This document shows, piece by piece, positions 1 through 35,184 of a stretch of 35,184 bases of DNA; position 1 is the first letter of the stretch, and each line of letters opens with the position of its first letter. The position numbers were made by a program, and so were the translations under genes. Source of the DNA: an uncultured Ignavibacteriaceae bacterium (lineage in GTDB: Bacteria; Bacteroidota; Ignavibacteria; UBA10030). Where the stretch lies: positions 16,923-52,106 of the forward strand of contig CAYXMK010000001.1 of the NCBI GenBank assembly GCA_964465905.1, in the 5' to 3' direction. The notes beneath the pieces are model-generated. The model saw only the letters and a program-made list of their open reading frames with translations, made no database searches and had not been told where the DNA came from.

Positions 1-86
1 TATGGCCGGGCATCGTTGCTTGAACGGCAGCCCTTCACTGCGTATCTTGGACTGCATTTTCTCCACCACCAGCCGCTCGACTGCCC

Positions 87-800
87 ATGTCTTCTGAACA
101 GTCCGTTCTCCTCGTCGCCGCCGCATCGATCGGATTCTTCCACACCCTGTTCGGCCCCGACCACTATCTCCCATTCATTGCGATGGCAGCAGCGAGGAGT
201 TGGTCGATCGGCAAGACGGCAGTCATCACCTTCGTGTGCGGCCTTGGTCATATTTTTGGATCCGTCGTTCTCGGGTTTGTCGGTATCGGCATGGGGATTG
301 CCGTCGGCGAGTTGGAAGCGCTGGAGTCCGTACGCGGCAATCTTGCCGCCTGGGCATTGATAGCGTTCGGCCTCGTGTACACGGCGTGGGGCATCCGGCG
401 GGCATGGCGGAACATCCCCCACCAGCATCGCCACACTCACCCCGACGGCGTGGCACATGAGCACGAACACACGCATCACGGGGGGCACCTGCATGTTCAC
501 GAAGCAGAGACCGGTCGCAGCATCACGCCGTGGGTGCTGTTCGTGGTTTTCGTTCTTGGACCCTGCGAGCCTCTTATTCCGCTCCTCATGTATCCGGCCG
601 CGAAGGGGGACCTCTGGGATCTTATCTCCGTCACGGGAGCATTCGGCCTGGTCACGGTGGCAACCATGGTCACTATCGTAGTGGCATCGATTGCCGGTGT
701 GCGACGCCTGCCGATGATGCACCTGGAACGCTACGCCCACGCGCTTGCTGGCGCAACGATTCTCCTGTGCGGCCTCTCAATCCAGTTTCTGGGGCTCTGA
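87..800 (+). CDS. NicO/RcnA-like (Ni/Co-type) metal permease with histidine-rich loop
   Basis: ATG ORF of 237 aa with about 6 hydrophobic segments. It has an N-terminal FFHTLFGPDH motif, a central loop HQHRHTHPDGVAHEHEHTHHGGHLHVHE and a later GPCEPLIP motif. This is the same layout as E. coli RcnA (HGLEPGH, His-rich loop, GLIPCP). Confidence 0.6.
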   Translation: MSSEQSVLLVAAASIGFFHTLFGPDHYLPFIAMAAARSWSIGKTAVITFVCGLGHIFGSVVLGFVGIGMGIAVGELEALESVRGNLAAWALIAFGLVYTAWGIRRAWRNIPHQHRHTHPDGVAHEHEHTHHGGHLHVHEAETGRSITPWVLFVVFVLGPCEPLIPLLMYPAAKGDLWDLISVTGAFGLVTVATMVTIVVASIAGVRRLPMMHLERYAHALAGATILLCGLSIQFLGL

Positions 801-892
801 GCCGCCGCGTCCCGACATTGCCGTATTCGGATTTCCGACCGTCACGGACGTAGACAGGTATTGCCGGAGACCCAACCAACGACAAGTAAGCC

Positions 893-1462
893 ATGCCGCC
901 CTCATTCCATCCTGATGAGTTTTCGAGTATCGTCTCGGCGCATGTGCGGCGCTACCCTCAGATGCAGCTCCAGGACCTCTACAAGCTCGTTCACCAGGCC
1001 TCCCTCGGGAGTGAGCACGCCGTCCCGGACCCCGACGAGGCCCGACGGCGGTTCGAAAAAGAGCTTGCGCATCTTAGCGACGGTCCGGAAGAGCCGTTGC
1101 CGGATCCCATTTCTCCCGATGGACGTATCCTGCGGATTCATCTGCGGCCGTACGTTACCGCCGGGCTTGATCCCGGGTTGCTTCTCACCTCGTTCCTTCG
1201 CACGGCCAATGAATTCGAGGGATCCATCGAGCGGTTCGAACAGTACTGGCAGATTGCCGAGAACCTTGCCGACATAGGTCGCCTTCCGGTTCTCCCTGCA
1301 CACCTGAAAGAATACGGTCTCCGGATGAAAGGCCTGGGACATCCCGCCGTACATCATTCTGAGATGTACGAAGCTCTCTACAAGCCCGCGTACCGAGTAA
1401 TCGCGCGCGAATTCCTGCCCCTCCCTCTGACAAAGCTACGCGATAACCTCACAGCAAAGTGA
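893..1462 (+). CDS. hypothetical protein (no family recognised)
   Basis: ATG ORF of 189 aa with ordinary soluble-protein composition. The competing antisense ORFs are Arg/Pro-rich junk. Confidence 0.55.
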   Translation: MPPSFHPDEFSSIVSAHVRRYPQMQLQDLYKLVHQASLGSEHAVPDPDEARRRFEKELAHLSDGPEEPLPDPISPDGRILRIHLRPYVTAGLDPGLLLTSFLRTANEFEGSIERFEQYWQIAENLADIGRLPVLPAHLKEYGLRMKGLGHPAVHHSEMYEALYKPAYRVIAREFLPLPLTKLRDNLTAK

Positions 1463-1903
1463 CCGAGCTTCAGCGTGTTGCACCAGCGATGCGCCCCCCG
1501 CTTCCAACAGATTGCAGTGGAGAAGAAGATCCCGGGGCTGTGCAACCAAGCTCGGGTCAGTCTCACGCTCTGGTCATACGGGTCGCGCTGTGCAACGTGT
1601 CGTAGAACTTTCGTTTCCTCTGCTTGACTCTACTCGCAAAGACAAGTTTGAGAAACGCTGCGGGGCTATGATTCGGTTTCGGGGAAGCCACGGCCCCGCC
1701 GGGTTTGTCCTTCCTCAAGCAAGGGAGACTCCTCTCGTTGGTTTGCGGTCATTTTCTCTATCGCGCTCACGGTCTTGCCGACGGCAGAGGCGGCGCTGCT
1801 GAACGGAGAAGTGACCGTCATCCCGCAGCTCGTCTCGCTTCCGTACGCGATGCTCTCTCCTGCCGGAGCCATCCTTCTGTTCAACCGACGGGATCTCTAA
1901 GGC

Positions 1904-2659
1904 ATGAAGCGAGACTCCTTGGAGCCGGGCGGAGGGAGCGTGATGTGGTGGAATCATTTCCTCACTCCGTTCTTCAACCCCTTTGCCGCACACCTGAAGC
2001 ATCCTCCTCTGCCTACTTTTGCGGCATATCTCGCGCCGGTGACGGTGTTTATGCTTGCTATCTTTGCGTGCGGATATTGGCTCCTGTCGAGCTCGTGGTA
2101 CCTCGAGGAGACGCTTGCGAAGATGGAACAGGCCGCGGTCACGTCGGAAGAACATGAACGTGCGGAGCGCACACGCGAAGGCCTTGCCTACGTTTCGGCG
2201 AATCCGGGCCTGCGGATGCTCCTGTCGGCTCAAACCGCCCTGAGCATCGTCCGCAGCCTTGCGGTCTGGCTTTGTGTCGTCTGGCTTCTGCTTTCGTTCA
2301 TCTCTGATCGTTGGCATACCGTTCCGCAATTCTGGTTGCTCTCGACCGGCTCCCTGGCCATTCTCACAGCGGCTGCGCTCGTCAACACTCTTCTGAAGTT
2401 TCTCCTGCTGAAGCCGACAGCGGCATTGGGTGCACCGTTGCTGTTTGACTCCCCGCAACACGACTCGCCGCTTCACACCCTTCTGGTGCAGTGCGATTTT
2501 CTGCTCTGGTATTCAGTTGCTCTTCTTTCGCACAGAACATCCGGACTTTTTGGGGAAAGACCGGCGACGATCTTCCTGTCGGCATTCGGCCTCTGGATCA
2601 TGCTCGTCCTGATCCTTCGTGCGTTCTTCGGGATCAACACCTCTCTCACACTGAATTAG
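1904..2659 (+). CDS. hypothetical polytopic membrane protein
   Basis: ATG ORF of 251 aa with about 5-6 Leu/Trp/Phe-rich hydrophobic segments. The overlapping minus-strand ORF 1715..2476 is Arg-rich and looks non-coding. An alternative start exists at the second Met (1943). Confidence 0.5.
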   Translation: MKRDSLEPGGGSVMWWNHFLTPFFNPFAAHLKHPPLPTFAAYLAPVTVFMLAIFACGYWLLSSSWYLEETLAKMEQAAVTSEEHERAERTREGLAYVSANPGLRMLLSAQTALSIVRSLAVWLCVVWLLLSFISDRWHTVPQFWLLSTGSLAILTAAALVNTLLKFLLLKPTAALGAPLLFDSPQHDSPLHTLLVQCDFLLWYSVALLSHRTSGLFGERPATIFLSAFGLWIMLVLILRAFFGINTSLTLN

Positions 2660-2893
2660 CCCTCTGAGAGCGCCGCGGTCCGATTCCAGCCGTTCAAACC
2701 TGAGCGTTGATCGGTTGATCGTCTCTTTTCCCTTGAGCCGGGGAATCTTCGGAATTGCACGATACTCCCTGAGGTCACACATCAGGGGCTGAAGTGTCCC
2801 GAGCACACGGTATTTTTGCGTCCTCTTGCGACAGGCGAAGAGAGTCAGTATCTTGGAATGAAGAATTCTCTCCCCATCTCCGAAAGCCGACCG

Positions 2894-4021
2894 ATGGCGA
2901 TCGAGATACGCCCGGTGAGTTCACACCGCGACTTGAAGCGGTTCGTGCGGTTCCCCTTCACCCTCTACCGGGGAAATCCCTACTGGGTCCCTCCGTTGAT
3001 CTCCGACGAGCTGAACACGCTCCGTACGGACAGGAATCCCGCGTTCGAACACTGCACGGCGAAGTATTGGCTTGCGTACGACGGTCGTGAGATCGTCGGG
3101 CGCATCGCCGGCATCATCAACCGGAAGTTCATCGAGCGGTGGAAGCGGAACTACGCCCGTTTTTCCTGGATCGATTTTGTTGACAGTCCGGAGGTTGCCG
3201 CAGCGCTGTATGGTGCGGTCGAGCACTGGGCCCGTTCGGAAGGAATGGAAGCGGTGCACGGTCCGCTGGGCTTCACCGACATGGACCGCGAGGGAATGCT
3301 GGTGGAGGGCTTCAATGAGCTGGGGACTATGGCCACAAGCTACAACTACCCGTACTATCCCCTCCACACGGAACTGCTGGGATACACCAAGGAAGCGGAC
3401 TGGTTGGAGTATGAGATTAAGGTGCCCGCGGAAATACCCGAGAAGGCCCTGAAGATCGCGGAGCTCACCCTTGAGCGCCGCAGACTGCACGTGCTCGAGG
3501 CCAGGAAGGCAAAGGATTTTCTTCCGTACGCGCGCGGGATTTTCGACGTCATCAATGAAACGTACAAGGACCTCCACGGCTTCGTGCACCTTTCCGAGAA
3601 GCAGGTCGATCTGTACGTGAAGCAGTACATCCCGAACGTCGTTCCCGACTACGTGAAGGTTATTCTCGACGAACAGGACAGAGTTGCGGGGTTTGTCATC
3701 GCCATGCCTTCCCTCTCGCGGGCACTCCAGAAGGCACGGGGTCGACTCTTTCCGTTCGGGTTCATCCACCTCCTCCTGGCGCTGCGCCGACCGAAGTACC
3801 TCGACCTGTACCTTGGAGCTGTTCGCCCCGACTTGCAGGGGAAGGGAGCCGACGCTCTGCTGATCACCGAGCTGGCACGATCGTGCATCAAGAACGGTAT
3901 CGTCTCTGCCGAATCCAACCTGGAGCTGGAGACCAACGTGCTGGTGCAGGGGCACTGGAAGTACTTCGAGCGGAGACAACACAAGCGGCGGCGGTGTTAC
4001 ATCAAACATTTGACTCCGTGA
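2894..4021 (+). CDS. GNAT-fold N-acyltransferase-like protein (about 375-aa family)
   Basis: The frame is open from TTG 2816, and I chose ATG 2894 (MAIEIRPVSSHRDLKRFVRFPFTLYRGNPYWVPPLI...). The N-terminus and the motifs ARFSWIDFVD and HGPLGFTDMDREGMLVEGF match my memory of a conserved GNAT-annotated family in Bacteroidota-like genomes. Confidence 0.65.
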   Translation: MAIEIRPVSSHRDLKRFVRFPFTLYRGNPYWVPPLISDELNTLRTDRNPAFEHCTAKYWLAYDGREIVGRIAGIINRKFIERWKRNYARFSWIDFVDSPEVAAALYGAVEHWARSEGMEAVHGPLGFTDMDREGMLVEGFNELGTMATSYNYPYYPLHTELLGYTKEADWLEYEIKVPAEIPEKALKIAELTLERRRLHVLEARKAKDFLPYARGIFDVINETYKDLHGFVHLSEKQVDLYVKQYIPNVVPDYVKVILDEQDRVAGFVIAMPSLSRALQKARGRLFPFGFIHLLLALRRPKYLDLYLGAVRPDLQGKGADALLITELARSCIKNGIVSAESNLELETNVLVQGHWKYFERRQHKRRRCYIKHLTP

Positions 4022-4219
4022 AGTCCGGAGCTTTCTTCTTTCCACCGTCGAGTGTCTGTATCTCCCCCTGCCGCAGAGTCTGGTTCGTCCTCTGTTGGTT
4101 TCTCCAATATGAGAATGGGACTCGTCATGCCAGTCCCGCGCCGTTGAAAATCGCCGATTCTTCCCGTAGCTTTTCCCCGTCGTACACTCCTGCAGGCTTT
4201 CCAAGAAGGAGGCTTTTCC

Positions 4220-4990
4220 ATGGACATTCGTTTCTATATGCTCTGCTACCGGGCCGAGGCGCTGGTGGCCTCGCACCTCGATCCCGAAGCGTTCGGACGC
4301 TACATGGCTGTCGGAACGCAGAAACACACGCGGGGGAACGTCATCTTTTTCGAAATCAACCGGAAACTCAAGAGCGACTACTTTCGTCTGGAGGACATTC
4401 ATCTTCGTTGTGTTCCGCATCCGGATGGAAGTCCGAAGCGAAGCAAGTACATCAGCATCTACCGCGTGATGGAGCACATCCCGCTGGAGGAGTACGGGTT
4501 GCTGTACCTCGTCACTGCGGACGGCCGCGTGATGTCGCTCGGCCCCGAGCCGTACTCTGAAGAAGCGATGGACCAGGACGTTCATTTGTACCACGAGCTC
4601 TGTCCTGTGTCTCCGCTTGTTGTCTCGGCGCTCCCGCCGGGCCGGTTCATCAAGTTCATGACCGGGAAGGACAATCCTCTCCATGTGCCGCGTCTGTTTC
4701 TCGCCGACCTCCTGCTCGACCGGGATGAGACCGGGCAGCTGGCAGGGTACCTCCCGTACCACGACCCGGCACATATCATGGATTGTGTGGAAGAAGTAAA
4801 GAAGGGGGGAAAGAAGCAGACGAAGACGGTCACACGCAACCCGGTCCATTACGGTTTCTTTCGAACGATCAACCGGGGGTTTTTCCTCGGTGACCAGCAG
4901 GGTTTGAAGGTGTACCGCTTCCCGGAGCGTCGCGTGCTGGAAGTCGAGCATGCCCGCTGGTGGCGCTCGGCCTCTGAGAGTCTTGCGTAG
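4220..4990 (+). CDS. hypothetical protein (no family recognised)
   Basis: ATG ORF of 256 aa preceded by AAGGAGG (4206-4212) at 7-nt spacing. Composition is soluble-protein-like. Confidence 0.6.
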   Translation: MDIRFYMLCYRAEALVASHLDPEAFGRYMAVGTQKHTRGNVIFFEINRKLKSDYFRLEDIHLRCVPHPDGSPKRSKYISIYRVMEHIPLEEYGLLYLVTADGRVMSLGPEPYSEEAMDQDVHLYHELCPVSPLVVSALPPGRFIKFMTGKDNPLHVPRLFLADLLLDRDETGQLAGYLPYHDPAHIMDCVEEVKKGGKKQTKTVTRNPVHYGFFRTINRGFFLGDQQGLKVYRFPERRVLEVEHARWWRSASESLA

Positions 4991-5054
4991 GCCGGAAGCA
5001 TCCCTGACGAACGACGTGTGCTCTGTGCTCTCATTTTGACTGCTGAGGACATCC

Positions 5055-7613
5055 ATGATTCCCCATTCGTTCCGTTCCGTCCTGTGCTCAGAGAGAACCC
5101 GCATTGCGTTCCTTGCTGTGATGGCGTTCCTCTTCGGCGCGGCATTCCTGTGGAATCCTTTCCCGGGAACATCCTCCGACGCACCCGGGGTGATTCAGGA
5201 AACCCGCTTCGCGCCGTTCAGTCTCTTCACGGATCCGAAGTACACGTCTCTTGAGATCGTCACACTCTTCATCGTTCTCGCTATCGCCATCGGAGGTCTC
5301 GTCTACGCCTTTTTGCTGATGCGGCAGGTCTTGCGCGCCGGGGAGGGGACGCCGCGGATGCAGGATGTCGCGGCGGCGGTCCGCGAGGGCGCAAACGCGT
5401 ATCTGTCAGCGCAGTTCAGGCGGATCGGTCCGCTGATCATCATCCTCACGCTGCTGCTCTGGTTCACCTATACCGGAACGGTCGATGCGTTCCGATGGGG
5501 GAGGGCCGGGGCATTCCTCGTGGGAGCTCTCTTCAGCTGGACCGTCGGCTTTGTCGGCATGCGGCTGGCGACCAGCGGCAACCTCCGTGTCGCCGCCGCT
5601 GCCATGAGGAGTTACGGTGAGGCGATGCAGATCGGCTACCGCACCGGCACCGTCACGGGCATGCTGACGGACGGCCTTGGGCTGCTCGGCGGGACGGTGA
5701 TCTTCCTGATCTTCAGCGAGGCGGCGTACGAGGCCTTGCTGGGTTTCGGCTTCGGAGGAACGCTGCTGGCGCTGTTCATGAGGGTCGGCGGCGGGATCTA
5801 CACGAAAGCCGCCGATGTCGGCGCCGACCTCGTGGGAAAGATCGAAAAGGACGTCCCGGAGGATGACCCCCGCAACGCGGCAACGATCGCGGACAACGTC
5901 GGAGATAACGTCGGCGATTGTGCGGGAATGGCGGCGGATGTCTTCGAAAGCTATGAAGTGACAATGGTCGCAGCGATGATCCTTGGCATGGCCAGCTTCG
6001 GCCACAAAGGGGTGATTTTCCCGCTCCTCGTGCGAGGCATCGGTGTGCTCGGATCCATCATCAGTACCTACACGGTGAAGGCCGGTGCGCACGACACGTC
6101 CGATACAGCTCTCCGCAGCGTGCACCGGGGGTTCTGGATTGGCTCCGTTATCAGCGTGGTGGGATTCTTCGTCCTCGGTTTCTTCTACTTGAACTTCGAT
6201 CTCGAGTACCTCCGCATGAACCCGATGGCACAATCGGGCTTCCCTGGCGGCGATCCGGCGAACCTGAGCTTCCTGGCCAATTTCGGGATCGCAGGCCTCG
6301 ACATGCGGCCGGCCCTGACCTGTCTGATCGGCGTGTTCCTGGCCATCGCACTCAACAAAGTCACCAGCTACTTCACCCATACGAGTCACACTCCCGTCAA
6401 GACCCTCGCGAAGGCCTGTCAGACGGGGCATGCGACCAACATCATCCAGGGCTTCGCCGTTGGCTACGAGAGCACCGTCGCTGCACTCCTTGTGATCGCG
6501 GCGGCGATCCTGATCTCTGTCCTGACCTATACCGGCACTCCTCCTCTCTTCGTCGCCTACGGCGTAGCCATGACCGGCATCGGCATGCTGACGCTCACCG
6601 GTAACACGATTTCCATGGATGTCTTCGGTCCGGTGGCCGACAATGCCAACGGCATCGGGGAGATGGGCTACGATCCGATCGAGATGGAGCGAAACGAACC
6701 GGGGAGCTACCATCGGGCGCGCCAGATCCTGGCCGACCTTGACGCTGTCGGGAACACAACGAAGGCAGAGACGAAGGGAATCGCCATCGGCTCCGCGGTC
6801 ATCGCGGCTGTCTCCCTCTTCTCGAGCTTCATTGCCGTCATCGCCGTGGGGAGCGAAGAGAGAATCAACCTGATGACGATCGAGCAGTACCTCGAGCAGG
6901 CGGGGCGTCTGACCGTGGCCGATCCCAAGGTGTTCATCGGCTTCCTCATTGGCGGCGCGGTGCCGTTTCTCTTCAGCAGTATGCTGATCCGGGCGGTGGG
7001 ACGGGCAGCATTCTACATCGTGAAAGAGTGCCGCGTGCAGTTCCGCGATCCTGAAATCTGGGCCGGAACCAGGAAACCGGACTACGGGCGGGTTGTCAAC
7101 ATCTGCACGTACACCGCGCAGAAGGAGCTGATCGGACCCGGATTCCTTGCCATCATGACGCCGATTCTGGTAGGCTTTCTGCTCGGTCCGTATGCGCTGG
7201 GAGGATTCCTGGCAGGAATGATTCTGGTGGGACAGCTGCTTGCGGTCTTCATGTCGAATGCAGGGGGTGCGTGGGACAACGCCAAGAAGATGATCGAAGA
7301 CGGAATCTACGGAGGCAAGGGTTCCGAGGCACACAAGGCGGCGGTCACCGGCGACACCGTAGGCGATCCGCTGAAGGACACCGCCGGACCGGCGATCAAT
7401 CCGCTCATCAAGGTGATGAACATGGTCAGCCTGCTGGCTCTCGGCCTTGTGCTGCAGTACAACGTGTTCATGCCGTCGGTGCCGGGTACGGTGCCGCTGA
7501 TTATCGGCATTGTCGTTCTGATCATCTCAGCCGGCGCGATCGCCTGGGCGGTCTGGCAGAGCAAGCGGGAATCTATGCCGATGACGGAGGAGGGGGGAAC
7601 AGCAGCAAGCTGA
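5055..7613 (+). CDS. hppA: membrane-bound proton-translocating pyrophosphatase, K+-independent type
   Basis: 852-aa polytopic protein carrying the H+-PPase signatures GGIYTKAADVGADLVGKIEKDVPEDDPRNAATIADNVGDNVGDCAGMAADVFESY and DTVGDPLKDTAGPAINPLIKVMN. The GNTTKAETKG motif (6750-6779) has the Lys/Thr pair diagnostic of K+-independent enzymes. GAGGA lies 5 nt upstream of the ATG. Confidence 0.95.
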   Translation: MIPHSFRSVLCSERTRIAFLAVMAFLFGAAFLWNPFPGTSSDAPGVIQETRFAPFSLFTDPKYTSLEIVTLFIVLAIAIGGLVYAFLLMRQVLRAGEGTPRMQDVAAAVREGANAYLSAQFRRIGPLIIILTLLLWFTYTGTVDAFRWGRAGAFLVGALFSWTVGFVGMRLATSGNLRVAAAAMRSYGEAMQIGYRTGTVTGMLTDGLGLLGGTVIFLIFSEAAYEALLGFGFGGTLLALFMRVGGGIYTKAADVGADLVGKIEKDVPEDDPRNAATIADNVGDNVGDCAGMAADVFESYEVTMVAAMILGMASFGHKGVIFPLLVRGIGVLGSIISTYTVKAGAHDTSDTALRSVHRGFWIGSVISVVGFFVLGFFYLNFDLEYLRMNPMAQSGFPGGDPANLSFLANFGIAGLDMRPALTCLIGVFLAIALNKVTSYFTHTSHTPVKTLAKACQTGHATNIIQGFAVGYESTVAALLVIAAAILISVLTYTGTPPLFVAYGVAMTGIGMLTLTGNTISMDVFGPVADNANGIGEMGYDPIEMERNEPGSYHRARQILADLDAVGNTTKAETKGIAIGSAVIAAVSLFSSFIAVIAVGSEERINLMTIEQYLEQAGRLTVADPKVFIGFLIGGAVPFLFSSMLIRAVGRAAFYIVKECRVQFRDPEIWAGTRKPDYGRVVNICTYTAQKELIGPGFLAIMTPILVGFLLGPYALGGFLAGMILVGQLLAVFMSNAGGAWDNAKKMIEDGIYGGKGSEAHKAAVTGDTVGDPLKDTAGPAINPLIKVMNMVSLLALGLVLQYNVFMPSVPGTVPLIIGIVVLIISAGAIAWAVWQSKRESMPMTEEGGTAAS

Positions 7614-7637
7614 TGGCTCATCGTGTGTCAGTGACAG

Positions 7638-7676
7638 GAGCCGGCTGAGGAGGGTGGCCGGCTCTTGGTGTTTCTT
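7638..7676 (+). terminator. intrinsic terminator after hppA
   Basis: GAGCCGGC (7638-7645) pairs with GCCGGCTC (7657-7664) to give an 8-bp GC-rich stem with an 11-nt loop. It is followed by TTGGTGTTTCTT and sits between the convergent hppA and pdxB genes. Confidence 0.6.
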
Positions 7677-7715
7677 GACTCAAGGCCGCCGGGTAGTGCA
7701 AAACCCTGCGCGTAC

Positions 7716-8861
7716 TCACGGTGAAAACCCCACCGCCGCGAGGACATGCCGCAGCCACGCAGCGTCCGGAGGCACCGACACCGACGTCGCGGCAAATTCT
7801 CTCCGGACAGGGTACTCTGCCCTCAGTTTCCGGAAATATGCGGAACGCTCCTCAGGAGGAAGGTCTCCCAGCCTCCGCAACGCCCGGTCGTCTTCCTCGA
7901 TGTCGTAGCAGCGCAGGACAATTTCCCGGAGAATTTCCTCGGGCGACGATGCGCCGATGGCTTCGAGAGAGATGTGATCGACCTTCGGCGGAGGCAGTTC
8001 TGCCGGACCCTTCCAGCGCCTCTCCTGGCGGAAGAAATCACAGACGGCATTGTACGTCATCCGCACTGCATTGAGTTTGCCGTCGAACGAGTACCCCGCG
8101 ATATGCGACGTTGCCACAGCGGTCATCTTTAGGAGTTCGACATCGATCGACGGTTCATGTTCCCACACATCCAGCATTGCAGCCGCCAGGTGGCCGGAGC
8201 CGAGGGCTTCCCTGAGCGCGTGGGAATCCACGACGCTTCCGCGAGCCGTATTGATGAGGATTGAGCCGTGCTTCATCCTTCCGATCCGATCGGCATCGAA
8301 GAGATGGTACGTCGCATCCTCTCCCTCGCGCGTCAACGGAACATGGAGCGTCACGATATCCGATTCCATCAGATCGTCCAGCGGCACGAACTGTTTTCCG
8401 CCGGTGGAGCGTGCCAGCGGCGGGTCGTTCTGGAGAACCCGCATTCCCAGTGTTTCACCGATGCGCACCACCCTGCTGCCGACGTTTCCCACGCCGACAA
8501 CACCGAGCGTCCTCCCTCTCAGTGCAAAGCCGAACCGGCGCCCCAGCACGAGGAGTCCGGCCAGCAGGTACTCCGCCACGGATTGAGCATTGCTCCCGGG
8601 TGCGTTCGCGAAACCGATTCTTCGCTGCCGAAGGTACTCAAGATCAATATGATCCGTCCCGATGGTCGCCGTTGCCACAAACCTTACCCGGCTCCCCTCC
8701 AGGAGGTTCCGATCCACCCTCGTCTCCGACCGCACCACGAGGGCATCGGCATCCCGGATATTCGCCGGCGTAATTTCTGCCGTCGGCAGCGCCGCCACCT
8801 CGCCGAACTGACGGAATGCTTCCTCGACACACGGATTGTTACGGTCCACGACAATCTTCAT
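7716..8861 (-). CDS. pdxB: erythronate-4-phosphate dehydrogenase
   Basis: 381 aa, colinear with E. coli PdxB from the N-terminus (MKIVVD...DADALVVRS...TATIGTDHIDLEYL). It continues through the NAD site GVVGVGNVGSRV and the catalytic region LDVWEHEP...TSHIAGYS. It also has the PdxB-specific C-terminal dimerisation extension. Confidence 0.9.
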   Translation of the reverse strand: MKIVVDRNNPCVEEAFRQFGEVAALPTAEITPANIRDADALVVRSETRVDRNLLEGSRVRFVATATIGTDHIDLEYLRQRRIGFANAPGSNAQSVAEYLLAGLLVLGRRFGFALRGRTLGVVGVGNVGSRVVRIGETLGMRVLQNDPPLARSTGGKQFVPLDDLMESDIVTLHVPLTREGEDATYHLFDADRIGRMKHGSILINTARGSVVDSHALREALGSGHLAAAMLDVWEHEPSIDVELLKMTAVATSHIAGYSFDGKLNAVRMTYNAVCDFFRQERRWKGPAELPPPKVDHISLEAIGASSPEEILREIVLRCYDIEEDDRALRRLGDLPPEERSAYFRKLRAEYPVRREFAATSVSVPPDAAWLRHVLAAVGFSP

Positions 8862-8901
8862 GACACACCCATCTCTTCACCGTCCGGGGGAATTCAGCTA
8901 C

Positions 8902-9213
8902 TCATCGCCGTGAAACCGCCGTCCACCGGAATACTTGCTCCTTCGTCGGCAAAGATCCTCGCCGGATCACGATGTGGGCTGATAGGGATTTCTCCCACGT
9001 GCCCTCTTGTTCCAGCGTCGCCTGGCCTCCCAGACTGAACAGACACACAGAGTGGCCCGTGCGTCTGAGATTTCGCGTGGGCATCTCTGCTCGCTTGCCG
9101 AAGGAACGAGCAACGACACTCCACGGCTTCAGCCCCGCCGCCACGGTCGTCAGCGCGGCTCCGCTCACGAGGGAGCGGACAAAGGTACGACGTGAAACGT
9201 TCTTTGACGCCAT
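8902..9213 (-). pseudogene. truncated remnant: Tat-signal plus aldo/keto-reductase-like N-terminus
   Basis: From ATG 9213 the sequence reads MASKNVSRRTFVRSLVSGAALTTVAAG (twin-arginine signal). It continues MPTRNLRRTGHSVCLFSLGG, which resembles the AKR N-terminal M-x-YR-x-LG-x-TG-x-VS-x-LGLG. The frame stops after about 103 aa, whereas AKRs are about 300+ aa. A different frame over 8894-8965 ends ...ARIFADEGASIPVDGGFTAMSS*, which resembles an SDR C-terminus. Confidence 0.35.
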
Positions 9214-9443
9214 GACAAGGTCCTTTCTGACCGTCGAGCATCTCGGCGGGTTGTCCTCGGGCAAGCAAGATAGTGCCTCTTCTCATCAGGGTCAACGTGC
9301 GCCCAGAAACGCAGGAGCGATTCTGTACCGTGAACGTTCCTCTAACGGCCGACCCCACAGCTTGACTCTCACCGGTGGCCCGCCTATATTCTGATGCCTG
9401 AGATCAGGGAATCGCGCCAACCACCTATTCCAGCGGAGGCCTC

Positions 9444-9833
9444 ATGAAGCATCCCTTTGTCGTCCTCATCCTCGCACTCGTGGCTGCCACACTGTTGAGC
9501 GGCTGCTATGCCCAGAAGTATGTCGCCGGTGCTGTTGAGAAGCCGACAATGATGAGCGGCGCAACTGCCGAACCGCGTCCCTACGACGTCATCAAGAAGT
9601 TTTCGATCACGGACCGCTCAGGATGGTTCATCCTCGGACTGATCCCCTCGGGACACACCAATCTGAACTCGCTGGTGATGGATCAGGTCAAGGCGGCCGG
9701 CGGGGATGCAGTCATCAATCTCACGATTGAGACCAAGTACGACGTCGTCGATATTCTGGTCACGGTACTTGTCGGAGGCATCTACAACACGCGCGTCAGC
9801 ATCGTTGAAGGCGAAGTGATCAAGTACCGGTGA
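9444..9833 (+). CDS. small lipoprotein with Bor/Iss-like architecture
   Basis: 129 aa with GGAGG 5 nt upstream and a signal peptide with lipobox LLSGC. The segment GWFILGLIP...VKAAGGDAV...VDILVTVLVGGIYNTRVSIVEGEV parallels phage-lambda Bor (FVSGIGQ...KICGGAENV...GLLGFITLGIYTPLEARVYC). Confidence 0.65.
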   Translation: MKHPFVVLILALVAATLLSGCYAQKYVAGAVEKPTMMSGATAEPRPYDVIKKFSITDRSGWFILGLIPSGHTNLNSLVMDQVKAAGGDAVINLTIETKYDVVDILVTVLVGGIYNTRVSIVEGEVIKYR

Positions 9834-9981
9834 GAGTCGCCACAGGGAGCGACTCTTCCGCTGACAACTCTTGTCCCTCTCCGCGGCGCGTCATACCGGG
9901 TCGTGCAGGAGGGTGGGTTGTTTTTGCTCCTGCCCTCCGTGGGTGTCCGCGCATTCTCTCATCCCTGATCTGGAACCGACC

Positions 9982-12456
9982 ATGAGTGTTCAGCACTTGC
10001 GGGTCACGGTTCTCCTTCTGGCGGACGTGCTTCTCCTCCTCGTCTGCATCTTCCATATTCCCTCGGTTCTCGACCGTCCCCGTGCTCCCTTCGACGCCGT
10101 CTGGGGAGAGGATGGCGTTGCCGCGGGGCGGGTGCTCCCTCAGGCAGAGGCGGAGGGGCTTCGCCCCGGGGATCTCCTCATCGGCTGGAATGGCCGCCCC
10201 GTCATCATCCCGGAGGTTGTGGAGTTCTACGCCGATCTCGGCACGGTCGGAGAGGAGGTTTCATTGATCGTGGTGCGCGACGGGCGTCCGCGGGAGGTCC
10301 TCGTGCCTCTCGTGCCCTTCTATGATACTCCACGCTATCTCATCGTCGTCTCCTTCGTCGGCATCCTGATCTGGGTCATTGGTGTCGTCATCCTCTGGAA
10401 GAGCACACCATCTCCCGCCGCCGCAACACTCCACTGGACCATGATGGCCTTTGCGGTCACCATTCTCATCACGTGGGGAAAGATCGATTCCGAGAGTACC
10501 TTCACATACGTGACACGCGCTCTCTGGATCGTGGCGTATATGTCCGTTGTGGCTTTGCTGTTTTTCTTTTCCACCCAGTACCCGGTTCGGCGCAGAGGAA
10601 GAACTCTGTGGTGGGCTCTGGCTGCGTTCGTTCCGGCCGTTGCCCTGATCGCTGTGTTGCTGGATTCCCATCTGCGCGCAATCGCGACCTCCTCAGGAGA
10701 AACGTATGCCCTCTTCCACAGGGCGTTCACGGTCTTTCAGGCATCCCTTCTCATCTACACCGCGGGAGCCGTGGCGAATTTTCTCCTGTCCTATCGCGCT
10801 GCCCGCTCGTCCGAGGAACGCAAGCGGCTCCAGTGGATTATCTGGGGTCTCACGATCGGTGCGGCTCCCTTCCTGTTGTTCTACATTCTGCCGCAGATCC
10901 TCTTCTCGCGCTACCTCATCCCTGAGGAATACACGACGATTTGTTTTGTCGTCATCGCCGGGGCTTTCACCATCTCCTTCCTTCGCTACCGGATGTTCGA
11001 CATCGATCTTCTCATCAACCGAAGCATCGTGTATTCAGCCATCTCTCTCTTCCTGCTCGTTGCCTACGGCCTCGTGGTGCTGCTCGTTGCCTCGATCGTT
11101 GGCGGAGAACGCGTCTTTGAAGAATCCATTCTGATTGCGGTCGGGACACTCATTATCGCGCTCCTCCTCAATCCGTTGCGTTCCCGAATCCAGGGGGTGG
11201 TCGATCAGACCTTCTACGCGACGCGCGTGCATTACCATCGCACCATCCGCTCCCTCAGCGAGCTCCTCCACGGGGCACTCACCAGCACGGCATTGTTTGA
11301 ACAGCTGGGTGCGTCGCTGGTTTCATCGCTTCCGCTCAACACGTTCGCTGCCTACAGAGTCACCGACGGTGCCCTCAGACTCCGGTACCACCGCGGCGGC
11401 ACGCCGCCGCTGACGATTCGTCTCTCGACGCCGACACGTGCTGTGCTCTCAAGCACCTCCATCCTCGCCCTCCCGAGCATTATCGACCGTCCGGGGGAGC
11501 AAATCGACATCGCACACGCCGAAATTCTCGCAACACTGCGGGTGCCTCTCTGCCTCTCGCTCCTCTCGGAGCGGCACATGCTCCTTGGTGTACTGCTGCT
11601 GACACCGTACTCTGAGAAAGTCCGGTTTCGGGAAGAAGAAGTCGATTTCCTCCTGACAGCCGGTCGTCAGGCCGGCGCGGCCCTGGAACGCCTCCTCCTG
11701 CAGGAACAGCTCTTTCGACAACAGGAAGAGAGCCAGCGCTCTCAGGAGCTGAGCCGGCTCAAATCGTACTTCGTCTCGAGCGTCTCTCACGAGCTCCGGA
11801 TGCCGCTGACCTCCATCCGTATGTTCGCTGAGACGCTCCGGACACACCGGGTAACGGCGAAGGACCGGCAGGAGTACCTGAGCATCATCGAGGGTGAGAG
11901 CGAGCGGCTGACCCGGCTGATTGAGAATATTCTGGATTTTGCCAGCATCGAGCGGGGAGGCAAGGAGTATCGGGCCAGAAGGGTGAGCTTTGCCCCGATC
12001 GTCCAGCGAGCGGTGCAGTCGATGCAGTATCCGATGCGGAAGCACGATGCCCGTCTCCGCACCCATCTGCCAAAGCGTCTTCCCCCCATCGAAGCCGATC
12101 CCGACGCCCTGGAACAGGTGATCATTAATCTTCTCTCCAATGCCCTCAAGTACTCTCTCCGGCCCAAGAGAATCTGGCTGACCGCGCGGCCACGGGGTCC
12201 TTTTCTGGAGATCGAGGTGCGGGATCGGGGCATTGGTATTCCAGCAGAGGAGATTCCACGCCTGTTCGAGCCATTCCATCGCGTCAGGGACCCTGCCGTG
12301 GCGCAGGTGGGAGGAGCCGGACTCGGTCTTGCCCTCGTCAAGCACATCGTCGACGCGCACCACGGCCAAATCAGCATCCGAAGTGCCGTGAGCCGCGGCA
12401 CCGCGGTCCTCGTCACCCTTCCCCTTCACCAGCCGACGGAAGGCACAACACCATGA
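9982..12456 (+). CDS. sensor histidine kinase: TM, PDZ-like domain, polytopic membrane region, GAF-like domain, HisKA, HATPase_c
   Basis: The frame is open from 9871. ATG 9982 (MSVQHLRVTVLLLADVLLLLV) gives a sensible N-terminal TM segment. A PDZ-like segment is GRVLPQAEAEGLRPGDLLIGWNGRPV...EEVSLIVVRDGRPREVLV. About 8 hydrophobic helices follow. The H-box is SYFVSSVSHELRMPLTSI, and the N/G boxes are NLLSNALKY, RDRGIGIP and GGAGLGLALVK. Confidence 0.9.
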   Translation: MSVQHLRVTVLLLADVLLLLVCIFHIPSVLDRPRAPFDAVWGEDGVAAGRVLPQAEAEGLRPGDLLIGWNGRPVIIPEVVEFYADLGTVGEEVSLIVVRDGRPREVLVPLVPFYDTPRYLIVVSFVGILIWVIGVVILWKSTPSPAAATLHWTMMAFAVTILITWGKIDSESTFTYVTRALWIVAYMSVVALLFFFSTQYPVRRRGRTLWWALAAFVPAVALIAVLLDSHLRAIATSSGETYALFHRAFTVFQASLLIYTAGAVANFLLSYRAARSSEERKRLQWIIWGLTIGAAPFLLFYILPQILFSRYLIPEEYTTICFVVIAGAFTISFLRYRMFDIDLLINRSIVYSAISLFLLVAYGLVVLLVASIVGGERVFEESILIAVGTLIIALLLNPLRSRIQGVVDQTFYATRVHYHRTIRSLSELLHGALTSTALFEQLGASLVSSLPLNTFAAYRVTDGALRLRYHRGGTPPLTIRLSTPTRAVLSSTSILALPSIIDRPGEQIDIAHAEILATLRVPLCLSLLSERHMLLGVLLLTPYSEKVRFREEEVDFLLTAGRQAGAALERLLLQEQLFRQQEESQRSQELSRLKSYFVSSVSHELRMPLTSIRMFAETLRTHRVTAKDRQEYLSIIEGESERLTRLIENILDFASIERGGKEYRARRVSFAPIVQRAVQSMQYPMRKHDARLRTHLPKRLPPIEADPDALEQVIINLLSNALKYSLRPKRIWLTARPRGPFLEIEVRDRGIGIPAEEIPRLFEPFHRVRDPAVAQVGGAGLGLALVKHIVDAHHGQISIRSAVSRGTAVLVTLPLHQPTEGTTP

Positions 12457-13133
12457 AACAGATCCTCCTTGTGGAAGATGACAAAGCTATCCAACGGGGC
12501 CTGGTCGACACCCTGAGCCGGGAGCACTTTCAGGTCATCGCGGAATCAGACGGCTCCGCGGGATACGCCCGGGCGCGCAAGGCTCATTTCGACCTGATCA
12601 TCCTCGACGTCATGCTGCCGGGGATGGATGGATTTGAAATCTGCCGGAAGCTCCGCGGCGACGGCATCCAGACACCCGTCCTGATGCTGACCGGCAAGGG
12701 GGAAGAAATCGACAAAGTGCTGGGTCTGGAGCTGGGGGCGGACGACTATGTCACCAAGCCGTTCAGCATCAAGGAACTGATGGCACGCGTCAGAGCGCTT
12801 CTGCGACGGCAGGCGGAAATCCGGACCGCCATCGCCGAGACTGATTTCGGAAACGTGCACGTTGATTTCAAGAAACAGGAGACCCTCAAGGGAAGGAAGA
12901 AGGTCCGGATGAGCGCCAAGGAGTATGAATTGCTCAAGTACTTTGTCGAACACGAAGGAGAGGTCATCACGCGCCACCAACTGTTGGATGATGTGTGGGG
13001 ATACGACGTGACACCCACAACCCGTACGGTGGACAACTATGTGCTTTCGCTCCGCAAGAAGCTGGAGGCCCGGCCCTCCAGCCCTCAGCACTTCCTCACC
13101 ATCCCTACCGCCGGCTACAAGTTCGTGCGGTAG
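12453..13133 (+). CDS. OmpR/PhoB-family response regulator
   Basis: 226 aa. The receiver domain shows LLVEDD, DLIILDVMLPGMDG and LMLTGKG. The winged-helix output domain shows LSAKEYELLKYF, RTVDNYVLSLRKKL and GYKFV. Its ATG overlaps the kinase stop (ATGA at 12453-12456). Confidence 0.95.
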   Translation: MKQILLVEDDKAIQRGLVDTLSREHFQVIAESDGSAGYARARKAHFDLIILDVMLPGMDGFEICRKLRGDGIQTPVLMLTGKGEEIDKVLGLELGADDYVTKPFSIKELMARVRALLRRQAEIRTAIAETDFGNVHVDFKKQETLKGRKKVRMSAKEYELLKYFVEHEGEVITRHQLLDDVWGYDVTPTTRTVDNYVLSLRKKLEARPSSPQHFLTIPTAGYKFVR

Positions 13134-13297
13134 CTCCTGATTCATCCCACCATCGCCCTGCCCCGCGGGTCGTTCTTCCGGTCTGCGGTAACCTCCCTTC
13201 CCCACACCCTTTTTACAGTACATCGACAACTCTGTGACATCTCTTCCCTTCACACCTGCTGCACTGTTGGCAGGTTACGAGTGAAGAGCATCCTGTT

Positions 13298-14140
13298 ATG
13301 AACCTGGACGGACTTCGCGTTCTCATCGCCGGTGGTACCAGCGGTATCGGGCTGGCCACAGCCCGCATGCTGTGTTCTCGCGGTGCAGCGGTCCTTGTGG
13401 CAGGCAGATCGCTCCCCCCTGCCCCCGCCATTTCCGGTCTTCCGCACGTTGCCTGCGACCTTCGCTCCCGGCGTTCTTGGGATAGACTCCTGGCGGAAAT
13501 GGTGCAACTCCATGCTGGCTGTGATGTCCTCATACACTCCGTCGGCGTACTTGTCCCGGGGCAACTGGATCATCTTCCATCATCCGCGGTCCAGACCGTG
13601 ATCGAGACGAACTTCTCCAGCGCCGTCCATGCTCTTCAGGCCGTCGTTCCCTGCATGCGTCGGCAGGGGTATGGTATGATCATCATCCTCGGATCGCTCG
13701 GTGGAATCGTTCCGATGCCGTATGGGGCTCTCTATGCCGCCACGAAGTTTGCCCTGCGCGGGCTTGTTCTCTCCGCCGCTCCGGAATTGAAGAAGGAGGG
13801 AATCGACATCTGTCTTGTATCCCCCGGACCGGTGTACACCCGCATGCTGGTCAGGGAAGCTGAGGACGAGCGTTGCACCCTCACCTTCGTCGAGCGACCG
13901 ATGCATGCCGAACAGGTTGCACAAACCATTGCACGTCTTCTGCTGCATCCCCGACTCGAGACCGTTCTTCCGGCCCACGCCGAATTTCCAAGCCGCCTGC
14001 TTGGTGCATTCCCGACGCTGCTCCGCTTCTGTTTTCCGTTGCTGAGGTTCCTCGGCACGCGACATTTGCGCGCATTCCAATCCACCGGGCTTCAGACCGG
14101 GCCGGTACCCTGTTCACTGTCCTCGCGGAGGATGCCGTGA
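13298..14140 (+). CDS. short-chain dehydrogenase/reductase (SDR) family oxidoreductase
   Basis: 280 aa with Rossmann motif VLIAGGTSGIGLATAR and catalytic YAATKFALRGL. It has a hydrophobic/basic C-terminal tail. Confidence 0.85.
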   Translation: MNLDGLRVLIAGGTSGIGLATARMLCSRGAAVLVAGRSLPPAPAISGLPHVACDLRSRRSWDRLLAEMVQLHAGCDVLIHSVGVLVPGQLDHLPSSAVQTVIETNFSSAVHALQAVVPCMRRQGYGMIIILGSLGGIVPMPYGALYAATKFALRGLVLSAAPELKKEGIDICLVSPGPVYTRMLVREAEDERCTLTFVERPMHAEQVAQTIARLLLHPRLETVLPAHAEFPSRLLGAFPTLLRFCFPLLRFLGTRHLRAFQSTGLQTGPVPCSLSSRRMP

Positions 14141-15573
14141 AGAGACCGAAACTCCTGATCATCGTCCTTTTTCAGAATCTCGGCGATACAGACCCGTACT
14201 ACGCGAAGAACCCTGCTCCGCCGCTGCCCGGAATCCTGCTGGCAGGAATGACTCCGCCCATGGTGGACGTAGAGGTGCTCCATGAGATGGTCCGCCCCAT
14301 CAACTACGACACCGACGCGGAGTTCATCGCCATCAGCTTCATGGATTACCTTGCACCTCACGCTTTTGAGGTTGCCCGGCGTTTTCGCCAGCGCGGCAAG
14401 ATCGTGGTTGGAGGAGGAAAGTTCGCCTCAACCTTTCCCGACGAGGTTCAGCCGCACTTTGACTCGATCCTCGTGGGCGAGGCGCAGTGCGTCTGGCCTC
14501 GCATGGTAGAAGATATGGTGGCCGGCAGACTGCAGAAGCGCTACACCGCCGATCCATCCGGCACACTCGAGGGCATTCCGTCCCCTCGCTATGATCTGGT
14601 CGAGCCGGTGTTCTTCACGCCCGTTGTGACGGAAGCGACCCGGGGCTGTCCTCATGCCTGCACGTTCTGCCAGCTCAACATTGAGCGCCTCCCCTTCCGG
14701 ATGCGCCCTGTGGAGGACGTCATCCGGGATCTCCAGAACACGCAAGGGCTCCCGTGGCACAAGCGCAAGATGGCGATGATCCTCGACAACAATCTCGGCG
14801 GCAACCTCCAGTACGCCAAGCAACTTCTGCGGGAAATCGCGCGGCTGAAGTTCTGGGGAATCGGTGCGCAGTACAGCATCGAGTGTGCCCGCGATCCCGA
14901 ATTCGTCGAACTGCTGTCTGCCGCGAACTGCAGGATGGCATTCGTGGGAATGGAGTCTCTGAACGACGGGAGTCTGAAGGGAGTCAAGAAGAAGCAGAAC
15001 AACGTTGAGGAGTACCGTGAGACGTTCGACCGGCTGCACCGTCGCGGCATTCTCACCTTTACGGGATTCATGTTCGCCCTCGACGAGGATACGCCTGAGT
15101 ACTATGAAACGCTCGCCGAGAAGCTGGATGAGGTCGGGATCTGTGTCATCCTCCCCTCCATCTCCGTACCGATCTACGGCACACCGTGGTATCGCGATGT
15201 CGTGGCCGAGGGGCGGCTCCTCGACACCGATCTGTCACACTATGAGGGGGATCATCTCGTGTTCCGGCACCGGCATCTGACAGGGGAGCAGATCTATACA
15301 TACTACCGCCGCGTGACACGGGCCTTCTACACGTGGCCGAATATCCTCCGGCGCTGGGTTCGCTTCCTCGGCAAGCAGAGGATCAACGAGTCCCTCCCGC
15401 AGTTCTTCCTGAAGATCCTCCTCACAACAGCCGTGTACTTCAGGCTCTCAATCTTCCAACGGCATCATGCCCAGAAGCGGATCTTCCCCCAACTCCCATC
15501 ACGGCAAACCGGGGGTGGTTTCGAGGAACTCGGGGAGGCAGCCGCCGCAGAGGGCCCCGCTTCCGGCTCATGA
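14137..15573 (+). CDS. B12-binding-domain radical SAM enzyme (class B, DUF4070-like C-terminus)
   Basis: The frame is open from inside the SDR gene. GTG 14137 overlaps the SDR stop (GTGA) and gives VKRPKLLIIVLFQN..., a typical start for a B12-binding Rossmann domain. The radical SAM cluster motif is TRGCPHACTFC (CxxxCxxC). The domain continues with FVGMESLND and TFTGFMFALDEDT. Confidence 0.85.
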   Translation: MKRPKLLIIVLFQNLGDTDPYYAKNPAPPLPGILLAGMTPPMVDVEVLHEMVRPINYDTDAEFIAISFMDYLAPHAFEVARRFRQRGKIVVGGGKFASTFPDEVQPHFDSILVGEAQCVWPRMVEDMVAGRLQKRYTADPSGTLEGIPSPRYDLVEPVFFTPVVTEATRGCPHACTFCQLNIERLPFRMRPVEDVIRDLQNTQGLPWHKRKMAMILDNNLGGNLQYAKQLLREIARLKFWGIGAQYSIECARDPEFVELLSAANCRMAFVGMESLNDGSLKGVKKKQNNVEEYRETFDRLHRRGILTFTGFMFALDEDTPEYYETLAEKLDEVGICVILPSISVPIYGTPWYRDVVAEGRLLDTDLSHYEGDHLVFRHRHLTGEQIYTYYRRVTRAFYTWPNILRRWVRFLGKQRINESLPQFFLKILLTTAVYFRLSIFQRHHAQKRIFPQLPSRQTGGGFEELGEAAAAEGPASGS

Positions 15574-15679
15574 TCCTTGACCGATCTTTGACAGTTCTAT
15601 GACATTTCATGAGCGCCCGGCGACGACCTTTCCTGTGTCCATCGATGACCATTACACTCATCACTATCAGGAGGTTGTC

Positions 15680-16285
15680 ATGAGACGCCGCATTGTCGTC
15701 CCGGGGATCTGTTCGTTCGTCCTTGCTCCCCCCCTTGCCGCTCAGCCCGCGGCCGGAACGTGGGAGCTTTCCCTCCCCGGAACTGCCGGATCCGTCTCCA
15801 CGAAGACCGAATACAGCGGCTCGTACCGCTCTGGGTCCAACAGTCCCGAAGCGCAGTCATACCTCATGCTCTACGTTCGACCGGGCTACTACATTTTCAA
15901 CGGTCTGTCTCTTGAGCCCGAGATCCCGTGGATGGCGATCGAGGACATCGAACCCGCACTGAGCGTCACCGGCAACATCAGCTACACTCTGCACTCACCC
16001 GAAAGTCGCGTTGCCCCCTTTGTGCTTGTCGGGTATGGCATGGGGAATACGATCCCCGATGCGCAGCGAGCGGTGGTGTGCACATCGGATGAATTCGATG
16101 TCTCCGTCCTCAACGCCGGCGGAGGTTTCAAGATCTTCGTCGGGGAAGCGACAGCCCTTCGGGTTGAGTACCGCTACCAGCGCTGCTCCAAAGAGGAATC
16201 GGAGACCTTCGGACCTTACACGATGACATTCCGGCACACGAATAACCAGCACAACGTGATCTTTGGGTTTTCATTCTTCCTGTAG
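15680..16285 (+). CDS. small outer-membrane beta-barrel protein (OmpA-barrel/OmpW-like)
   Basis: ATG 15680 is preceded by AGGAGG (15668-15673). The signal peptide ends LAAQ. The sequence has an alternating amphipathic strand pattern and an aromatic C-terminus, IFGFSFFL. Confidence 0.7.
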   Translation: MRRRIVVPGICSFVLAPPLAAQPAAGTWELSLPGTAGSVSTKTEYSGSYRSGSNSPEAQSYLMLYVRPGYYIFNGLSLEPEIPWMAIEDIEPALSVTGNISYTLHSPESRVAPFVLVGYGMGNTIPDAQRAVVCTSDEFDVSVLNAGGGFKIFVGEATALRVEYRYQRCSKEESETFGPYTMTFRHTNNQHNVIFGFSFFL

Positions 16286-16297
16286 GCCGGCGCCACG

Positions 16298-17074
16298 ATG
16301 AACGCATCCATCTTCAGGGGTTCTTCTATCGTGAACTTCATCCGGTATCTTCAAAGGCCCTTTCTTGCCACCACCGGATGTGCCCTGGTCTGGCTCACGG
16401 GCTGCGCCGCAACCGGACTCATGGTCGGCACCGGCATCGACGCCTCTGTGCCCGACTCCAGCAACATCTCCGGATGGGAGCTTGCAGCGATCCCACCGGG
16501 CACCGCCGGCGTGCTCGTGCATCGTAATGGGGTAACGGAGAACGTCGAGTTCGTCTGCATCCGGCAGTGTTCGGCGGAAGCCTATGCCCGGACGTATGCG
16601 GCGTTCCTCTCCGGACTTCCGAATGATGCAACTCTCCCCCGCATCGGAGAGCGTATTCAGCTGAAGACACGCGGGGGAGTATCATCGTCCTGCCGGTTCG
16701 CCGGCTTCGACTACGAACGGATCTGGGGTCTGATCGGCGATCCTCCGGTTCAGACGTACGCCCAATCCGAAAAGATCTCCGAGATCATCCTGGAGACGGG
16801 ACGCCGGATTTCAGCGGACTCGCTGCACCGGCTCCTGACCGACGGTGCGGTTCCATTCCTGTCGGGTGTGATCGTCCGCTCTTGCGGCTTCGATGAGGGT
16901 ATATTCAAGCCAGTGGGCCCGCCCGGCGAGAACGCGCCGTGCCGCCTCATACCCCTCGACGACATCCAGCACCTGAAAGTACCAACGGAGCGCAACAATA
17001 AGTGGTGGGGAGCTCTCATCGGCTTCGCAATCGATGTTGCATGGTTTGCCCTTTCCCGTACTTCACTCTGGTAA
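16298..17074 (+). CDS. hypothetical lipoprotein with C-terminal hydrophobic anchor
   Basis: 258 aa starting 12 nt after the OMP stop. It has lipobox WLTGC and a C-terminal WWGALIGFAIDVAWFAL segment. No family recognised. Confidence 0.6.
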   Translation: MNASIFRGSSIVNFIRYLQRPFLATTGCALVWLTGCAATGLMVGTGIDASVPDSSNISGWELAAIPPGTAGVLVHRNGVTENVEFVCIRQCSAEAYARTYAAFLSGLPNDATLPRIGERIQLKTRGGVSSSCRFAGFDYERIWGLIGDPPVQTYAQSEKISEIILETGRRISADSLHRLLTDGAVPFLSGVIVRSCGFDEGIFKPVGPPGENAPCRLIPLDDIQHLKVPTERNNKWWGALIGFAIDVAWFALSRTSLW

Positions 17075-17101
17075 GCACCCATACCACCAAAGGAGGATGC
17101 C

Positions 17102-18994
17102 ATGAAGACCTTCGTACGTTTTGTTCTCGTATGCGCTGCAGCGGCCACCGTGTGGTTCCCTGCGGCCGGACAGCAGGACACGCTCACGATCCTGCATCTG
17201 AATGACACACATTCGAATCTCGCTCCCATCGGGCCGCGGAATGCAGACCTTTCCGGAACGGTCGGAGGCATCGCCCGCGCAGCCACCATGATCGGCTTGA
17301 CAAAGATGACAGAGCCGAATGTCCTCGCTCTGCATGCCGGCGATTTGTTCATCGGCGATGTGTTCTACAACCTGTACTTCGGCATTCCGGAGCTCCGGAT
17401 CCTGCTGAGCGCCGGACTGGACGCCATGACCGTCGGAAACCATGAATTCGACCTCACTCCCTCCACACTCCTGATGGCGCTGGACACGGCTTTCGTGCAG
17501 GGCTCGTTTCCGCTTCTCTCCGCGAACGTCAATCTGGAGGCACCAGAGGTCCAGCCCCTGAAGAATTACATCCAGCCCTACATCGTCAAGGTCGTCGGAC
17601 CCGTCACTGTGGGCATTTTTGGCCTGACGACTCCGGCGACGAACATCCTCTCGCAGCCTTCTCCGGCGTTCATCGATTCCGACTTCGTGTCCATTGCCGC
17701 GGCGATGGTCGATACCCTCGCAGGAAAGGGGTGCAAGGTTATTCTCTGTCTTTCCCATCTTGGTTCATACTATGACATGCTCGTCGCACAGAATGTCCCG
17801 GGAATCCATGCCATCATCGGCGGGCACGATCACATCGTCTTTGAGGAACCGCTCGCTGTTATCACTCCGGCGGGGGATACAACCTGGATCGTTCAGGCAA
17901 ACGCATTCTATCTGAACATGGGCAGGCTTCGGTTCACCGTCACCGACAGTACTGTTGATCTTCTCGACTACACGCTGATCGACATGGATGAAGATATTCC
18001 AGAAGAACCGGAAGTGGCAACCGTAGTATCCGGACTGAAAAGCGAAATCGAGGCGACGTACCAGATTCCATTCTTTTCTCAGCAGGTGAGCTACGCCACC
18101 GAGGATTTTTCGGAAGTTGCTGACTCTCTGTCAAGTGAGGGTTACCGGGATACAGAGATTGGCAATCTGGTCACCGACGCATTCCGGTGGGTCGCCAAGA
18201 CCGACATTGCCATCGAGGTCGGCGGCTCAACGGCGCAGGTGCTCTGCCGGGGGCCTGTTGTGCCCGATGATTTGTTCAGGGTTGTCGGGTACGGTTTCAA
18301 CACGGATAATACCTTGGGATATCGGCTGGCGACGTTCGACATGAAAGGGGAGGCACTGCTGATGGGATTGGAATTCGGGCTGTCAGGCATCGAGCTCGAC
18401 GACGAATTCTTCATTCAGGCATCCGGACTCACGTACAGCTATGCCGCCGCACGTGACGCGTATCAGCGCCTGGCGGACGTCCAGATCAATGGATCGCCGC
18501 TGGATCCGGCGCAGATGTACTCCGTCACAGCCAATGAGTTCGTCCCGTTGTTCCTCACATACATCGAAATCCCGTTCGAGAACCTGAAGATCAAATCCGA
18601 TACAACGGAATTCCAGGCCCTCCTCTGGTACGTTTCGCAGTCTGACACCTTGAGACCCCCCCAGGGGGGCCGCATCCGCAGTATCGTGGATACCGCCGTT
18701 TCCGCGGTTCGCATCGCCACGCTCGTGCCAGAGCAGTTTGAACTGCATCAGAACTTCCCGAATCCGTTCAATCCATCAACATCGCTCACCTTTGATCTCC
18801 CTGTCGCCACAACCATCCGGCTTTCTGTATCCAATATTCTCGGACAGGAGATTGCCTTACTGGCGAGCGGACTGCACCAAGCTGGTTCCTACACGGTGTC
18901 CTGGAACGCCTCGGGGCACAGCAGTGGTCTCTATCTGGTCCGGCTGGAGGGGGGAGGATCCTCTGCCGTCAAGAAGATACTCCTGATCAGGTAA
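17102..18994 (+). CDS. 5'-nucleotidase/metallophosphoesterase (UshA-like) with T9SS C-terminal sorting domain
   Basis: AAGGAGGA lies upstream and a signal peptide is present. Metallophosphatase motifs are ILHLNDTHS, GDLFIGD, GNHEFD and GGHDH. A 5'-nucleotidase C-terminal domain follows. The last ~87 aa (18731-18991), FPNPFNPSTSLTF...GLYLVRLE...KKILLIR, form a T9SS-type CTD. Confidence 0.9.
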   Translation: MKTFVRFVLVCAAAATVWFPAAGQQDTLTILHLNDTHSNLAPIGPRNADLSGTVGGIARAATMIGLTKMTEPNVLALHAGDLFIGDVFYNLYFGIPELRILLSAGLDAMTVGNHEFDLTPSTLLMALDTAFVQGSFPLLSANVNLEAPEVQPLKNYIQPYIVKVVGPVTVGIFGLTTPATNILSQPSPAFIDSDFVSIAAAMVDTLAGKGCKVILCLSHLGSYYDMLVAQNVPGIHAIIGGHDHIVFEEPLAVITPAGDTTWIVQANAFYLNMGRLRFTVTDSTVDLLDYTLIDMDEDIPEEPEVATVVSGLKSEIEATYQIPFFSQQVSYATEDFSEVADSLSSEGYRDTEIGNLVTDAFRWVAKTDIAIEVGGSTAQVLCRGPVVPDDLFRVVGYGFNTDNTLGYRLATFDMKGEALLMGLEFGLSGIELDDEFFIQASGLTYSYAAARDAYQRLADVQINGSPLDPAQMYSVTANEFVPLFLTYIEIPFENLKIKSDTTEFQALLWYVSQSDTLRPPQGGRIRSIVDTAVSAVRIATLVPEQFELHQNFPNPFNPSTSLTFDLPVATTIRLSVSNILGQEIALLASGLHQAGSYTVSWNASGHSSGLYLVRLEGGGSSAVKKILLIR

Positions 18995-19015
18995 CTGGAC
19001 TTGAAAAGCTTGAGA

Positions 19016-19051
19016 GCACCCGCAGGCCGCTCCTGCGGGTGCTTCGTTGTG
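19016..19051 (+). terminator. intrinsic terminator after the 5'-nucleotidase gene
   Basis: GCACCCGCAGG (19016-19026) pairs with CCTGCGGGTGC (19032-19042) to give a perfect 11-bp stem with a 5-nt loop. A T-rich tail TTCGTTGTG follows. Confidence 0.7.
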
Positions 19052-19199
19052 CTGGCAAAGGCTCCCACCGGACTGCGCAGGGCGAGGCGGGCGGAATTTG
19101 ACGCCGTTTCGACAACTTCATGACACTTCACAGCCGGGGGAAGCACAACTTGCATGTGAAGTCACAATGAGAACAACACACCAACACGAGGAGGATGTC

Positions 19200-19763
19200 A
19201 TGAAGACGCTCGTTGCTTTCTCCGTTGTCGTGCTGCTCACAATCGTGCTCCCGCTGCCGGCAGCCCTCAGCCAGCCGCTGCCCGGTGGCCAGGTCTCATT
19301 TGCCGAGCGCAACCTCGGCGGACCGCGGCTGGGGGCCACGTATGTCGTGGGGGAGAATACCCTCACACGCGAGCTCCGGGAGAATAATCTCGGAACGCTC
19401 ATCAGCCAGTTCGGATGGCATTTCGAATACCAGGTGGTGCCGGATGGGGGCGGACCGTCGTTCGTCATCGAGGCGGTTCCCATGGTTGGCGGCGTCGAGT
19501 ACGGGAAGCTCATTCCCAGTGCCACGCTCGCCATGGGTGTGCGTTTTCCAAGCGGCTGGGAATTCGGCATGGGTCCCAATGCCATTGTCACCAGGTCGGC
19601 GTCCCGCCTCGGGGCCAAGACAGCCCTCGTCCTTGCCTTCGGCAAGAGTCTGAACTACGGCGGTGTCAGTATTCCGCTGAATCTCGTTCTGGCCACGAAT
19701 CCGGATGGGAACCGCGTTTCGTTCATCTTCGGCTATGCGATCTACTCTCCGCCGAAGAAGTAG
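19200..19763 (+). CDS. secreted/outer-membrane hypothetical protein
   Basis: ATG 19200 is preceded by GAGGAGGA. The signal peptide is MKTLVAFSVVVLLTIVLPLPAALSQ. The body is Gly/aromatic-rich and beta-strand-like. The gene lies 18 nt upstream of the next gene. Confidence 0.6.
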   Translation: MKTLVAFSVVVLLTIVLPLPAALSQPLPGGQVSFAERNLGGPRLGATYVVGENTLTRELRENNLGTLISQFGWHFEYQVVPDGGGPSFVIEAVPMVGGVEYGKLIPSATLAMGVRFPSGWEFGMGPNAIVTRSASRLGAKTALVLAFGKSLNYGGVSIPLNLVLATNPDGNRVSFIFGYAIYSPPKK

Positions 19764-19781
19764 GAGAGAGGAGACATAGCC

Positions 19782-20720
19782 ATGTCCGTGCTTGCTGTTA
19801 CCGGTTCCAGCGGCTACCTGGGTCAGGCGCTCGTCCACCGCCTGGCCTGCGAACGGAAATTCCGAAAGATTGTCGGGGTTGATGTGCGGCCTCCAGCCCC
19901 CCATCAACCCTCGGTTTTCTTCCAGATGGACGTCCGGAGTGACCGGCTCTCTGAGGTATTGGGGAATGAAGGCGTCACGCACGTCGCCCATCTGGCCTAT
20001 GTCGTGAATCCGACGAGAAATCCGAATGTAGAATACGACATTGATATCGGCGGCACGCGCAACGTCTTGAACGCATGTCGGCAGACGGGCGTACGGTGCC
20101 TGACGGTGGCAAGCAGTATTGCGGCCTATGGATGGCATGCGGATAATCCGCTGCCGATTCCGGAATCGACCCCGCTGAGGGGCAATCTGGAGTTTCCGTA
20201 TGCCAGGAACAAGGTAGTGGTTGAACGGGACGTCGCGGAGTATTCGGAGAAGAATCGCCATTGCCGGGTCTGTGTGCTGAGAATCTGCAACGTTCTTGGA
20301 CCACACGTGCACAATGCGATTTCGTTTGCCCTGACGTCGCCTCTCTTCCTCGCGGCCCGCGGATATGATCCCTTTCTCGCCTTCACGCATGAAGACGACA
20401 TGGCGGAGGTGTTCCGCAGGGTCCTCGTGGAAGAAACGGCGGGAGTGTTCAACGTCGCCGGCGCAGGGATGCTGCGACTCAGCGAGGTTCTTCGCATCAC
20501 CGGACAACGTGTGCTCCACCTTCCGCATGCCGTTCTCAGGGGAACACTGGAGATTCTCTTCCGGGTCCACTGGCTGCCGTTCGGCAGTGGACAGATCGGG
20601 TTCATCGAGCACTCGTGCGTCCCGGACATCTCGAAGCTGACATCAGAGCTACGCTACGTTCCCCGGTACACCTCGGAACAGACTCTGGGTGCGTTCATCC
20701 GCTCGCGGTCTACGTCATGA
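19782..20720 (+). CDS. NAD-dependent epimerase/dehydratase (extended SDR) family protein
   Basis: 312 aa with N-terminal VLAVTGSSGYLGQALVHRL (GxxGxxG), then VASSIAAYG and a YARNK-type catalytic YxxxK. Confidence 0.8.
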   Translation: MSVLAVTGSSGYLGQALVHRLACERKFRKIVGVDVRPPAPHQPSVFFQMDVRSDRLSEVLGNEGVTHVAHLAYVVNPTRNPNVEYDIDIGGTRNVLNACRQTGVRCLTVASSIAAYGWHADNPLPIPESTPLRGNLEFPYARNKVVVERDVAEYSEKNRHCRVCVLRICNVLGPHVHNAISFALTSPLFLAARGYDPFLAFTHEDDMAEVFRRVLVEETAGVFNVAGAGMLRLSEVLRITGQRVLHLPHAVLRGTLEILFRVHWLPFGSGQIGFIEHSCVPDISKLTSELRYVPRYTSEQTLGAFIRSRSTS

Positions 20721-21652
20721 ACTCCATGATCCCATACTTCATCGTCAATCCCGCGGCAGGAGGTGGGGCATGCTCCCGACGATGGCAACTCTTCGAGCGA
20801 GACCTCGCCCGGCGGGGGGTTATGTATGACACGGTGTTCACCAGCAGTTGCGGATCAGCTACAGAACTTGCACGCGAGGCGTGTGAAAGCGGCTATGACC
20901 GCATCATCGCCTTCGGGGGAGACGGAACGCTGCATGAAGTCCTGAACGGACTGCTGGCGGCGCGGGGGAATGGAGCGGACAGAACGCTGGGTCACGTCCC
21001 CTGCGGCACCAGCAATGACTACCACAAAGAGTTCTGGGGCCTGGAGGGCTCCTTCGTGGAGCGGCTCCAGCGGAATGAAACGAGAGTCGTCGACGCTTGC
21101 AGGCTACGCTGCCGGGGATTTGACGGAACTCTCCGCGACCGGTTCTTCCTGGCGAATTCCAGCATCGGCGTCGTGGCACAGTCGCTCTGCTACTTCAATG
21201 CTCCAGGCGCATTCAACAGAGCCCTCAAGCGAATCCATCCCGACCTTGCCGTGCTCAACGTCGGACTTCAGTCGATTCTCCACAGCGGTCCTCTGGACTG
21301 CGCAATCCTCGTCGATGATCGCCAGCTATCGGCCCGCTCTCCGGCGAATCTTTCCATCATCAAAGCCCGGTACTTCGGAGGCGGCATGTCGTACAACATC
21401 CCGGCAGCCATTGATGACGGATTTCTCCATCTCATCGGAATTGACGGACTCAGCCGATGGGGAATGGCCGCCATGATTCCCCATTTCTATCGCGGTGACG
21501 TTCTCCGCATGCCCGGCGTGTGGCATGTCATCGGCACAAGGATCAGCATCGGCGGCGATCCCGGGCAACCTGTGGAGGCCGACGGGGAAATCGTCGGATC
21601 CCTGCCGGCTGAGTACACCATCCTGCCTCGGGCCGTGCGGATACTCCTGTGA
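20717..21652 (+). CDS. diacylglycerol-kinase-family lipid kinase (YegS/BmrU-like)
   Basis: ATG 20717 overlaps the upstream stop (ATGA). The N-terminus is YFIVNPAAGGG and the DAGK catalytic signature is IIAFGGDGTLHEVLNGL. The C-terminal part contains PVEADGEIVG. Confidence 0.8.
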   Translation: MNSMIPYFIVNPAAGGGACSRRWQLFERDLARRGVMYDTVFTSSCGSATELAREACESGYDRIIAFGGDGTLHEVLNGLLAARGNGADRTLGHVPCGTSNDYHKEFWGLEGSFVERLQRNETRVVDACRLRCRGFDGTLRDRFFLANSSIGVVAQSLCYFNAPGAFNRALKRIHPDLAVLNVGLQSILHSGPLDCAILVDDRQLSARSPANLSIIKARYFGGGMSYNIPAAIDDGFLHLIGIDGLSRWGMAAMIPHFYRGDVLRMPGVWHVIGTRISIGGDPGQPVEADGEIVGSLPAEYTILPRAVRILL

Positions 21653-21664
21653 GAACCTGACGCC

Positions 21665-22723
21665 ATGTCCACGAGCCAACACTCGGTGCTGTCGGAAGAA
21701 CGCGAGATCATTGAGCTCCTCACCGCCGGCTTCGAGCGTCACCCGCAGCAGCTGAACGACCTTTTCACTTCCGACGCCGAAGTTCTCGACATCGGCGAAT
21801 CCCGCTGTCTCGTGAGCACCACGGACACGTTGAGCGAAGAGATTCGTCTCGGCATCTTGCGCGATCCCTGGAAGATTGGCTGGACAGCGGTCAACGTAAA
21901 TTTGAGCGATCTTGCAGCAGTCGGAGCAGACGCGCTTGGCCTGCTGCTCTCCTGGGGCGTGCCGCCGCACGCTTCGCGGGAACTGCTGGCTGCCGTGGCT
22001 CGTGGTGTTCTGGATGCTCTCCGGTACCACCACTCTTATCTCCTCGGAGGGGATCTGAACGAAGCAGAGTCGCTGCAGCTCTGCGGCACAGCTCTCGGTC
22101 TTATAGAGAAAGGACGGCGGCTGCAGCGCGCCGGCATGTGCCCCGGCGATGCGCTCTTCCTCTCCGGACCCATCGGCAGCGGCAACGCTCTCGGCTGCGC
22201 CAGGATCCTGAACCACGGCGACGCGGACCGGATCGAGTCGGAGTACCTTCCCACCGCACGTCTGCGCGTCGGCCGAATGATCGCACCGTTCGCATCTTCC
22301 TGCATCGACACCAGCGACGGCGTGCTGGCGGGTCTCGACCTGCTGGCGCATCTGAACAGGTGCGGTGTTGTCTTCCGGAGTGTTCCCGATCTCTATGACG
22401 GCAATGCCCGACGGCTCTCGGAACAACTCCGGATTCCCCTCTGGCTCTTCGCAGCCGCGGAACATGGGGAATTCGAACTCCTTTTTTCTGTACCGGAGGC
22501 CCGTGTCACCGAGCTGAGGAGACATTGTGAGCTCTACTCTCTGAAGATCCTGGAACTGGGACACGCAATCGCCGAGACGGAAATTGTCCTGGAGGACGTG
22601 AACGGCTCGCACCACACGCTCGATGCTGCCGAACTTCATTCCATTTCATCCTGCGGACGCTCCAATCCCTCCCTCTACGTTGAGCGACTGATAGAGTATG
22701 CCCGGTCGCTCAGGAGATCATGA
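21665..22723 (+). CDS. ThiL-like / AIR-synthase-related (PurM superfamily) ATP-dependent enzyme
   Basis: 352 aa, colinear with E. coli ThiL motifs. AVNVNLSDLAAVGA matches AVNLSDLAAMGA, and LLGGDL matches the ThiL GGD motif. IDTSDGVLAGL matches IDLSDGLISDL, and EHGEFELLFSVPE matches GGEDYELCFTVPE. Confidence 0.75.
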   Translation: MSTSQHSVLSEEREIIELLTAGFERHPQQLNDLFTSDAEVLDIGESRCLVSTTDTLSEEIRLGILRDPWKIGWTAVNVNLSDLAAVGADALGLLLSWGVPPHASRELLAAVARGVLDALRYHHSYLLGGDLNEAESLQLCGTALGLIEKGRRLQRAGMCPGDALFLSGPIGSGNALGCARILNHGDADRIESEYLPTARLRVGRMIAPFASSCIDTSDGVLAGLDLLAHLNRCGVVFRSVPDLYDGNARRLSEQLRIPLWLFAAAEHGEFELLFSVPEARVTELRRHCELYSLKILELGHAIAETEIVLEDVNGSHHTLDAAELHSISSCGRSNPSLYVERLIEYARSLRRS

Positions 22724-22724
22724 C

Positions 22725-23723
22725 ATGACAGACCGCAACGACAGCGCGGTGCCGGCTCTCCGGCGTTTGGCACGCAATATCTGGGTGACGTTCCGTCCCC
22801 ATTTCTTCCCGATCTCGGGGGCTGCGGGGTTCACCGGCATTGCGCTTGCCTATGCCTCACCCCCTCTGTGGATTACGATCACAATCGGCATGATTTGCTT
22901 CTTCTCGTACGGTCTCATCCAGGCATTGTGCGATACGTTCGATCTCGAGACGGATCGCATCAACGCACCGTTCCGGCCCCTCGTCAGCGGCGCGCTCTCC
23001 GTCCGGACGCTCTGGATTGTTCTCGGCTCCCTCCTGACAGGTGTCGCAATCCTGTTCGTCCTGATCAACCCTCTTCTGCTGATTCTTCAGTTCATCGCAC
23101 TCATCTTCAGCTTCTCATACAACAGGATGAAGCGCATTCCTCATGCCGGACCCCTCTGGAATGGCGTCATCGTCGCGACGCTCCCGCTTATCGGAGCAAC
23201 AGCGGTTTCAGGCACACGGTCATTGCTGGAACTCCCTCTGCCGGTTTACCTGTGCGCAGTCCTGTTCTGCATTGTGTACGCCGGATTCGTGCTGACGGGG
23301 TACTTCAAAGATGTCACCGGCGACCGCGCAACGGGGTACCGGACATCCCCTGTTGTGTATGGACCCCGAAAGACCCGATGGGAAGTGCCGGCCTATGTGA
23401 TCGTGGGAACATTGGGGATGGCGTCACTGCCGATGGTTTCCCCCGACAGTTGGCATACCGCGCCCGCTGGTGGCAGAGAGGTCTTCAGTCTGCTGGGAGT
23501 GCTGGCTGTCGGACTTCTTCTCACCGGCAATGTTCTGCTCATTCGGGATTTCTCCGAAAAAGGTGCATATCCGTCCCTTCTGTGGTACACCCGGGGAATG
23601 CTGCTATATCTCCTCGCTCCCGCTGCTCTTGCATCACCAGCCACTGCCATCGGCGTAACTCTGGTTCTTGTTGGAATCCTTGAGTACTTTCTCCGGCACA
23701 CACGTGGCACAGGACAGGCATGA
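22725..23723 (+). CDS. UbiA-family prenyltransferase (integral membrane)
   Basis: ATG 22725 lies 1 nt after the upstream stop. There are about 8-9 TM helices. The first Asp-rich motif is CDTFDLETDRINAPFRPLVSG (NDxxDxxxD...RP..SG type). The second motif region is YFKDVTGDRATGYRT. Confidence 0.85.
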   Translation: MTDRNDSAVPALRRLARNIWVTFRPHFFPISGAAGFTGIALAYASPPLWITITIGMICFFSYGLIQALCDTFDLETDRINAPFRPLVSGALSVRTLWIVLGSLLTGVAILFVLINPLLLILQFIALIFSFSYNRMKRIPHAGPLWNGVIVATLPLIGATAVSGTRSLLELPLPVYLCAVLFCIVYAGFVLTGYFKDVTGDRATGYRTSPVVYGPRKTRWEVPAYVIVGTLGMASLPMVSPDSWHTAPAGGREVFSLLGVLAVGLLLTGNVLLIRDFSEKGAYPSLLWYTRGMLLYLLAPAALASPATAIGVTLVLVGILEYFLRHTRGTGQA

Positions 23724-25891
23724 CGACCCTTTCAGCCCGGCGCGGTCTCCTTCTCCTGCTCATCGCGCTCGGTGGGCTCGCTTCGTCTCTCCCCGCTCAA
23801 AACCTCCGTGTCGCTACCCTCAACTTCTGGTCGGCGGTTGACTACTGCGGGACCCTGAGTGTCGGATCCTTCGAGTCGCCGGAACAGCATGCCCTCCGGC
23901 TCCGTGCACTTACCCGGTTGCTCCAGGATCTCCAGCCTGACGTCGTTGCCTTGCAGGAATCCAACGATGTCTTCCGCGTCGCCGCTGAACTTGAAGAAAC
24001 GCTTGGTTACGACGCCCTCGTCCAGCGCGTGAATGCCGGCATCAAGATCGGACCTTGCGGCATTCCCTGCAATCTGAATGAAGGGTTGATCCTCCTGGCG
24101 CGGAAGGAGCTGGAGCTGCAACCCGTGGCTGTTTGGGATCTCTCCCGAAGATTCGGCGCCGTCGGCAACACAGTCTCGTTCCACTTCGACGATCAGAACT
24201 ATGCCCTCGTTGGCAGAGTGCGGCTGGATACAATAGACGTTTACATCGTCAACGTTCATCTCTCATCCGGCGTGCCGGCAGCCGCGGAAACCCACGAACA
24301 GCTGGACAGTATCCTTGCTGTCCATGGAATTTCCCTTGAGAAGGCAAGGAGCCTGCATGCCGATCTCAATGCCGGCTCGCTGCTGCGACATGAAGAAGCA
24401 ACGCGCCTCCTCGCGCACATCGAAAGGGAGCTCACCGATGGCGCGGTCGTTCTGATGGGCGACTTCAACGCTGCACCCGATGCCCCGGAGATTCAGGCCG
24501 TGGGCACTGCAGGTTTCACTGACGCTTTCACGTGTGCCGGGACCGGCGCCGGCAACACGTGGGATCCCTCCCGGAATGTTCTCATCCGTTATTCGACAGA
24601 TGCGGTGACCGCTGACGGCGCACCGCTGGACCCGTTCGGTCTCCTCGCAGCATGGTACGACCGTCAGCCAAGGAGAATCGATTATGTCTTCCTGGGCCCT
24701 CACGGCACGCCAGGGGACGTCTTGTCTGCGTCACTGATCGGCGATTTCTCTACAGACAGCACCCCTGTTTCCGACCACTTCGGAATCACAGCAGAGATCG
24801 ACCTCTCGAGGATTTCCCGCAGGTTGAATGCTCTCGACCGATACACTCTGCACCCTCCACAGCGGAGCCTGGAACTCCTGCCGATTCTGATGTACGATAC
24901 CGATGTCGGATTCGGGTACGGCGGGAAGCTGTTCCTCCTCAACTACCTTGATTGGTCCGAGTCGTTTGATTTCACCATATTCAACAGTACGAAAGGAGAG
25001 CGATGGTACCGGCTTGTCTTCTCCCTCCCCGACTTTGAGGTCCGCCAGGGAAGAATTTACCCCTTTGCGTTCGACTTCATTATCGACTACGATCGGTATC
25101 TCAAGAACAACTTCTTTGGCATTGGGGGAAATTCCCACTCCGAAGACCGGGAGACCTACACGAAGGAACCGTTGGATGTGTTTGCGCTGGTGAGCAGGGC
25201 TTTTTCTCCACGCTTTGTCGGACAGATCGGCGTGAAGTACCGAACTGTGAACAATTTCGGCTACAGGTCGGGAGGTCTCTTTACGTCGCTTCCCCCGCAG
25301 AACCTCGGCCGGAGCAGCGGTCTCTCACTGCTGGCCTCTGTGCGGTACGATTCCCGCGACAGCTATGTCAACCCTTCGCGGGGATTCGTTCTGCAGCTGG
25401 ATCTCGAGGCCGGACCCCGCATGACGCTCTCCAGCGGCAACCAATCCCGACCGGTGACAGACTACAGTCTCTTTGGCGGACTCATTTCCTGCCAGAGCTA
25501 CCACACCCTGTTCTATCCAAAGACGGTGTTCGCTGCACGTGTTCAGGCGCGAATGGTCAACGGCTCCCGCCTGCCGGTGCACAGTTATGTTTCCCTCGGA
25601 GGAGGAGGCACCCTGCGTGGCTATCCTCAGGATCGCTTTATCGACAAGGCCGGCGTCCTGGCGAATGTTGAACTGCGGTTTCCGTTGTTCTGGCGCATCG
25701 GAGGGGTAGCCCTGTGGGATATCGGGAAGCTCACGGGATCGGCTTCGGCACCCGGTTCACTTGCTTCCGGTTGGAAATCAAACGTTGGCGGCGGTCTGCG
25801 TCTCTCCATGGACACCTTCGTCGTTCGAGCCGATATCGGGTTCAGCCGGGAATCGACCGGTTTCTACTTCAACTTCGGCCACGCGTTCTGA
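23720..25891 (+). CDS. fusion protein: endonuclease/exonuclease/phosphatase (EEP) domain plus Omp85-family (surface antigen D15) beta-barrel
   Basis: ATG 23720 overlaps the UbiA stop (ATGA), and a signal peptide ends LPAQ. EEP motifs appear in order: ATLNFW, VALQES, LMGDFNAAPD, RIDYVFL, VSDHFGITAEI. From about aa 390 the sequence is Omp85 barrel-like (YDTDVGFGYGGKLFLLN... GGGGTLRGYPQDRF ... GGGLRLS ... FYFNFGHAF). Confidence 0.8.
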   Translation: MTTLSARRGLLLLLIALGGLASSLPAQNLRVATLNFWSAVDYCGTLSVGSFESPEQHALRLRALTRLLQDLQPDVVALQESNDVFRVAAELEETLGYDALVQRVNAGIKIGPCGIPCNLNEGLILLARKELELQPVAVWDLSRRFGAVGNTVSFHFDDQNYALVGRVRLDTIDVYIVNVHLSSGVPAAAETHEQLDSILAVHGISLEKARSLHADLNAGSLLRHEEATRLLAHIERELTDGAVVLMGDFNAAPDAPEIQAVGTAGFTDAFTCAGTGAGNTWDPSRNVLIRYSTDAVTADGAPLDPFGLLAAWYDRQPRRIDYVFLGPHGTPGDVLSASLIGDFSTDSTPVSDHFGITAEIDLSRISRRLNALDRYTLHPPQRSLELLPILMYDTDVGFGYGGKLFLLNYLDWSESFDFTIFNSTKGERWYRLVFSLPDFEVRQGRIYPFAFDFIIDYDRYLKNNFFGIGGNSHSEDRETYTKEPLDVFALVSRAFSPRFVGQIGVKYRTVNNFGYRSGGLFTSLPPQNLGRSSGLSLLASVRYDSRDSYVNPSRGFVLQLDLEAGPRMTLSSGNQSRPVTDYSLFGGLISCQSYHTLFYPKTVFAARVQARMVNGSRLPVHSYVSLGGGGTLRGYPQDRFIDKAGVLANVELRFPLFWRIGGVALWDIGKLTGSASAPGSLASGWKSNVGGGLRLSMDTFVVRADIGFSRESTGFYFNFGHAF

Positions 25892-25986
25892 AACCATTTG
25901 TATCTCGCGTCTCTTTCCGCTATACTGATCCGTGCACGGAGTCTCCCTCATCCCTCTTGTCCATCCCCTCCAGAGCTGATCGATCC

Positions 25987-27390
25987 TTGGGCACGCTTCG
26001 TCGCGTTTTCCTTCCCCTGTCCTCAGCCGCCGTCACGCTTTTCCTCCACCCCGACCTCTCTGCTCAGGTCTCCCTGCGCGAGAAGATCGGACAGATGGTG
26101 ATGGTAACCGTCACGGGGGATTCTCTGGAGAAATCTTCCCCGTCGCTGGACACGTTGAAGAGCGATCTGGACCAGGGCCTGGTCGGCGGACTGATCCTCT
26201 TCAACTGGAGCGGGAATCTGAAGAATCCGGATCAGATCGCCCACTTCACGCAGGAATTGCAGAAGAGGGCCCGGACTCCGCTCTTCCTCGCCATTGATCA
26301 GGAGGGAGGGAGAGTCGCCCGCCTGAACGCGTCGAACGGCTTTCAGGCAACCGCCTCTGCGTACACGCTCGGGACGATCCTCAATCTTGAAAGCGCCACC
26401 CGACAGACGGCAGGCACGATGGCCCAGTGGCTCTGGCAGATGGGATTGAACATGAACCTTGCCCCCGTTGTGGATGTCAATGTGAATCCGGCCAGCCCGG
26501 CCATCGGCGCTGTGGAACGCAGCTTCTCTACCGACGCCGACACCGTCGCGCTGCACGCCTCCTGGTTCATCGATGAATTCCATAAGCGGGGTATCATCAC
26601 CACGCTGAAGCACTTTCCCGGTCACGGCAGTGCAACCGGCGATTCGCATCTCGGCTTCACCGATGTAACTACAACATGGACATCCATCGAGCTGGTGCCG
26701 TACCGCCGTTTGATGGCAGCTCATCTCGTCGAAGCCGTCATGACTGCCCACGTCTTCAACGCAACCATTGATACTTTGTACCCCGCCACACTCTCGACGG
26801 CAACGATCACCGGCATTCTCAGAAACGAGCTTGGCTACCAGGGCGTGGTGGTGAGCGACGAAATGGGAATGAAAGCAATTTCCTCGCAGTTCGGATTTGA
26901 CGAAGCTATCGGATTGGCACTCAATGCCGGAGTGGATCTCCTGCTGTACAACAAAAACCTGGACAGTACCGGCTCATCGTTGGCCCGGCATGTGGTTGAC
27001 TACGTCGAGCAGAAGGTCCTTGAGGGTGAGATCGCCCCCCTACGCATCGAGGAATCCTATGACCGGATTATGGCCCTCAAGAGCCGGTACCTCGTATCCG
27101 CACCGGTCCGCATCACGGCGGCGATGCCTGCATCATGGGGACTCTCGAACTATCCCAATCCCTTCAACAGCTCCACACAGCTCGTTGTCAGCGTGAGGGC
27201 TCGCGGTTCGGCTGAACTGCAGATCTTCGATCTCCTCGGCCGGGCGATCGCAACGCTTCTGCATCAGGACCTTGAGGCGGGGGAACACCGCGTGGTCTGG
27301 GATGCCCGTGACATGCCCAGCGGCGTCTACCTGGCCCGACTGACGGTTGCTCAGCACGTGCTGACCGCCAGAATTCTTCTCCTTCGGTAA
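25987..27390 (+). CDS. glycoside hydrolase family 3 beta-N-acetylhexosaminidase (NagZ-like) with T9SS C-terminal sorting domain
   Basis: There is no ATG after the upstream stop. TTG 25987 (or TTG 25957) yields a signal peptide ...AAVTLFLHPDLSAQ. GH3 motifs are KIGQMVMV, FLAIDQEGGRVARL, NLAPVVDVN, KHFPGHGSATGDSH and VVVSDEMGM. The last ~84 aa (27136-27387), NYPNPFNSSTQLVV...GVYLARL...RILLLR, form a T9SS-type CTD. The start codon is uncertain. Confidence 0.85.
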   Translation: MGTLRRVFLPLSSAAVTLFLHPDLSAQVSLREKIGQMVMVTVTGDSLEKSSPSLDTLKSDLDQGLVGGLILFNWSGNLKNPDQIAHFTQELQKRARTPLFLAIDQEGGRVARLNASNGFQATASAYTLGTILNLESATRQTAGTMAQWLWQMGLNMNLAPVVDVNVNPASPAIGAVERSFSTDADTVALHASWFIDEFHKRGIITTLKHFPGHGSATGDSHLGFTDVTTTWTSIELVPYRRLMAAHLVEAVMTAHVFNATIDTLYPATLSTATITGILRNELGYQGVVVSDEMGMKAISSQFGFDEAIGLALNAGVDLLLYNKNLDSTGSSLARHVVDYVEQKVLEGEIAPLRIEESYDRIMALKSRYLVSAPVRITAAMPASWGLSNYPNPFNSSTQLVVSVRARGSAELQIFDLLGRAIATLLHQDLEAGEHRVVWDARDMPSGVYLARLTVAQHVLTARILLLR

Positions 27391-27626
27391 GCTGTCCGAT
27401 CTTCCGGGAGGCCTTTCACGCTTCGACAGATCAAACCACCGGGCGATGATATCCGGCGTTTCCGCATTTGTCGGTCCCTGCCAGGTGGGGAACCGCCGCC
27501 GGCGCAGCGACCCGGGCCGGAGCACCTACCGACGGAACATGGTGTCCCCGGTGATAGCGTCCTGCAGCGGAACGCCCGACGGGAGGGGTTGCCTTGACGT
27601 ATTCTTTTTTGTATCATCTCTTTGTC

Positions 27627-27704
27627 ATGAAACCGATGCAACAGCGGACGCAGGTGTCTTTGTGGTGGTGGCGCTGGTTCAAGCCGGCGTTCCCGTCGCC
27701 CTAG
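27627..27704 (+). CDS. candidate Trp leader peptide (25 aa, MKPMQQRTQVSLWWWRWFKPAFPSP)
   Basis: The ORF runs from ATG 27627 to TAG 27702-27704 and is too short for the ORF track. Four TGG codons fall within five consecutive codons (27663-27677). It is followed by alternative hairpins and terminators just upstream of trpB2. No clear Shine-Dalgarno sequence is present. Confidence 0.6.
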   Translation: MKPMQQRTQVSLWWWRWFKPAFPSP

Positions 27705-27727
27705 ACGTCTGTCTTGATGTGCCCAGT

Positions 27728-27769
27728 ACGGTGGGAATGCTGATCGGAGCGTTCCCACTGTTTGTTTTG
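27728..27769 (+). terminator. attenuator hairpin B:C with U-rich tail (terminator-like 1)
   Basis: A 13-bp stem (27728-27740 with 27749-27761, including 2 G-U pairs) has an 8-nt loop and runs into TTTGTTTTG (27761-27769). Confidence 0.5.
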
Positions 27770-27777
27770 CACACGCG

Positions 27778-27812
27778 AAATCGTGGGATCCTCCGCCCAC
27801 GATTTTTCTTTG
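27778..27812 (+). terminator. attenuator hairpin D:E with U-run (terminator-like 2)
   Basis: AAATCGTGGG (27778-27787) pairs with CCCACGATTT (27796-27805) to give a 10-bp stem with an 8-nt loop. It runs into TTTTTCTTTG (27803-27812), 44 nt before the trpB2 ATG. Confidence 0.6.
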
Positions 27813-27855
27813 TACCCACACTCATCCATCACATCACCTTTGGAGGAATACCGTC

Positions 27856-29220
27856 ATGAATCCACGACGCATCCTGCTCGAAGAACGCGAGATGCCCACG
27901 GCATATTACAACATTCTGCCGGATCTTCCGCGGCCGCTGGACCCGCCCCTGCATCCCGGAACCGGCCAGCCGATCGGGCCGCAGGATCTGGAAGCAATCT
28001 TCCCGCTTGAGCTTATCCGCCAGGAGGTCAGTACCGAGCGCTTCATCGACATTCCCGAGGAGGTGCAGGAGGTGTACCGCCTCTACCGTCCCACGCCGTT
28101 GATCCGGGCGCTCAATCTCGAGCGCGTCCTCGATACCCCCGCCGAAATCTACTACAAGTACGAAGGCGTCAGCCCGGCCGGCAGTCACAAACCGAACACA
28201 GCTATTCCGCAGGCGTTCTACAACAAGCAGGCAGGGAAGAAGCGGTTGACGACCGAAACCGGAGCCGGGCAGTGGGGAAGTTCGCTGGCGTTCGCCTGCA
28301 ACCGGTTCGGGCTGGAATGCAAGGTGTACATGGTGCGCATCAGTTATGAGCAGAAGCCTTACCGGCGTTCCATGATCCGGGCCTGGGGGGGAGAGGTTGT
28401 CGCAAGTCCCAGCCGCGACACGGCGGCCGGGCGCGCCGTTCTCGAACAGGATCCGCTTTCGCCGGGGAGTCTCGGCATTGCCATCAGTGAGGCAGTGGAG
28501 GATGCGGTCAAGCGGGACGACACGAATTATTCCCTCGGCAGCGTGCTGAACCACGTGCTGCTGCACCAGACCATCATCGGACAGGAGGCCAAGACACAGC
28601 TCGAGAAGGTCGACCGGTTTCCGGATCTTATTATCGGTTGTGTCGGAGGCGGGTCCAACTTCGGCGGCATCGCCCTTCCCTTTGTTCACGACAAGATCAA
28701 GGGGACGCAAATCCGCTGTATCGCCGTCGAGCCGTCTGCCTGTCCTTCATTAACCAGGGGCGAGTTCCGGTATGACTTCGGCGACACAGCAATGTTGACC
28801 CCGCTGATGCCGATGCACACGCTCGGACACGCCTTTCTTCCTCCCTCGATCCACGCCGGCGGGCTCCGATACCACGGCATGGCGCCGATCATCAGTCGGC
28901 TGTACCTCGACAAGCTGATCGAGGCACGCGCGTACGGCCAGCTGGATGTGTTCGAAGCAGCGGTGCTGTTCGCGCGCGCCGAAGGGATCATCCCAGCGCC
29001 CGAGCCGGCTCACGCCATCAAGGCAGTAATCGACGAGGCCCGACAGGCGAAAGCGGAAGGGAAGAAGAAGGTGATCCTCTTCAACCTGTGCGGACACGGG
29101 CATTTCGACATGGGAGCCTACGATGCCTACTTCGCCGGAAAACTGGAGAACACGGAGATTCCGCAGGAAGCCGTCCGGCAGTCTCTGGCCGAACTCAAGA
29201 CACTTCCGGTTCCGGCCTGA
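27856..29220 (+). CDS. trpB2: TrpB2-type tryptophan synthase beta-like PLP enzyme (stand-alone)
   Basis: 454 aa with GGAGGA 8 nt upstream. It has the long TrpB2-specific N-terminus ([34 protein letters not shown]) and the PLP-lysine region [24 protein letters not shown]. Further motifs are [13 protein letters not shown] and [11 protein letters not shown]. No trpA or other trp genes are adjacent. Confidence 0.9.
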
Positions 29221-29230
29221 CCAAGCACCG

Positions 29231-29271
29231 CTCCCCGGCCGCGGGCGCCTGCCGCCCCGCGGCCGGGGGAG
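29231..29271. repeat. GC-rich inverted repeat (hairpin without U-tract) downstream of trpB2
   Basis: CTCCCCGGCCGCGGG (29231-29245) pairs with CCCGCGGCCGGGG-G-AG (29256-29271). The stem is about 15 bp with one bulged G and a 10-nt loop. No T-run follows. Confidence 0.5.
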
Positions 29272-29345
29272 CAGATTGCCTCGGCCGGCGAATTCCCTTA
29301 TCTTGAACACCGCTCTTCTGCGTTCCCATCATCCCCGGAGAATCT

Positions 29346-29705
29346 ATGACCAGCAAGCTCGACGAGTTTCGGTTGTATCGGACACGCATGAACGACCGGA
29401 TTGCACAGATCGATCATCTCGGCATCAAGCGCTTTTTCAACCTGGACGGAGCGGCGTACAGGGACGGGGCGCTGGACGGCAGGACCAAGGAGCTTCTCGG
29501 CCTCGTCGCCTCGGCTGTCCTTCGTTGCAACGATTGTATCGACTACCACCTGATTCAGTGCGTGGAGGCGGGGTGGAAGGATGAGGAACTGTACGACGCT
29601 CTGAACGTTGCGCTGATCGTCGGCGGCAGCATCGTGATTCCGCACCTGCGTCACGCGGTGGAAACGATCGACACGCTGAGAAAAGAACAGGCCGGCGGCG
29701 CCTGA
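29346..29705 (+). CDS. carboxymuconolactone decarboxylase (AhpD-like) family protein
   Basis: 119 aa with GGAG upstream. The motifs LDGRTKELLGLVASAVLRCNDCIDYHL include a CxxC within the typical CMD helix pair. Confidence 0.75.
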   Translation: MTSKLDEFRLYRTRMNDRIAQIDHLGIKRFFNLDGAAYRDGALDGRTKELLGLVASAVLRCNDCIDYHLIQCVEAGWKDEELYDALNVALIVGGSIVIPHLRHAVETIDTLRKEQAGGA

Positions 29706-29740
29706 TCGCGCTCCGGCCTGCCGAGAGACAGCAGACCGCG

Positions 29741-32326
29741 TTATCGGGACGGCGTCATCGCGCCCCAGGTGAGCGCATTGAACAGCAGTTTGAACGTCCC
29801 CTCCGTCTGTGCCCTGTGCTGCACCCGGAAGCCGAGCAGAACGATCTTTCCCTTGCCGTAGGTCAGCGCCACAGCGGCCGCCTTCCGCTCCAGCTTCTCC
29901 TCGCCCTGGATCCACCCCGACAGGAGAATATCCTCCCGCTCCGCCGGATACCAGGCGAGGACCGTGCGCGTCATCTCAGACCCCGGGATCGTCGTCTGGA
30001 AAGCCAACTTCCCCGTCACAAACGCCGCCGCCGTCTCGGGCATCCCGAAGGTCACCGGGTGGTGCGGATCAAGATGAATCCTCAGGAGGGCACCGGGACA
30101 GTTGAATTCCTCGGCCTTGACCCGCGCCAGCGCGTTCGCCACCGGGATGTTGAACTCCTCCATCACGAACTCCGAGGAACGTCCGAGCGCAACGAGTGTC
30201 CCTCCCTGCTCCACGAATTCCCGCACATTCTTCACACCCTCTTTTGTGATCCCTCCGCTGTACTCGGGCGGGAGCTCCGCGGAGTACTTCATCTGACCTT
30301 CTTCCGGCTTGTACTTCCCCTCCACAATGACATCCTTGGTGATGTCGGCAATCAGAAGGACGTTGAAATCCTTTCCGATCTTCCCATCCTTGATCCGCTT
30401 GTTGTCGACCGTCGTCGAGGTGAATCCGTACTGATCCAGCACAAAGCGCGTCCATCCTTCATCCATCGACGCCTGCCACGGCTTGTAGAGAGCAATACGA
30501 GGTTCGGTAAGCTGATCGAGGGCCACCGTCGGCCTCTGACGCAATCCTGTCATCGCCACAGCATGCGCGCGCGCCAGGCCGGCTGCATCCTGTAGTCCTT
30601 CCAACACGATCGTTCCCGCCGGGTAGGACGAGCCGCCGTCGGTGAAGCCGGTTCGGGCAATCCGCACGCTGCCTGCTTTCCTCTTCAGCACATCATTGAC
30701 GAGCTTGGTCGTAGCGTTGCTCTCCGGACGCACTGCGTAGAGTGGAGCGCCCTCCCGGTCGACGGATCCCGTAGGTTTGTCGGATTCCTGAAGAGCCCGC
30801 ACACTCATCCGCTCCTCTGCTGAGAGCTTCCGCACGTACACATCCACCCCCATCATGAGCGGCAGGGACCATGCCGTGACGTCATAGGGGGGGAGGATAC
30901 TGGAACCGCTGGTCGGCCGCACACGCGGGTAGCGCTGAACATTCAGGAACTCCGACAGGAATCGGGCATAGGGCTGTGCTGCGGGAATCACATAAGCGGT
31001 TTCATCCTGCGCGACGCACACCTCAGCCCCGTTTTCTTGCAACAGGTACGCCAACCGCGCGGCAGCAACAGGATCGCGTTGGCGACGGGGAATCACGTAG
31101 TACTCATCGGCAGGCGCTGAGGCAATCGCATCCTGCGCCATCACCGCAACAGCTCTCAGGAGATCCTCACGGAAGGCCGCACAGTTCTCCAGCAGCGCGT
31201 CTGATGCGATCCTCTCGTAGTCCATGATGTCCCGCAGCCGCCAGAGACCGCCGGGCCAGGGATTCGGAAAATTCGTTTGAGGCACGTAGTCGATCAGCCC
31301 TTTGCCCCCGCCCGAGAGTTCATTGACGCTGACCTCAACCGGCGTTCCCATCTTCGTCGAGGCAACCTCGGTCAGAAGTCCGACGACATTCTTCCACCAT
31401 GCAGTGTTCTTCGTCCCACCGGGCCAGTAGGCATCAAAGATGTAGCTGTAGGCAACGCCCGACTTCCCCTGTTGCTCAAGGCGCAGAGACATCTGGGTTC
31501 CTATGTGATCCACGAACCGCCAGATGAGCGGATGAATGGTCTTGTCCACAGGATTGGCATAGGGAGGCACGAACATCCGGGGTCCCGTTGCCCCCATCTG
31601 ATGTTCATCCAGCCACACCTGCGGGAACCACTCGTGGAAAACCGCCCGGTTCATGGCCTTCGACTCCTTCTGCGTCAGCATGTACCAGTCGCGGTTATTG
31701 TCGTGACCAACGTAGTAGTGGTAGAGCCAGGGCATCCGCCCTCCCTCATACGGAGTGCCGAGGTACTTGCGATACCATTCCACCTCCATGATTTGTCCGT
31801 CGGGATTCAGGGACGGTACCAGCAGTAGGATGACTTCGTTCAGCCAGTGCTTCGTCCGTTCATCCCCGGCCGTCACGAGCGCATGAGCCCACTCCATCGC
31901 CATCTGGGTCGAGCCGATCTCGGTGGAATGAATATTGCAGGTCACCAGCACGATCGCCTTTCCCTCCGCGACCAGCTTGTCGATCTGGTCCCGAGAGAGT
32001 CCACGCGGATCCGCAAGTCGGCGTGCGATCTCCTGGTACCTGGACTTGTTCCGGAGGTTCTCTTCAGCAGAAATTACGGCCATGAACATCTCTTCACCGA
32101 GCGTGGTCGGACCCAGGTTTTGCAGTTCCAGGCGTTCCGACGCCGCATCCAGAGCGTTGAAGTACGAGCGAATCTGCCGGTAGTCGGCCAGTTGCCGGTC
32201 CGCCCCTACCTCGAATCCGAGAAACTCCGAGGGTGTCGCCACTTTTCCCTGAGACCATGCCTCGCAGACGGTGGCAAGAGTGAGGAGAGCAGTGAGCAAA
32301 CGCGCGCAAGCGATCTTTCTGTTCAT
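29741..32326 (-). CDS. M14-family zinc carboxypeptidase-like protein with large C-terminal extension
   Basis: The ORF is open to ATG 32341. The second ATG at 32326 is preceded by GGAGGA at 5-nt spacing and gives the signal peptide MNRKIACARLLTALLTLATVCEAWSQ. M14 motifs are NIHSTEIG (HxxE), LVPSLNPDG, GHDNNRDW and LDEHQMG. Confidence 0.8.
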   Translation of the reverse strand: MNRKIACARLLTALLTLATVCEAWSQGKVATPSEFLGFEVGADRQLADYRQIRSYFNALDAASERLELQNLGPTTLGEEMFMAVISAEENLRNKSRYQEIARRLADPRGLSRDQIDKLVAEGKAIVLVTCNIHSTEIGSTQMAMEWAHALVTAGDERTKHWLNEVILLLVPSLNPDGQIMEVEWYRKYLGTPYEGGRMPWLYHYYVGHDNNRDWYMLTQKESKAMNRAVFHEWFPQVWLDEHQMGATGPRMFVPPYANPVDKTIHPLIWRFVDHIGTQMSLRLEQQGKSGVAYSYIFDAYWPGGTKNTAWWKNVVGLLTEVASTKMGTPVEVSVNELSGGGKGLIDYVPQTNFPNPWPGGLWRLRDIMDYERIASDALLENCAAFREDLLRAVAVMAQDAIASAPADEYYVIPRRQRDPVAAARLAYLLQENGAEVCVAQDETAYVIPAAQPYARFLSEFLNVQRYPRVRPTSGSSILPPYDVTAWSLPLMMGVDVYVRKLSAEERMSVRALQESDKPTGSVDREGAPLYAVRPESNATTKLVNDVLKRKAGSVRIARTGFTDGGSSYPAGTIVLEGLQDAAGLARAHAVAMTGLRQRPTVALDQLTEPRIALYKPWQASMDEGWTRFVLDQYGFTSTTVDNKRIKDGKIGKDFNVLLIADITKDVIVEGKYKPEEGQMKYSAELPPEYSGGITKEGVKNVREFVEQGGTLVALGRSSEFVMEEFNIPVANALARVKAEEFNCPGALLRIHLDPHHPVTFGMPETAAAFVTGKLAFQTTIPGSEMTRTVLAWYPAEREDILLSGWIQGEEKLERKAAAVALTYGKGKIVLLGFRVQHRAQTEGTFKLLFNALTWGAMTPSR

Positions 32327-32415
32327 GAGGTTCCTCCGCATATGAAGGATAAGAATGTCTGTGCAGTCCGCACGATACCATGCGGTCCGTGCATTACCTG
32401 CAACTGATACAGATA

Positions 32416-34380
32416 TCAGGGTCCCGGTTGCCTCTCCCTCCCGCCGGACCTCTTCACCAGCTGTTCATACTGTCTGAGGTAGGAGGCCGCGGCAGCGCTG
32501 TCCCCCCGAACGGTCCGGTAGAGATCCGACAATGTGCGGTACGCCTGAGCATACCGCGGATTGCGACTCAGGAGATCCTTGAGGAGTTCTTCAGCCCGGT
32601 CGAACTCGCTGCCGTTCAGAGCAATCTCCACCTGCAGGTTGCGGGCGTCCCAATATTCCGGATGAAGCCGGAGGGCCTCTTCAACCTCCCGCTCTGCCTG
32701 ATCACGGTAGTCGTACAACAACAATGCCCATGCGTAGAGGTAGTGCGCCCGCGAGGAGCGCGGTTCCAAGACGACAACATCTGCCAGAATCTGGCCTGCC
32801 GTGGAGATGTCGCCCCCCATGAGTGCTGCGCGCGCCACCTCTGTCAGGTACGCGGCGCGCGATCCCGTCAGGTACATGCGATCCGGCTGGAAGGCGAAGA
32901 TCTCGAGAGTTTCAGGAAACCGCTCATCGGTCTGGAAGAGCGGATTGACATTGACGATTTCAAACCAGCTCCGAAGCACGGCAACGTGCGTGACCTTCTG
33001 ATCCGTCAGCATCTGCATCAGCGCTTCGCGATTGCCGATGCTCTTCACGGCTTCCGGCGAAACCAATCCTACCATGTCCACCACCCGTCGTCCCGAGTAG
33101 AAGCCGATGGCACCGATGTCGTGCGTGGCAATGAGAGCGTCATCCGGGAGATTTGCCCGTATCCACCGCGCCCCCTGCACTTGACGGTTCAGAATATACC
33201 CGCAATGATCGGCATACAGCAATCGCTCCTGCCATCCCGCCAACAGCGTTTGGGTCCCAATGATCACCGCAAGAAGTGTCGGCAGAGCGATACCCGCCAT
33301 TTCCCGGTACCACTCCCCCGACCGGTTCTGGACGAAGACCGCCAGCTCTCGGATTCCCCAGAAGGCGATGAGCACGAGAAAAGGAATTGCCGGCATCAAG
33401 TAGCGGCCATTCTGGTAGAGATACGGAAGCTTCCACCAATACGCGCCGGTCAGGGCCAGAATCCAGAGGATGGGCAGGATCCAGTCCGCGCTGCGCCGGC
33501 GAGCTATACGGACCAACAGCAGGACCAGCGTCCCGGCCACCAGCGGAACGAGGAGGAGTTGATGTCCTGAGCTAAGGTAGCGGAATGCCTGCGCCGGGAA
33601 GTTCTCCCCCCCTGCCGCGTAGTACGTCAGCTTGGCTGTGTACGTGTTCGGCAGAACCGAATCCGACAGGTGGAGATTGAAGAGCATGTAGGCCGCACCG
33701 CAGAGGGCAACCACCGGCAGGAATTTCCAGACAGGAACGGCTTGACTCTTCTGCACGACTTCAGCACGTCCCCCGTCTTGCGCCCACCACCGATGGTACA
33801 CCCAGTGCACCAGCAGAGCCGCATAGAACAGCACGGCCTCCGGCCTGACCCAGAGGAGAAGTCCGGCCGACGCTCCAAAACGCCACGGCCACCCCTCAAG
33901 GTAGAAGAGCGTCGCCGCCAGAAGAAGAAAGATGAACAGCGTCGTCTCCATGCCTGAGAGTGCAGCCCAATGGAGGCGGGGATCCAGGATGAATACTGCC
34001 GTGGCGCCGAGCGGGAGGATTCCCGCGGATCCCAGCAGGCGACCGCTGAGCCGGTAGAAGATCACAGCCCCGGCCAGATAGAACGCCACTCCCAGCACGT
34101 AGCTCAGGAGCATCTCATTGCTGGTGAAGAAGAACCCGACAGCGAGCAGGAGCGTGTAGAGCGGAGCGGTGGAACCAGACGTCACCATCTCATCGCGGTA
34201 GTAAGAAAAGACGCCATAGTCGTGCACATTCTTCGCGAACTGAAGGTGAATCCAGGGATCATCAAGCGGGAACCCGTTCGCCCCGTTCGCCCGATACGCA
34301 GTCGCCGCGGTGAGCACGCTGAGACCCAGTCCTGCCGCCAGGATGATGAGGAGGATGCTGTTGGTGGTGCGGGTGCTCAT
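32416..34380 (-). CDS. polytopic membrane protein with C-terminal TPR repeats (GT-C/ArnT-PMT-like putative glycosyltransferase)
   Basis: 654 aa. The N-terminal ~420 aa hold about 11-12 TM helices, with an acidic first-loop motif FPLDDPWIH. The C-terminal ~200 aa are TPR-like (AHYLYAWALLLYDYRDQAEREVEEALRLHPEYWDA...). Confidence 0.65.
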   Translation of the reverse strand: MSTRTTNSILLIILAAGLGLSVLTAATAYRANGANGFPLDDPWIHLQFAKNVHDYGVFSYYRDEMVTSGSTAPLYTLLLAVGFFFTSNEMLLSYVLGVAFYLAGAVIFYRLSGRLLGSAGILPLGATAVFILDPRLHWAALSGMETTLFIFLLLAATLFYLEGWPWRFGASAGLLLWVRPEAVLFYAALLVHWVYHRWWAQDGGRAEVVQKSQAVPVWKFLPVVALCGAAYMLFNLHLSDSVLPNTYTAKLTYYAAGGENFPAQAFRYLSSGHQLLLVPLVAGTLVLLLVRIARRRSADWILPILWILALTGAYWWKLPYLYQNGRYLMPAIPFLVLIAFWGIRELAVFVQNRSGEWYREMAGIALPTLLAVIIGTQTLLAGWQERLLYADHCGYILNRQVQGARWIRANLPDDALIATHDIGAIGFYSGRRVVDMVGLVSPEAVKSIGNREALMQMLTDQKVTHVAVLRSWFEIVNVNPLFQTDERFPETLEIFAFQPDRMYLTGSRAAYLTEVARAALMGGDISTAGQILADVVVLEPRSSRAHYLYAWALLLYDYRDQAEREVEEALRLHPEYWDARNLQVEIALNGSEFDRAEELLKDLLSRNPRYAQAYRTLSDLYRTVRGDSAAAASYLRQYEQLVKRSGGRERQPGP

Positions 34381-34386
34381 GCGGTC

Positions 34387-35184
34387 CTACGCCACGCGTC
34401 TCCGTTGGCCGTTCCAGAGAGCCGCAGCAACGGTCGCAAACAGGGCAACCAAGGCCAGGGGCTTGGGTGCATGCACAAGCAGGCTTTCCGCAGTGCTCCA
34501 GTAGTACTCGGGATCGGCAACAACCGGCTGTTGGTCCACCAGCGCAAAGAGTGTCGGCAGAGCGACAACGGCATAGCTTCCCCAGAGGACGGGGGAGAAG
34601 TGAAATCGTTCCTGTTCATGCGCCAGGAACAGGAAGATGAACACGGGAAGAACCATGACGTATTGATGTTCCCACACGTGTTTATAGAGGAGGAAATAGA
34701 TGAGCATCCAGAGCAGACACAGGTCCAGGAACGAACTGCGTTCCAGCTTCAGTGTCAGAACGAGGCCGATGAGCCCGATGACGATAACCGTCAGCATGGT
34801 GGGGAGAAGGAGAACGCTGTTCAGAGCATCCAGTTGTGCATTCACTTCGAAAATGGACCCGGGCCAATAGCCGCCCAACCGGAGGACGGAGATTCCGATC
34901 AGCGCGGCAAACCCCTGGTTGCCGGCAAGGGACGGGACCTTCATTCCTTCCGTCAGATTTGCCGCAAACGCCTCGAAGCTGCCCGGTACCAGCATGAAGT
35001 ACGGGAGCGAGCAGACCAGCACGAAGAGGGTGCCGAACACGATGGGCTTCCATCTTCCGAACCGGATGAGCACGGGAGCAATGACTGCGGAGTTCGATTT
35101 CACGCCGAGCGACAACACCCAGAGCGCATCTCCCGCCGTGGACCGCTTCGACGCCCACGCAGCCAGCATCCAGAACATCAGCGA
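34387..35184 (-). CDS. polytopic membrane protein, DUF2029/GT87-like (5' end outside window)
   Basis: The frame is open to the window edge and the stop lies 6 nt upstream of the next gene's ATG. It is very hydrophobic with multiple TM helices. A family assignment from ...YKHVWEHQYV... is tentative. Confidence 0.55.
   Translation of the reverse strand, partial: SLMFWMLAAWASKRSTAGDALWVLSLGVKSNSAVIAPVLIRFGRWKPIVFGTLFVLVCSLPYFMLVPGSFEAFAANLTEGMKVPSLAGNQGFAALIGISVLRLGGYWPGSIFEVNAQLDALNSVLLLPTMLTVIVIGLIGLVLTLKLERSSFLDLCLLWMLIYFLLYKHVWEHQYVMVLPVFIFLFLAHEQERFHFSPVLWGSYAVVALPTLFALVDQQPVVADPEYYWSTAESLLVHAPKPLALVALFATVAAALWNGQRRRVA

Follow-up and report, generated by a model that had tools for sequence, protein, structure and literature searches.

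A 35,184-nucleotide stretch of contig CAYXMK010000001.1 from an uncultured Ignavibacteriaceae bacterium (hereafter the window) carries a compact run of genes in which a lipid kinase, a ThiL-like enzyme and a UbiA-type transferase follow one another almost without spacing, which raises the question of whether these enzymes act together and, if so, on what. The first-pass annotation recognised no described pathway in this combination; likewise, we found neither a description of the module nor an experimental study of any of its members in the literature searched.

A six-gene operon downstream of a terminator-like hairpin

The run and the hairpin that precedes it comprise the following features.

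~19015-19044, + strand: terminator-like hairpin, dividing the upstream operon from the six-gene operon
19200-19763, + strand: 187-aa protein, the operon's first gene; signal peptide and beta-barrel-like C-terminus FGYAIY
19782-20720, + strand: extended SDR of the Epimerase family (Pfam Epimerase, 97.7 bits; GxxGxxG and YxxxK present)
20717-21652, + strand: DAGK/YegS-type lipid kinase (Pfam DAGK_cat and YegS_C; GGDGT present)
21665-22723, + strand: ThiL-like ATP-dependent enzyme of the PurM superfamily (AIRS/ThiL-like; TIGR01379)
22725-23723, + strand: UbiA-superfamily membrane transferase, DGGGPS/ChlG-like (Pfam UbiA, 111 bits)
23720-25891, + strand: fusion of an EEP phosphodiesterase domain with an Omp85 beta-barrel (Pfam Exo_endo_phos and Omp85)

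The six open reading frames are separated by 18, -4, 12, 1 and -4 nt, in exact agreement with the head-to-tail arrangement and gaps reported in the first-pass annotation. The two overlaps are ATGA junctions at 20717-20720 (read in the sequence) and 23720-23723, and a Shine-Dalgarno-like GAGGAGG lies upstream of the ATG at 19200. With all six genes on one strand, two overlaps of 4 nt and one gap of 1 nt, the run shows typical operon architecture, not a chance arrangement, and the six genes after the hairpin are an operon. The strong terminator previously placed upstream was recovered by computation as a hairpin with a G+C-rich stem of 12-13 bp (-28.2 kcal/mol; z -3.2 against shuffles), followed on its 3′ side by UUCGUUGUG. 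Pfam and NCBIfam profiles confirmed the family names of all five genes named earlier. The 187-aa gene heads the run yet was absent from the title of that annotation; its product had no family match in Pfam or NCBIfam, and a homologue was found only in L009 (63% identity) among the cluster loci compared.

Catalytic motifs are intact in the three core enzymes

The closest solved structures to the lipid kinase were 4wer and DgkB (2qv7), and its GGDGT and C-terminal DGE motifs were kept in 74 relatives.

ThiL uses ATP to convert a phosphate monoester into a diphosphate. The ThiL-like protein of the window has the fold, the DxSDG motif and the metal-binding aspartates of ThiL (TIGR01379; 5cc8, 3c9t), with motif and aspartates invariant in its clade, and its AF2 model (pLDDT 92.5) retrieved ThiL structures as the top Foldseek matches (E 5e-28; 21-28% identity). 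It probably phosphorylates a phosphate monoester, as ThiL does. Unlike ThiL, the window protein carries an extra C-terminal helix pair, and its gene is tied to those of a lipid kinase and a UbiA enzyme; this helical extension and a set of invariant motifs are specific to the clade. Against the TIGR01379 equivalog model the window protein scored 154.3 bits, and it and five relatives together spanned 154-173 bits, every one below the cut-off of 184.15. Profile scores thus suggest that the clade does not group with bona fide ThiL, a grouping that would have counted against the proposed pathway in a genome with no other thiL. The margin below the ThiL cut-off is narrow, and JGI and NCBI annotate some members as thiamine-monophosphate kinase. 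Neither a TPP riboswitch nor a thiamine gene was detected near the cluster.

For the UbiA enzyme, the top NCBIfam models were of the DGGGPS type (66-74 bits for the top models and 50-75 bits overall, against cut-offs of 269-353). Such models ranked first for all six UbiA proteins tested, among which the MenA, UbiA and MqnP models gave no match at E ≤ 1e-12. Archaeal DGGGPS is also the closest solved structure (6m31) and shares both Asp-rich motifs with the window protein, motifs that were kept in 72 relatives. Profile similarity puts the enzyme nearest archaeal DGGGPS and outside the quinone enzymes; a placement within the MenA/UbiA quinone clades was not borne out, since DGGGPS/ChlG-type models matched instead.

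The kinase, ThiL-like and UbiA genes are linked as a triad

Scanning species-representative genomes, we identified 411 loci encoding this ThiL-like clade. Linkage was counted in the best 80 of these, and a full-flank subset comprised the 34 best loci with at least 8 kb on both sides. A DAGK-type kinase was adjacent to the ThiL-like gene in all 34 full-flank loci and a UbiA gene in 33; 28 of these loci also contained an alpha-oxoamine synthase (Spt/BioF/Kbl-like), and 25 a B12-type radical SAM enzyme. Counted over the non-duplicate loci among the best 80 of 411, the kinase was present in 76/82 and UbiA in 73/82, with median gaps of 2 nt between UbiA and DAGK and -13 nt between DAGK and AIRS (ORF calls). 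The triad was almost never split across these best 80 loci, which represent about 10 phylum-level lineages: 31 loci came from Ignavibacteria and 26 from Bacteroidota, including cultured Hyunsoonleella and Seonamhaeicola, and further loci from Gemmatimonadota, Aminicenantes, Eisenbacteria, Calditrichia, Zixibacteria, Stahlbacteria, Verrucomicrobiota and Bdellovibrionaceae. All five genes named in the first-pass annotation were co-linear in L010, L009 and L005 and shared contigs in further relatives, so that the packed spacing and the linkage kept in relatives together uphold its view of the genes as one unit. Gene families, operon structure, intact catalytic motifs and conserved linkage are direct observations.

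In relatives, the triad sits beside the alpha-oxoamine synthase and the B12 radical SAM enzyme, and also beside a KdsR-like SDR and a FadD-like long-chain acyl ligase; clusters of Flavobacteriaceae and Saprospiraceae add a BtaA-like DUF3419 protein, a GNAT acyltransferase and an MMPL lipid exporter. The best model for the synthases was the CFB serine palmitoyltransferase (340-434 bits against cut-offs of 640), and they are about as close to BioF/Kbl as to Spt. Together with the DAGK-fold kinase, the Spt-like synthase, KdsR-like SDR, FadD-like ligase and GNAT protein are comparable to genes of bacterial sphingolipid synthesis (Spt, KDS reductase/CerR, bCerS, ceramide kinase). To our knowledge, UbiA, ThiL-like and B12 radical SAM enzymes belong to no described sphingolipid pathway. 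No alpha-oxoamine synthase was found in the window, nor near the triad in about a quarter of loci, so the link to amino alcohols is not universal.

The conserved neighbourhood extends upstream

The following genes lie upstream of the hairpin.

9871-12456, + strand: sensor histidine kinase with N-terminal 7TM region (Pfam HisKA_7TM, HisKA, HATPase_c)
12453-13133, + strand: OmpR/PhoB-family response regulator (Pfam Response_reg and Trans_reg_C)
13298-14140, + strand: classical SDR (adh_short/KR), 3-ketosphinganine reductase-like (Pfam adh_short, 133 bits)
14137-15573, + strand: B12-binding-type radical SAM enzyme (Pfam Radical_SAM)
15599-16285, + strand: small outer-membrane beta-barrel protein (Pfam OMP_b-brl)
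16298-17074, + strand: putative lipoprotein (LTGC in N-terminus)
17102-18994, + strand: 5′-nucleotidase/metallophosphoesterase with T9SS sorting tail (Pfam Metallophos, 5_nucleotid_C, Por_Secre_tail)

The classical SDR scored 104 bits against the KdsR model (cut-off 400) and is 40% identical to the SDR at the head of the L007 cluster. Its stop codon is overlapped by the GTG start of the radical SAM gene (GTGA, read in the sequence), whose product matched HpnJ, BchE, PhpK and a lipid B12-rSAM model weakly and is 60-68% identical to the triad-adjacent radical SAM proteins of L002, L004 and L007. This family recurs at 67-75% identity across more than 120 clusters, under names that are only generic. 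The window thus carries the conserved SDR and radical SAM genes (13298-15573) 5 kb upstream, and the unit is larger than first described: the five-gene unit stands, its completeness does not.

The two-component system (9871-13133) belongs to the same conserved neighbourhood as the SDR and radical SAM genes. The histidine kinase, whose catalytic core is closest to the PnpS/PhoR models but under their cut-offs, has relatives (28-40% identity) adjoining the cluster in at least 15 loci and is a probable regulator of the neighbourhood. The response regulator gene overlaps it by 4 nt and has PhoB as its top NCBIfam model (210.6 bits against 296). In 23 loci and in L089, a relative of orthologue level (50-65% identity) flanks either the cluster or an EEP-Omp85 gene. 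Of the remaining genes, the outer-membrane protein has a counterpart preceding the cluster in L071. The putative lipoprotein, spaced 12 and 27 nt from its neighbours, had no Pfam match, and the metallophosphoesterase gene, the last of the upstream operon, has relatives (35-60% identity) in 6 cluster loci.

Two lineage-specific partners: an Epimerase SDR and an EEP-Omp85 fusion

The Epimerase-type SDR scored under every NCBIfam cut-off. It adjoins the triad only in the window-type loci L001, L009 and L010, and 5 loci contained a match anywhere. The EEP-Omp85 family yielded 198 matches at 40-53% identity, with the catalytic residues N35, E80, D248, N250, D352 and H353 invariant. The AF2 model of the fusion (pLDDT 89) gave TDP2, uncharacterised bacterial EEPs and nocturnin as top Foldseek matches, and the modelled fold is that of a generic EEP phosphodiesterase; Pfam detected no POTRA domain. 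The fusion gene adjoins the triad in L005, L009, L010 and L023 and is not triad-adjacent in L089, L090 and the P0136 context; it is tied to the module only in the window's own sublineage. Both genes therefore hold as members of the unit locally, not as core parts.

The fusion resembles the type Vd patatin-Omp85 proteins PlpD and FplA in joining an N-terminal lipid/phosphoester hydrolase domain to a C-terminal Omp85 barrel, although its enzyme domain is EEP rather than patatin. In PlpD-type fusions the enzyme domain is reported to be periplasmic (PMC11116518); by this analogy, action of EEP-Omp85 at the cell surface, as previously suggested, cannot be assumed.

A proposed lipid pathway and its alternatives

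Our leading explanation, at about even odds, is that the operon represents locally a membrane-lipid biosynthesis cluster, undescribed but widespread in FCB-group and neighbouring bacteria, whose triad acts on one lipid; every substrate, the step order and the product are what we infer. The DAGK/YegS-type kinase would convert a lipid alcohol to its monophosphate, and the ThiL-like enzyme, by ThiL chemistry, would convert that lipid phosphate to a diphosphate. The DGGGPS-like UbiA enzyme would bind the lipid diphosphate at its two Asp-rich Mg2+ motifs and pass its lipid group on to an oxygen (or nitrogen) nucleophile, releasing pyrophosphate and forming an ether-type bond. The accessory genes would most likely supply the alcohol or its acceptor: the Spt-like alpha-oxoamine synthase and ketoreductase SDR may yield a sphingoid-type long-chain amino alcohol, and the B12-type radical SAM enzyme may modify a chain. 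Against this, the diphosphates that UbiA enzymes usually ionise are allylic, and different chemistry (SN2-like or neighbouring-group) would be required for one with a saturated alkyl or sphingoid group.

The near-indivisibility of the triad (80 loci, about 10 lineages) strengthens the idea of two kinases followed by UbiA, and activation from alcohol through mono- to diphosphate, then use by UbiA, remains the most economical reading. The setting given to it earlier, salvage of a free prenol, fared less well. Phytol, geranylgeraniol or another isoprenoid alcohol would be phosphorylated twice and passed to UbiA, as in the plant and cyanobacterial route from VTE5 and VTE6 to ChlG/HPT. The triad logic would be the same as in the lipid reading, and the window UbiA lies near the ChlG/DGGGPS branch, whose enzymes use phytyl or geranylgeranyl diphosphate. 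Polyprenyl-phosphate kinase genes are, moreover, mostly unidentified outside plants (PMC9782597). The kinases nevertheless are unrelated to VTE5 and VTE6, with DAGK_cat/YegS and PurM/ThiL folds here, and no isoprenoid gene is linked to the clusters. The Spt-like synthase found in most relatives points to sphingoid or amino-lipid chemistry instead, and the conserved synthase, ketoreductase, acyl ligase and radical SAM enzyme form a de novo amino-lipid toolkit rather than a context of salvage or chlorophyll turnover; we regard prenol salvage as improbable. Somewhat less doubtful, yet still unlikely, is a different order of the same enzymes. DGGGPS makes an ether bond beside a phosphate-bearing carbon, and a sphingoid 1-phosphate resembles its acceptor GGGP in placing a phosphate beside the nucleophile. 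The kinase, of the sphingosine/ceramide kinase fold, might make a sphingoid or other lipid 1-phosphate whose neighbouring hydroxyl or amine UbiA prenylates with ordinary farnesyl or geranylgeranyl diphosphate, just as DGGGPS prenylates GGGP. In the final step, the ThiL-like enzyme would convert the phosphate of this two-tailed lipid to a pyrophosphate head group or the lipid to an activated intermediate. DGGGPS as best model and closest structure of the UbiA clade favours this order, as do the Spt-like synthase and KdsR-like SDR of most clusters. Yet it leaves unexplained why the ThiL-like gene is equally inseparable, and the neighbourhood, where kinases and the Spt-like synthase are the partners, has no GGGPS or G1P dehydrogenase, linked polyprenyl synthase or conserved downstream head-group transferase.

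Three further readings were weighed. If the kinases made a soluble, PRPP-like diphosphate and UbiA, in the manner of DPPR synthase, joined it to a lipid or polyprenyl phosphate, SDRs could remodel the head group afterwards; the DAGK_cat fold is common to NAD kinases acting on soluble substrates, TMP is soluble, and SDRs are often partners, as in the mycobacterial DPPR synthase-DprE1/DprE2 system. The first-pass annotation had drawn this decaprenyl-phosphoryl-ribose analogy, which falters: the DPPR-synthase model scored only 20 bits, with its cut-off at 207. No phosphatase, PAP2 included, and no DprE1-like partner is conserved, the Epimerase-type SDR is limited to the window's sublineage, and the FadD-like ligase, GNAT and MMPL proteins argue for construction of the lipid itself, so a polar donor seems quite improbable. 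An autoinducer would account for the two-component pair flanking many clusters: a CqsA/LqsA-like synthase would make an alpha-hydroxyketone-type signal, which the other enzymes modify and the pair senses. The synthases do match the CqsA-type model (204-213 bits), but it is their weakest, far under its cut-off of 428; the MMPL exporter, GNAT, BtaA-like enzyme and outer-membrane proteins suit a bulk lipid better, and some triads have no synthase with them, making a signal very unlikely. We give just as little credence to an ordinary thiL lying merely side by side with an ordinary quinone or haem prenyltransferase, with no joint pathway. ThiL is indeed the best-scoring family and fold and supplies the database labels of some members, but against this stand the consistently sub-threshold scores, the clade-specific extension and motifs, the missing thiamine context, the lack of any quinone model match and the near-invariant three-gene linkage.

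Across hundreds of bacterial species the triad stays together, mostly with genes of sphingolipid type as neighbours; this conserved association points to a membrane-lipid pathway.

A compact operon carries the lipid kinase, ThiL-like and UbiA genes

Six successive plus-strand open reading frames occupy positions 19200-25891 of the window, with junctions of 18 nt, an ATGA overlap read directly from the sequence, 12 nt, 1 nt and a second ATGA overlap. In front of the ATG of the first gene is a GAGGAGG site, and a hairpin at about 19015-19044 (-28.2 kcal/mol, z -3.2 against shuffles) lies upstream of the operon. All junctions matched exactly the gene list and spacings of the first-pass annotation, whose title omitted the first gene, and the families named there were upheld by Pfam and NCBIfam.

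Genes of the triad operon
19200-19763, +, 187-aa protein with a signal peptide and without family match
19782-20720, +, Epimerase-type extended SDR
20717-21652, +, lipid kinase, DAGK_cat plus YegS_C
21665-22723, +, AIRS/ThiL-like protein
22725-23723, +, UbiA-superfamily protein
23720-25891, +, Exo_endo_phos (EEP) domain fused to an Omp85 barrel

Pfam annotation of the remaining window revealed a second tightly packed operon directly upstream, itself preceded by a two-component system. The first-pass annotation was thus right about the genes and junctions of its unit and too narrow about its extent, as the conserved neighbourhood reaches into this second operon.

Genes upstream of the triad operon
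9871-13133, 7TM histidine kinase and OmpR/PhoB-family response regulator, upstream of the second operon
13298-14140, classical SDR
14137-15573, B12-type radical SAM gene, its GTG start overlapping the SDR stop (GTGA)
after the radical SAM gene, outer-membrane beta-barrel protein
between the beta-barrel protein and the 5'-nucleotidase, putative lipoprotein
ending at 18994, 5'-nucleotidase with a T9SS tail

The radical SAM protein of the window is 60-68% identical to the in-cluster radical SAM proteins of three related loci (L002, L004 and L007), and its classical SDR is 40% identical to that of L007; in the same comparisons, identity drops to 22-41% for the ThiL-like protein, UbiA and the kinase. 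The best 120 database clusters listed for the radical SAM family all fall within 67-75% identity and bear generic names only. At 60-75% identity across phyla, this protein, which has no characterised relative, is far better conserved than the kinase, the ThiL-like protein or UbiA.

Relatives of the response regulator (50-65% identity) lie beside the cluster in 23 loci, and a two-component pair stands directly 5' of the EEP-Omp85 gene in L089 (5608-10004), a separately sampled EEP-Omp85 context, and in the related locus L023 (16085-19029). The 5'-nucleotidase recurs in six related loci. Together, the two-component pair and the secreted 5'-nucleotidase hint at phosphate-responsive control.

T9SS-tailed secreted hydrolases flank the triad operon on either side, namely the 5'-nucleotidase/metallophosphoesterase (17102-18994) and a GH3 NagZ-like beta-N-acetylhexosaminidase (about 25990-27390). 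Tandem strong terminator-like hairpins of 14 and 11 pairs, both with a T-run behind them, sit at 27728-27806, 3' of the GH3 gene and 5' of a TrpB-like PALP gene. Upstream of the two-component system, the window contains a gene for a membrane H+-translocating pyrophosphatase (5055-7613) and, on the minus strand at 2816-5104, a 727-aa open reading frame without Pfam match that overlaps several plus-strand frames of 225-401 aa.

The triad is conserved across bacterial phyla

Homologues of the ThiL-like protein are numerous at 33-52% identity, and UbiA, the DAGK-type kinase and the ThiL-like protein were encoded side by side in every genomic context opened. A scan of one genome per GTDB species, queried with the alignment of the ThiL-like clade, yielded 411 loci. 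The best 80 of these were fetched, and their open reading frames were classed by their blastp matches to proteins of the window and of three relatives; counts are given over 82 non-duplicate loci and over the 34 loci with at least 8 kb on both flanks.

Presence of gene families around the ThiL-like gene (82 loci; 34 full-flank loci)
DAGK-type kinase: 76/82; 34/34
UbiA: 73/82; 33/34
alpha-oxoamine synthase: 61/82; 28/34
B12-type radical SAM: 46/82; 25/34
classical SDR: 29/82; 14/34

Lineages among the best 80 loci, as given by their record titles
Ignavibacteria-type: 31
Bacteroidota: 26, including Saprospiraceae and the cultured Flavobacteriaceae Hyunsoonleella aquatilis and Seonamhaeicola aphaedonensis
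Gemmatimonadota: 5
Aminicenantes: 4
Eisenbacteria: 3
'Eubacteriales': 3
Calditrichia, Zixibacteria, Stahlbacteria, Verrucomicrobiota and Bdellovibrionaceae: 1 each
unclassified: 3

Although gene order differs between lineages, the three triad genes remain adjacent to one another, at spacings close to zero or negative. The five genes that the first-pass annotation had treated as one unit are co-localised in the same order in two related loci, L010 and L009, which bears out that grouping; in a third, L005, whose contig starts within the ThiL-like gene, the order ThiL-like, UbiA, EEP-Omp85 is kept. Matching contig sizes (21186, 18412 and 5550 bp), a heuristic, suggest that the closest ThiL-like relatives of the window protein share contigs with EEP-Omp85 proteins. 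The Bdellovibrionaceae locus L083 (9980-16662) holds two ThiL-like paralogues, an alpha-oxoamine synthase and a kinase, and no UbiA was detected in it.

The core enzymes resemble ThiL, DgkB-type kinases and DGGGPS

ThiL phosphorylates a phosphate monoester. The ThiL-like protein of the window scored 154.3 bits on the ThiL equivalog model TIGR01379, under the curated cut-off of 184.15, and relatives from five cluster types scored 154.8-172.9 bits, placing six of six members below it. The AF2 model (pLDDT 92.5) retrieved ThiL structures as its top 12 Foldseek matches (E 5e-28, 21-28% identity), with SelD, HypE and PurM ranking next. Within the clade, the DxSDG motif and metal-binding aspartates are invariant (D37, D54, D82, D130, D215, S217, D218), and the clade has two additional C-terminal helices. 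A search with the clade profile returned 2160 representatives (50% identity clusters) at E <= 1e-30.

Kinases with the DAGK fold add a phosphate to lipid alcohols, and the substrate bound by UbiA enzymes is a diphosphate. The kinase keeps the GGDGT and C-terminal DGE motifs; DgkB-type structures are its nearest matches, with sphingosine kinase a distant one. For UbiA, the top models in six of six members were of the DGGGPS type (PRK12884, PRK12882 and PRK12883), at 50-75 bits versus cut-offs of 269-353, and the nearest solved structure is the DGGGPS 6m31. The two Asp-rich Mg2+/diphosphate motifs of UbiA, located in the window protein at about residues 70-78 and 195-206, are kept in 72 relatives. 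On quinone models, the window protein reached 42 bits (ubiA_proteo) and 37 bits (MqnP) against cut-offs of 275-420, and five UbiA relatives gave no match to the MenA, UbiA and MqnP prenyltransferase models at E <= 1e-12. Across the neighbourhoods of the 82 loci, no thiamine, quinone, polyprenyl synthase or GGGPS family was recurrent. We conclude that the locus is very probably a conserved lipid-biosynthesis cluster and not a part of thiamine or quinone metabolism.

Partner genes form a membrane-lipid toolkit

The alpha-oxoamine synthases of the relatives found their best model in the CFB serine palmitoyltransferase, at 340-434 bits versus a cut-off of 640; on BioF they scored 363-411 bits versus 426, and BioF and Kbl are about equally close. 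The 3-ketosphinganine reductase model (KdsR) gave 104 bits for the classical SDR of the window and 114 bits for the L007 SDR, versus a cut-off of 400. Some clusters also contain a FadD-like long-chain acyl ligase. Flavobacteriaceae and Saprospiraceae present the order ThiL-like, synthase, DUF3419 (BtaA family), GNAT acyltransferase, MMPL/HAE3 exporter, kinase, UbiA. This variant, with BtaA-like DUF3419, GNAT and MMPL/HAE3 genes between synthase and kinase, was seen in Hyunsoonleella aquatilis (L071, 9980-18440), in L084 and in Saprospiraceae loci, and it suggests an aminocarboxypropyl-type head group and lipid export. Taken together, the partner genes are a membrane-lipid toolkit.

An Aminicenantes locus runs histidine kinase, response regulator, kinase, UbiA, ThiL-like, SDR, a 141-aa open reading frame without family match, SDR, radical SAM and Omp85 barrel. 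In the Aminicenantes locus L070 (14929-17431), the Omp85 barrel after the radical SAM gene has no N-terminal domain, and a COQ7-like di-iron hydroxylase lies further downstream; four other loci have a small 4Fe-4S ferredoxin after the radical SAM gene. Ignavibacteriaceae loci including L004 (1710-3275), L006 and L008 encode a free-standing EEP protein (280 aa) and a protein without family match (234 aa), on the strand opposite to the triad and a few kb upstream of it, with small mobile-looking genes (HTH_17, DUF2779) in between.

The EEP-Omp85 fusion is an accessory gene

In the fusion, Pfam places Exo_endo_phos at residues 58-353 and Omp85 at 472-723. The family comprises 198 matches at 40-53% identity with invariant EEP catalytic residues. 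We considered the fusion as a core member and rejected this, since the triad was absent within 10 kb in all three independently sampled contexts (L089, P0136 and L090); EEP-Omp85 is therefore accessory, linked in the sublineage of the window and in a few other loci. L023 is a further case of linkage, and L070 has the bare Omp85. A sphingomyelinase function, which the serine palmitoyltransferase context would lead one to expect, was likewise discarded: the top 50 Foldseek matches of the EEP model (pLDDT 89) were TDP2, uncharacterised bacterial EEPs and nocturnin, none of them a sphingomyelinase, and the EEP domain had no sequence match among PDB chains at E <= 1. PlpD-type (type Vd) fusions share the layout of an N-terminal enzyme domain and a C-terminal Omp85 barrel. 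Their passenger, however, is patatin-like and accompanied by POTRA, whereas the passenger here is an EEP domain and Pfam detects no POTRA domain. In PlpD (patatin-Omp85), the enzyme domain is reported to be periplasmic (PMC11116518). The cell-surface action that the first-pass annotation ascribed to the fusion is an assumption.

A model of sequential lipid phosphorylation and its alternatives

In the model that we favour, the DAGK-type kinase would convert a lipid alcohol to its monophosphate, the ThiL-like enzyme would raise this to the diphosphate, and the DGGGPS-like UbiA enzyme would transfer the lipid and set pyrophosphate free. A long-chain amino alcohol from the synthase and ketoreductase would be the most plausible alcohol or acceptor, and the radical SAM enzyme may modify a chain. 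One net reaction would be the simplest account of a triad that is never separated, judged by established knowledge of the three families; the one line of support for sequential phosphorylation to a diphosphate used by UbiA is this invariant three-gene linkage, and we give the model an even chance. Its parts are known families and its logic has a non-homologous plant precedent: relative to the VTE5/VTE6 pathway, the kinases here (DAGK_cat/YegS_C and AIRS) are not homologous, and the likeness lies in proposed function only.

The main alternative, which we regard as rather unlikely, is an archaeol-like order in which the kinase acts first, the DGGGPS-like enzyme prenylates the lipid phosphate with an ordinary prenyl diphosphate and the ThiL-like step comes last. 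Archaeal DGGGPS and the UbiA protein have the Asp-rich motifs in common, but the scores fall far under the DGGGPS cut-offs, and neither a G1P dehydrogenase nor a GGGPS partner belongs to the families that recur within 9 kb across the 82 loci. Salvage of free prenol is less likely; isoprenoid synthase, GGGPS and head-group transferase genes are all missing from the families found in at least four loci. A PRPP-like polar donor is also less likely. The likeness to decaprenyl-phosphoryl-ribose/arabinose chemistry raised in the first-pass annotation found no support, and a DPR/DPA-like pathway was set aside, the DPPR synthase model NF008978 giving a negligible 20.4 bits against a cut-off of 207. 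A genuine thiL would share the PurM-superfamily fold, DxSDG motif and metal-binding aspartates of the ThiL-like protein; this reading is less likely too, the protein differing by its sub-cut-off score and by the absence of a thiamine context, both in the recurrent neighbours of the 82 loci and in the window, where Rfam had no match at all and hence no TPP riboswitch.

A CqsA-like signal is less likely as a product of the cluster. Pfam annotation found no alpha-oxoamine synthase within the window, and look-ups that started from edge proteins, aimed at a synthase gene shortly beyond the window, led to short contigs only. Spt-based bacterial sphingolipid synthesis has as its hallmark a serine palmitoyltransferase above cut-off, whereas the synthases of the cluster relatives fall short of it and the window is without one. 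Among described UbiA systems, the ebo/thallusin cluster was excluded by its different gene set and by the model for EboC, itself a UbiA enzyme, which gave 32 bits where the cut-off is 250. The lipocone paper's YfiM/UbiA neighbourhoods were set aside too, as their partners differ.

Implications

A full-text literature search on UbiA, ThiL, DAGK, Spt, radical SAM, prenol kinases and Omp85 fusions found no account of the module, the nearest matches being unrelated UbiA neighbourhoods. Polyprenyl-phosphate kinase genes are still largely unidentified (PMC9782597, a review). We put forward, as a possibility that we consider less likely than not, that the triad is a new lipid-activation module. In it the ThiL paralogue, as the first lipid-monophosphate kinase of bacteria, would produce a lipid diphosphate that is non-isoprenoid (sphingoid/alkyl) or modified; from this the DGGGPS-like enzyme would build ether-linked amino-lipids of a novel class, in Ignavibacteria, Bacteroidota, Gemmatimonadota, Aminicenantes and relatives, possibly with a PhoBR-like switch and outer-membrane phosphoesterases.

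If true, this would give a new function to a ThiL paralogue now named ThiL by annotation pipelines and provide a candidate for a long-missing class of lipid-phosphate kinases. The question can be put to a direct test in two cultured carriers, Hyunsoonleella aquatilis SJ7 and Seonamhaeicola aphaedonensis CECT 8487. At least 411 species-level genomes, from bacteria abundant in soil, sediment and water, would then hold a membrane-lipid pathway that joins sphingolipid-type head chemistry to a UbiA transferase of archaeal type and a B12 radical SAM enzyme of high conservation. Such a pathway would also be relevant to ether-type lipid synthesis in bacteria and to the question of where the DGGGPS-like enzymes of the FCB group came from.

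Follow-up and report, generated by a model that had tools for sequence, protein, structure and literature searches.

The window analysed here, 35,184 nucleotides from an uncultured Ignavibacteriaceae bacterium (GCA_964465905.1, CAYXMK010000001.1:16923-52106), contains a gene in which an EEP domain is fused to a POTRA-less Omp85 beta-barrel, an arrangement shared by no fewer than 72 species of uncultured bacteria. Patterns of conservation make the periplasmic, inner face of the outer membrane a more probable site of action than the cell surface, and we tentatively propose a regulated, periplasm-facing outer-membrane phosphodiesterase, for which lipid headgroups would be a plausible substrate. 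We found neither a description nor a characterisation of an EEP-Omp85 fusion in the searchable literature, and none is included among the ten Omp85 subfamilies of a 2014 survey (Heinz & Lithgow, PMC4104836).

Table 1. Features of the fusion gene and of its neighbourhood, in window coordinates
Feature	Position	Strand	Basis
EEP-Omp85 fusion gene	23720..25891	+	723 codons + stop, ATG start; ORF listing
Sec-type signal peptide, residues 1-26 (MTTLSARRGLLLLLIALGGLASSLPA/QN)	23720..23797	+	Translation; helix 2-21 in model
EEP catalytic domain, residues 28-361	23801..24802	+	Pfam PF03372, conservation, Foldseek, profile matches
Inter-domain connector, residues 362-382 (9-residue helix + 12-residue linker)	24803..24865	+	Model secondary structure
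16-stranded Omp85 beta-barrel, residues 383-723	24866..25888	+	Pfam PF01103, AlphaFold2, Foldseek
Fusion-specific conserved block LFYPKT, residues 596-602	25505..25525	+	Entropy comparison
Loop-6 LRGY motif (R633, G634 invariant)	25613..25624	+	Alignment columns
C-terminal beta-signal GFYFNFGHAF (final Phe invariant)	25859..25888	+	Translation, alignments
7TM sensor histidine kinase	9871-12456	+	Pfam HisKA_7TM/HisKA/HATPase_c
OmpR/PhoB-type response regulator	12453-13133	+	Pfam Response_reg/Trans_reg_C
Small OMP_b-brl outer-membrane protein	15599..16285	+	Pfam PF13505
Secreted 5'-nucleotidase/metallophosphoesterase with T9SS sorting tail	17102..18994	+	Pfam Metallophos, 5_nucleotid_C, Por_Secre_tail
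Variable cassette A, directly upstream of the fusion	19782..23723	+	Pfam, NCBIfam
NAD epimerase (cassette A)	19782-20720	+	
DAGK_cat/YegS lipid kinase (cassette A)	20615-21652	+	
ThiL-like AIRS protein (cassette A)	21665-22723	+	
UbiA prenyltransferase (cassette A)	22698-23723	+	
GH3 glycosidase with T9SS tail	25987..27390	+	Pfam; start inferred (TTG at 25987, then signal peptide)

Integrity and architecture of the fusion gene

The reading frame has no internal stop or frame change in the ORF list of the window. The protein recurs, identical over all 723 aa, in an independent Logan assembly (run SRR12686701, L001), and an NCBI record (P0001) has the same sequence, which excludes an assembly frameshift. 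More than 130 full-length homologues have the same two-domain architecture, so the fusion is far beyond chance. The cleavage site of the signal peptide was inferred by eye from the translation, where no lipobox cysteine was seen in this peptide.

We modelled the fusion with AlphaFold2 using 51 homologues as input (mean pLDDT 89.5, pTM 0.82). The model places a helix (362-370) and a 12-residue linker between the EEP domain (28-361) and 16 beta-strands (383-719). Across 51 aligned fusions the connector varies in sequence and keeps its length: the spacing from H353 to P388 is 34 residues in 41 of them and longer in none, and stand-alone EEP relatives terminate 9-13 residues past the DH motif. Because the connector comprises only 21 residues, it leaves no room for a POTRA domain (about 75 aa), and POTRA Pfam models gave zero matches to the fusion protein even at E<=1. 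The POTRA that serves as a criterion of the Omp85 superfamily is thus absent by Pfam, by the model and by the spacing in 51 relatives.

The initial annotation had proposed much of this layout, and it held: one 723-aa frame with a signal peptide; the motifs ATLNFW (32-37), VALQES (76-81), LMGDFNAAPD (245-254), RIDYVFL (319-325), SDHFG (351-355) and C-terminal FYFNFGHAF, all present in the translation; domain boundaries at about 23798-24810 and 24880-25888, which the model places within a few codons of these positions; and a POTRA-less junction.

The EEP domain

Pfam Exo_endo_phos (PF03372) matched residues 58-353 (E 2.9e-10, 40.7 bits, cutoff 24.5) as well as 36 of the 36 members of the EEP domain alignment. 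The catalytic set consists of N35, E80, H180, D248, N250, D321, D352 and H353, with H180 at least 90% conserved and the others invariant in 51 fusions, confirming that the set is complete as first claimed; most of these residues are also at least 90% conserved in 74 stand-alone relatives. Judged by this residue set, the N-terminal domain is predicted to be a catalytically intact, metal-dependent EEP phosphoesterase.

Using Foldseek, the domain aligned with TDP2 structures at TM 0.77-0.82. A family profile gave E-values of 1e-12 for the uncharacterised EEP 3teb, 1e-11 for TDP2, 3e-11 for beta-haemolysin, 2e-10 for nocturnin, 1e-3 for Bacillus SMase and only 1.8e-5 for 4c1r. The description "sphingomyelinase-like" is therefore right at the level of the superfamily, since the EEP fold and the Asn/Glu/His/Asp-Asn/Asp/Asp-His constellation are common to the fusion, the sphingomyelinases (S. 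aureus beta-haemolysin, B. cereus and Listeria SMase C) and TDP2, while the profile gives no closer affiliation, placing the domain no nearer to sphingomyelinases or TDP2 than to nocturnin or 3teb. Two conserved inserts, GIKIG..GIP.N..EG at 106-122 and a hydrophilic helical stretch of 67 residues (181-247) with no obvious membrane-inserting element, are shared with a distinct subfamily of stand-alone EEPs of about 350 aa. We assign the domain to this separate subfamily because it is equidistant from the known families and has conserved inserts of its own. Among relatives of the subfamily there are fusions with an acyl-carrier (PP-binding) domain or with a DegT sugar aminotransferase, indicative of chemistry on small molecules or glycolipids.

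The Omp85 barrel

The barrel was matched by Pfam Omp85 (PF01103) at residues 472-723 (E 2.6e-16, 60.5 bits, cutoff 24) and by the TamA barrel 4n74 in Foldseek (E 8.5e-14, TM 0.76), and NCBIfam NF047779 ("Omp85 family outer membrane protein") reached 118 bits, below its cutoff of 200. In the WDIG of strand 13, D667 is invariant and G669 at least 90% conserved. Loop 6 is predicted to pair, through its LRGY motif, with the WxDxG of strand 13 (D667) as the Omp85 "lid-lock", defined by (V/L/M)RG(F/Y/W) in loop 6 and (F/W)xDxG in strand 13 (PMC11358297). Conserved positions of the beta-signal are G714, Y716, N718, F719, G720 and F723. The lumen is charged and highly conserved, with many charged residues invariant in fusions and in barrel-only forms. 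Since the same genome encodes a separate canonical BamA (L002), the fusion protein is not the housekeeping insertase.

Gene neighbourhood and regulation

The kinase and regulator lie upstream of the fusion and on its strand at 23 of 35 Ignavibacteria-type loci, and this two-component system, not lipid genes, is the conserved neighbour; part of the association may be due to synteny that a single lineage has inherited. An OMP_b-brl gene lies between regulator and fusion gene in 10 species loci, and the 5'-nucleotidase, present at 17 of 80 loci, ranks third among the neighbours, with L005, L006 and L009 carrying it directly upstream. Cassette A also occurs next to the fusion in L026, L043, L048, L057 and L075. 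In the window its UbiA stop overlaps the fusion start (ATGA), by which the two genes are predicted to be translationally coupled. DUF3419/PEMT and DAGK genes are among the fusion neighbours too, BtaA-like DUF3419 genes being found in L002/L018, L007, L015, L032 and L064. Lipid genes adjoin the fusion at 12 of 35 Ignavibacteria-type loci and at none of 12 loci in Aminicenantes, Gemmatimonadota and Cloacimonadota, so that the "lipid-flavoured operon" of the initial annotation holds for the window, with its ATGA overlap, but not family-wide. The placement of the fusion as last gene of that operon is doubtful: a GH3 gene probably starts 95 nt downstream on the same strand, no terminator was predicted between the two, and strong terminators appear only at 27728-27806. 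The GH3 gene, which was beside none of the fusion homologues at 80 loci, is possibly co-transcribed with the fusion gene.

This neighbourhood also bears on an unlikely alternative, phosphate or nucleotide scavenging, in which the EEP would be a nuclease or an organophosphate phosphodiesterase, periplasmic or on the surface, that works with the 5'-nucleotidase under a PhoR/PhoB-like system, and in which the charged barrel may be an entry channel for phosphorylated solutes, barrel-only forms being the channel alone. The frequency of the nucleotidase, the best NCBIfam names (PnpS/PhoR for the kinase core, PhoB for the regulator), the TDP2 DNA phosphodiesterases as closest structures and the invariant charged lumen residues would all fit. 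However, every one of these NCBIfam scores is below cutoff, other OmpR-family models score nearly as high as PhoB, the sensor is 7TM/PrsK-like, unlike PhoR, and there are no pst or pho genes near the fusion gene in the window. Pfam found no DNA-binding accessory domain in the fusion protein, the PP-binding and DegT fusions of EEP relatives suggest another chemistry, and loop 6 normally closes Omp85 barrels.

Distribution and barrel-only relatives

Conserved forms of the fusion, with 39-53% identity, occur in MAGs of Ignavibacteria-like "Bacteroidota", Kryptoniota, Aminicenantes, Gemmatimonadota and Cloacimonadota. Its best barrel matches are barrel-only proteins of 360-390 aa (55-60% identity), and the window's barrel resembles barrel-only and fusion forms to the same degree (median identity 49% vs 52%). 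In a neighbour-joining (NJ) tree of barrels, drawn without support values, the two forms interleave (117 pure clades among 271 sequences). Barrel-only forms also share the HK-RR context of the fusions (L083), and EEP parts are deleted at some loci (L064, L078), although some apparent truncations may be assembly errors. Enzyme-free orthologues are scattered among the fusions and share their gene context, which makes the barrel the constant element and the EEP the accessory; the role of the barrel, whatever it is, needs no EEP. The barrel belongs to a POTRA-less ("noNterm"-type) Omp85 family that also exists enzyme-free in the same neighbourhoods. A split form at L091, in which a secreted EEP of the same subfamily is followed 90 nt on by a POTRA-less Omp85 gene, is an independent linkage of the two domains; there, as in the window, the gene adjoins GH3/NamZ-type cell-wall sugar enzymes.

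It could be argued from this distribution that the barrel is primary, with a noNterm-Omp85 role (for example for a specific envelope protein or lipid), and the EEP an exchangeable accessory for a non-phospholipid envelope substrate. This might be a phosphodiester-linked decoration (phosphoethanolamine, phosphocholine or a sugar phosphate) carried by LPS, by glycans or by what the adjacent prenyl-lipid cassette makes. In addition to the interleaving, the shared context, the deletions and the neighbouring sugar enzymes, there are EEP enzymes that take phosphocholine or phosphoethanolamine off GlcNAc as well as a Man-6-phosphatase, with 4c1r among the profile matches. We nevertheless consider this quite improbable: the tree carries no support values and some truncations may be artefacts, the weak 4c1r match amounts to no specific similarity to sugar-phosphodiesterase families, and the explanation is less specific than the others because noNterm barrels themselves have as yet no assigned function (PMC11358297).

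Side of the membrane

To locate constraints specific to the fusions, we compared column entropies between 135 barrel-only and 136 fusion barrels, with 200 label permutations. Only residues 596-602, which span the end of strand 10, periplasmic turn T5 and the start of strand 11, were under fusion-specific constraint: the entropy difference there reached 3.46 bits, whereas permuted labels gave at most 0.93. Periplasm-proximal positions exceeded extracellular-proximal ones (mean 0.33 vs 0.10 bits, Mann-Whitney p=0.008), the sides being inferred from conservation and canonical Omp85 strand parity, and extracellular loops L2, L4 and L7 had no fusion-specific difference in this comparison. A constraint on a periplasmic turn and not on extracellular loops favours a periplasmic enzyme over surface display, and we propose the block as a putative docking site for the EEP domain, with which the fixed length of the connector also agrees.

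Surface display had been the initial suggestion. The barrel, or BamA during assembly, would export the EEP as an anchored surface phosphodiesterase or phospholipase C, with the 21-residue connector running through the pore, as happens in classical autotransporters. Classical autotransporters have the same passenger-linker-barrel order, so connectivity alone cannot exclude export; the sequence of enzyme, short helix and barrel matches type Va autotransporters, among which globular esterase passengers exist. The conserved connector length and the T9SS-tailed secreted enzymes nearby (5'-nucleotidase, GH3), which suggest extracellular nutrient processing, also agree with display. Besides the entropy result, which speaks against it, the helix has just 9 residues and the connector sequence is unconserved, the loop-6 lid-lock filling the Omp85 lumen is fully conserved, and the hosts have T9SS for surface enzymes, yet Pfam found no T9SS tail in the fusion protein. 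The precedent of PlpD export has been withdrawn: its patatin domain was shown to be periplasmic, its loss alters membrane lipid levels, and a role in outer-membrane lipid homeostasis has been proposed (Hanson et al. 2024, PMC11116518), which leaves the analogy weak and a surface-displayed EEP very doubtful.

Comparison with known systems

Like the fusion, the patatin-like Omp85 proteins PlpD/FplA ("type Vd") carry an N-terminal hydrolytic enzyme on a 16-stranded Omp85 barrel. Theirs is a patatin (Ser-Asp lipase) domain instead of a predicted metal-dependent EEP phosphoesterase, and one POTRA separates it from the barrel where the fusion has none; patatin (PF01734) had no Pfam match in the fusion protein, and PlpD-type barrels were absent from the 120 best matches listed for its barrel. 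The uncharacterised "Metallo" subfamily of the Bacteroidetes/Chlorobi group combines a calcineurin-like phosphoesterase (PF00149) with a POTRA-less barrel said to resemble noNterm barrels (Heinz & Lithgow 2014, PMC4104836). It has in common with the fusion a phosphoesterase-fold enzyme on such a barrel, but PF00149 is unrelated to PF03372 and matched neither the fusion protein nor the 120 best barrel matches listed. POTRA absence is common to the fusion and to the noNterm and "Metallo" subfamilies (PMC4104836). NoNterm proteins (e.g. Leptospira LIC12252/12254/12258) share the lid-lock motifs as well, but have 16-50 residues including the signal peptide before the barrel, compared with a 335-residue enzyme in the fusion.

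Proposed mechanism

In the mechanism that we propose for a periplasm-facing phosphodiesterase, Sec would export the fusion protein and the Omp85 barrel would sit in the outer membrane. The EEP domain would likely stay periplasmic: from its tether at strand 1 it would reach across the barrel's periplasmic mouth and dock onto turn T5 (FYPKT) of the opposite rim. [quoted passage not shown] In Ignavibacteria-type genomes, a dedicated two-component system of the 7TM-kinase/OmpR type would have the fusion gene as its output. A regulon for envelope-lipid remodelling or phosphate salvage would agree with this association and with the genes that often cluster around the fusion: a secreted 5'-nucleotidase and lipid-building cassettes, either DAGK/ThiL-like/UbiA or an FtsX-ABC transporter together with BtaA-like DUF3419. 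Against lipid headgroups as substrate stand the profile, by which the EEP is as close to DNA-repair TDP2 as to sphingomyelinases, the hydrophilic character of the 67-residue insert and the restriction of neighbouring lipid genes to a minority of Ignavibacteria-type loci.

PlcP is a cytoplasmic-membrane-associated metallophosphoesterase, neither an EEP enzyme nor an outer-membrane protein. PlcP-type phospholipase C, which removes phospholipid headgroups and so feeds phosphorus-free lipids, would be a functional analogy only; PMC4796936 describes how lipids are remodelled through PlcP when P is deficient.

As a long shot, the barrel might be more than an anchor: Omp85 barrels that lack a POTRA and whose charged lumen is invariant might form the working core of a sensor-kinase-controlled outer-membrane device for handling lipids. 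In many lineages a phosphodiesterase would have been added across the periplasmic mouth, where headgroups extracted at the lateral seam would be cleaved in place. If true, Omp85 barrels would have been recruited a second time, independently of PlpD, for lipid enzymology in place of a role in protein insertion or secretion, and the orphan noNterm Omp85 family would gain its first functional handle.

Gene and domain architecture of the fusion protein

The fusion gene was listed as one open reading frame of 723 codons with an ATG start, and all the motifs quoted in the initial annotation were present in its translation. Since an independent Logan assembly (run SRR12686701, locus L001) and an NCBI record give the identical protein, a hidden frameshift or stop was excluded; the single ORF, the identical independent assembly and the conserved full-length homologues rule out a two-gene artefact. 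Both Exo_endo_phos (PF03372) and Omp85 (PF01103) matched this one ORF above their Pfam gathering scores, as expected of the single-gene EEP-Omp85 fusion that had been proposed, and the NCBIfam "Omp85_fam" match was sub-threshold. The N-terminus, MTTLSARRGLLLLLIALGGLASSLPA-QN (cleavage before QN), reads as a putative Sec signal peptide without lipobox, and the C-terminus, GFYFNFGHAF, as a putative beta-signal.

An alignment of 51 homologues was used as input for an AlphaFold2 model of the protein (mean pLDDT 89.5, pTM 0.82). Using Foldseek, the barrel matched TamA and BamA (4n74, TM 0.76) and the enzyme domain matched TDP2-type EEP structures (TM about 0.8); TDP2 entries dominate the latter matches and are not discriminating. 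The alignment keeps the catalytic EEP residues N35, E80, D248, N250, D321, D352 and H353 without exception and H180 in at least 90% of sequences, and by this residue set the domain is catalytically competent. The LRGY of loop 6 (R633, G634) and the WxDxG of strand 13 (D667), which are lid-lock motifs by the definition of PMC11358297, are likewise invariant in the barrel. The protein is a bona fide member of the EEP and Omp85 superfamilies. A housekeeping BamA identity was ruled out, because the genome of a relative (L002) encodes a separate, canonical POTRA-bearing BamA elsewhere.

No Pfam POTRA model matched the fusion protein, even at E<=1. From H353 to P388 in strand 1, 41 of the 51 sequences have a spacing of exactly 34 residues and none has a longer one, which leaves no family member room for a POTRA of ~75 residues. 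A cryptic POTRA is ruled out by Pfam, by the structure model and by this family-wide spacing, and the claim that the barrel lacks a POTRA is confirmed. The connector is poorly conserved in sequence among the 51 homologues; its fixed length suggests that both domains are held in a defined geometry.

Positions of features in the fusion protein, in the window and at comparison loci (L-handles)
Feature	Position	Strand or basis
Fusion gene	window 23720-25891	plus
Exo_endo_phos (PF03372)	residues 58-353	Pfam
Omp85 (PF01103)	residues 472-723	Pfam
EEP alpha/beta domain	residues 28-361	AlphaFold2 model
Connector, 9-residue helix	residues 362-370	AlphaFold2 model
Connector, 12-residue linker		AlphaFold2 model
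Omp85 barrel, 16 beta-strands	between residues 383 and 719	AlphaFold2 model
Loop 6, long, between strands 11 and 12	residues 617-643	AlphaFold2 model
7TM histidine kinase, first of run	window 9871-12456	co-directional
OmpR-type regulator	window 12453 (start)	co-directional
SDR, then B12/radical-SAM protein	after the OmpR-type regulator	co-directional
Small OMP barrel	window 15599 (start)	co-directional
Two proteins of no known family	between small OMP barrel and 5'-nucleotidase	co-directional
T9SS-tailed 5'-nucleotidase	window 17102 (start)	co-directional
Epimerase, DAGK_cat/YegS lipid kinase, ThiL-like AIRS protein, UbiA	directly before fusion gene	co-directional
Cassette A	window 13298-15573 and 19782-23723	
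Cassette B	L007 474-7861	
Antisense ORF in fusion gene	window 23732-24259	minus
727-aa ORF without Pfam match	window 2921-5104	minus
Split EEP and Omp85 genes with surroundings	L091 1-9430	

Distribution and barrel-only relatives

By word-indexed search, at least 198 clusters were found; the 120 best all combine PF03372 with PF01103 (636-781 aa, 39-53% identical). An exhaustive HMMER scan of 1.84 billion representatives yielded 152 matches at E<=1e-30 in three classes, namely full-length fusions, barrel-only proteins of ~360 aa and stand-alone EEP proteins of ~350 aa. A relative is encoded at 209 loci of GTDB species representatives; the best 80 of these, all from MAGs, comprise 72 with EEP sequence and 8 that are barrel-only. 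These MAGs are labelled Ignavibacteria/Ignavibacteriota, "Bacteroidota/Bacteroidetes", Kryptoniota, Aminicenantes, Gemmatimonadota, Cloacimonadota and, in one case, Chlorobiaceae. The window's own organism belongs to the FCB group, as indicated by the T9SS sorting tails that neighbouring genes encode. Public annotations name the proteins "BamA/TamA family outer membrane protein" or "endonuclease/exonuclease/phosphatase family protein".

When the barrel was searched by itself, the best matches were barrel-only Omp85 proteins of 360-390 aa (55-60% identity), and fusion and barrel-only barrels are equally similar to that of the window (median identity 52% and 49%). The two forms interleave in a neighbour-joining tree of 271 barrels (117 maximal pure clades), an indicative result from a tree without support values. 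Nearly all conserved barrel positions, including some 25 charged strand residues, are common to both forms, and at one barrel-only locus (L083) the kinase, regulator and barrel genes follow one another as they do at fusion loci. No separate EEP-coding sequence was found within 10 kb at the eight barrel-only loci, which rules out an accompanying EEP gene over that distance. The barrel is thus the constant part of the family, and that of the window is a probable orthologue of the noNterm barrels, an Omp85 type whose function is poorly understood (PMC11358297).

At five loci the barrel is intact and the EEP part is frameshifted (L058, L065, L081) or internally deleted in-frame (L064, L078), which means that the enzyme domain is genuinely decaying there or that these long-read MAGs contain assembly errors.

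Relationships of the EEP domain

We ran a profile search with the EEP domains of fusions and stand-alone proteins, which matched 3teb (1e-12), TDP2 (1e-11), S. aureus beta-haemolysin (3e-11) and nocturnin (2e-10), and weakly matched Listeria or Bacillus sphingomyelinase and Man-6-phosphatase. Because these matches are flat across distant EEP families, the domain appears to form a distinct subfamily that belongs to no specific sphingomyelinase family: of the "sphingomyelinase/phosphatase-fold" first assigned to it, the EEP fold stands, and the profile lends no specific support to a sphingomyelinase affiliation. Assignment to a characterised EEP subfamily also failed in NCBIfam, where the ExeM/NucH and Xth matches were marginal (all E>0.04), and in a sequence search of the PDB, which returned no EEP match. 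Two inserts mark the subfamily, GIKIGxxGIPxNxxEG (residues 106-122) and a hydrophilic, helical segment of conserved 67-residue length, and both are common to stand-alone secreted relatives in several phyla. The stand-alone EEP relatives end 9-13 residues past the DH motif.

At locus L091 the two parts are split: a gene for a signal-peptide-bearing EEP protein of the same subfamily lies 90 nt ahead of a POTRA-less Omp85 gene, whose barrel is distantly related (32% identity over 205 residues). This pair provides independent gene-fusion evidence that the EEP and Omp85 parts would work together.

The split pair adjoins genes for NamZ (exo-MurNAc-ase), a GH3/beta-lactamase fusion, an SSF symporter and an MFS transporter, which look like a peptidoglycan or amino-sugar salvage cluster. 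The presence of GH3 beside EEP-Omp85 genes both here and in the window may be coincidence or may hint at a cell-wall-related substrate. Other relatives of the subfamily are fused to unusual partners, a C-terminal PP-binding (acyl carrier) domain in two protein records (P0396/P0401, about 372 aa) and an N-terminal DegT/DnrJ/EryC1 sugar aminotransferase in a third (P0254, 732 aa).

Membrane side of the enzyme domain

Given the interleaving of fusion and barrel-only forms, the docking site of the enzyme should show up as barrel positions under constraint in the fusions alone. We compared per-column entropy between 136 fusion and 135 barrel-only barrels, using 200 label permutations. One fusion-specific block stood out, residues 596-602 (LFYPKT), which run from the last part of strand 10 through turn T5 into the first part of strand 11, with an entropy difference of up to 3.46 bits against a permutation maximum of 0.93; smaller signals were found at turns T4 and T6. 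Loop 6 between strands 11 and 12 fixes strand parity, which makes T5 a periplasmic turn, and T5 lies on the barrel rim roughly opposite strand 1. Fusion-specific constraint was higher at periplasm-proximal than at extracellular-proximal positions (means of 0.33 and 0.10 bits, Mann-Whitney p=0.008), and the same comparison gave none in extracellular loops L2, L4 and L7. Foldseek alignments to POTRA-bearing BamA/TamA (447-660 columns, rmsd 8-22 Å) were uninformative for membrane side.

In the simplest reading, the EEP domain would be tethered at strand 1, cap the periplasmic mouth of the barrel and touch T5. The connectivity enzyme-connector-barrel alone would also permit an autotransporter-like arrangement. 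The surface display put forward in the initial annotation nevertheless appears distinctly improbable, given fusion-specific constraint at periplasmic T5 and not in loops L2, L4 and L7, together with the periplasmic location of the patatin domain of PlpD (Hanson et al. 2024, PMC11116518). From the conservation test and this precedent, we consider the EEP domain to be probably periplasmic.

Genomic context

We counted neighbours at the 80 species loci by targeted BLAST and by unbiased all-vs-all clustering, the rankings of which agree. The regulator was found at 36-38 loci and the kinase at 33, followed by the 5'-nucleotidase (17), DAGK (9-11), the small OMP (10), and AIRS and UbiA (6-7). Typically the kinase, the regulator, in some cases the small OMP, and the fusion gene lie in this order on one strand, often directly adjacent. 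Among those loci whose upstream sequence extends for 5 kb or more, the kinase-regulator-fusion arrangement occurs at 23 of 35 loci labelled Ignavibacteria, "Bacteroidota" or Kryptoniota and at 0 of 12 loci from Aminicenantes, Gemmatimonadota, Cloacimonadota or Chlorobi. In one large lineage the conserved partner is therefore predicted to be a dedicated two-component system. The "lipid-flavoured operon" initially described is real in the window; because neighbour counts favour the two-component system over lipid genes, it is a variable add-on across the family, lineage- and locus-specific, and was ruled out as a general rule. A 42-locus "neighbour" cluster, among the largest in the unbiased clustering, was discarded as an antisense ORF inside the fusion gene; such ORFs, at equivalent positions in the 42 loci, look conserved because the sense strand is conserved and G+C content is high.

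The start of the fusion gene overlaps the stop codon of the UbiA prenyltransferase gene (ATGA, 23720-23723). The gene closes the co-directional run, as its description as the last gene of an operon implied, but 95 nt further on lies a T9SS-tailed GH3 gene, and no terminator is predicted in between.

Two lipid-related cassettes were distinguished. Cassette A (SDR, B12-binding radical-SAM, NAD epimerase, DAGK_cat/YegS, ThiL-like AIRS and UbiA) is also present at L026, L043, L048, L057 and L075; with a lipid kinase, a monophosphate kinase and a prenyltransferase, it looks like a putative prenol-to-prenyl-diphosphate salvage route feeding a prenylated lipid. The ThiL-like AIRS protein scored 154 bits against a ThiL cutoff of 184. 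Cassette B, whose components from the DUF3419/PEMT protein to the ABC ATPase occur at 4-8 of the 80 loci, adjoins the fusion gene at L007, L015, L016, L032 and L064 and partly at L002/L018 and L005/L006. It encodes DAGK_cat, a PEMT+DUF3419 (BtaA-like) fusion, an unassigned protein of ~390 aa ("unk390"), an Orn/Arg-decarboxylase-like protein, a class II aldolase, an FtsX-like permease, an ABC ATPase and a 5'-nucleotidase, and may serve synthesis and export of a betaine- or amino-lipid.

Several further observations concern individual genes of the window. The kinase (861 aa, HisKA_7TM N-terminal region) aligns end to end over residues 192-851 with the PEP-CTERM system kinase PrsK model TIGR02916, below cutoff, and is paired with an OmpR-type, not an NtrC-type, regulator. 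The best NCBIfam names, also below cutoff, are PnpS/PhoR for the kinase core and PhoB for the regulator, with other OmpR-family models close behind the latter. The listed radical-SAM ORF, which begins at a TTG at 13873, shares 268 nt with the SDR gene (13873-14140); since its B12/radical-SAM matches begin near residue 137, translation probably starts further downstream, close to where the SDR gene stops. A 258-aa protein without family match (16298-17074) resembles a 266-aa protein in L005 and L084, and a 238-aa one (19047-19763) has counterparts of the same type in L014, L017, L035, L037, L043 and L083; in other species, homologues of both are again neighbours of the fusion gene or the 5'-nucleotidase. 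The 727-aa minus-strand ORF overlaps plus-strand ORFs of 225-401 aa (2816-4990), and BLAST placed an "unk390" homologue on the plus strand ~21 kb ahead of the fusion gene, at approximately the 2816-5104 region.

Comparison with known systems and proposed function

The Omp85/TpsB survey of 2014 defined ten subfamilies, including patatin (PlpD), "Metallo" (PF00149), WD40 and noNterm, none with an EEP domain (PMC4104836), and a full-text literature search for Omp85 with EEP, PF03372, Exo_endo_phos, phosphodiesterase or sphingomyelinase returned no description of this architecture. The fusion is not a member of PlpD/type Vd, where there are a patatin domain and a POTRA, both absent here, nor of the "Metallo" Omp85 proteins. 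Rather than forming a new kind of system, it is a variant within the enzyme-Omp85 fusions. PlpD dimerises, its loss raises phospholipid levels, and a role in outer-membrane lipid homeostasis has been proposed for it (Hanson et al. 2024, PMC11116518).

We tentatively favour, at slightly under an even chance, a regulated, periplasm-facing, outer-membrane-anchored phosphodiesterase that would sit across the periplasmic mouth of its own barrel and cleave the phosphodiester headgroups of envelope lipids. Its action would resemble that proposed for PlpD with a different chemistry, C-type rather than A-type cleavage. Envelope lipids as the substrate class are suggested by the DAGK, BtaA-like and UbiA context and by analogy. 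The more frequent 5'-nucleotidase would fit a nuclease or organophosphate scavenging, with the barrel possibly a channel, which we consider unlikely. A function centred on the barrel, in which the EEP domain would act on envelope phosphodiesters other than phospholipids, would accord with the constancy of the barrel and seems very unlikely.

Protein insertion and translocation are the textbook roles of Omp85 proteins. PlpD shows that an Omp85 scaffold can instead carry a periplasmic lipid enzyme, and the POTRA-less EEP-Omp85 family, as a third independent recruitment, would show that enzymes of unrelated folds (patatin, PF00149, EEP) have been recruited to it repeatedly. Under the favoured reading, the fusion would be a candidate for an outer-membrane phosphodiesterase that takes part in envelope remodelling in FCB-group and Acidobacteriota lineages, which have been little studied. 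The fusion is present in at least 72 examined species-representative genomes; a split-gene counterpart also exists, and orthologues consisting of the barrel alone occur in the same regulated operons. Fusion and barrel-only forms in the same context amount to a natural experiment on the role of the uncharacterised noNterm Omp85 barrels, and the main value of the fusion is as a handle on these orphan barrels.

Follow-up and report, generated by a model that had tools for sequence, protein, structure and literature searches.

Organization of the trpB2 leader region

The stretch of DNA that we analyzed (35,184 nt, hereafter the window) carries a gene for a TrpB-like enzyme that is preceded by a small Trp-rich open reading frame (uORF) and by a series of complementary RNA segments. 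The small ORF is unannotated and of a kind overlooked by genome annotation pipelines. The features of the region are:

27589-27617, + strand: sigma-70-like promoter from the promoter scan (-35 TTGCCT at 27589-27594, 17-bp spacer, -10 TATCAT at 27612-27617)
27627-27704, + strand: leader ORF of 25 codons plus TAG (ATG 27627, TAG 27702-27704), peptide MKPMQQRTQVSLWWWRWFKPAFPSP
27662-27678, + strand: segment 1, the Trp-codon run, putative sensing site and RNA partner of A
27685-27698, + strand: segment A, CGGCGUUCCCGUCG, 3' end of the uORF; partners are segment 1 or B
27728-27742, + strand: segment B, ACGGUGGGAAUGCUG; partners are A (antiterminator) or C (terminator 1)
27745-27758, + strand: segment C', CGGAGCGUUCCCAC; alternative partner of D'
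27748-27761, + strand: segment C; with B forms terminator 1, terminator-like by scan
27761-27768, + strand: U-run 1, TTTGTTTT, directly after B:C
27777-27787, + strand: segment D, GAAAUCGUGGG, 5' arm of terminator 2
27783-27795, + strand: segment D', GUGGGAUCCUCCG; partner of C', with a CCUCC complementary to the trpB2 Shine-Dalgarno sequence (SD)
27796-27806, + strand: segment E, CCCACGAUUUU, 3' arm of terminator 2, terminator-like by scan
27803-27811, + strand: U-run 2, TTTTTCTTT, after D:E
27842-27846, + strand: trpB2 SD, GGAGG, 9 nt before the ATG and kept in relatives
27856-29220, + strand: trpB2, 454 aa, TrpB-like PLP enzyme by profile and PDB matches

The trpB2 product scored 735.8 bits with NCBIfam NF009057 (cutoff 366) and 641 bits with TIGR01415, against 157 bits with the trpB model TIGR00263, which is below the cutoff of 392. 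Its best PDB matches were archaeal TrpB2-type chains (6hul, 4qys and 6hte, E 1e-113 to 1e-137, compared to 1e-33 for TrpB1). By these matches the window protein is of the TrpB2 type, closer to TrpB2 than to TrpB1. No other trp gene was found within the 35-kb window; family scores and gene content both agree with an earlier sequence-only reading of this DNA, which had proposed a stand-alone TrpB2 paralog as the regulatory target.

The same reading had described a W-rich 25-codon ORF, and the sequence confirms it, with TGG codons at 27663-27671 and 27675-27677, that is, four TGG within five codons (3+1). The expected number of TGGTGGTGG in the window is 0.26; another copy at 63-71 on the minus strand was rejected as a Trp leader. 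The octamer GCGTTCCC, said to be shared by segments A and C, was found at 27687 and 27749. A third copy at 29320 was dismissed, since five occurrences against 2.1 expected is at chance level. The uORF has no obvious SD, as had been cautioned, and we attribute this to the promoter, whose -10 element lies 9 nt upstream of the ATG; leaderless initiation is assumed. The leader mRNA is probably leaderless or carries a very short 5' UTR, with a putative transcription start.

All of the proposed helices are present, and most are slightly longer than claimed: A:B spans 14 bp rather than 12 (27685-27698 with 27729-27742), B:C 14 rather than 13 (27728-27741 with 27748-27761), D:E 11 rather than 10 (27777-27787 with 27796-27806) and C:D the same 6 bp (27753-27758 with 27783-27788). 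C:D lengthens through CGGAG:CUCCG pairing to C':D', at about -20 kcal/mol (-20.0). The other helices have energies of -22 (1:A), -22 (A:B), -25 (B:C) and -17 kcal/mol (D:E). Both hairpins, at 27728-27768 and 27777-27811, lie between the uORF and trpB2, bear U-runs and are terminator-like by scan, in line with the two tandem terminator-like hairpins noticed earlier ahead of trpB2. The region folds better than shuffled sequences (z -3.7, 0/200). The five segments first described all stand, but the Trp-codon run, as a further partner of A, brings their number to six. The MFE fold joins 27662-27668 to 27693-27699 and 27670-27678 to 27683-27691 in a strong uORF-internal hairpin (27650-27712), which links the Trp codons to segment A and had been missed before.

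The CCUCC of D' lies in the loop of hairpin 2. Its complementarity to the trpB2 SD is modest in the window (-13.7 kcal/mol, rank 7/18). Across the family, cognate D'-SD pairs beat non-cognate pairs (permutation p 0.0009).

Conservation of the leader unit with trpB2

The comparison covered the 17 close relatives whose DNA upstream of trpB2 was readable (including L001, L003, L005, L081, L082, L161, L162 and L167-L175); they come from uncultured Bacteroidota/Ignavibacteria-like MAGs, and their TrpB2 identity is 72-83%. The promoter-uORF-hairpin layout was found in 17/17, with varying neighboring genes, and the small ORF, the W-run, the stop position and the linkage to trpB2 were kept in every one. 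Conservation of the small ORF and its Trp run was a check suggested by the sequence-only reading. The uORFs of the relatives have 22-29 codons and a WWW(R/L)(W/R) core behind variable N-termini. The distance from the first Trp codon to the stop is constant at 11-13 codons and that from the stop to segment B is likewise kept; the peptides are conserved only in the W-run and in the residues encoded by segment A. A promoter with TTGACA or TTGCAT, a 17-bp spacer and TAnnnT is present in 17 family members and in L086, and the start codon lies 5-12 nt past the -10 element in most family members.

The small ORFs also exceed chance: W-cluster uORFs precede TrpB2 in the sense orientation at 17/150 loci and in the antisense orientation at 1/150, and the background elsewhere in the same loci is 0.014 per 450 nt. 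A covariance model built without the window gave a single window match, at 27660-27769 (76.8 bits, E 6.6e-19). The unit always occurs with trpB2, or with a serK-like gene plus trpB2, in otherwise unlike neighborhoods.

Covariation of the alternative helices

Covariation was scored on alignments anchored gapless by hand (A3 and A4) and on a covariance-model-based alignment (A6). The MAFFT alignments (A1/A2) were dropped for B:C because segment C was misaligned. A:B was paired in 79% of cases across the family, with seven pairs changed on both sides, and its covariation score was 0.25-0.28, compared to 0.20 for shuffles (0/500) and no more than 0.11 for slid controls, controls that remove phylogenetic non-independence only in part. 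RNAalifold predicted A:B de novo from a plain MAFFT alignment. Covariation with A is seen, for example, in the bases on the loop side of B (GCUG/CAGC, GCCAG/CUGGC and ACCUC/GAGGU). B:C was 92-93% paired with three to six pairs changed on both sides, and D:E was 95.5% paired in 14 relatives with two such pairs. L086 shows a triple change (A CCCGCC, B GGCGGG, C CCCGCC). Compensatory changes, which the sequence-only reading had suggested looking for, were recovered in A:B, B:C and D:E. They failed to appear in C:D, whose 5-bp core is invariant in the family alignment. Asymmetric conservation (D versus E, and B versus A/C) was rejected as evidence for dual partners, because G/U-rich arms tolerate only partner-side wobble changes.

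These patterns bear on two other explanations of the locus. The uORF might be an independent gene that encodes a Trp-rich micropeptide and ends in tandem terminators of its own, with a separate promoter driving trpB2 free of attenuation. The strong tandem terminators after the ORF would suit such a gene, and the 250-300 nt between terminator 2 and trpB2 in two relatives (L172 and L175) could hold a promoter. In the window, however, U-run 2 lies just 44 nt from the trpB2 ATG, and the promoter scan found no promoter-like site between them. The peptide is not conserved outside the W-run and the segment-A-encoded residues, an ordinary terminator has no need of the covarying A:B helix, and the constant association with trpB2 (or serK-like plus trpB2) in differing neighborhoods speaks against an independent gene. 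We consider an independent micropeptide gene extremely improbable.

The UGG repeats could instead act as an RNA motif rather than as codons, in a TRAP-like site or a T-box-like tRNA sensor, or the peptide could be a TnaC-like arrest peptide, responding to free Trp by inducing the gene. UGGUGGUGG is also structural, pairing with A, and the Pro-rich ends of the leader peptides (SPP, FPSP) could slow termination; yet the SPP residues are explained by the covarying RNA segment A. The region has no (G/U)AG repeat array and no accepted match to a T-box or other Rfam family even at E up to 10. What is kept is the frame, start and stop position of the ORF, not its N-terminal amino acids, and the geometry is that of codon-starvation sensing, with A left free by a ribosome halted at W and covered by one at the stop. 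A switch of this RNA- or protein-sensing kind is, in our judgment, very unlikely.

Constrained folding of the nascent leader

The leader was folded stepwise as a nascent chain with ribosome footprints of 30 nt, an approach that is geometric and thermodynamic and in which kinetic trapping is assumed. With a ribosome on the Trp codons and RNA ending at B, the MFE fold was A:B; with RNA ending at D', it was A:B plus C':D' (-53.0 versus -51.5). B:C plus D:E formed when the ribosome stood at the stop codon or was absent. The constrained folds therefore reproduce the fold choice proposed at the outset, between a ribosome stalled at W and one at the stop. At equilibrium, B:C was ahead of A:B by about 6 kcal/mol once C was transcribed, and at the end of E the B:C plus D:E fold was ahead of the antiterminated fold by about 8 kcal/mol. 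Since B:C is thermodynamically favored over A:B from that point, the switch would have to be kinetic, as in E. coli. Full-length equilibrium folding with a ribosome mask, in which the terminators persisted in most relatives, was replaced by the stepwise folding as a test of the switch. Their persistence is no refutation, because classical attenuators are kinetic and thermodynamics alone cannot prove a switch.

The second terminator gave a more divided picture. In the window, the probability of D:E was 0.20 with A:B enforced and 1.0 with B:C enforced. Enforcing A:B suppressed terminator 2 in the window and in 5-6 relatives but not in 7 others, and the extended C':D' could rival D:E in the window, whereas among the relatives it did so in about half only. 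The early caution that C:D is weaker than D:E holds for the 6-bp helix against 11 bp and not for C':D' in the window. Given an invariant C:D core and a C':D' that competes in about half of the relatives, relay control of terminator 2 through C:D is plausible on these folds.

A simpler design would regulate terminator 1 only, by a classical four-segment switch (1:A, A:B, B:C), with D:E outside the switch, as a leaky or back-up terminator that may have arisen by tandem duplication of the first hairpin, and with C:D as a by-product of a shared GUGGG/CCCAC core. Tandem duplication of a hairpin yields C:D complementarity automatically, and C:D lacks covariation. Furthermore, D:E forms with a probability of about 1 despite enforced A:B in 7/14 relatives, and it is absent or degenerate in four (L082, L171, L173 and L174). 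On the other hand, a constitutive terminator would lower expression and add no regulation, and in one relative (L170) hairpin 1 has no U-run, making D:E the sole possible terminator. C':D' is as stable as D:E in the window. The CGGAG of C' and the CUCC of the D:E loop come and go together, and cognate C':D' pairs beat non-cognate ones, modestly (p 0.015). In Desulfobacterota-type leaders C:D is strong, with 9-10 bp, and becomes the MFE in the stalled state. We regard control confined to terminator 1 as a serious but rather unlikely alternative to relay control of both hairpins.

Comparison with known systems

No Rfam family, including Trp_leader (RF00513) and T-box, matched at gathering score anywhere in the window, so the suggested scan with Trp-leader models returned no curated family. 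Matches at E up to 10 in the region, to tfoR (15 bits, gathering score 70, a tfoR-like match to the two tandem hairpins) and to CRISPR-DR29, were discarded as spurious. A literature search found no paper describing a TrpB2 leader peptide. Work by Vitreschak and colleagues in 2004 reportedly predicted attenuators in Bacteroidetes/Chlorobi.

The element resembles the E. coli/Salmonella trpL leader in its short ORF with consecutive Trp codons, in the pairing of the Trp-codon segment with the next one (1:2), and in an antiterminator (2:3) that is favored by a stalled ribosome over a U-run intrinsic terminator (3:4). In both, the terminator is thermodynamically favored and the choice is kinetic. 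In contrast, it has no sequence or covariance-model similarity to trpL (RF00513), carries 3+1 Trp codons, places segment A within the ORF, ahead of its stop codon, and has two tandem U-run hairpins where trpL has a single terminator. Its uORF starts 9 nt past the -10 element without an SD, and its target is a lone trpB2 rather than trpEDCBA, in a Bacteroidota/Ignavibacteria-like host. The his leader of Salmonella and E. coli shares with the element a chain of over four segments with alternating complementarity (A:B, C:D, E:F versus B:C, D:E); the position of one ribosome is passed on along its helices, and in the his leader only the last of them is a terminator. In the window, by comparison, B:C and D:E both bear U-runs, and the SD may also belong to the chain.

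Like TRAP and T-box systems (Firmicutes) and TnaC, the element would control a Trp metabolism gene at the nascent leader transcript; unlike them, it lacks a repeat array for protein binding, a tRNA-binding T-box fold (no Rfam family matched) and a Rho-dependent design. Trp leader peptides are described in Actinobacteria (Corynebacterium, Streptomyces; Seliverstov et al. 2005, PMC1262725). These too are predicted or known Trp-codon attenuators outside Proteobacteria, with complementary triples conserved between antiterminator and terminator, but they belong to another sequence family and phylum and have other targets (trpE/trp operons and trpS2). The 'trpB2A' of that study (PMC1262725) is a second operon copy and is not shown there as a TrpB2-type enzyme. 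Leaderless polycysteine uORFs of mycobacteria (bioRxiv 10.1101/834739) similarly place a codon-rich short ORF at or near the transcript 5' end, where it senses amino-acid supply for downstream genes; they use Cys codons in another phylum, and the abstract describes no tandem intrinsic terminators for them. Taken with the conservation and the models, the window element appears to be a genuine leader-peptide attenuator that had not been described before, one whose mechanism is classical and whose lineage and target gene are new to the class.

Proposed mechanism

We propose, with good confidence, that the region attenuates transcription of a monocistronic trpB2 by a ribosome-mediated mechanism, in which translation of the leader peptide serves to sense charged tRNA-Trp. 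This reading is supported because its parts exist, are conserved with trpB2, covary in A:B, B:C and D:E, and behave consistently in the constrained folds. The core of the original claim, an unannotated Trp leader peptide with mutually exclusive helices before a stand-alone trpB2, is likewise favored by conservation, compensatory changes and modeling.

Transcription would begin a few bases before the uORF ATG, from the promoter with its -10 element at 27612-17, and a ribosome would translate the 25-codon leader while RNA polymerase advances. When Trp is replete, the ribosome would reach the TAG and cover segment A; without translation, A would be held by the Trp-codon segment. With A unavailable, B:C (terminator 1, U-run 27761-68) and D:E (terminator 2, U-run 27803-11) would form and transcription would stop before trpB2, a Trp-dependent termination that we infer. 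When charged tRNA-Trp is scarce, the ribosome would stall on WWW, hiding segment 1 and leaving A free. Free A would pair with B as B emerges and be kinetically trapped there, so that C is unable to form terminator 1. The freed C' (CGGAG...UCCCAC) may then pair with D' (GUGGGA..CUCCG), competing with terminator 2 and keeping CCUCC off the trpB2 SD. The polymerase would read through and trpB2 would be expressed, giving the direction of regulation that we infer in vivo.

Distribution and significance

W-run uORFs also precede trpB2 in Desulfobacterota-type, Calditrichota (Caldithrix), Eisenbacteria-like and other contigs, usually with tandem U-run hairpins, and an Eisenbacteria-like operon adds a free-serine-kinase homologue to trpB2. 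L006 encodes an SbnI/SerK-like protein as well as a TrpB2. Leader-peptide attenuation, best known from Proteobacteria and Actinobacteria, would thereby extend to Bacteroidota/Ignavibacteria-like, Desulfobacterota, Calditrichota and Eisenbacteria-like lineages. Should it be confirmed, the tandem-terminator and anti-SD design would offer an instructive example of a switch with several layers.

The role of stand-alone TrpB2 is still debated between indole salvage and O-phosphoserine-dependent Trp synthesis. As a tentative extension, in which our belief falls somewhat short of even, the family may be an old, multi-phylum 'domino' attenuator for TrpB2. One stalled ribosome, often on a leaderless uORF, would flip six segments (Trp codons, A, B, C', D', and E or SD), disarm two terminators and unmask the trpB2 ribosome-binding site. 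With the Eisenbacteria-like serine-kinase operon, such a switch would identify TrpB2 as an enzyme of O-phosphoserine-dependent indole salvage that is induced in vivo by Trp starvation. More generally, a conserved putative sensor of charged tRNA-Trp before trpB2 in several phyla would provide direct regulatory evidence, from comparative sequence and modeling, that TrpB2 makes Trp when it is scarce.

Leader ORF and its proposed target gene

The leader ORF, a short Trp-codon-rich reading frame (uORF) upstream of trpB2, runs from an ATG at 27627 to a TAG at 27702-27704 and encodes MKPMQQRTQVSLWWWRWFKPAFPSP, with TGG codons at 27663-27671 and 27675-27677; the sequence matched the ORF coordinates and TGG positions of the sequence-only reading. 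The octamer described as common to the starts of RNA segments A (27687) and C (27749) was present at both places as GCGTTCCC. A promoter scan identified a promoter-like site (TTGCCT-17-TATCAT) that ends at 27617, 9 nt before the uORF ATG, and the uORF start is likely leaderless. For mycobacteria, a preprint (bioRxiv 10.1101/834739) describes uORF sensors that are Cys-rich and leaderless. A second TGGTGGTGG occurs at window 63-71 on the minus strand, antisense to the 5' UTR of a plus-strand gene starting at 87. This copy has no Trp frame with a start codon and was judged a chance occurrence, not a Trp leader; at least two copies of TGGTGGTGG were found in 3 of 100 shuffles.

The gene downstream of the leader encodes a TrpB2-type enzyme (NF009057, 736 bits), and among solved structures the TrpB2-type chains 6hul, 4qys and 6hte come closest to it, PDB entry 4qys being a TrpB2 structure. 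No further trp genes were found in the 35-kb window, and T9SS sorting domains are present on two window proteins. TrpB2 enzymes reportedly prefer O-phosphoserine. In E. coli, a trpA mutant is rescued through indole salvage by the TrpB2 of B. thetaiotaomicron (PMC11535334), which fits a role of TrpB2 in supplying Trp. Directly 3' of the trpB2 stop, a 16-bp GC-rich hairpin without a U-run (CUCCCCGGCCGCGGG...CCCGCGGCCGGGGGAG; 29230-29271) precedes a CMD/AhpD-like gene (29346-29705). In locus L167, trpB2 likewise has a CMD gene as neighbour (1857-2219).

Conservation among close relatives

We scanned JGI metagenomes and one genome per species at the protein level, which gave 160 TrpB2 loci; exact-protein look-ups contributed a further 15 from close relatives. 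The promoter-uORF-hairpins-trpB2 unit was recovered in all close relatives whose upstream DNA was readable (TrpB2 identity 72-83%; records labelled Bacteroidota, Ignavibacteriaceae or Ignavibacteriales), with the following parts.

Features of the conserved unit
Promoter: TTGACA/TTGCAT-17 bp-TAnnnT
Start codon: mostly 5-12 nt past the -10
uORF: 22-29 codons, WWW(R/L)(W/R)
First W to stop: 11-13 codons
3' part: hairpins, then trpB2 with a GGAG(G) SD

The N-terminus of the leader peptide was not conserved among the relatives, and its C-terminal ..SPP is encoded by segment A. The genes flanking leader-trpB2 vary by locus; the leader thus travels with trpB2. In an unbiased set of 150 loci, a W-cluster uORF occurred within 450 nt upstream in 17 on the sense and in one on the antisense strand, against a background of 0.014 per 450 nt within these loci. 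A covariance model of 16 relatives, built with the window left out, matched the window at 27660-27769 (76.8 bits, E 6.6e-19); its only other window match was the palindromic hairpin, on the opposite strand.

In L002, an 80%-identical relative, an N-masked run (~3736-3835) occupies the place expected for the leader uORF; it begins just past the -35 and extends to where segment A starts. Segments A-E and trpB2 are present and conserved. L172 (2260-2500) and L175 (2330-2500) carry ~250-300 nt inserted between terminator 2 and trpB2, and in L175 this insert holds a perfect inverted repeat of some length (CAGTATGGACAGAATCC...GGATTCTGTCCATACTG), which may be a REP-like or small mobile element.

Alternative helices and covariation

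Unconstrained folding of 27620-27860 gave three hairpins and beat 200 of 200 shuffles (z -3.7).

Hairpins of the unconstrained fold
27650-27712: hairpin inside the uORF, Trp codons (segment 1) paired with segment A
27728-27761: B:C hairpin (terminator 1)
27777-27806: D:E hairpin (terminator 2)

The two tandem terminator-like hairpins of the sequence-only reading were upheld, as a scan scored both B:C and D:E terminator-like and both are compensated among relatives (B:C 92-93% paired, 3-6 compensated pairs; D:E 95.5% paired, 2 compensated pairs). The W-run uORF is also kept upstream of related trpB2 genes, and the antiterminator A:B, drawn as the alternative to B:C, likewise has compensated pairs: it was 79% paired in hand-anchored gapless alignments, where both partners differed in 7 pairs. 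Its covariation score of 0.276 was above all 500 shuffles (0.204) and above slid controls (0.05-0.11); the result was repeated on a CM alignment that had been fitted to B:C rather than A:B, and RNAalifold predicted A:B de novo from a plain MAFFT alignment. The covarying positions include B bases in or near the B:C hairpin loop (examples are GCUG/CAGC, GCCAG/CUGGC, GCCGG/CCGGC, ACC/GGU and ACCUC/GAGGU), which are explained by the A:B interaction only. In L086, the core is altered in all three partners (A CCCGCC, B GGCGGG, C CCCGCC).

The proposed C:D helix exists; as drawn its core, CCCAC:GUGGG, is invariant and shows no covariation. Pairing of CGGAG (27745-49) with CUCCG (27791-95) extends it (C':D') to -20.0 kcal/mol in the window vs -17.2 for D:E. 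These two motifs co-occur or are jointly missing across the family, L172 and L175 having their own extra pairs instead, and cognate C':D' was somewhat better than non-cognate (p 0.015).

Ribosome position and proposed switch logic

We folded the nascent window RNA stepwise with a 30-nt ribosome footprint. When the ribosome was absent or had reached the stop, the RNA formed B:C and D:E together with 1:A (or a masked A). With the ribosome on the Trp codons, the MFE was A:B for RNA reaching the end of B, and again A:B with C':D' at the end of D' (-53.0 vs -51.5). B:C was favoured by 5.7 kcal/mol at the end of C, so A:B has to persist kinetically, as in E. coli; at the end of E the double-terminator fold was favoured by 7.6 kcal/mol. 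Given A:B, C':D' (-53.4) was similar to D:E (-52.5) in RNA reaching the end of E, and P(D:E) was 0.20 with A:B enforced vs 1.0 with B:C enforced. The relay suppressed D:E in only about half of the family members. Family variation on the role of terminator 2 points both ways: hairpin 1 of L170 has no U-run, so terminator 2 alone can terminate there, whereas terminator 2 is lost in L082, L171, L173 and L174. In silico, there is good support for control of terminator 1 by the Trp-codon uORF; a relay onward to terminator 2 and the SD is plausible.

CCUCC and its flanks, in D', show complementarity to the region of the trpB2 SD, and this complementarity reaches past CCUCC:GGAGG in a sequence-specific manner (GGUACCUCCU:AGGAGGUACC in L170, ACUCCAGU:ACUGGAGU in L082). 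Cognate D'-SD pairing was better than non-cognate (permutation p 0.0009), and the anti-SD is kept in relatives without terminator 2. The window's own pairing, UCCUCC:GGAGGA, is modest at -13.7 kcal/mol and takes rank 7/18. We hypothesize from these complementarities that D' might mask the trpB2 SD as a third layer.

Wider distribution

W-run uORFs upstream of trpB2 also occur in Desulfobacteraceae and other deltaproteobacterial MAGs, a Caldithrix MAG, where the leader has a simple three-segment design, and several unassigned contigs. The Desulfobacterota-type leaders (L015, L028, L034, L046, L103, L105, L107) lie ~100-200 nt upstream of trpB2 and have an SD, TTG/GTG/ATG starts, ..(C/F/V)WWW(Q/R).. 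peptides and, in most, two tandem U-run hairpins. A strong C:D (CCCAUGGC:GCCAUGGG) was in the MFE of L028, L034 and L107 with the ribosome on the W codons. GGAGG lies in the hairpin-1 loop, and CUCC in the 3' arm of hairpin 2. R1, a covariance model of the leader family, gave weak matches to the deltaproteobacterial leaders (E 3e-4 to 0.07) and good ones to two Eisenbacteria-like loci (L086, E 1e-8; L006, E 4e-6). The latter leaders have a uORF with WW and two tandem U-run hairpins, and are arranged as follows.

L006, 2901-3974: leader, 288-aa gene, trpB2
L086, 1193-2229: leader, 288-aa gene, trpB2

Homologues of the 288-aa protein are the O-phospho-L-serine synthase SbnI of S. aureus (PDB 5uje, E 4e-14) and archaeal free serine kinase (PDB 5x0b, E 1e-3). 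SbnI/serine-kinase homologues also adjoin trpB2 in two Chloroflexota-type loci (L027, L037). This gene order suggests that O-phosphoserine supply may be coupled to TrpB2; our literature search found no paper with both terms.

Relation to known systems

In its proposed mechanism the element is a classical leader-peptide attenuator, as known from the trp operon of E. coli, and a relay through added segments resembles the his leader. The Rfam scan gave no real family match, neither to Trp_leader nor to any other family; a weak tfoR match at 27725-27811 (15.4 bits, E 0.44; gathering score 70) was dismissed, as it arises only from the shared layout of two tandem hairpins and U-runs. Some leader peptides have reportedly been predicted in Bacteroidetes/Chlorobi. 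According to Naville and Gautheret (2010), Proteobacteria and Actinobacteria were the only groups with known leader peptides, besides their new Firmicutes his case. No paper tying a TrpB2-type gene to a leader peptide was found in our literature search.

The original observation is confirmed. Its interpretation as an attenuator is supported with three changes: six segments in place of five, since the Trp codons pair with A; a C':D' helix longer than drawn; and a start that is likely leaderless. The element has an unusual tandem-terminator layout and a new and biologically informative target. The chief interest of the leader lies in its bearing on TrpB2 and in its testability by a simple reporter.
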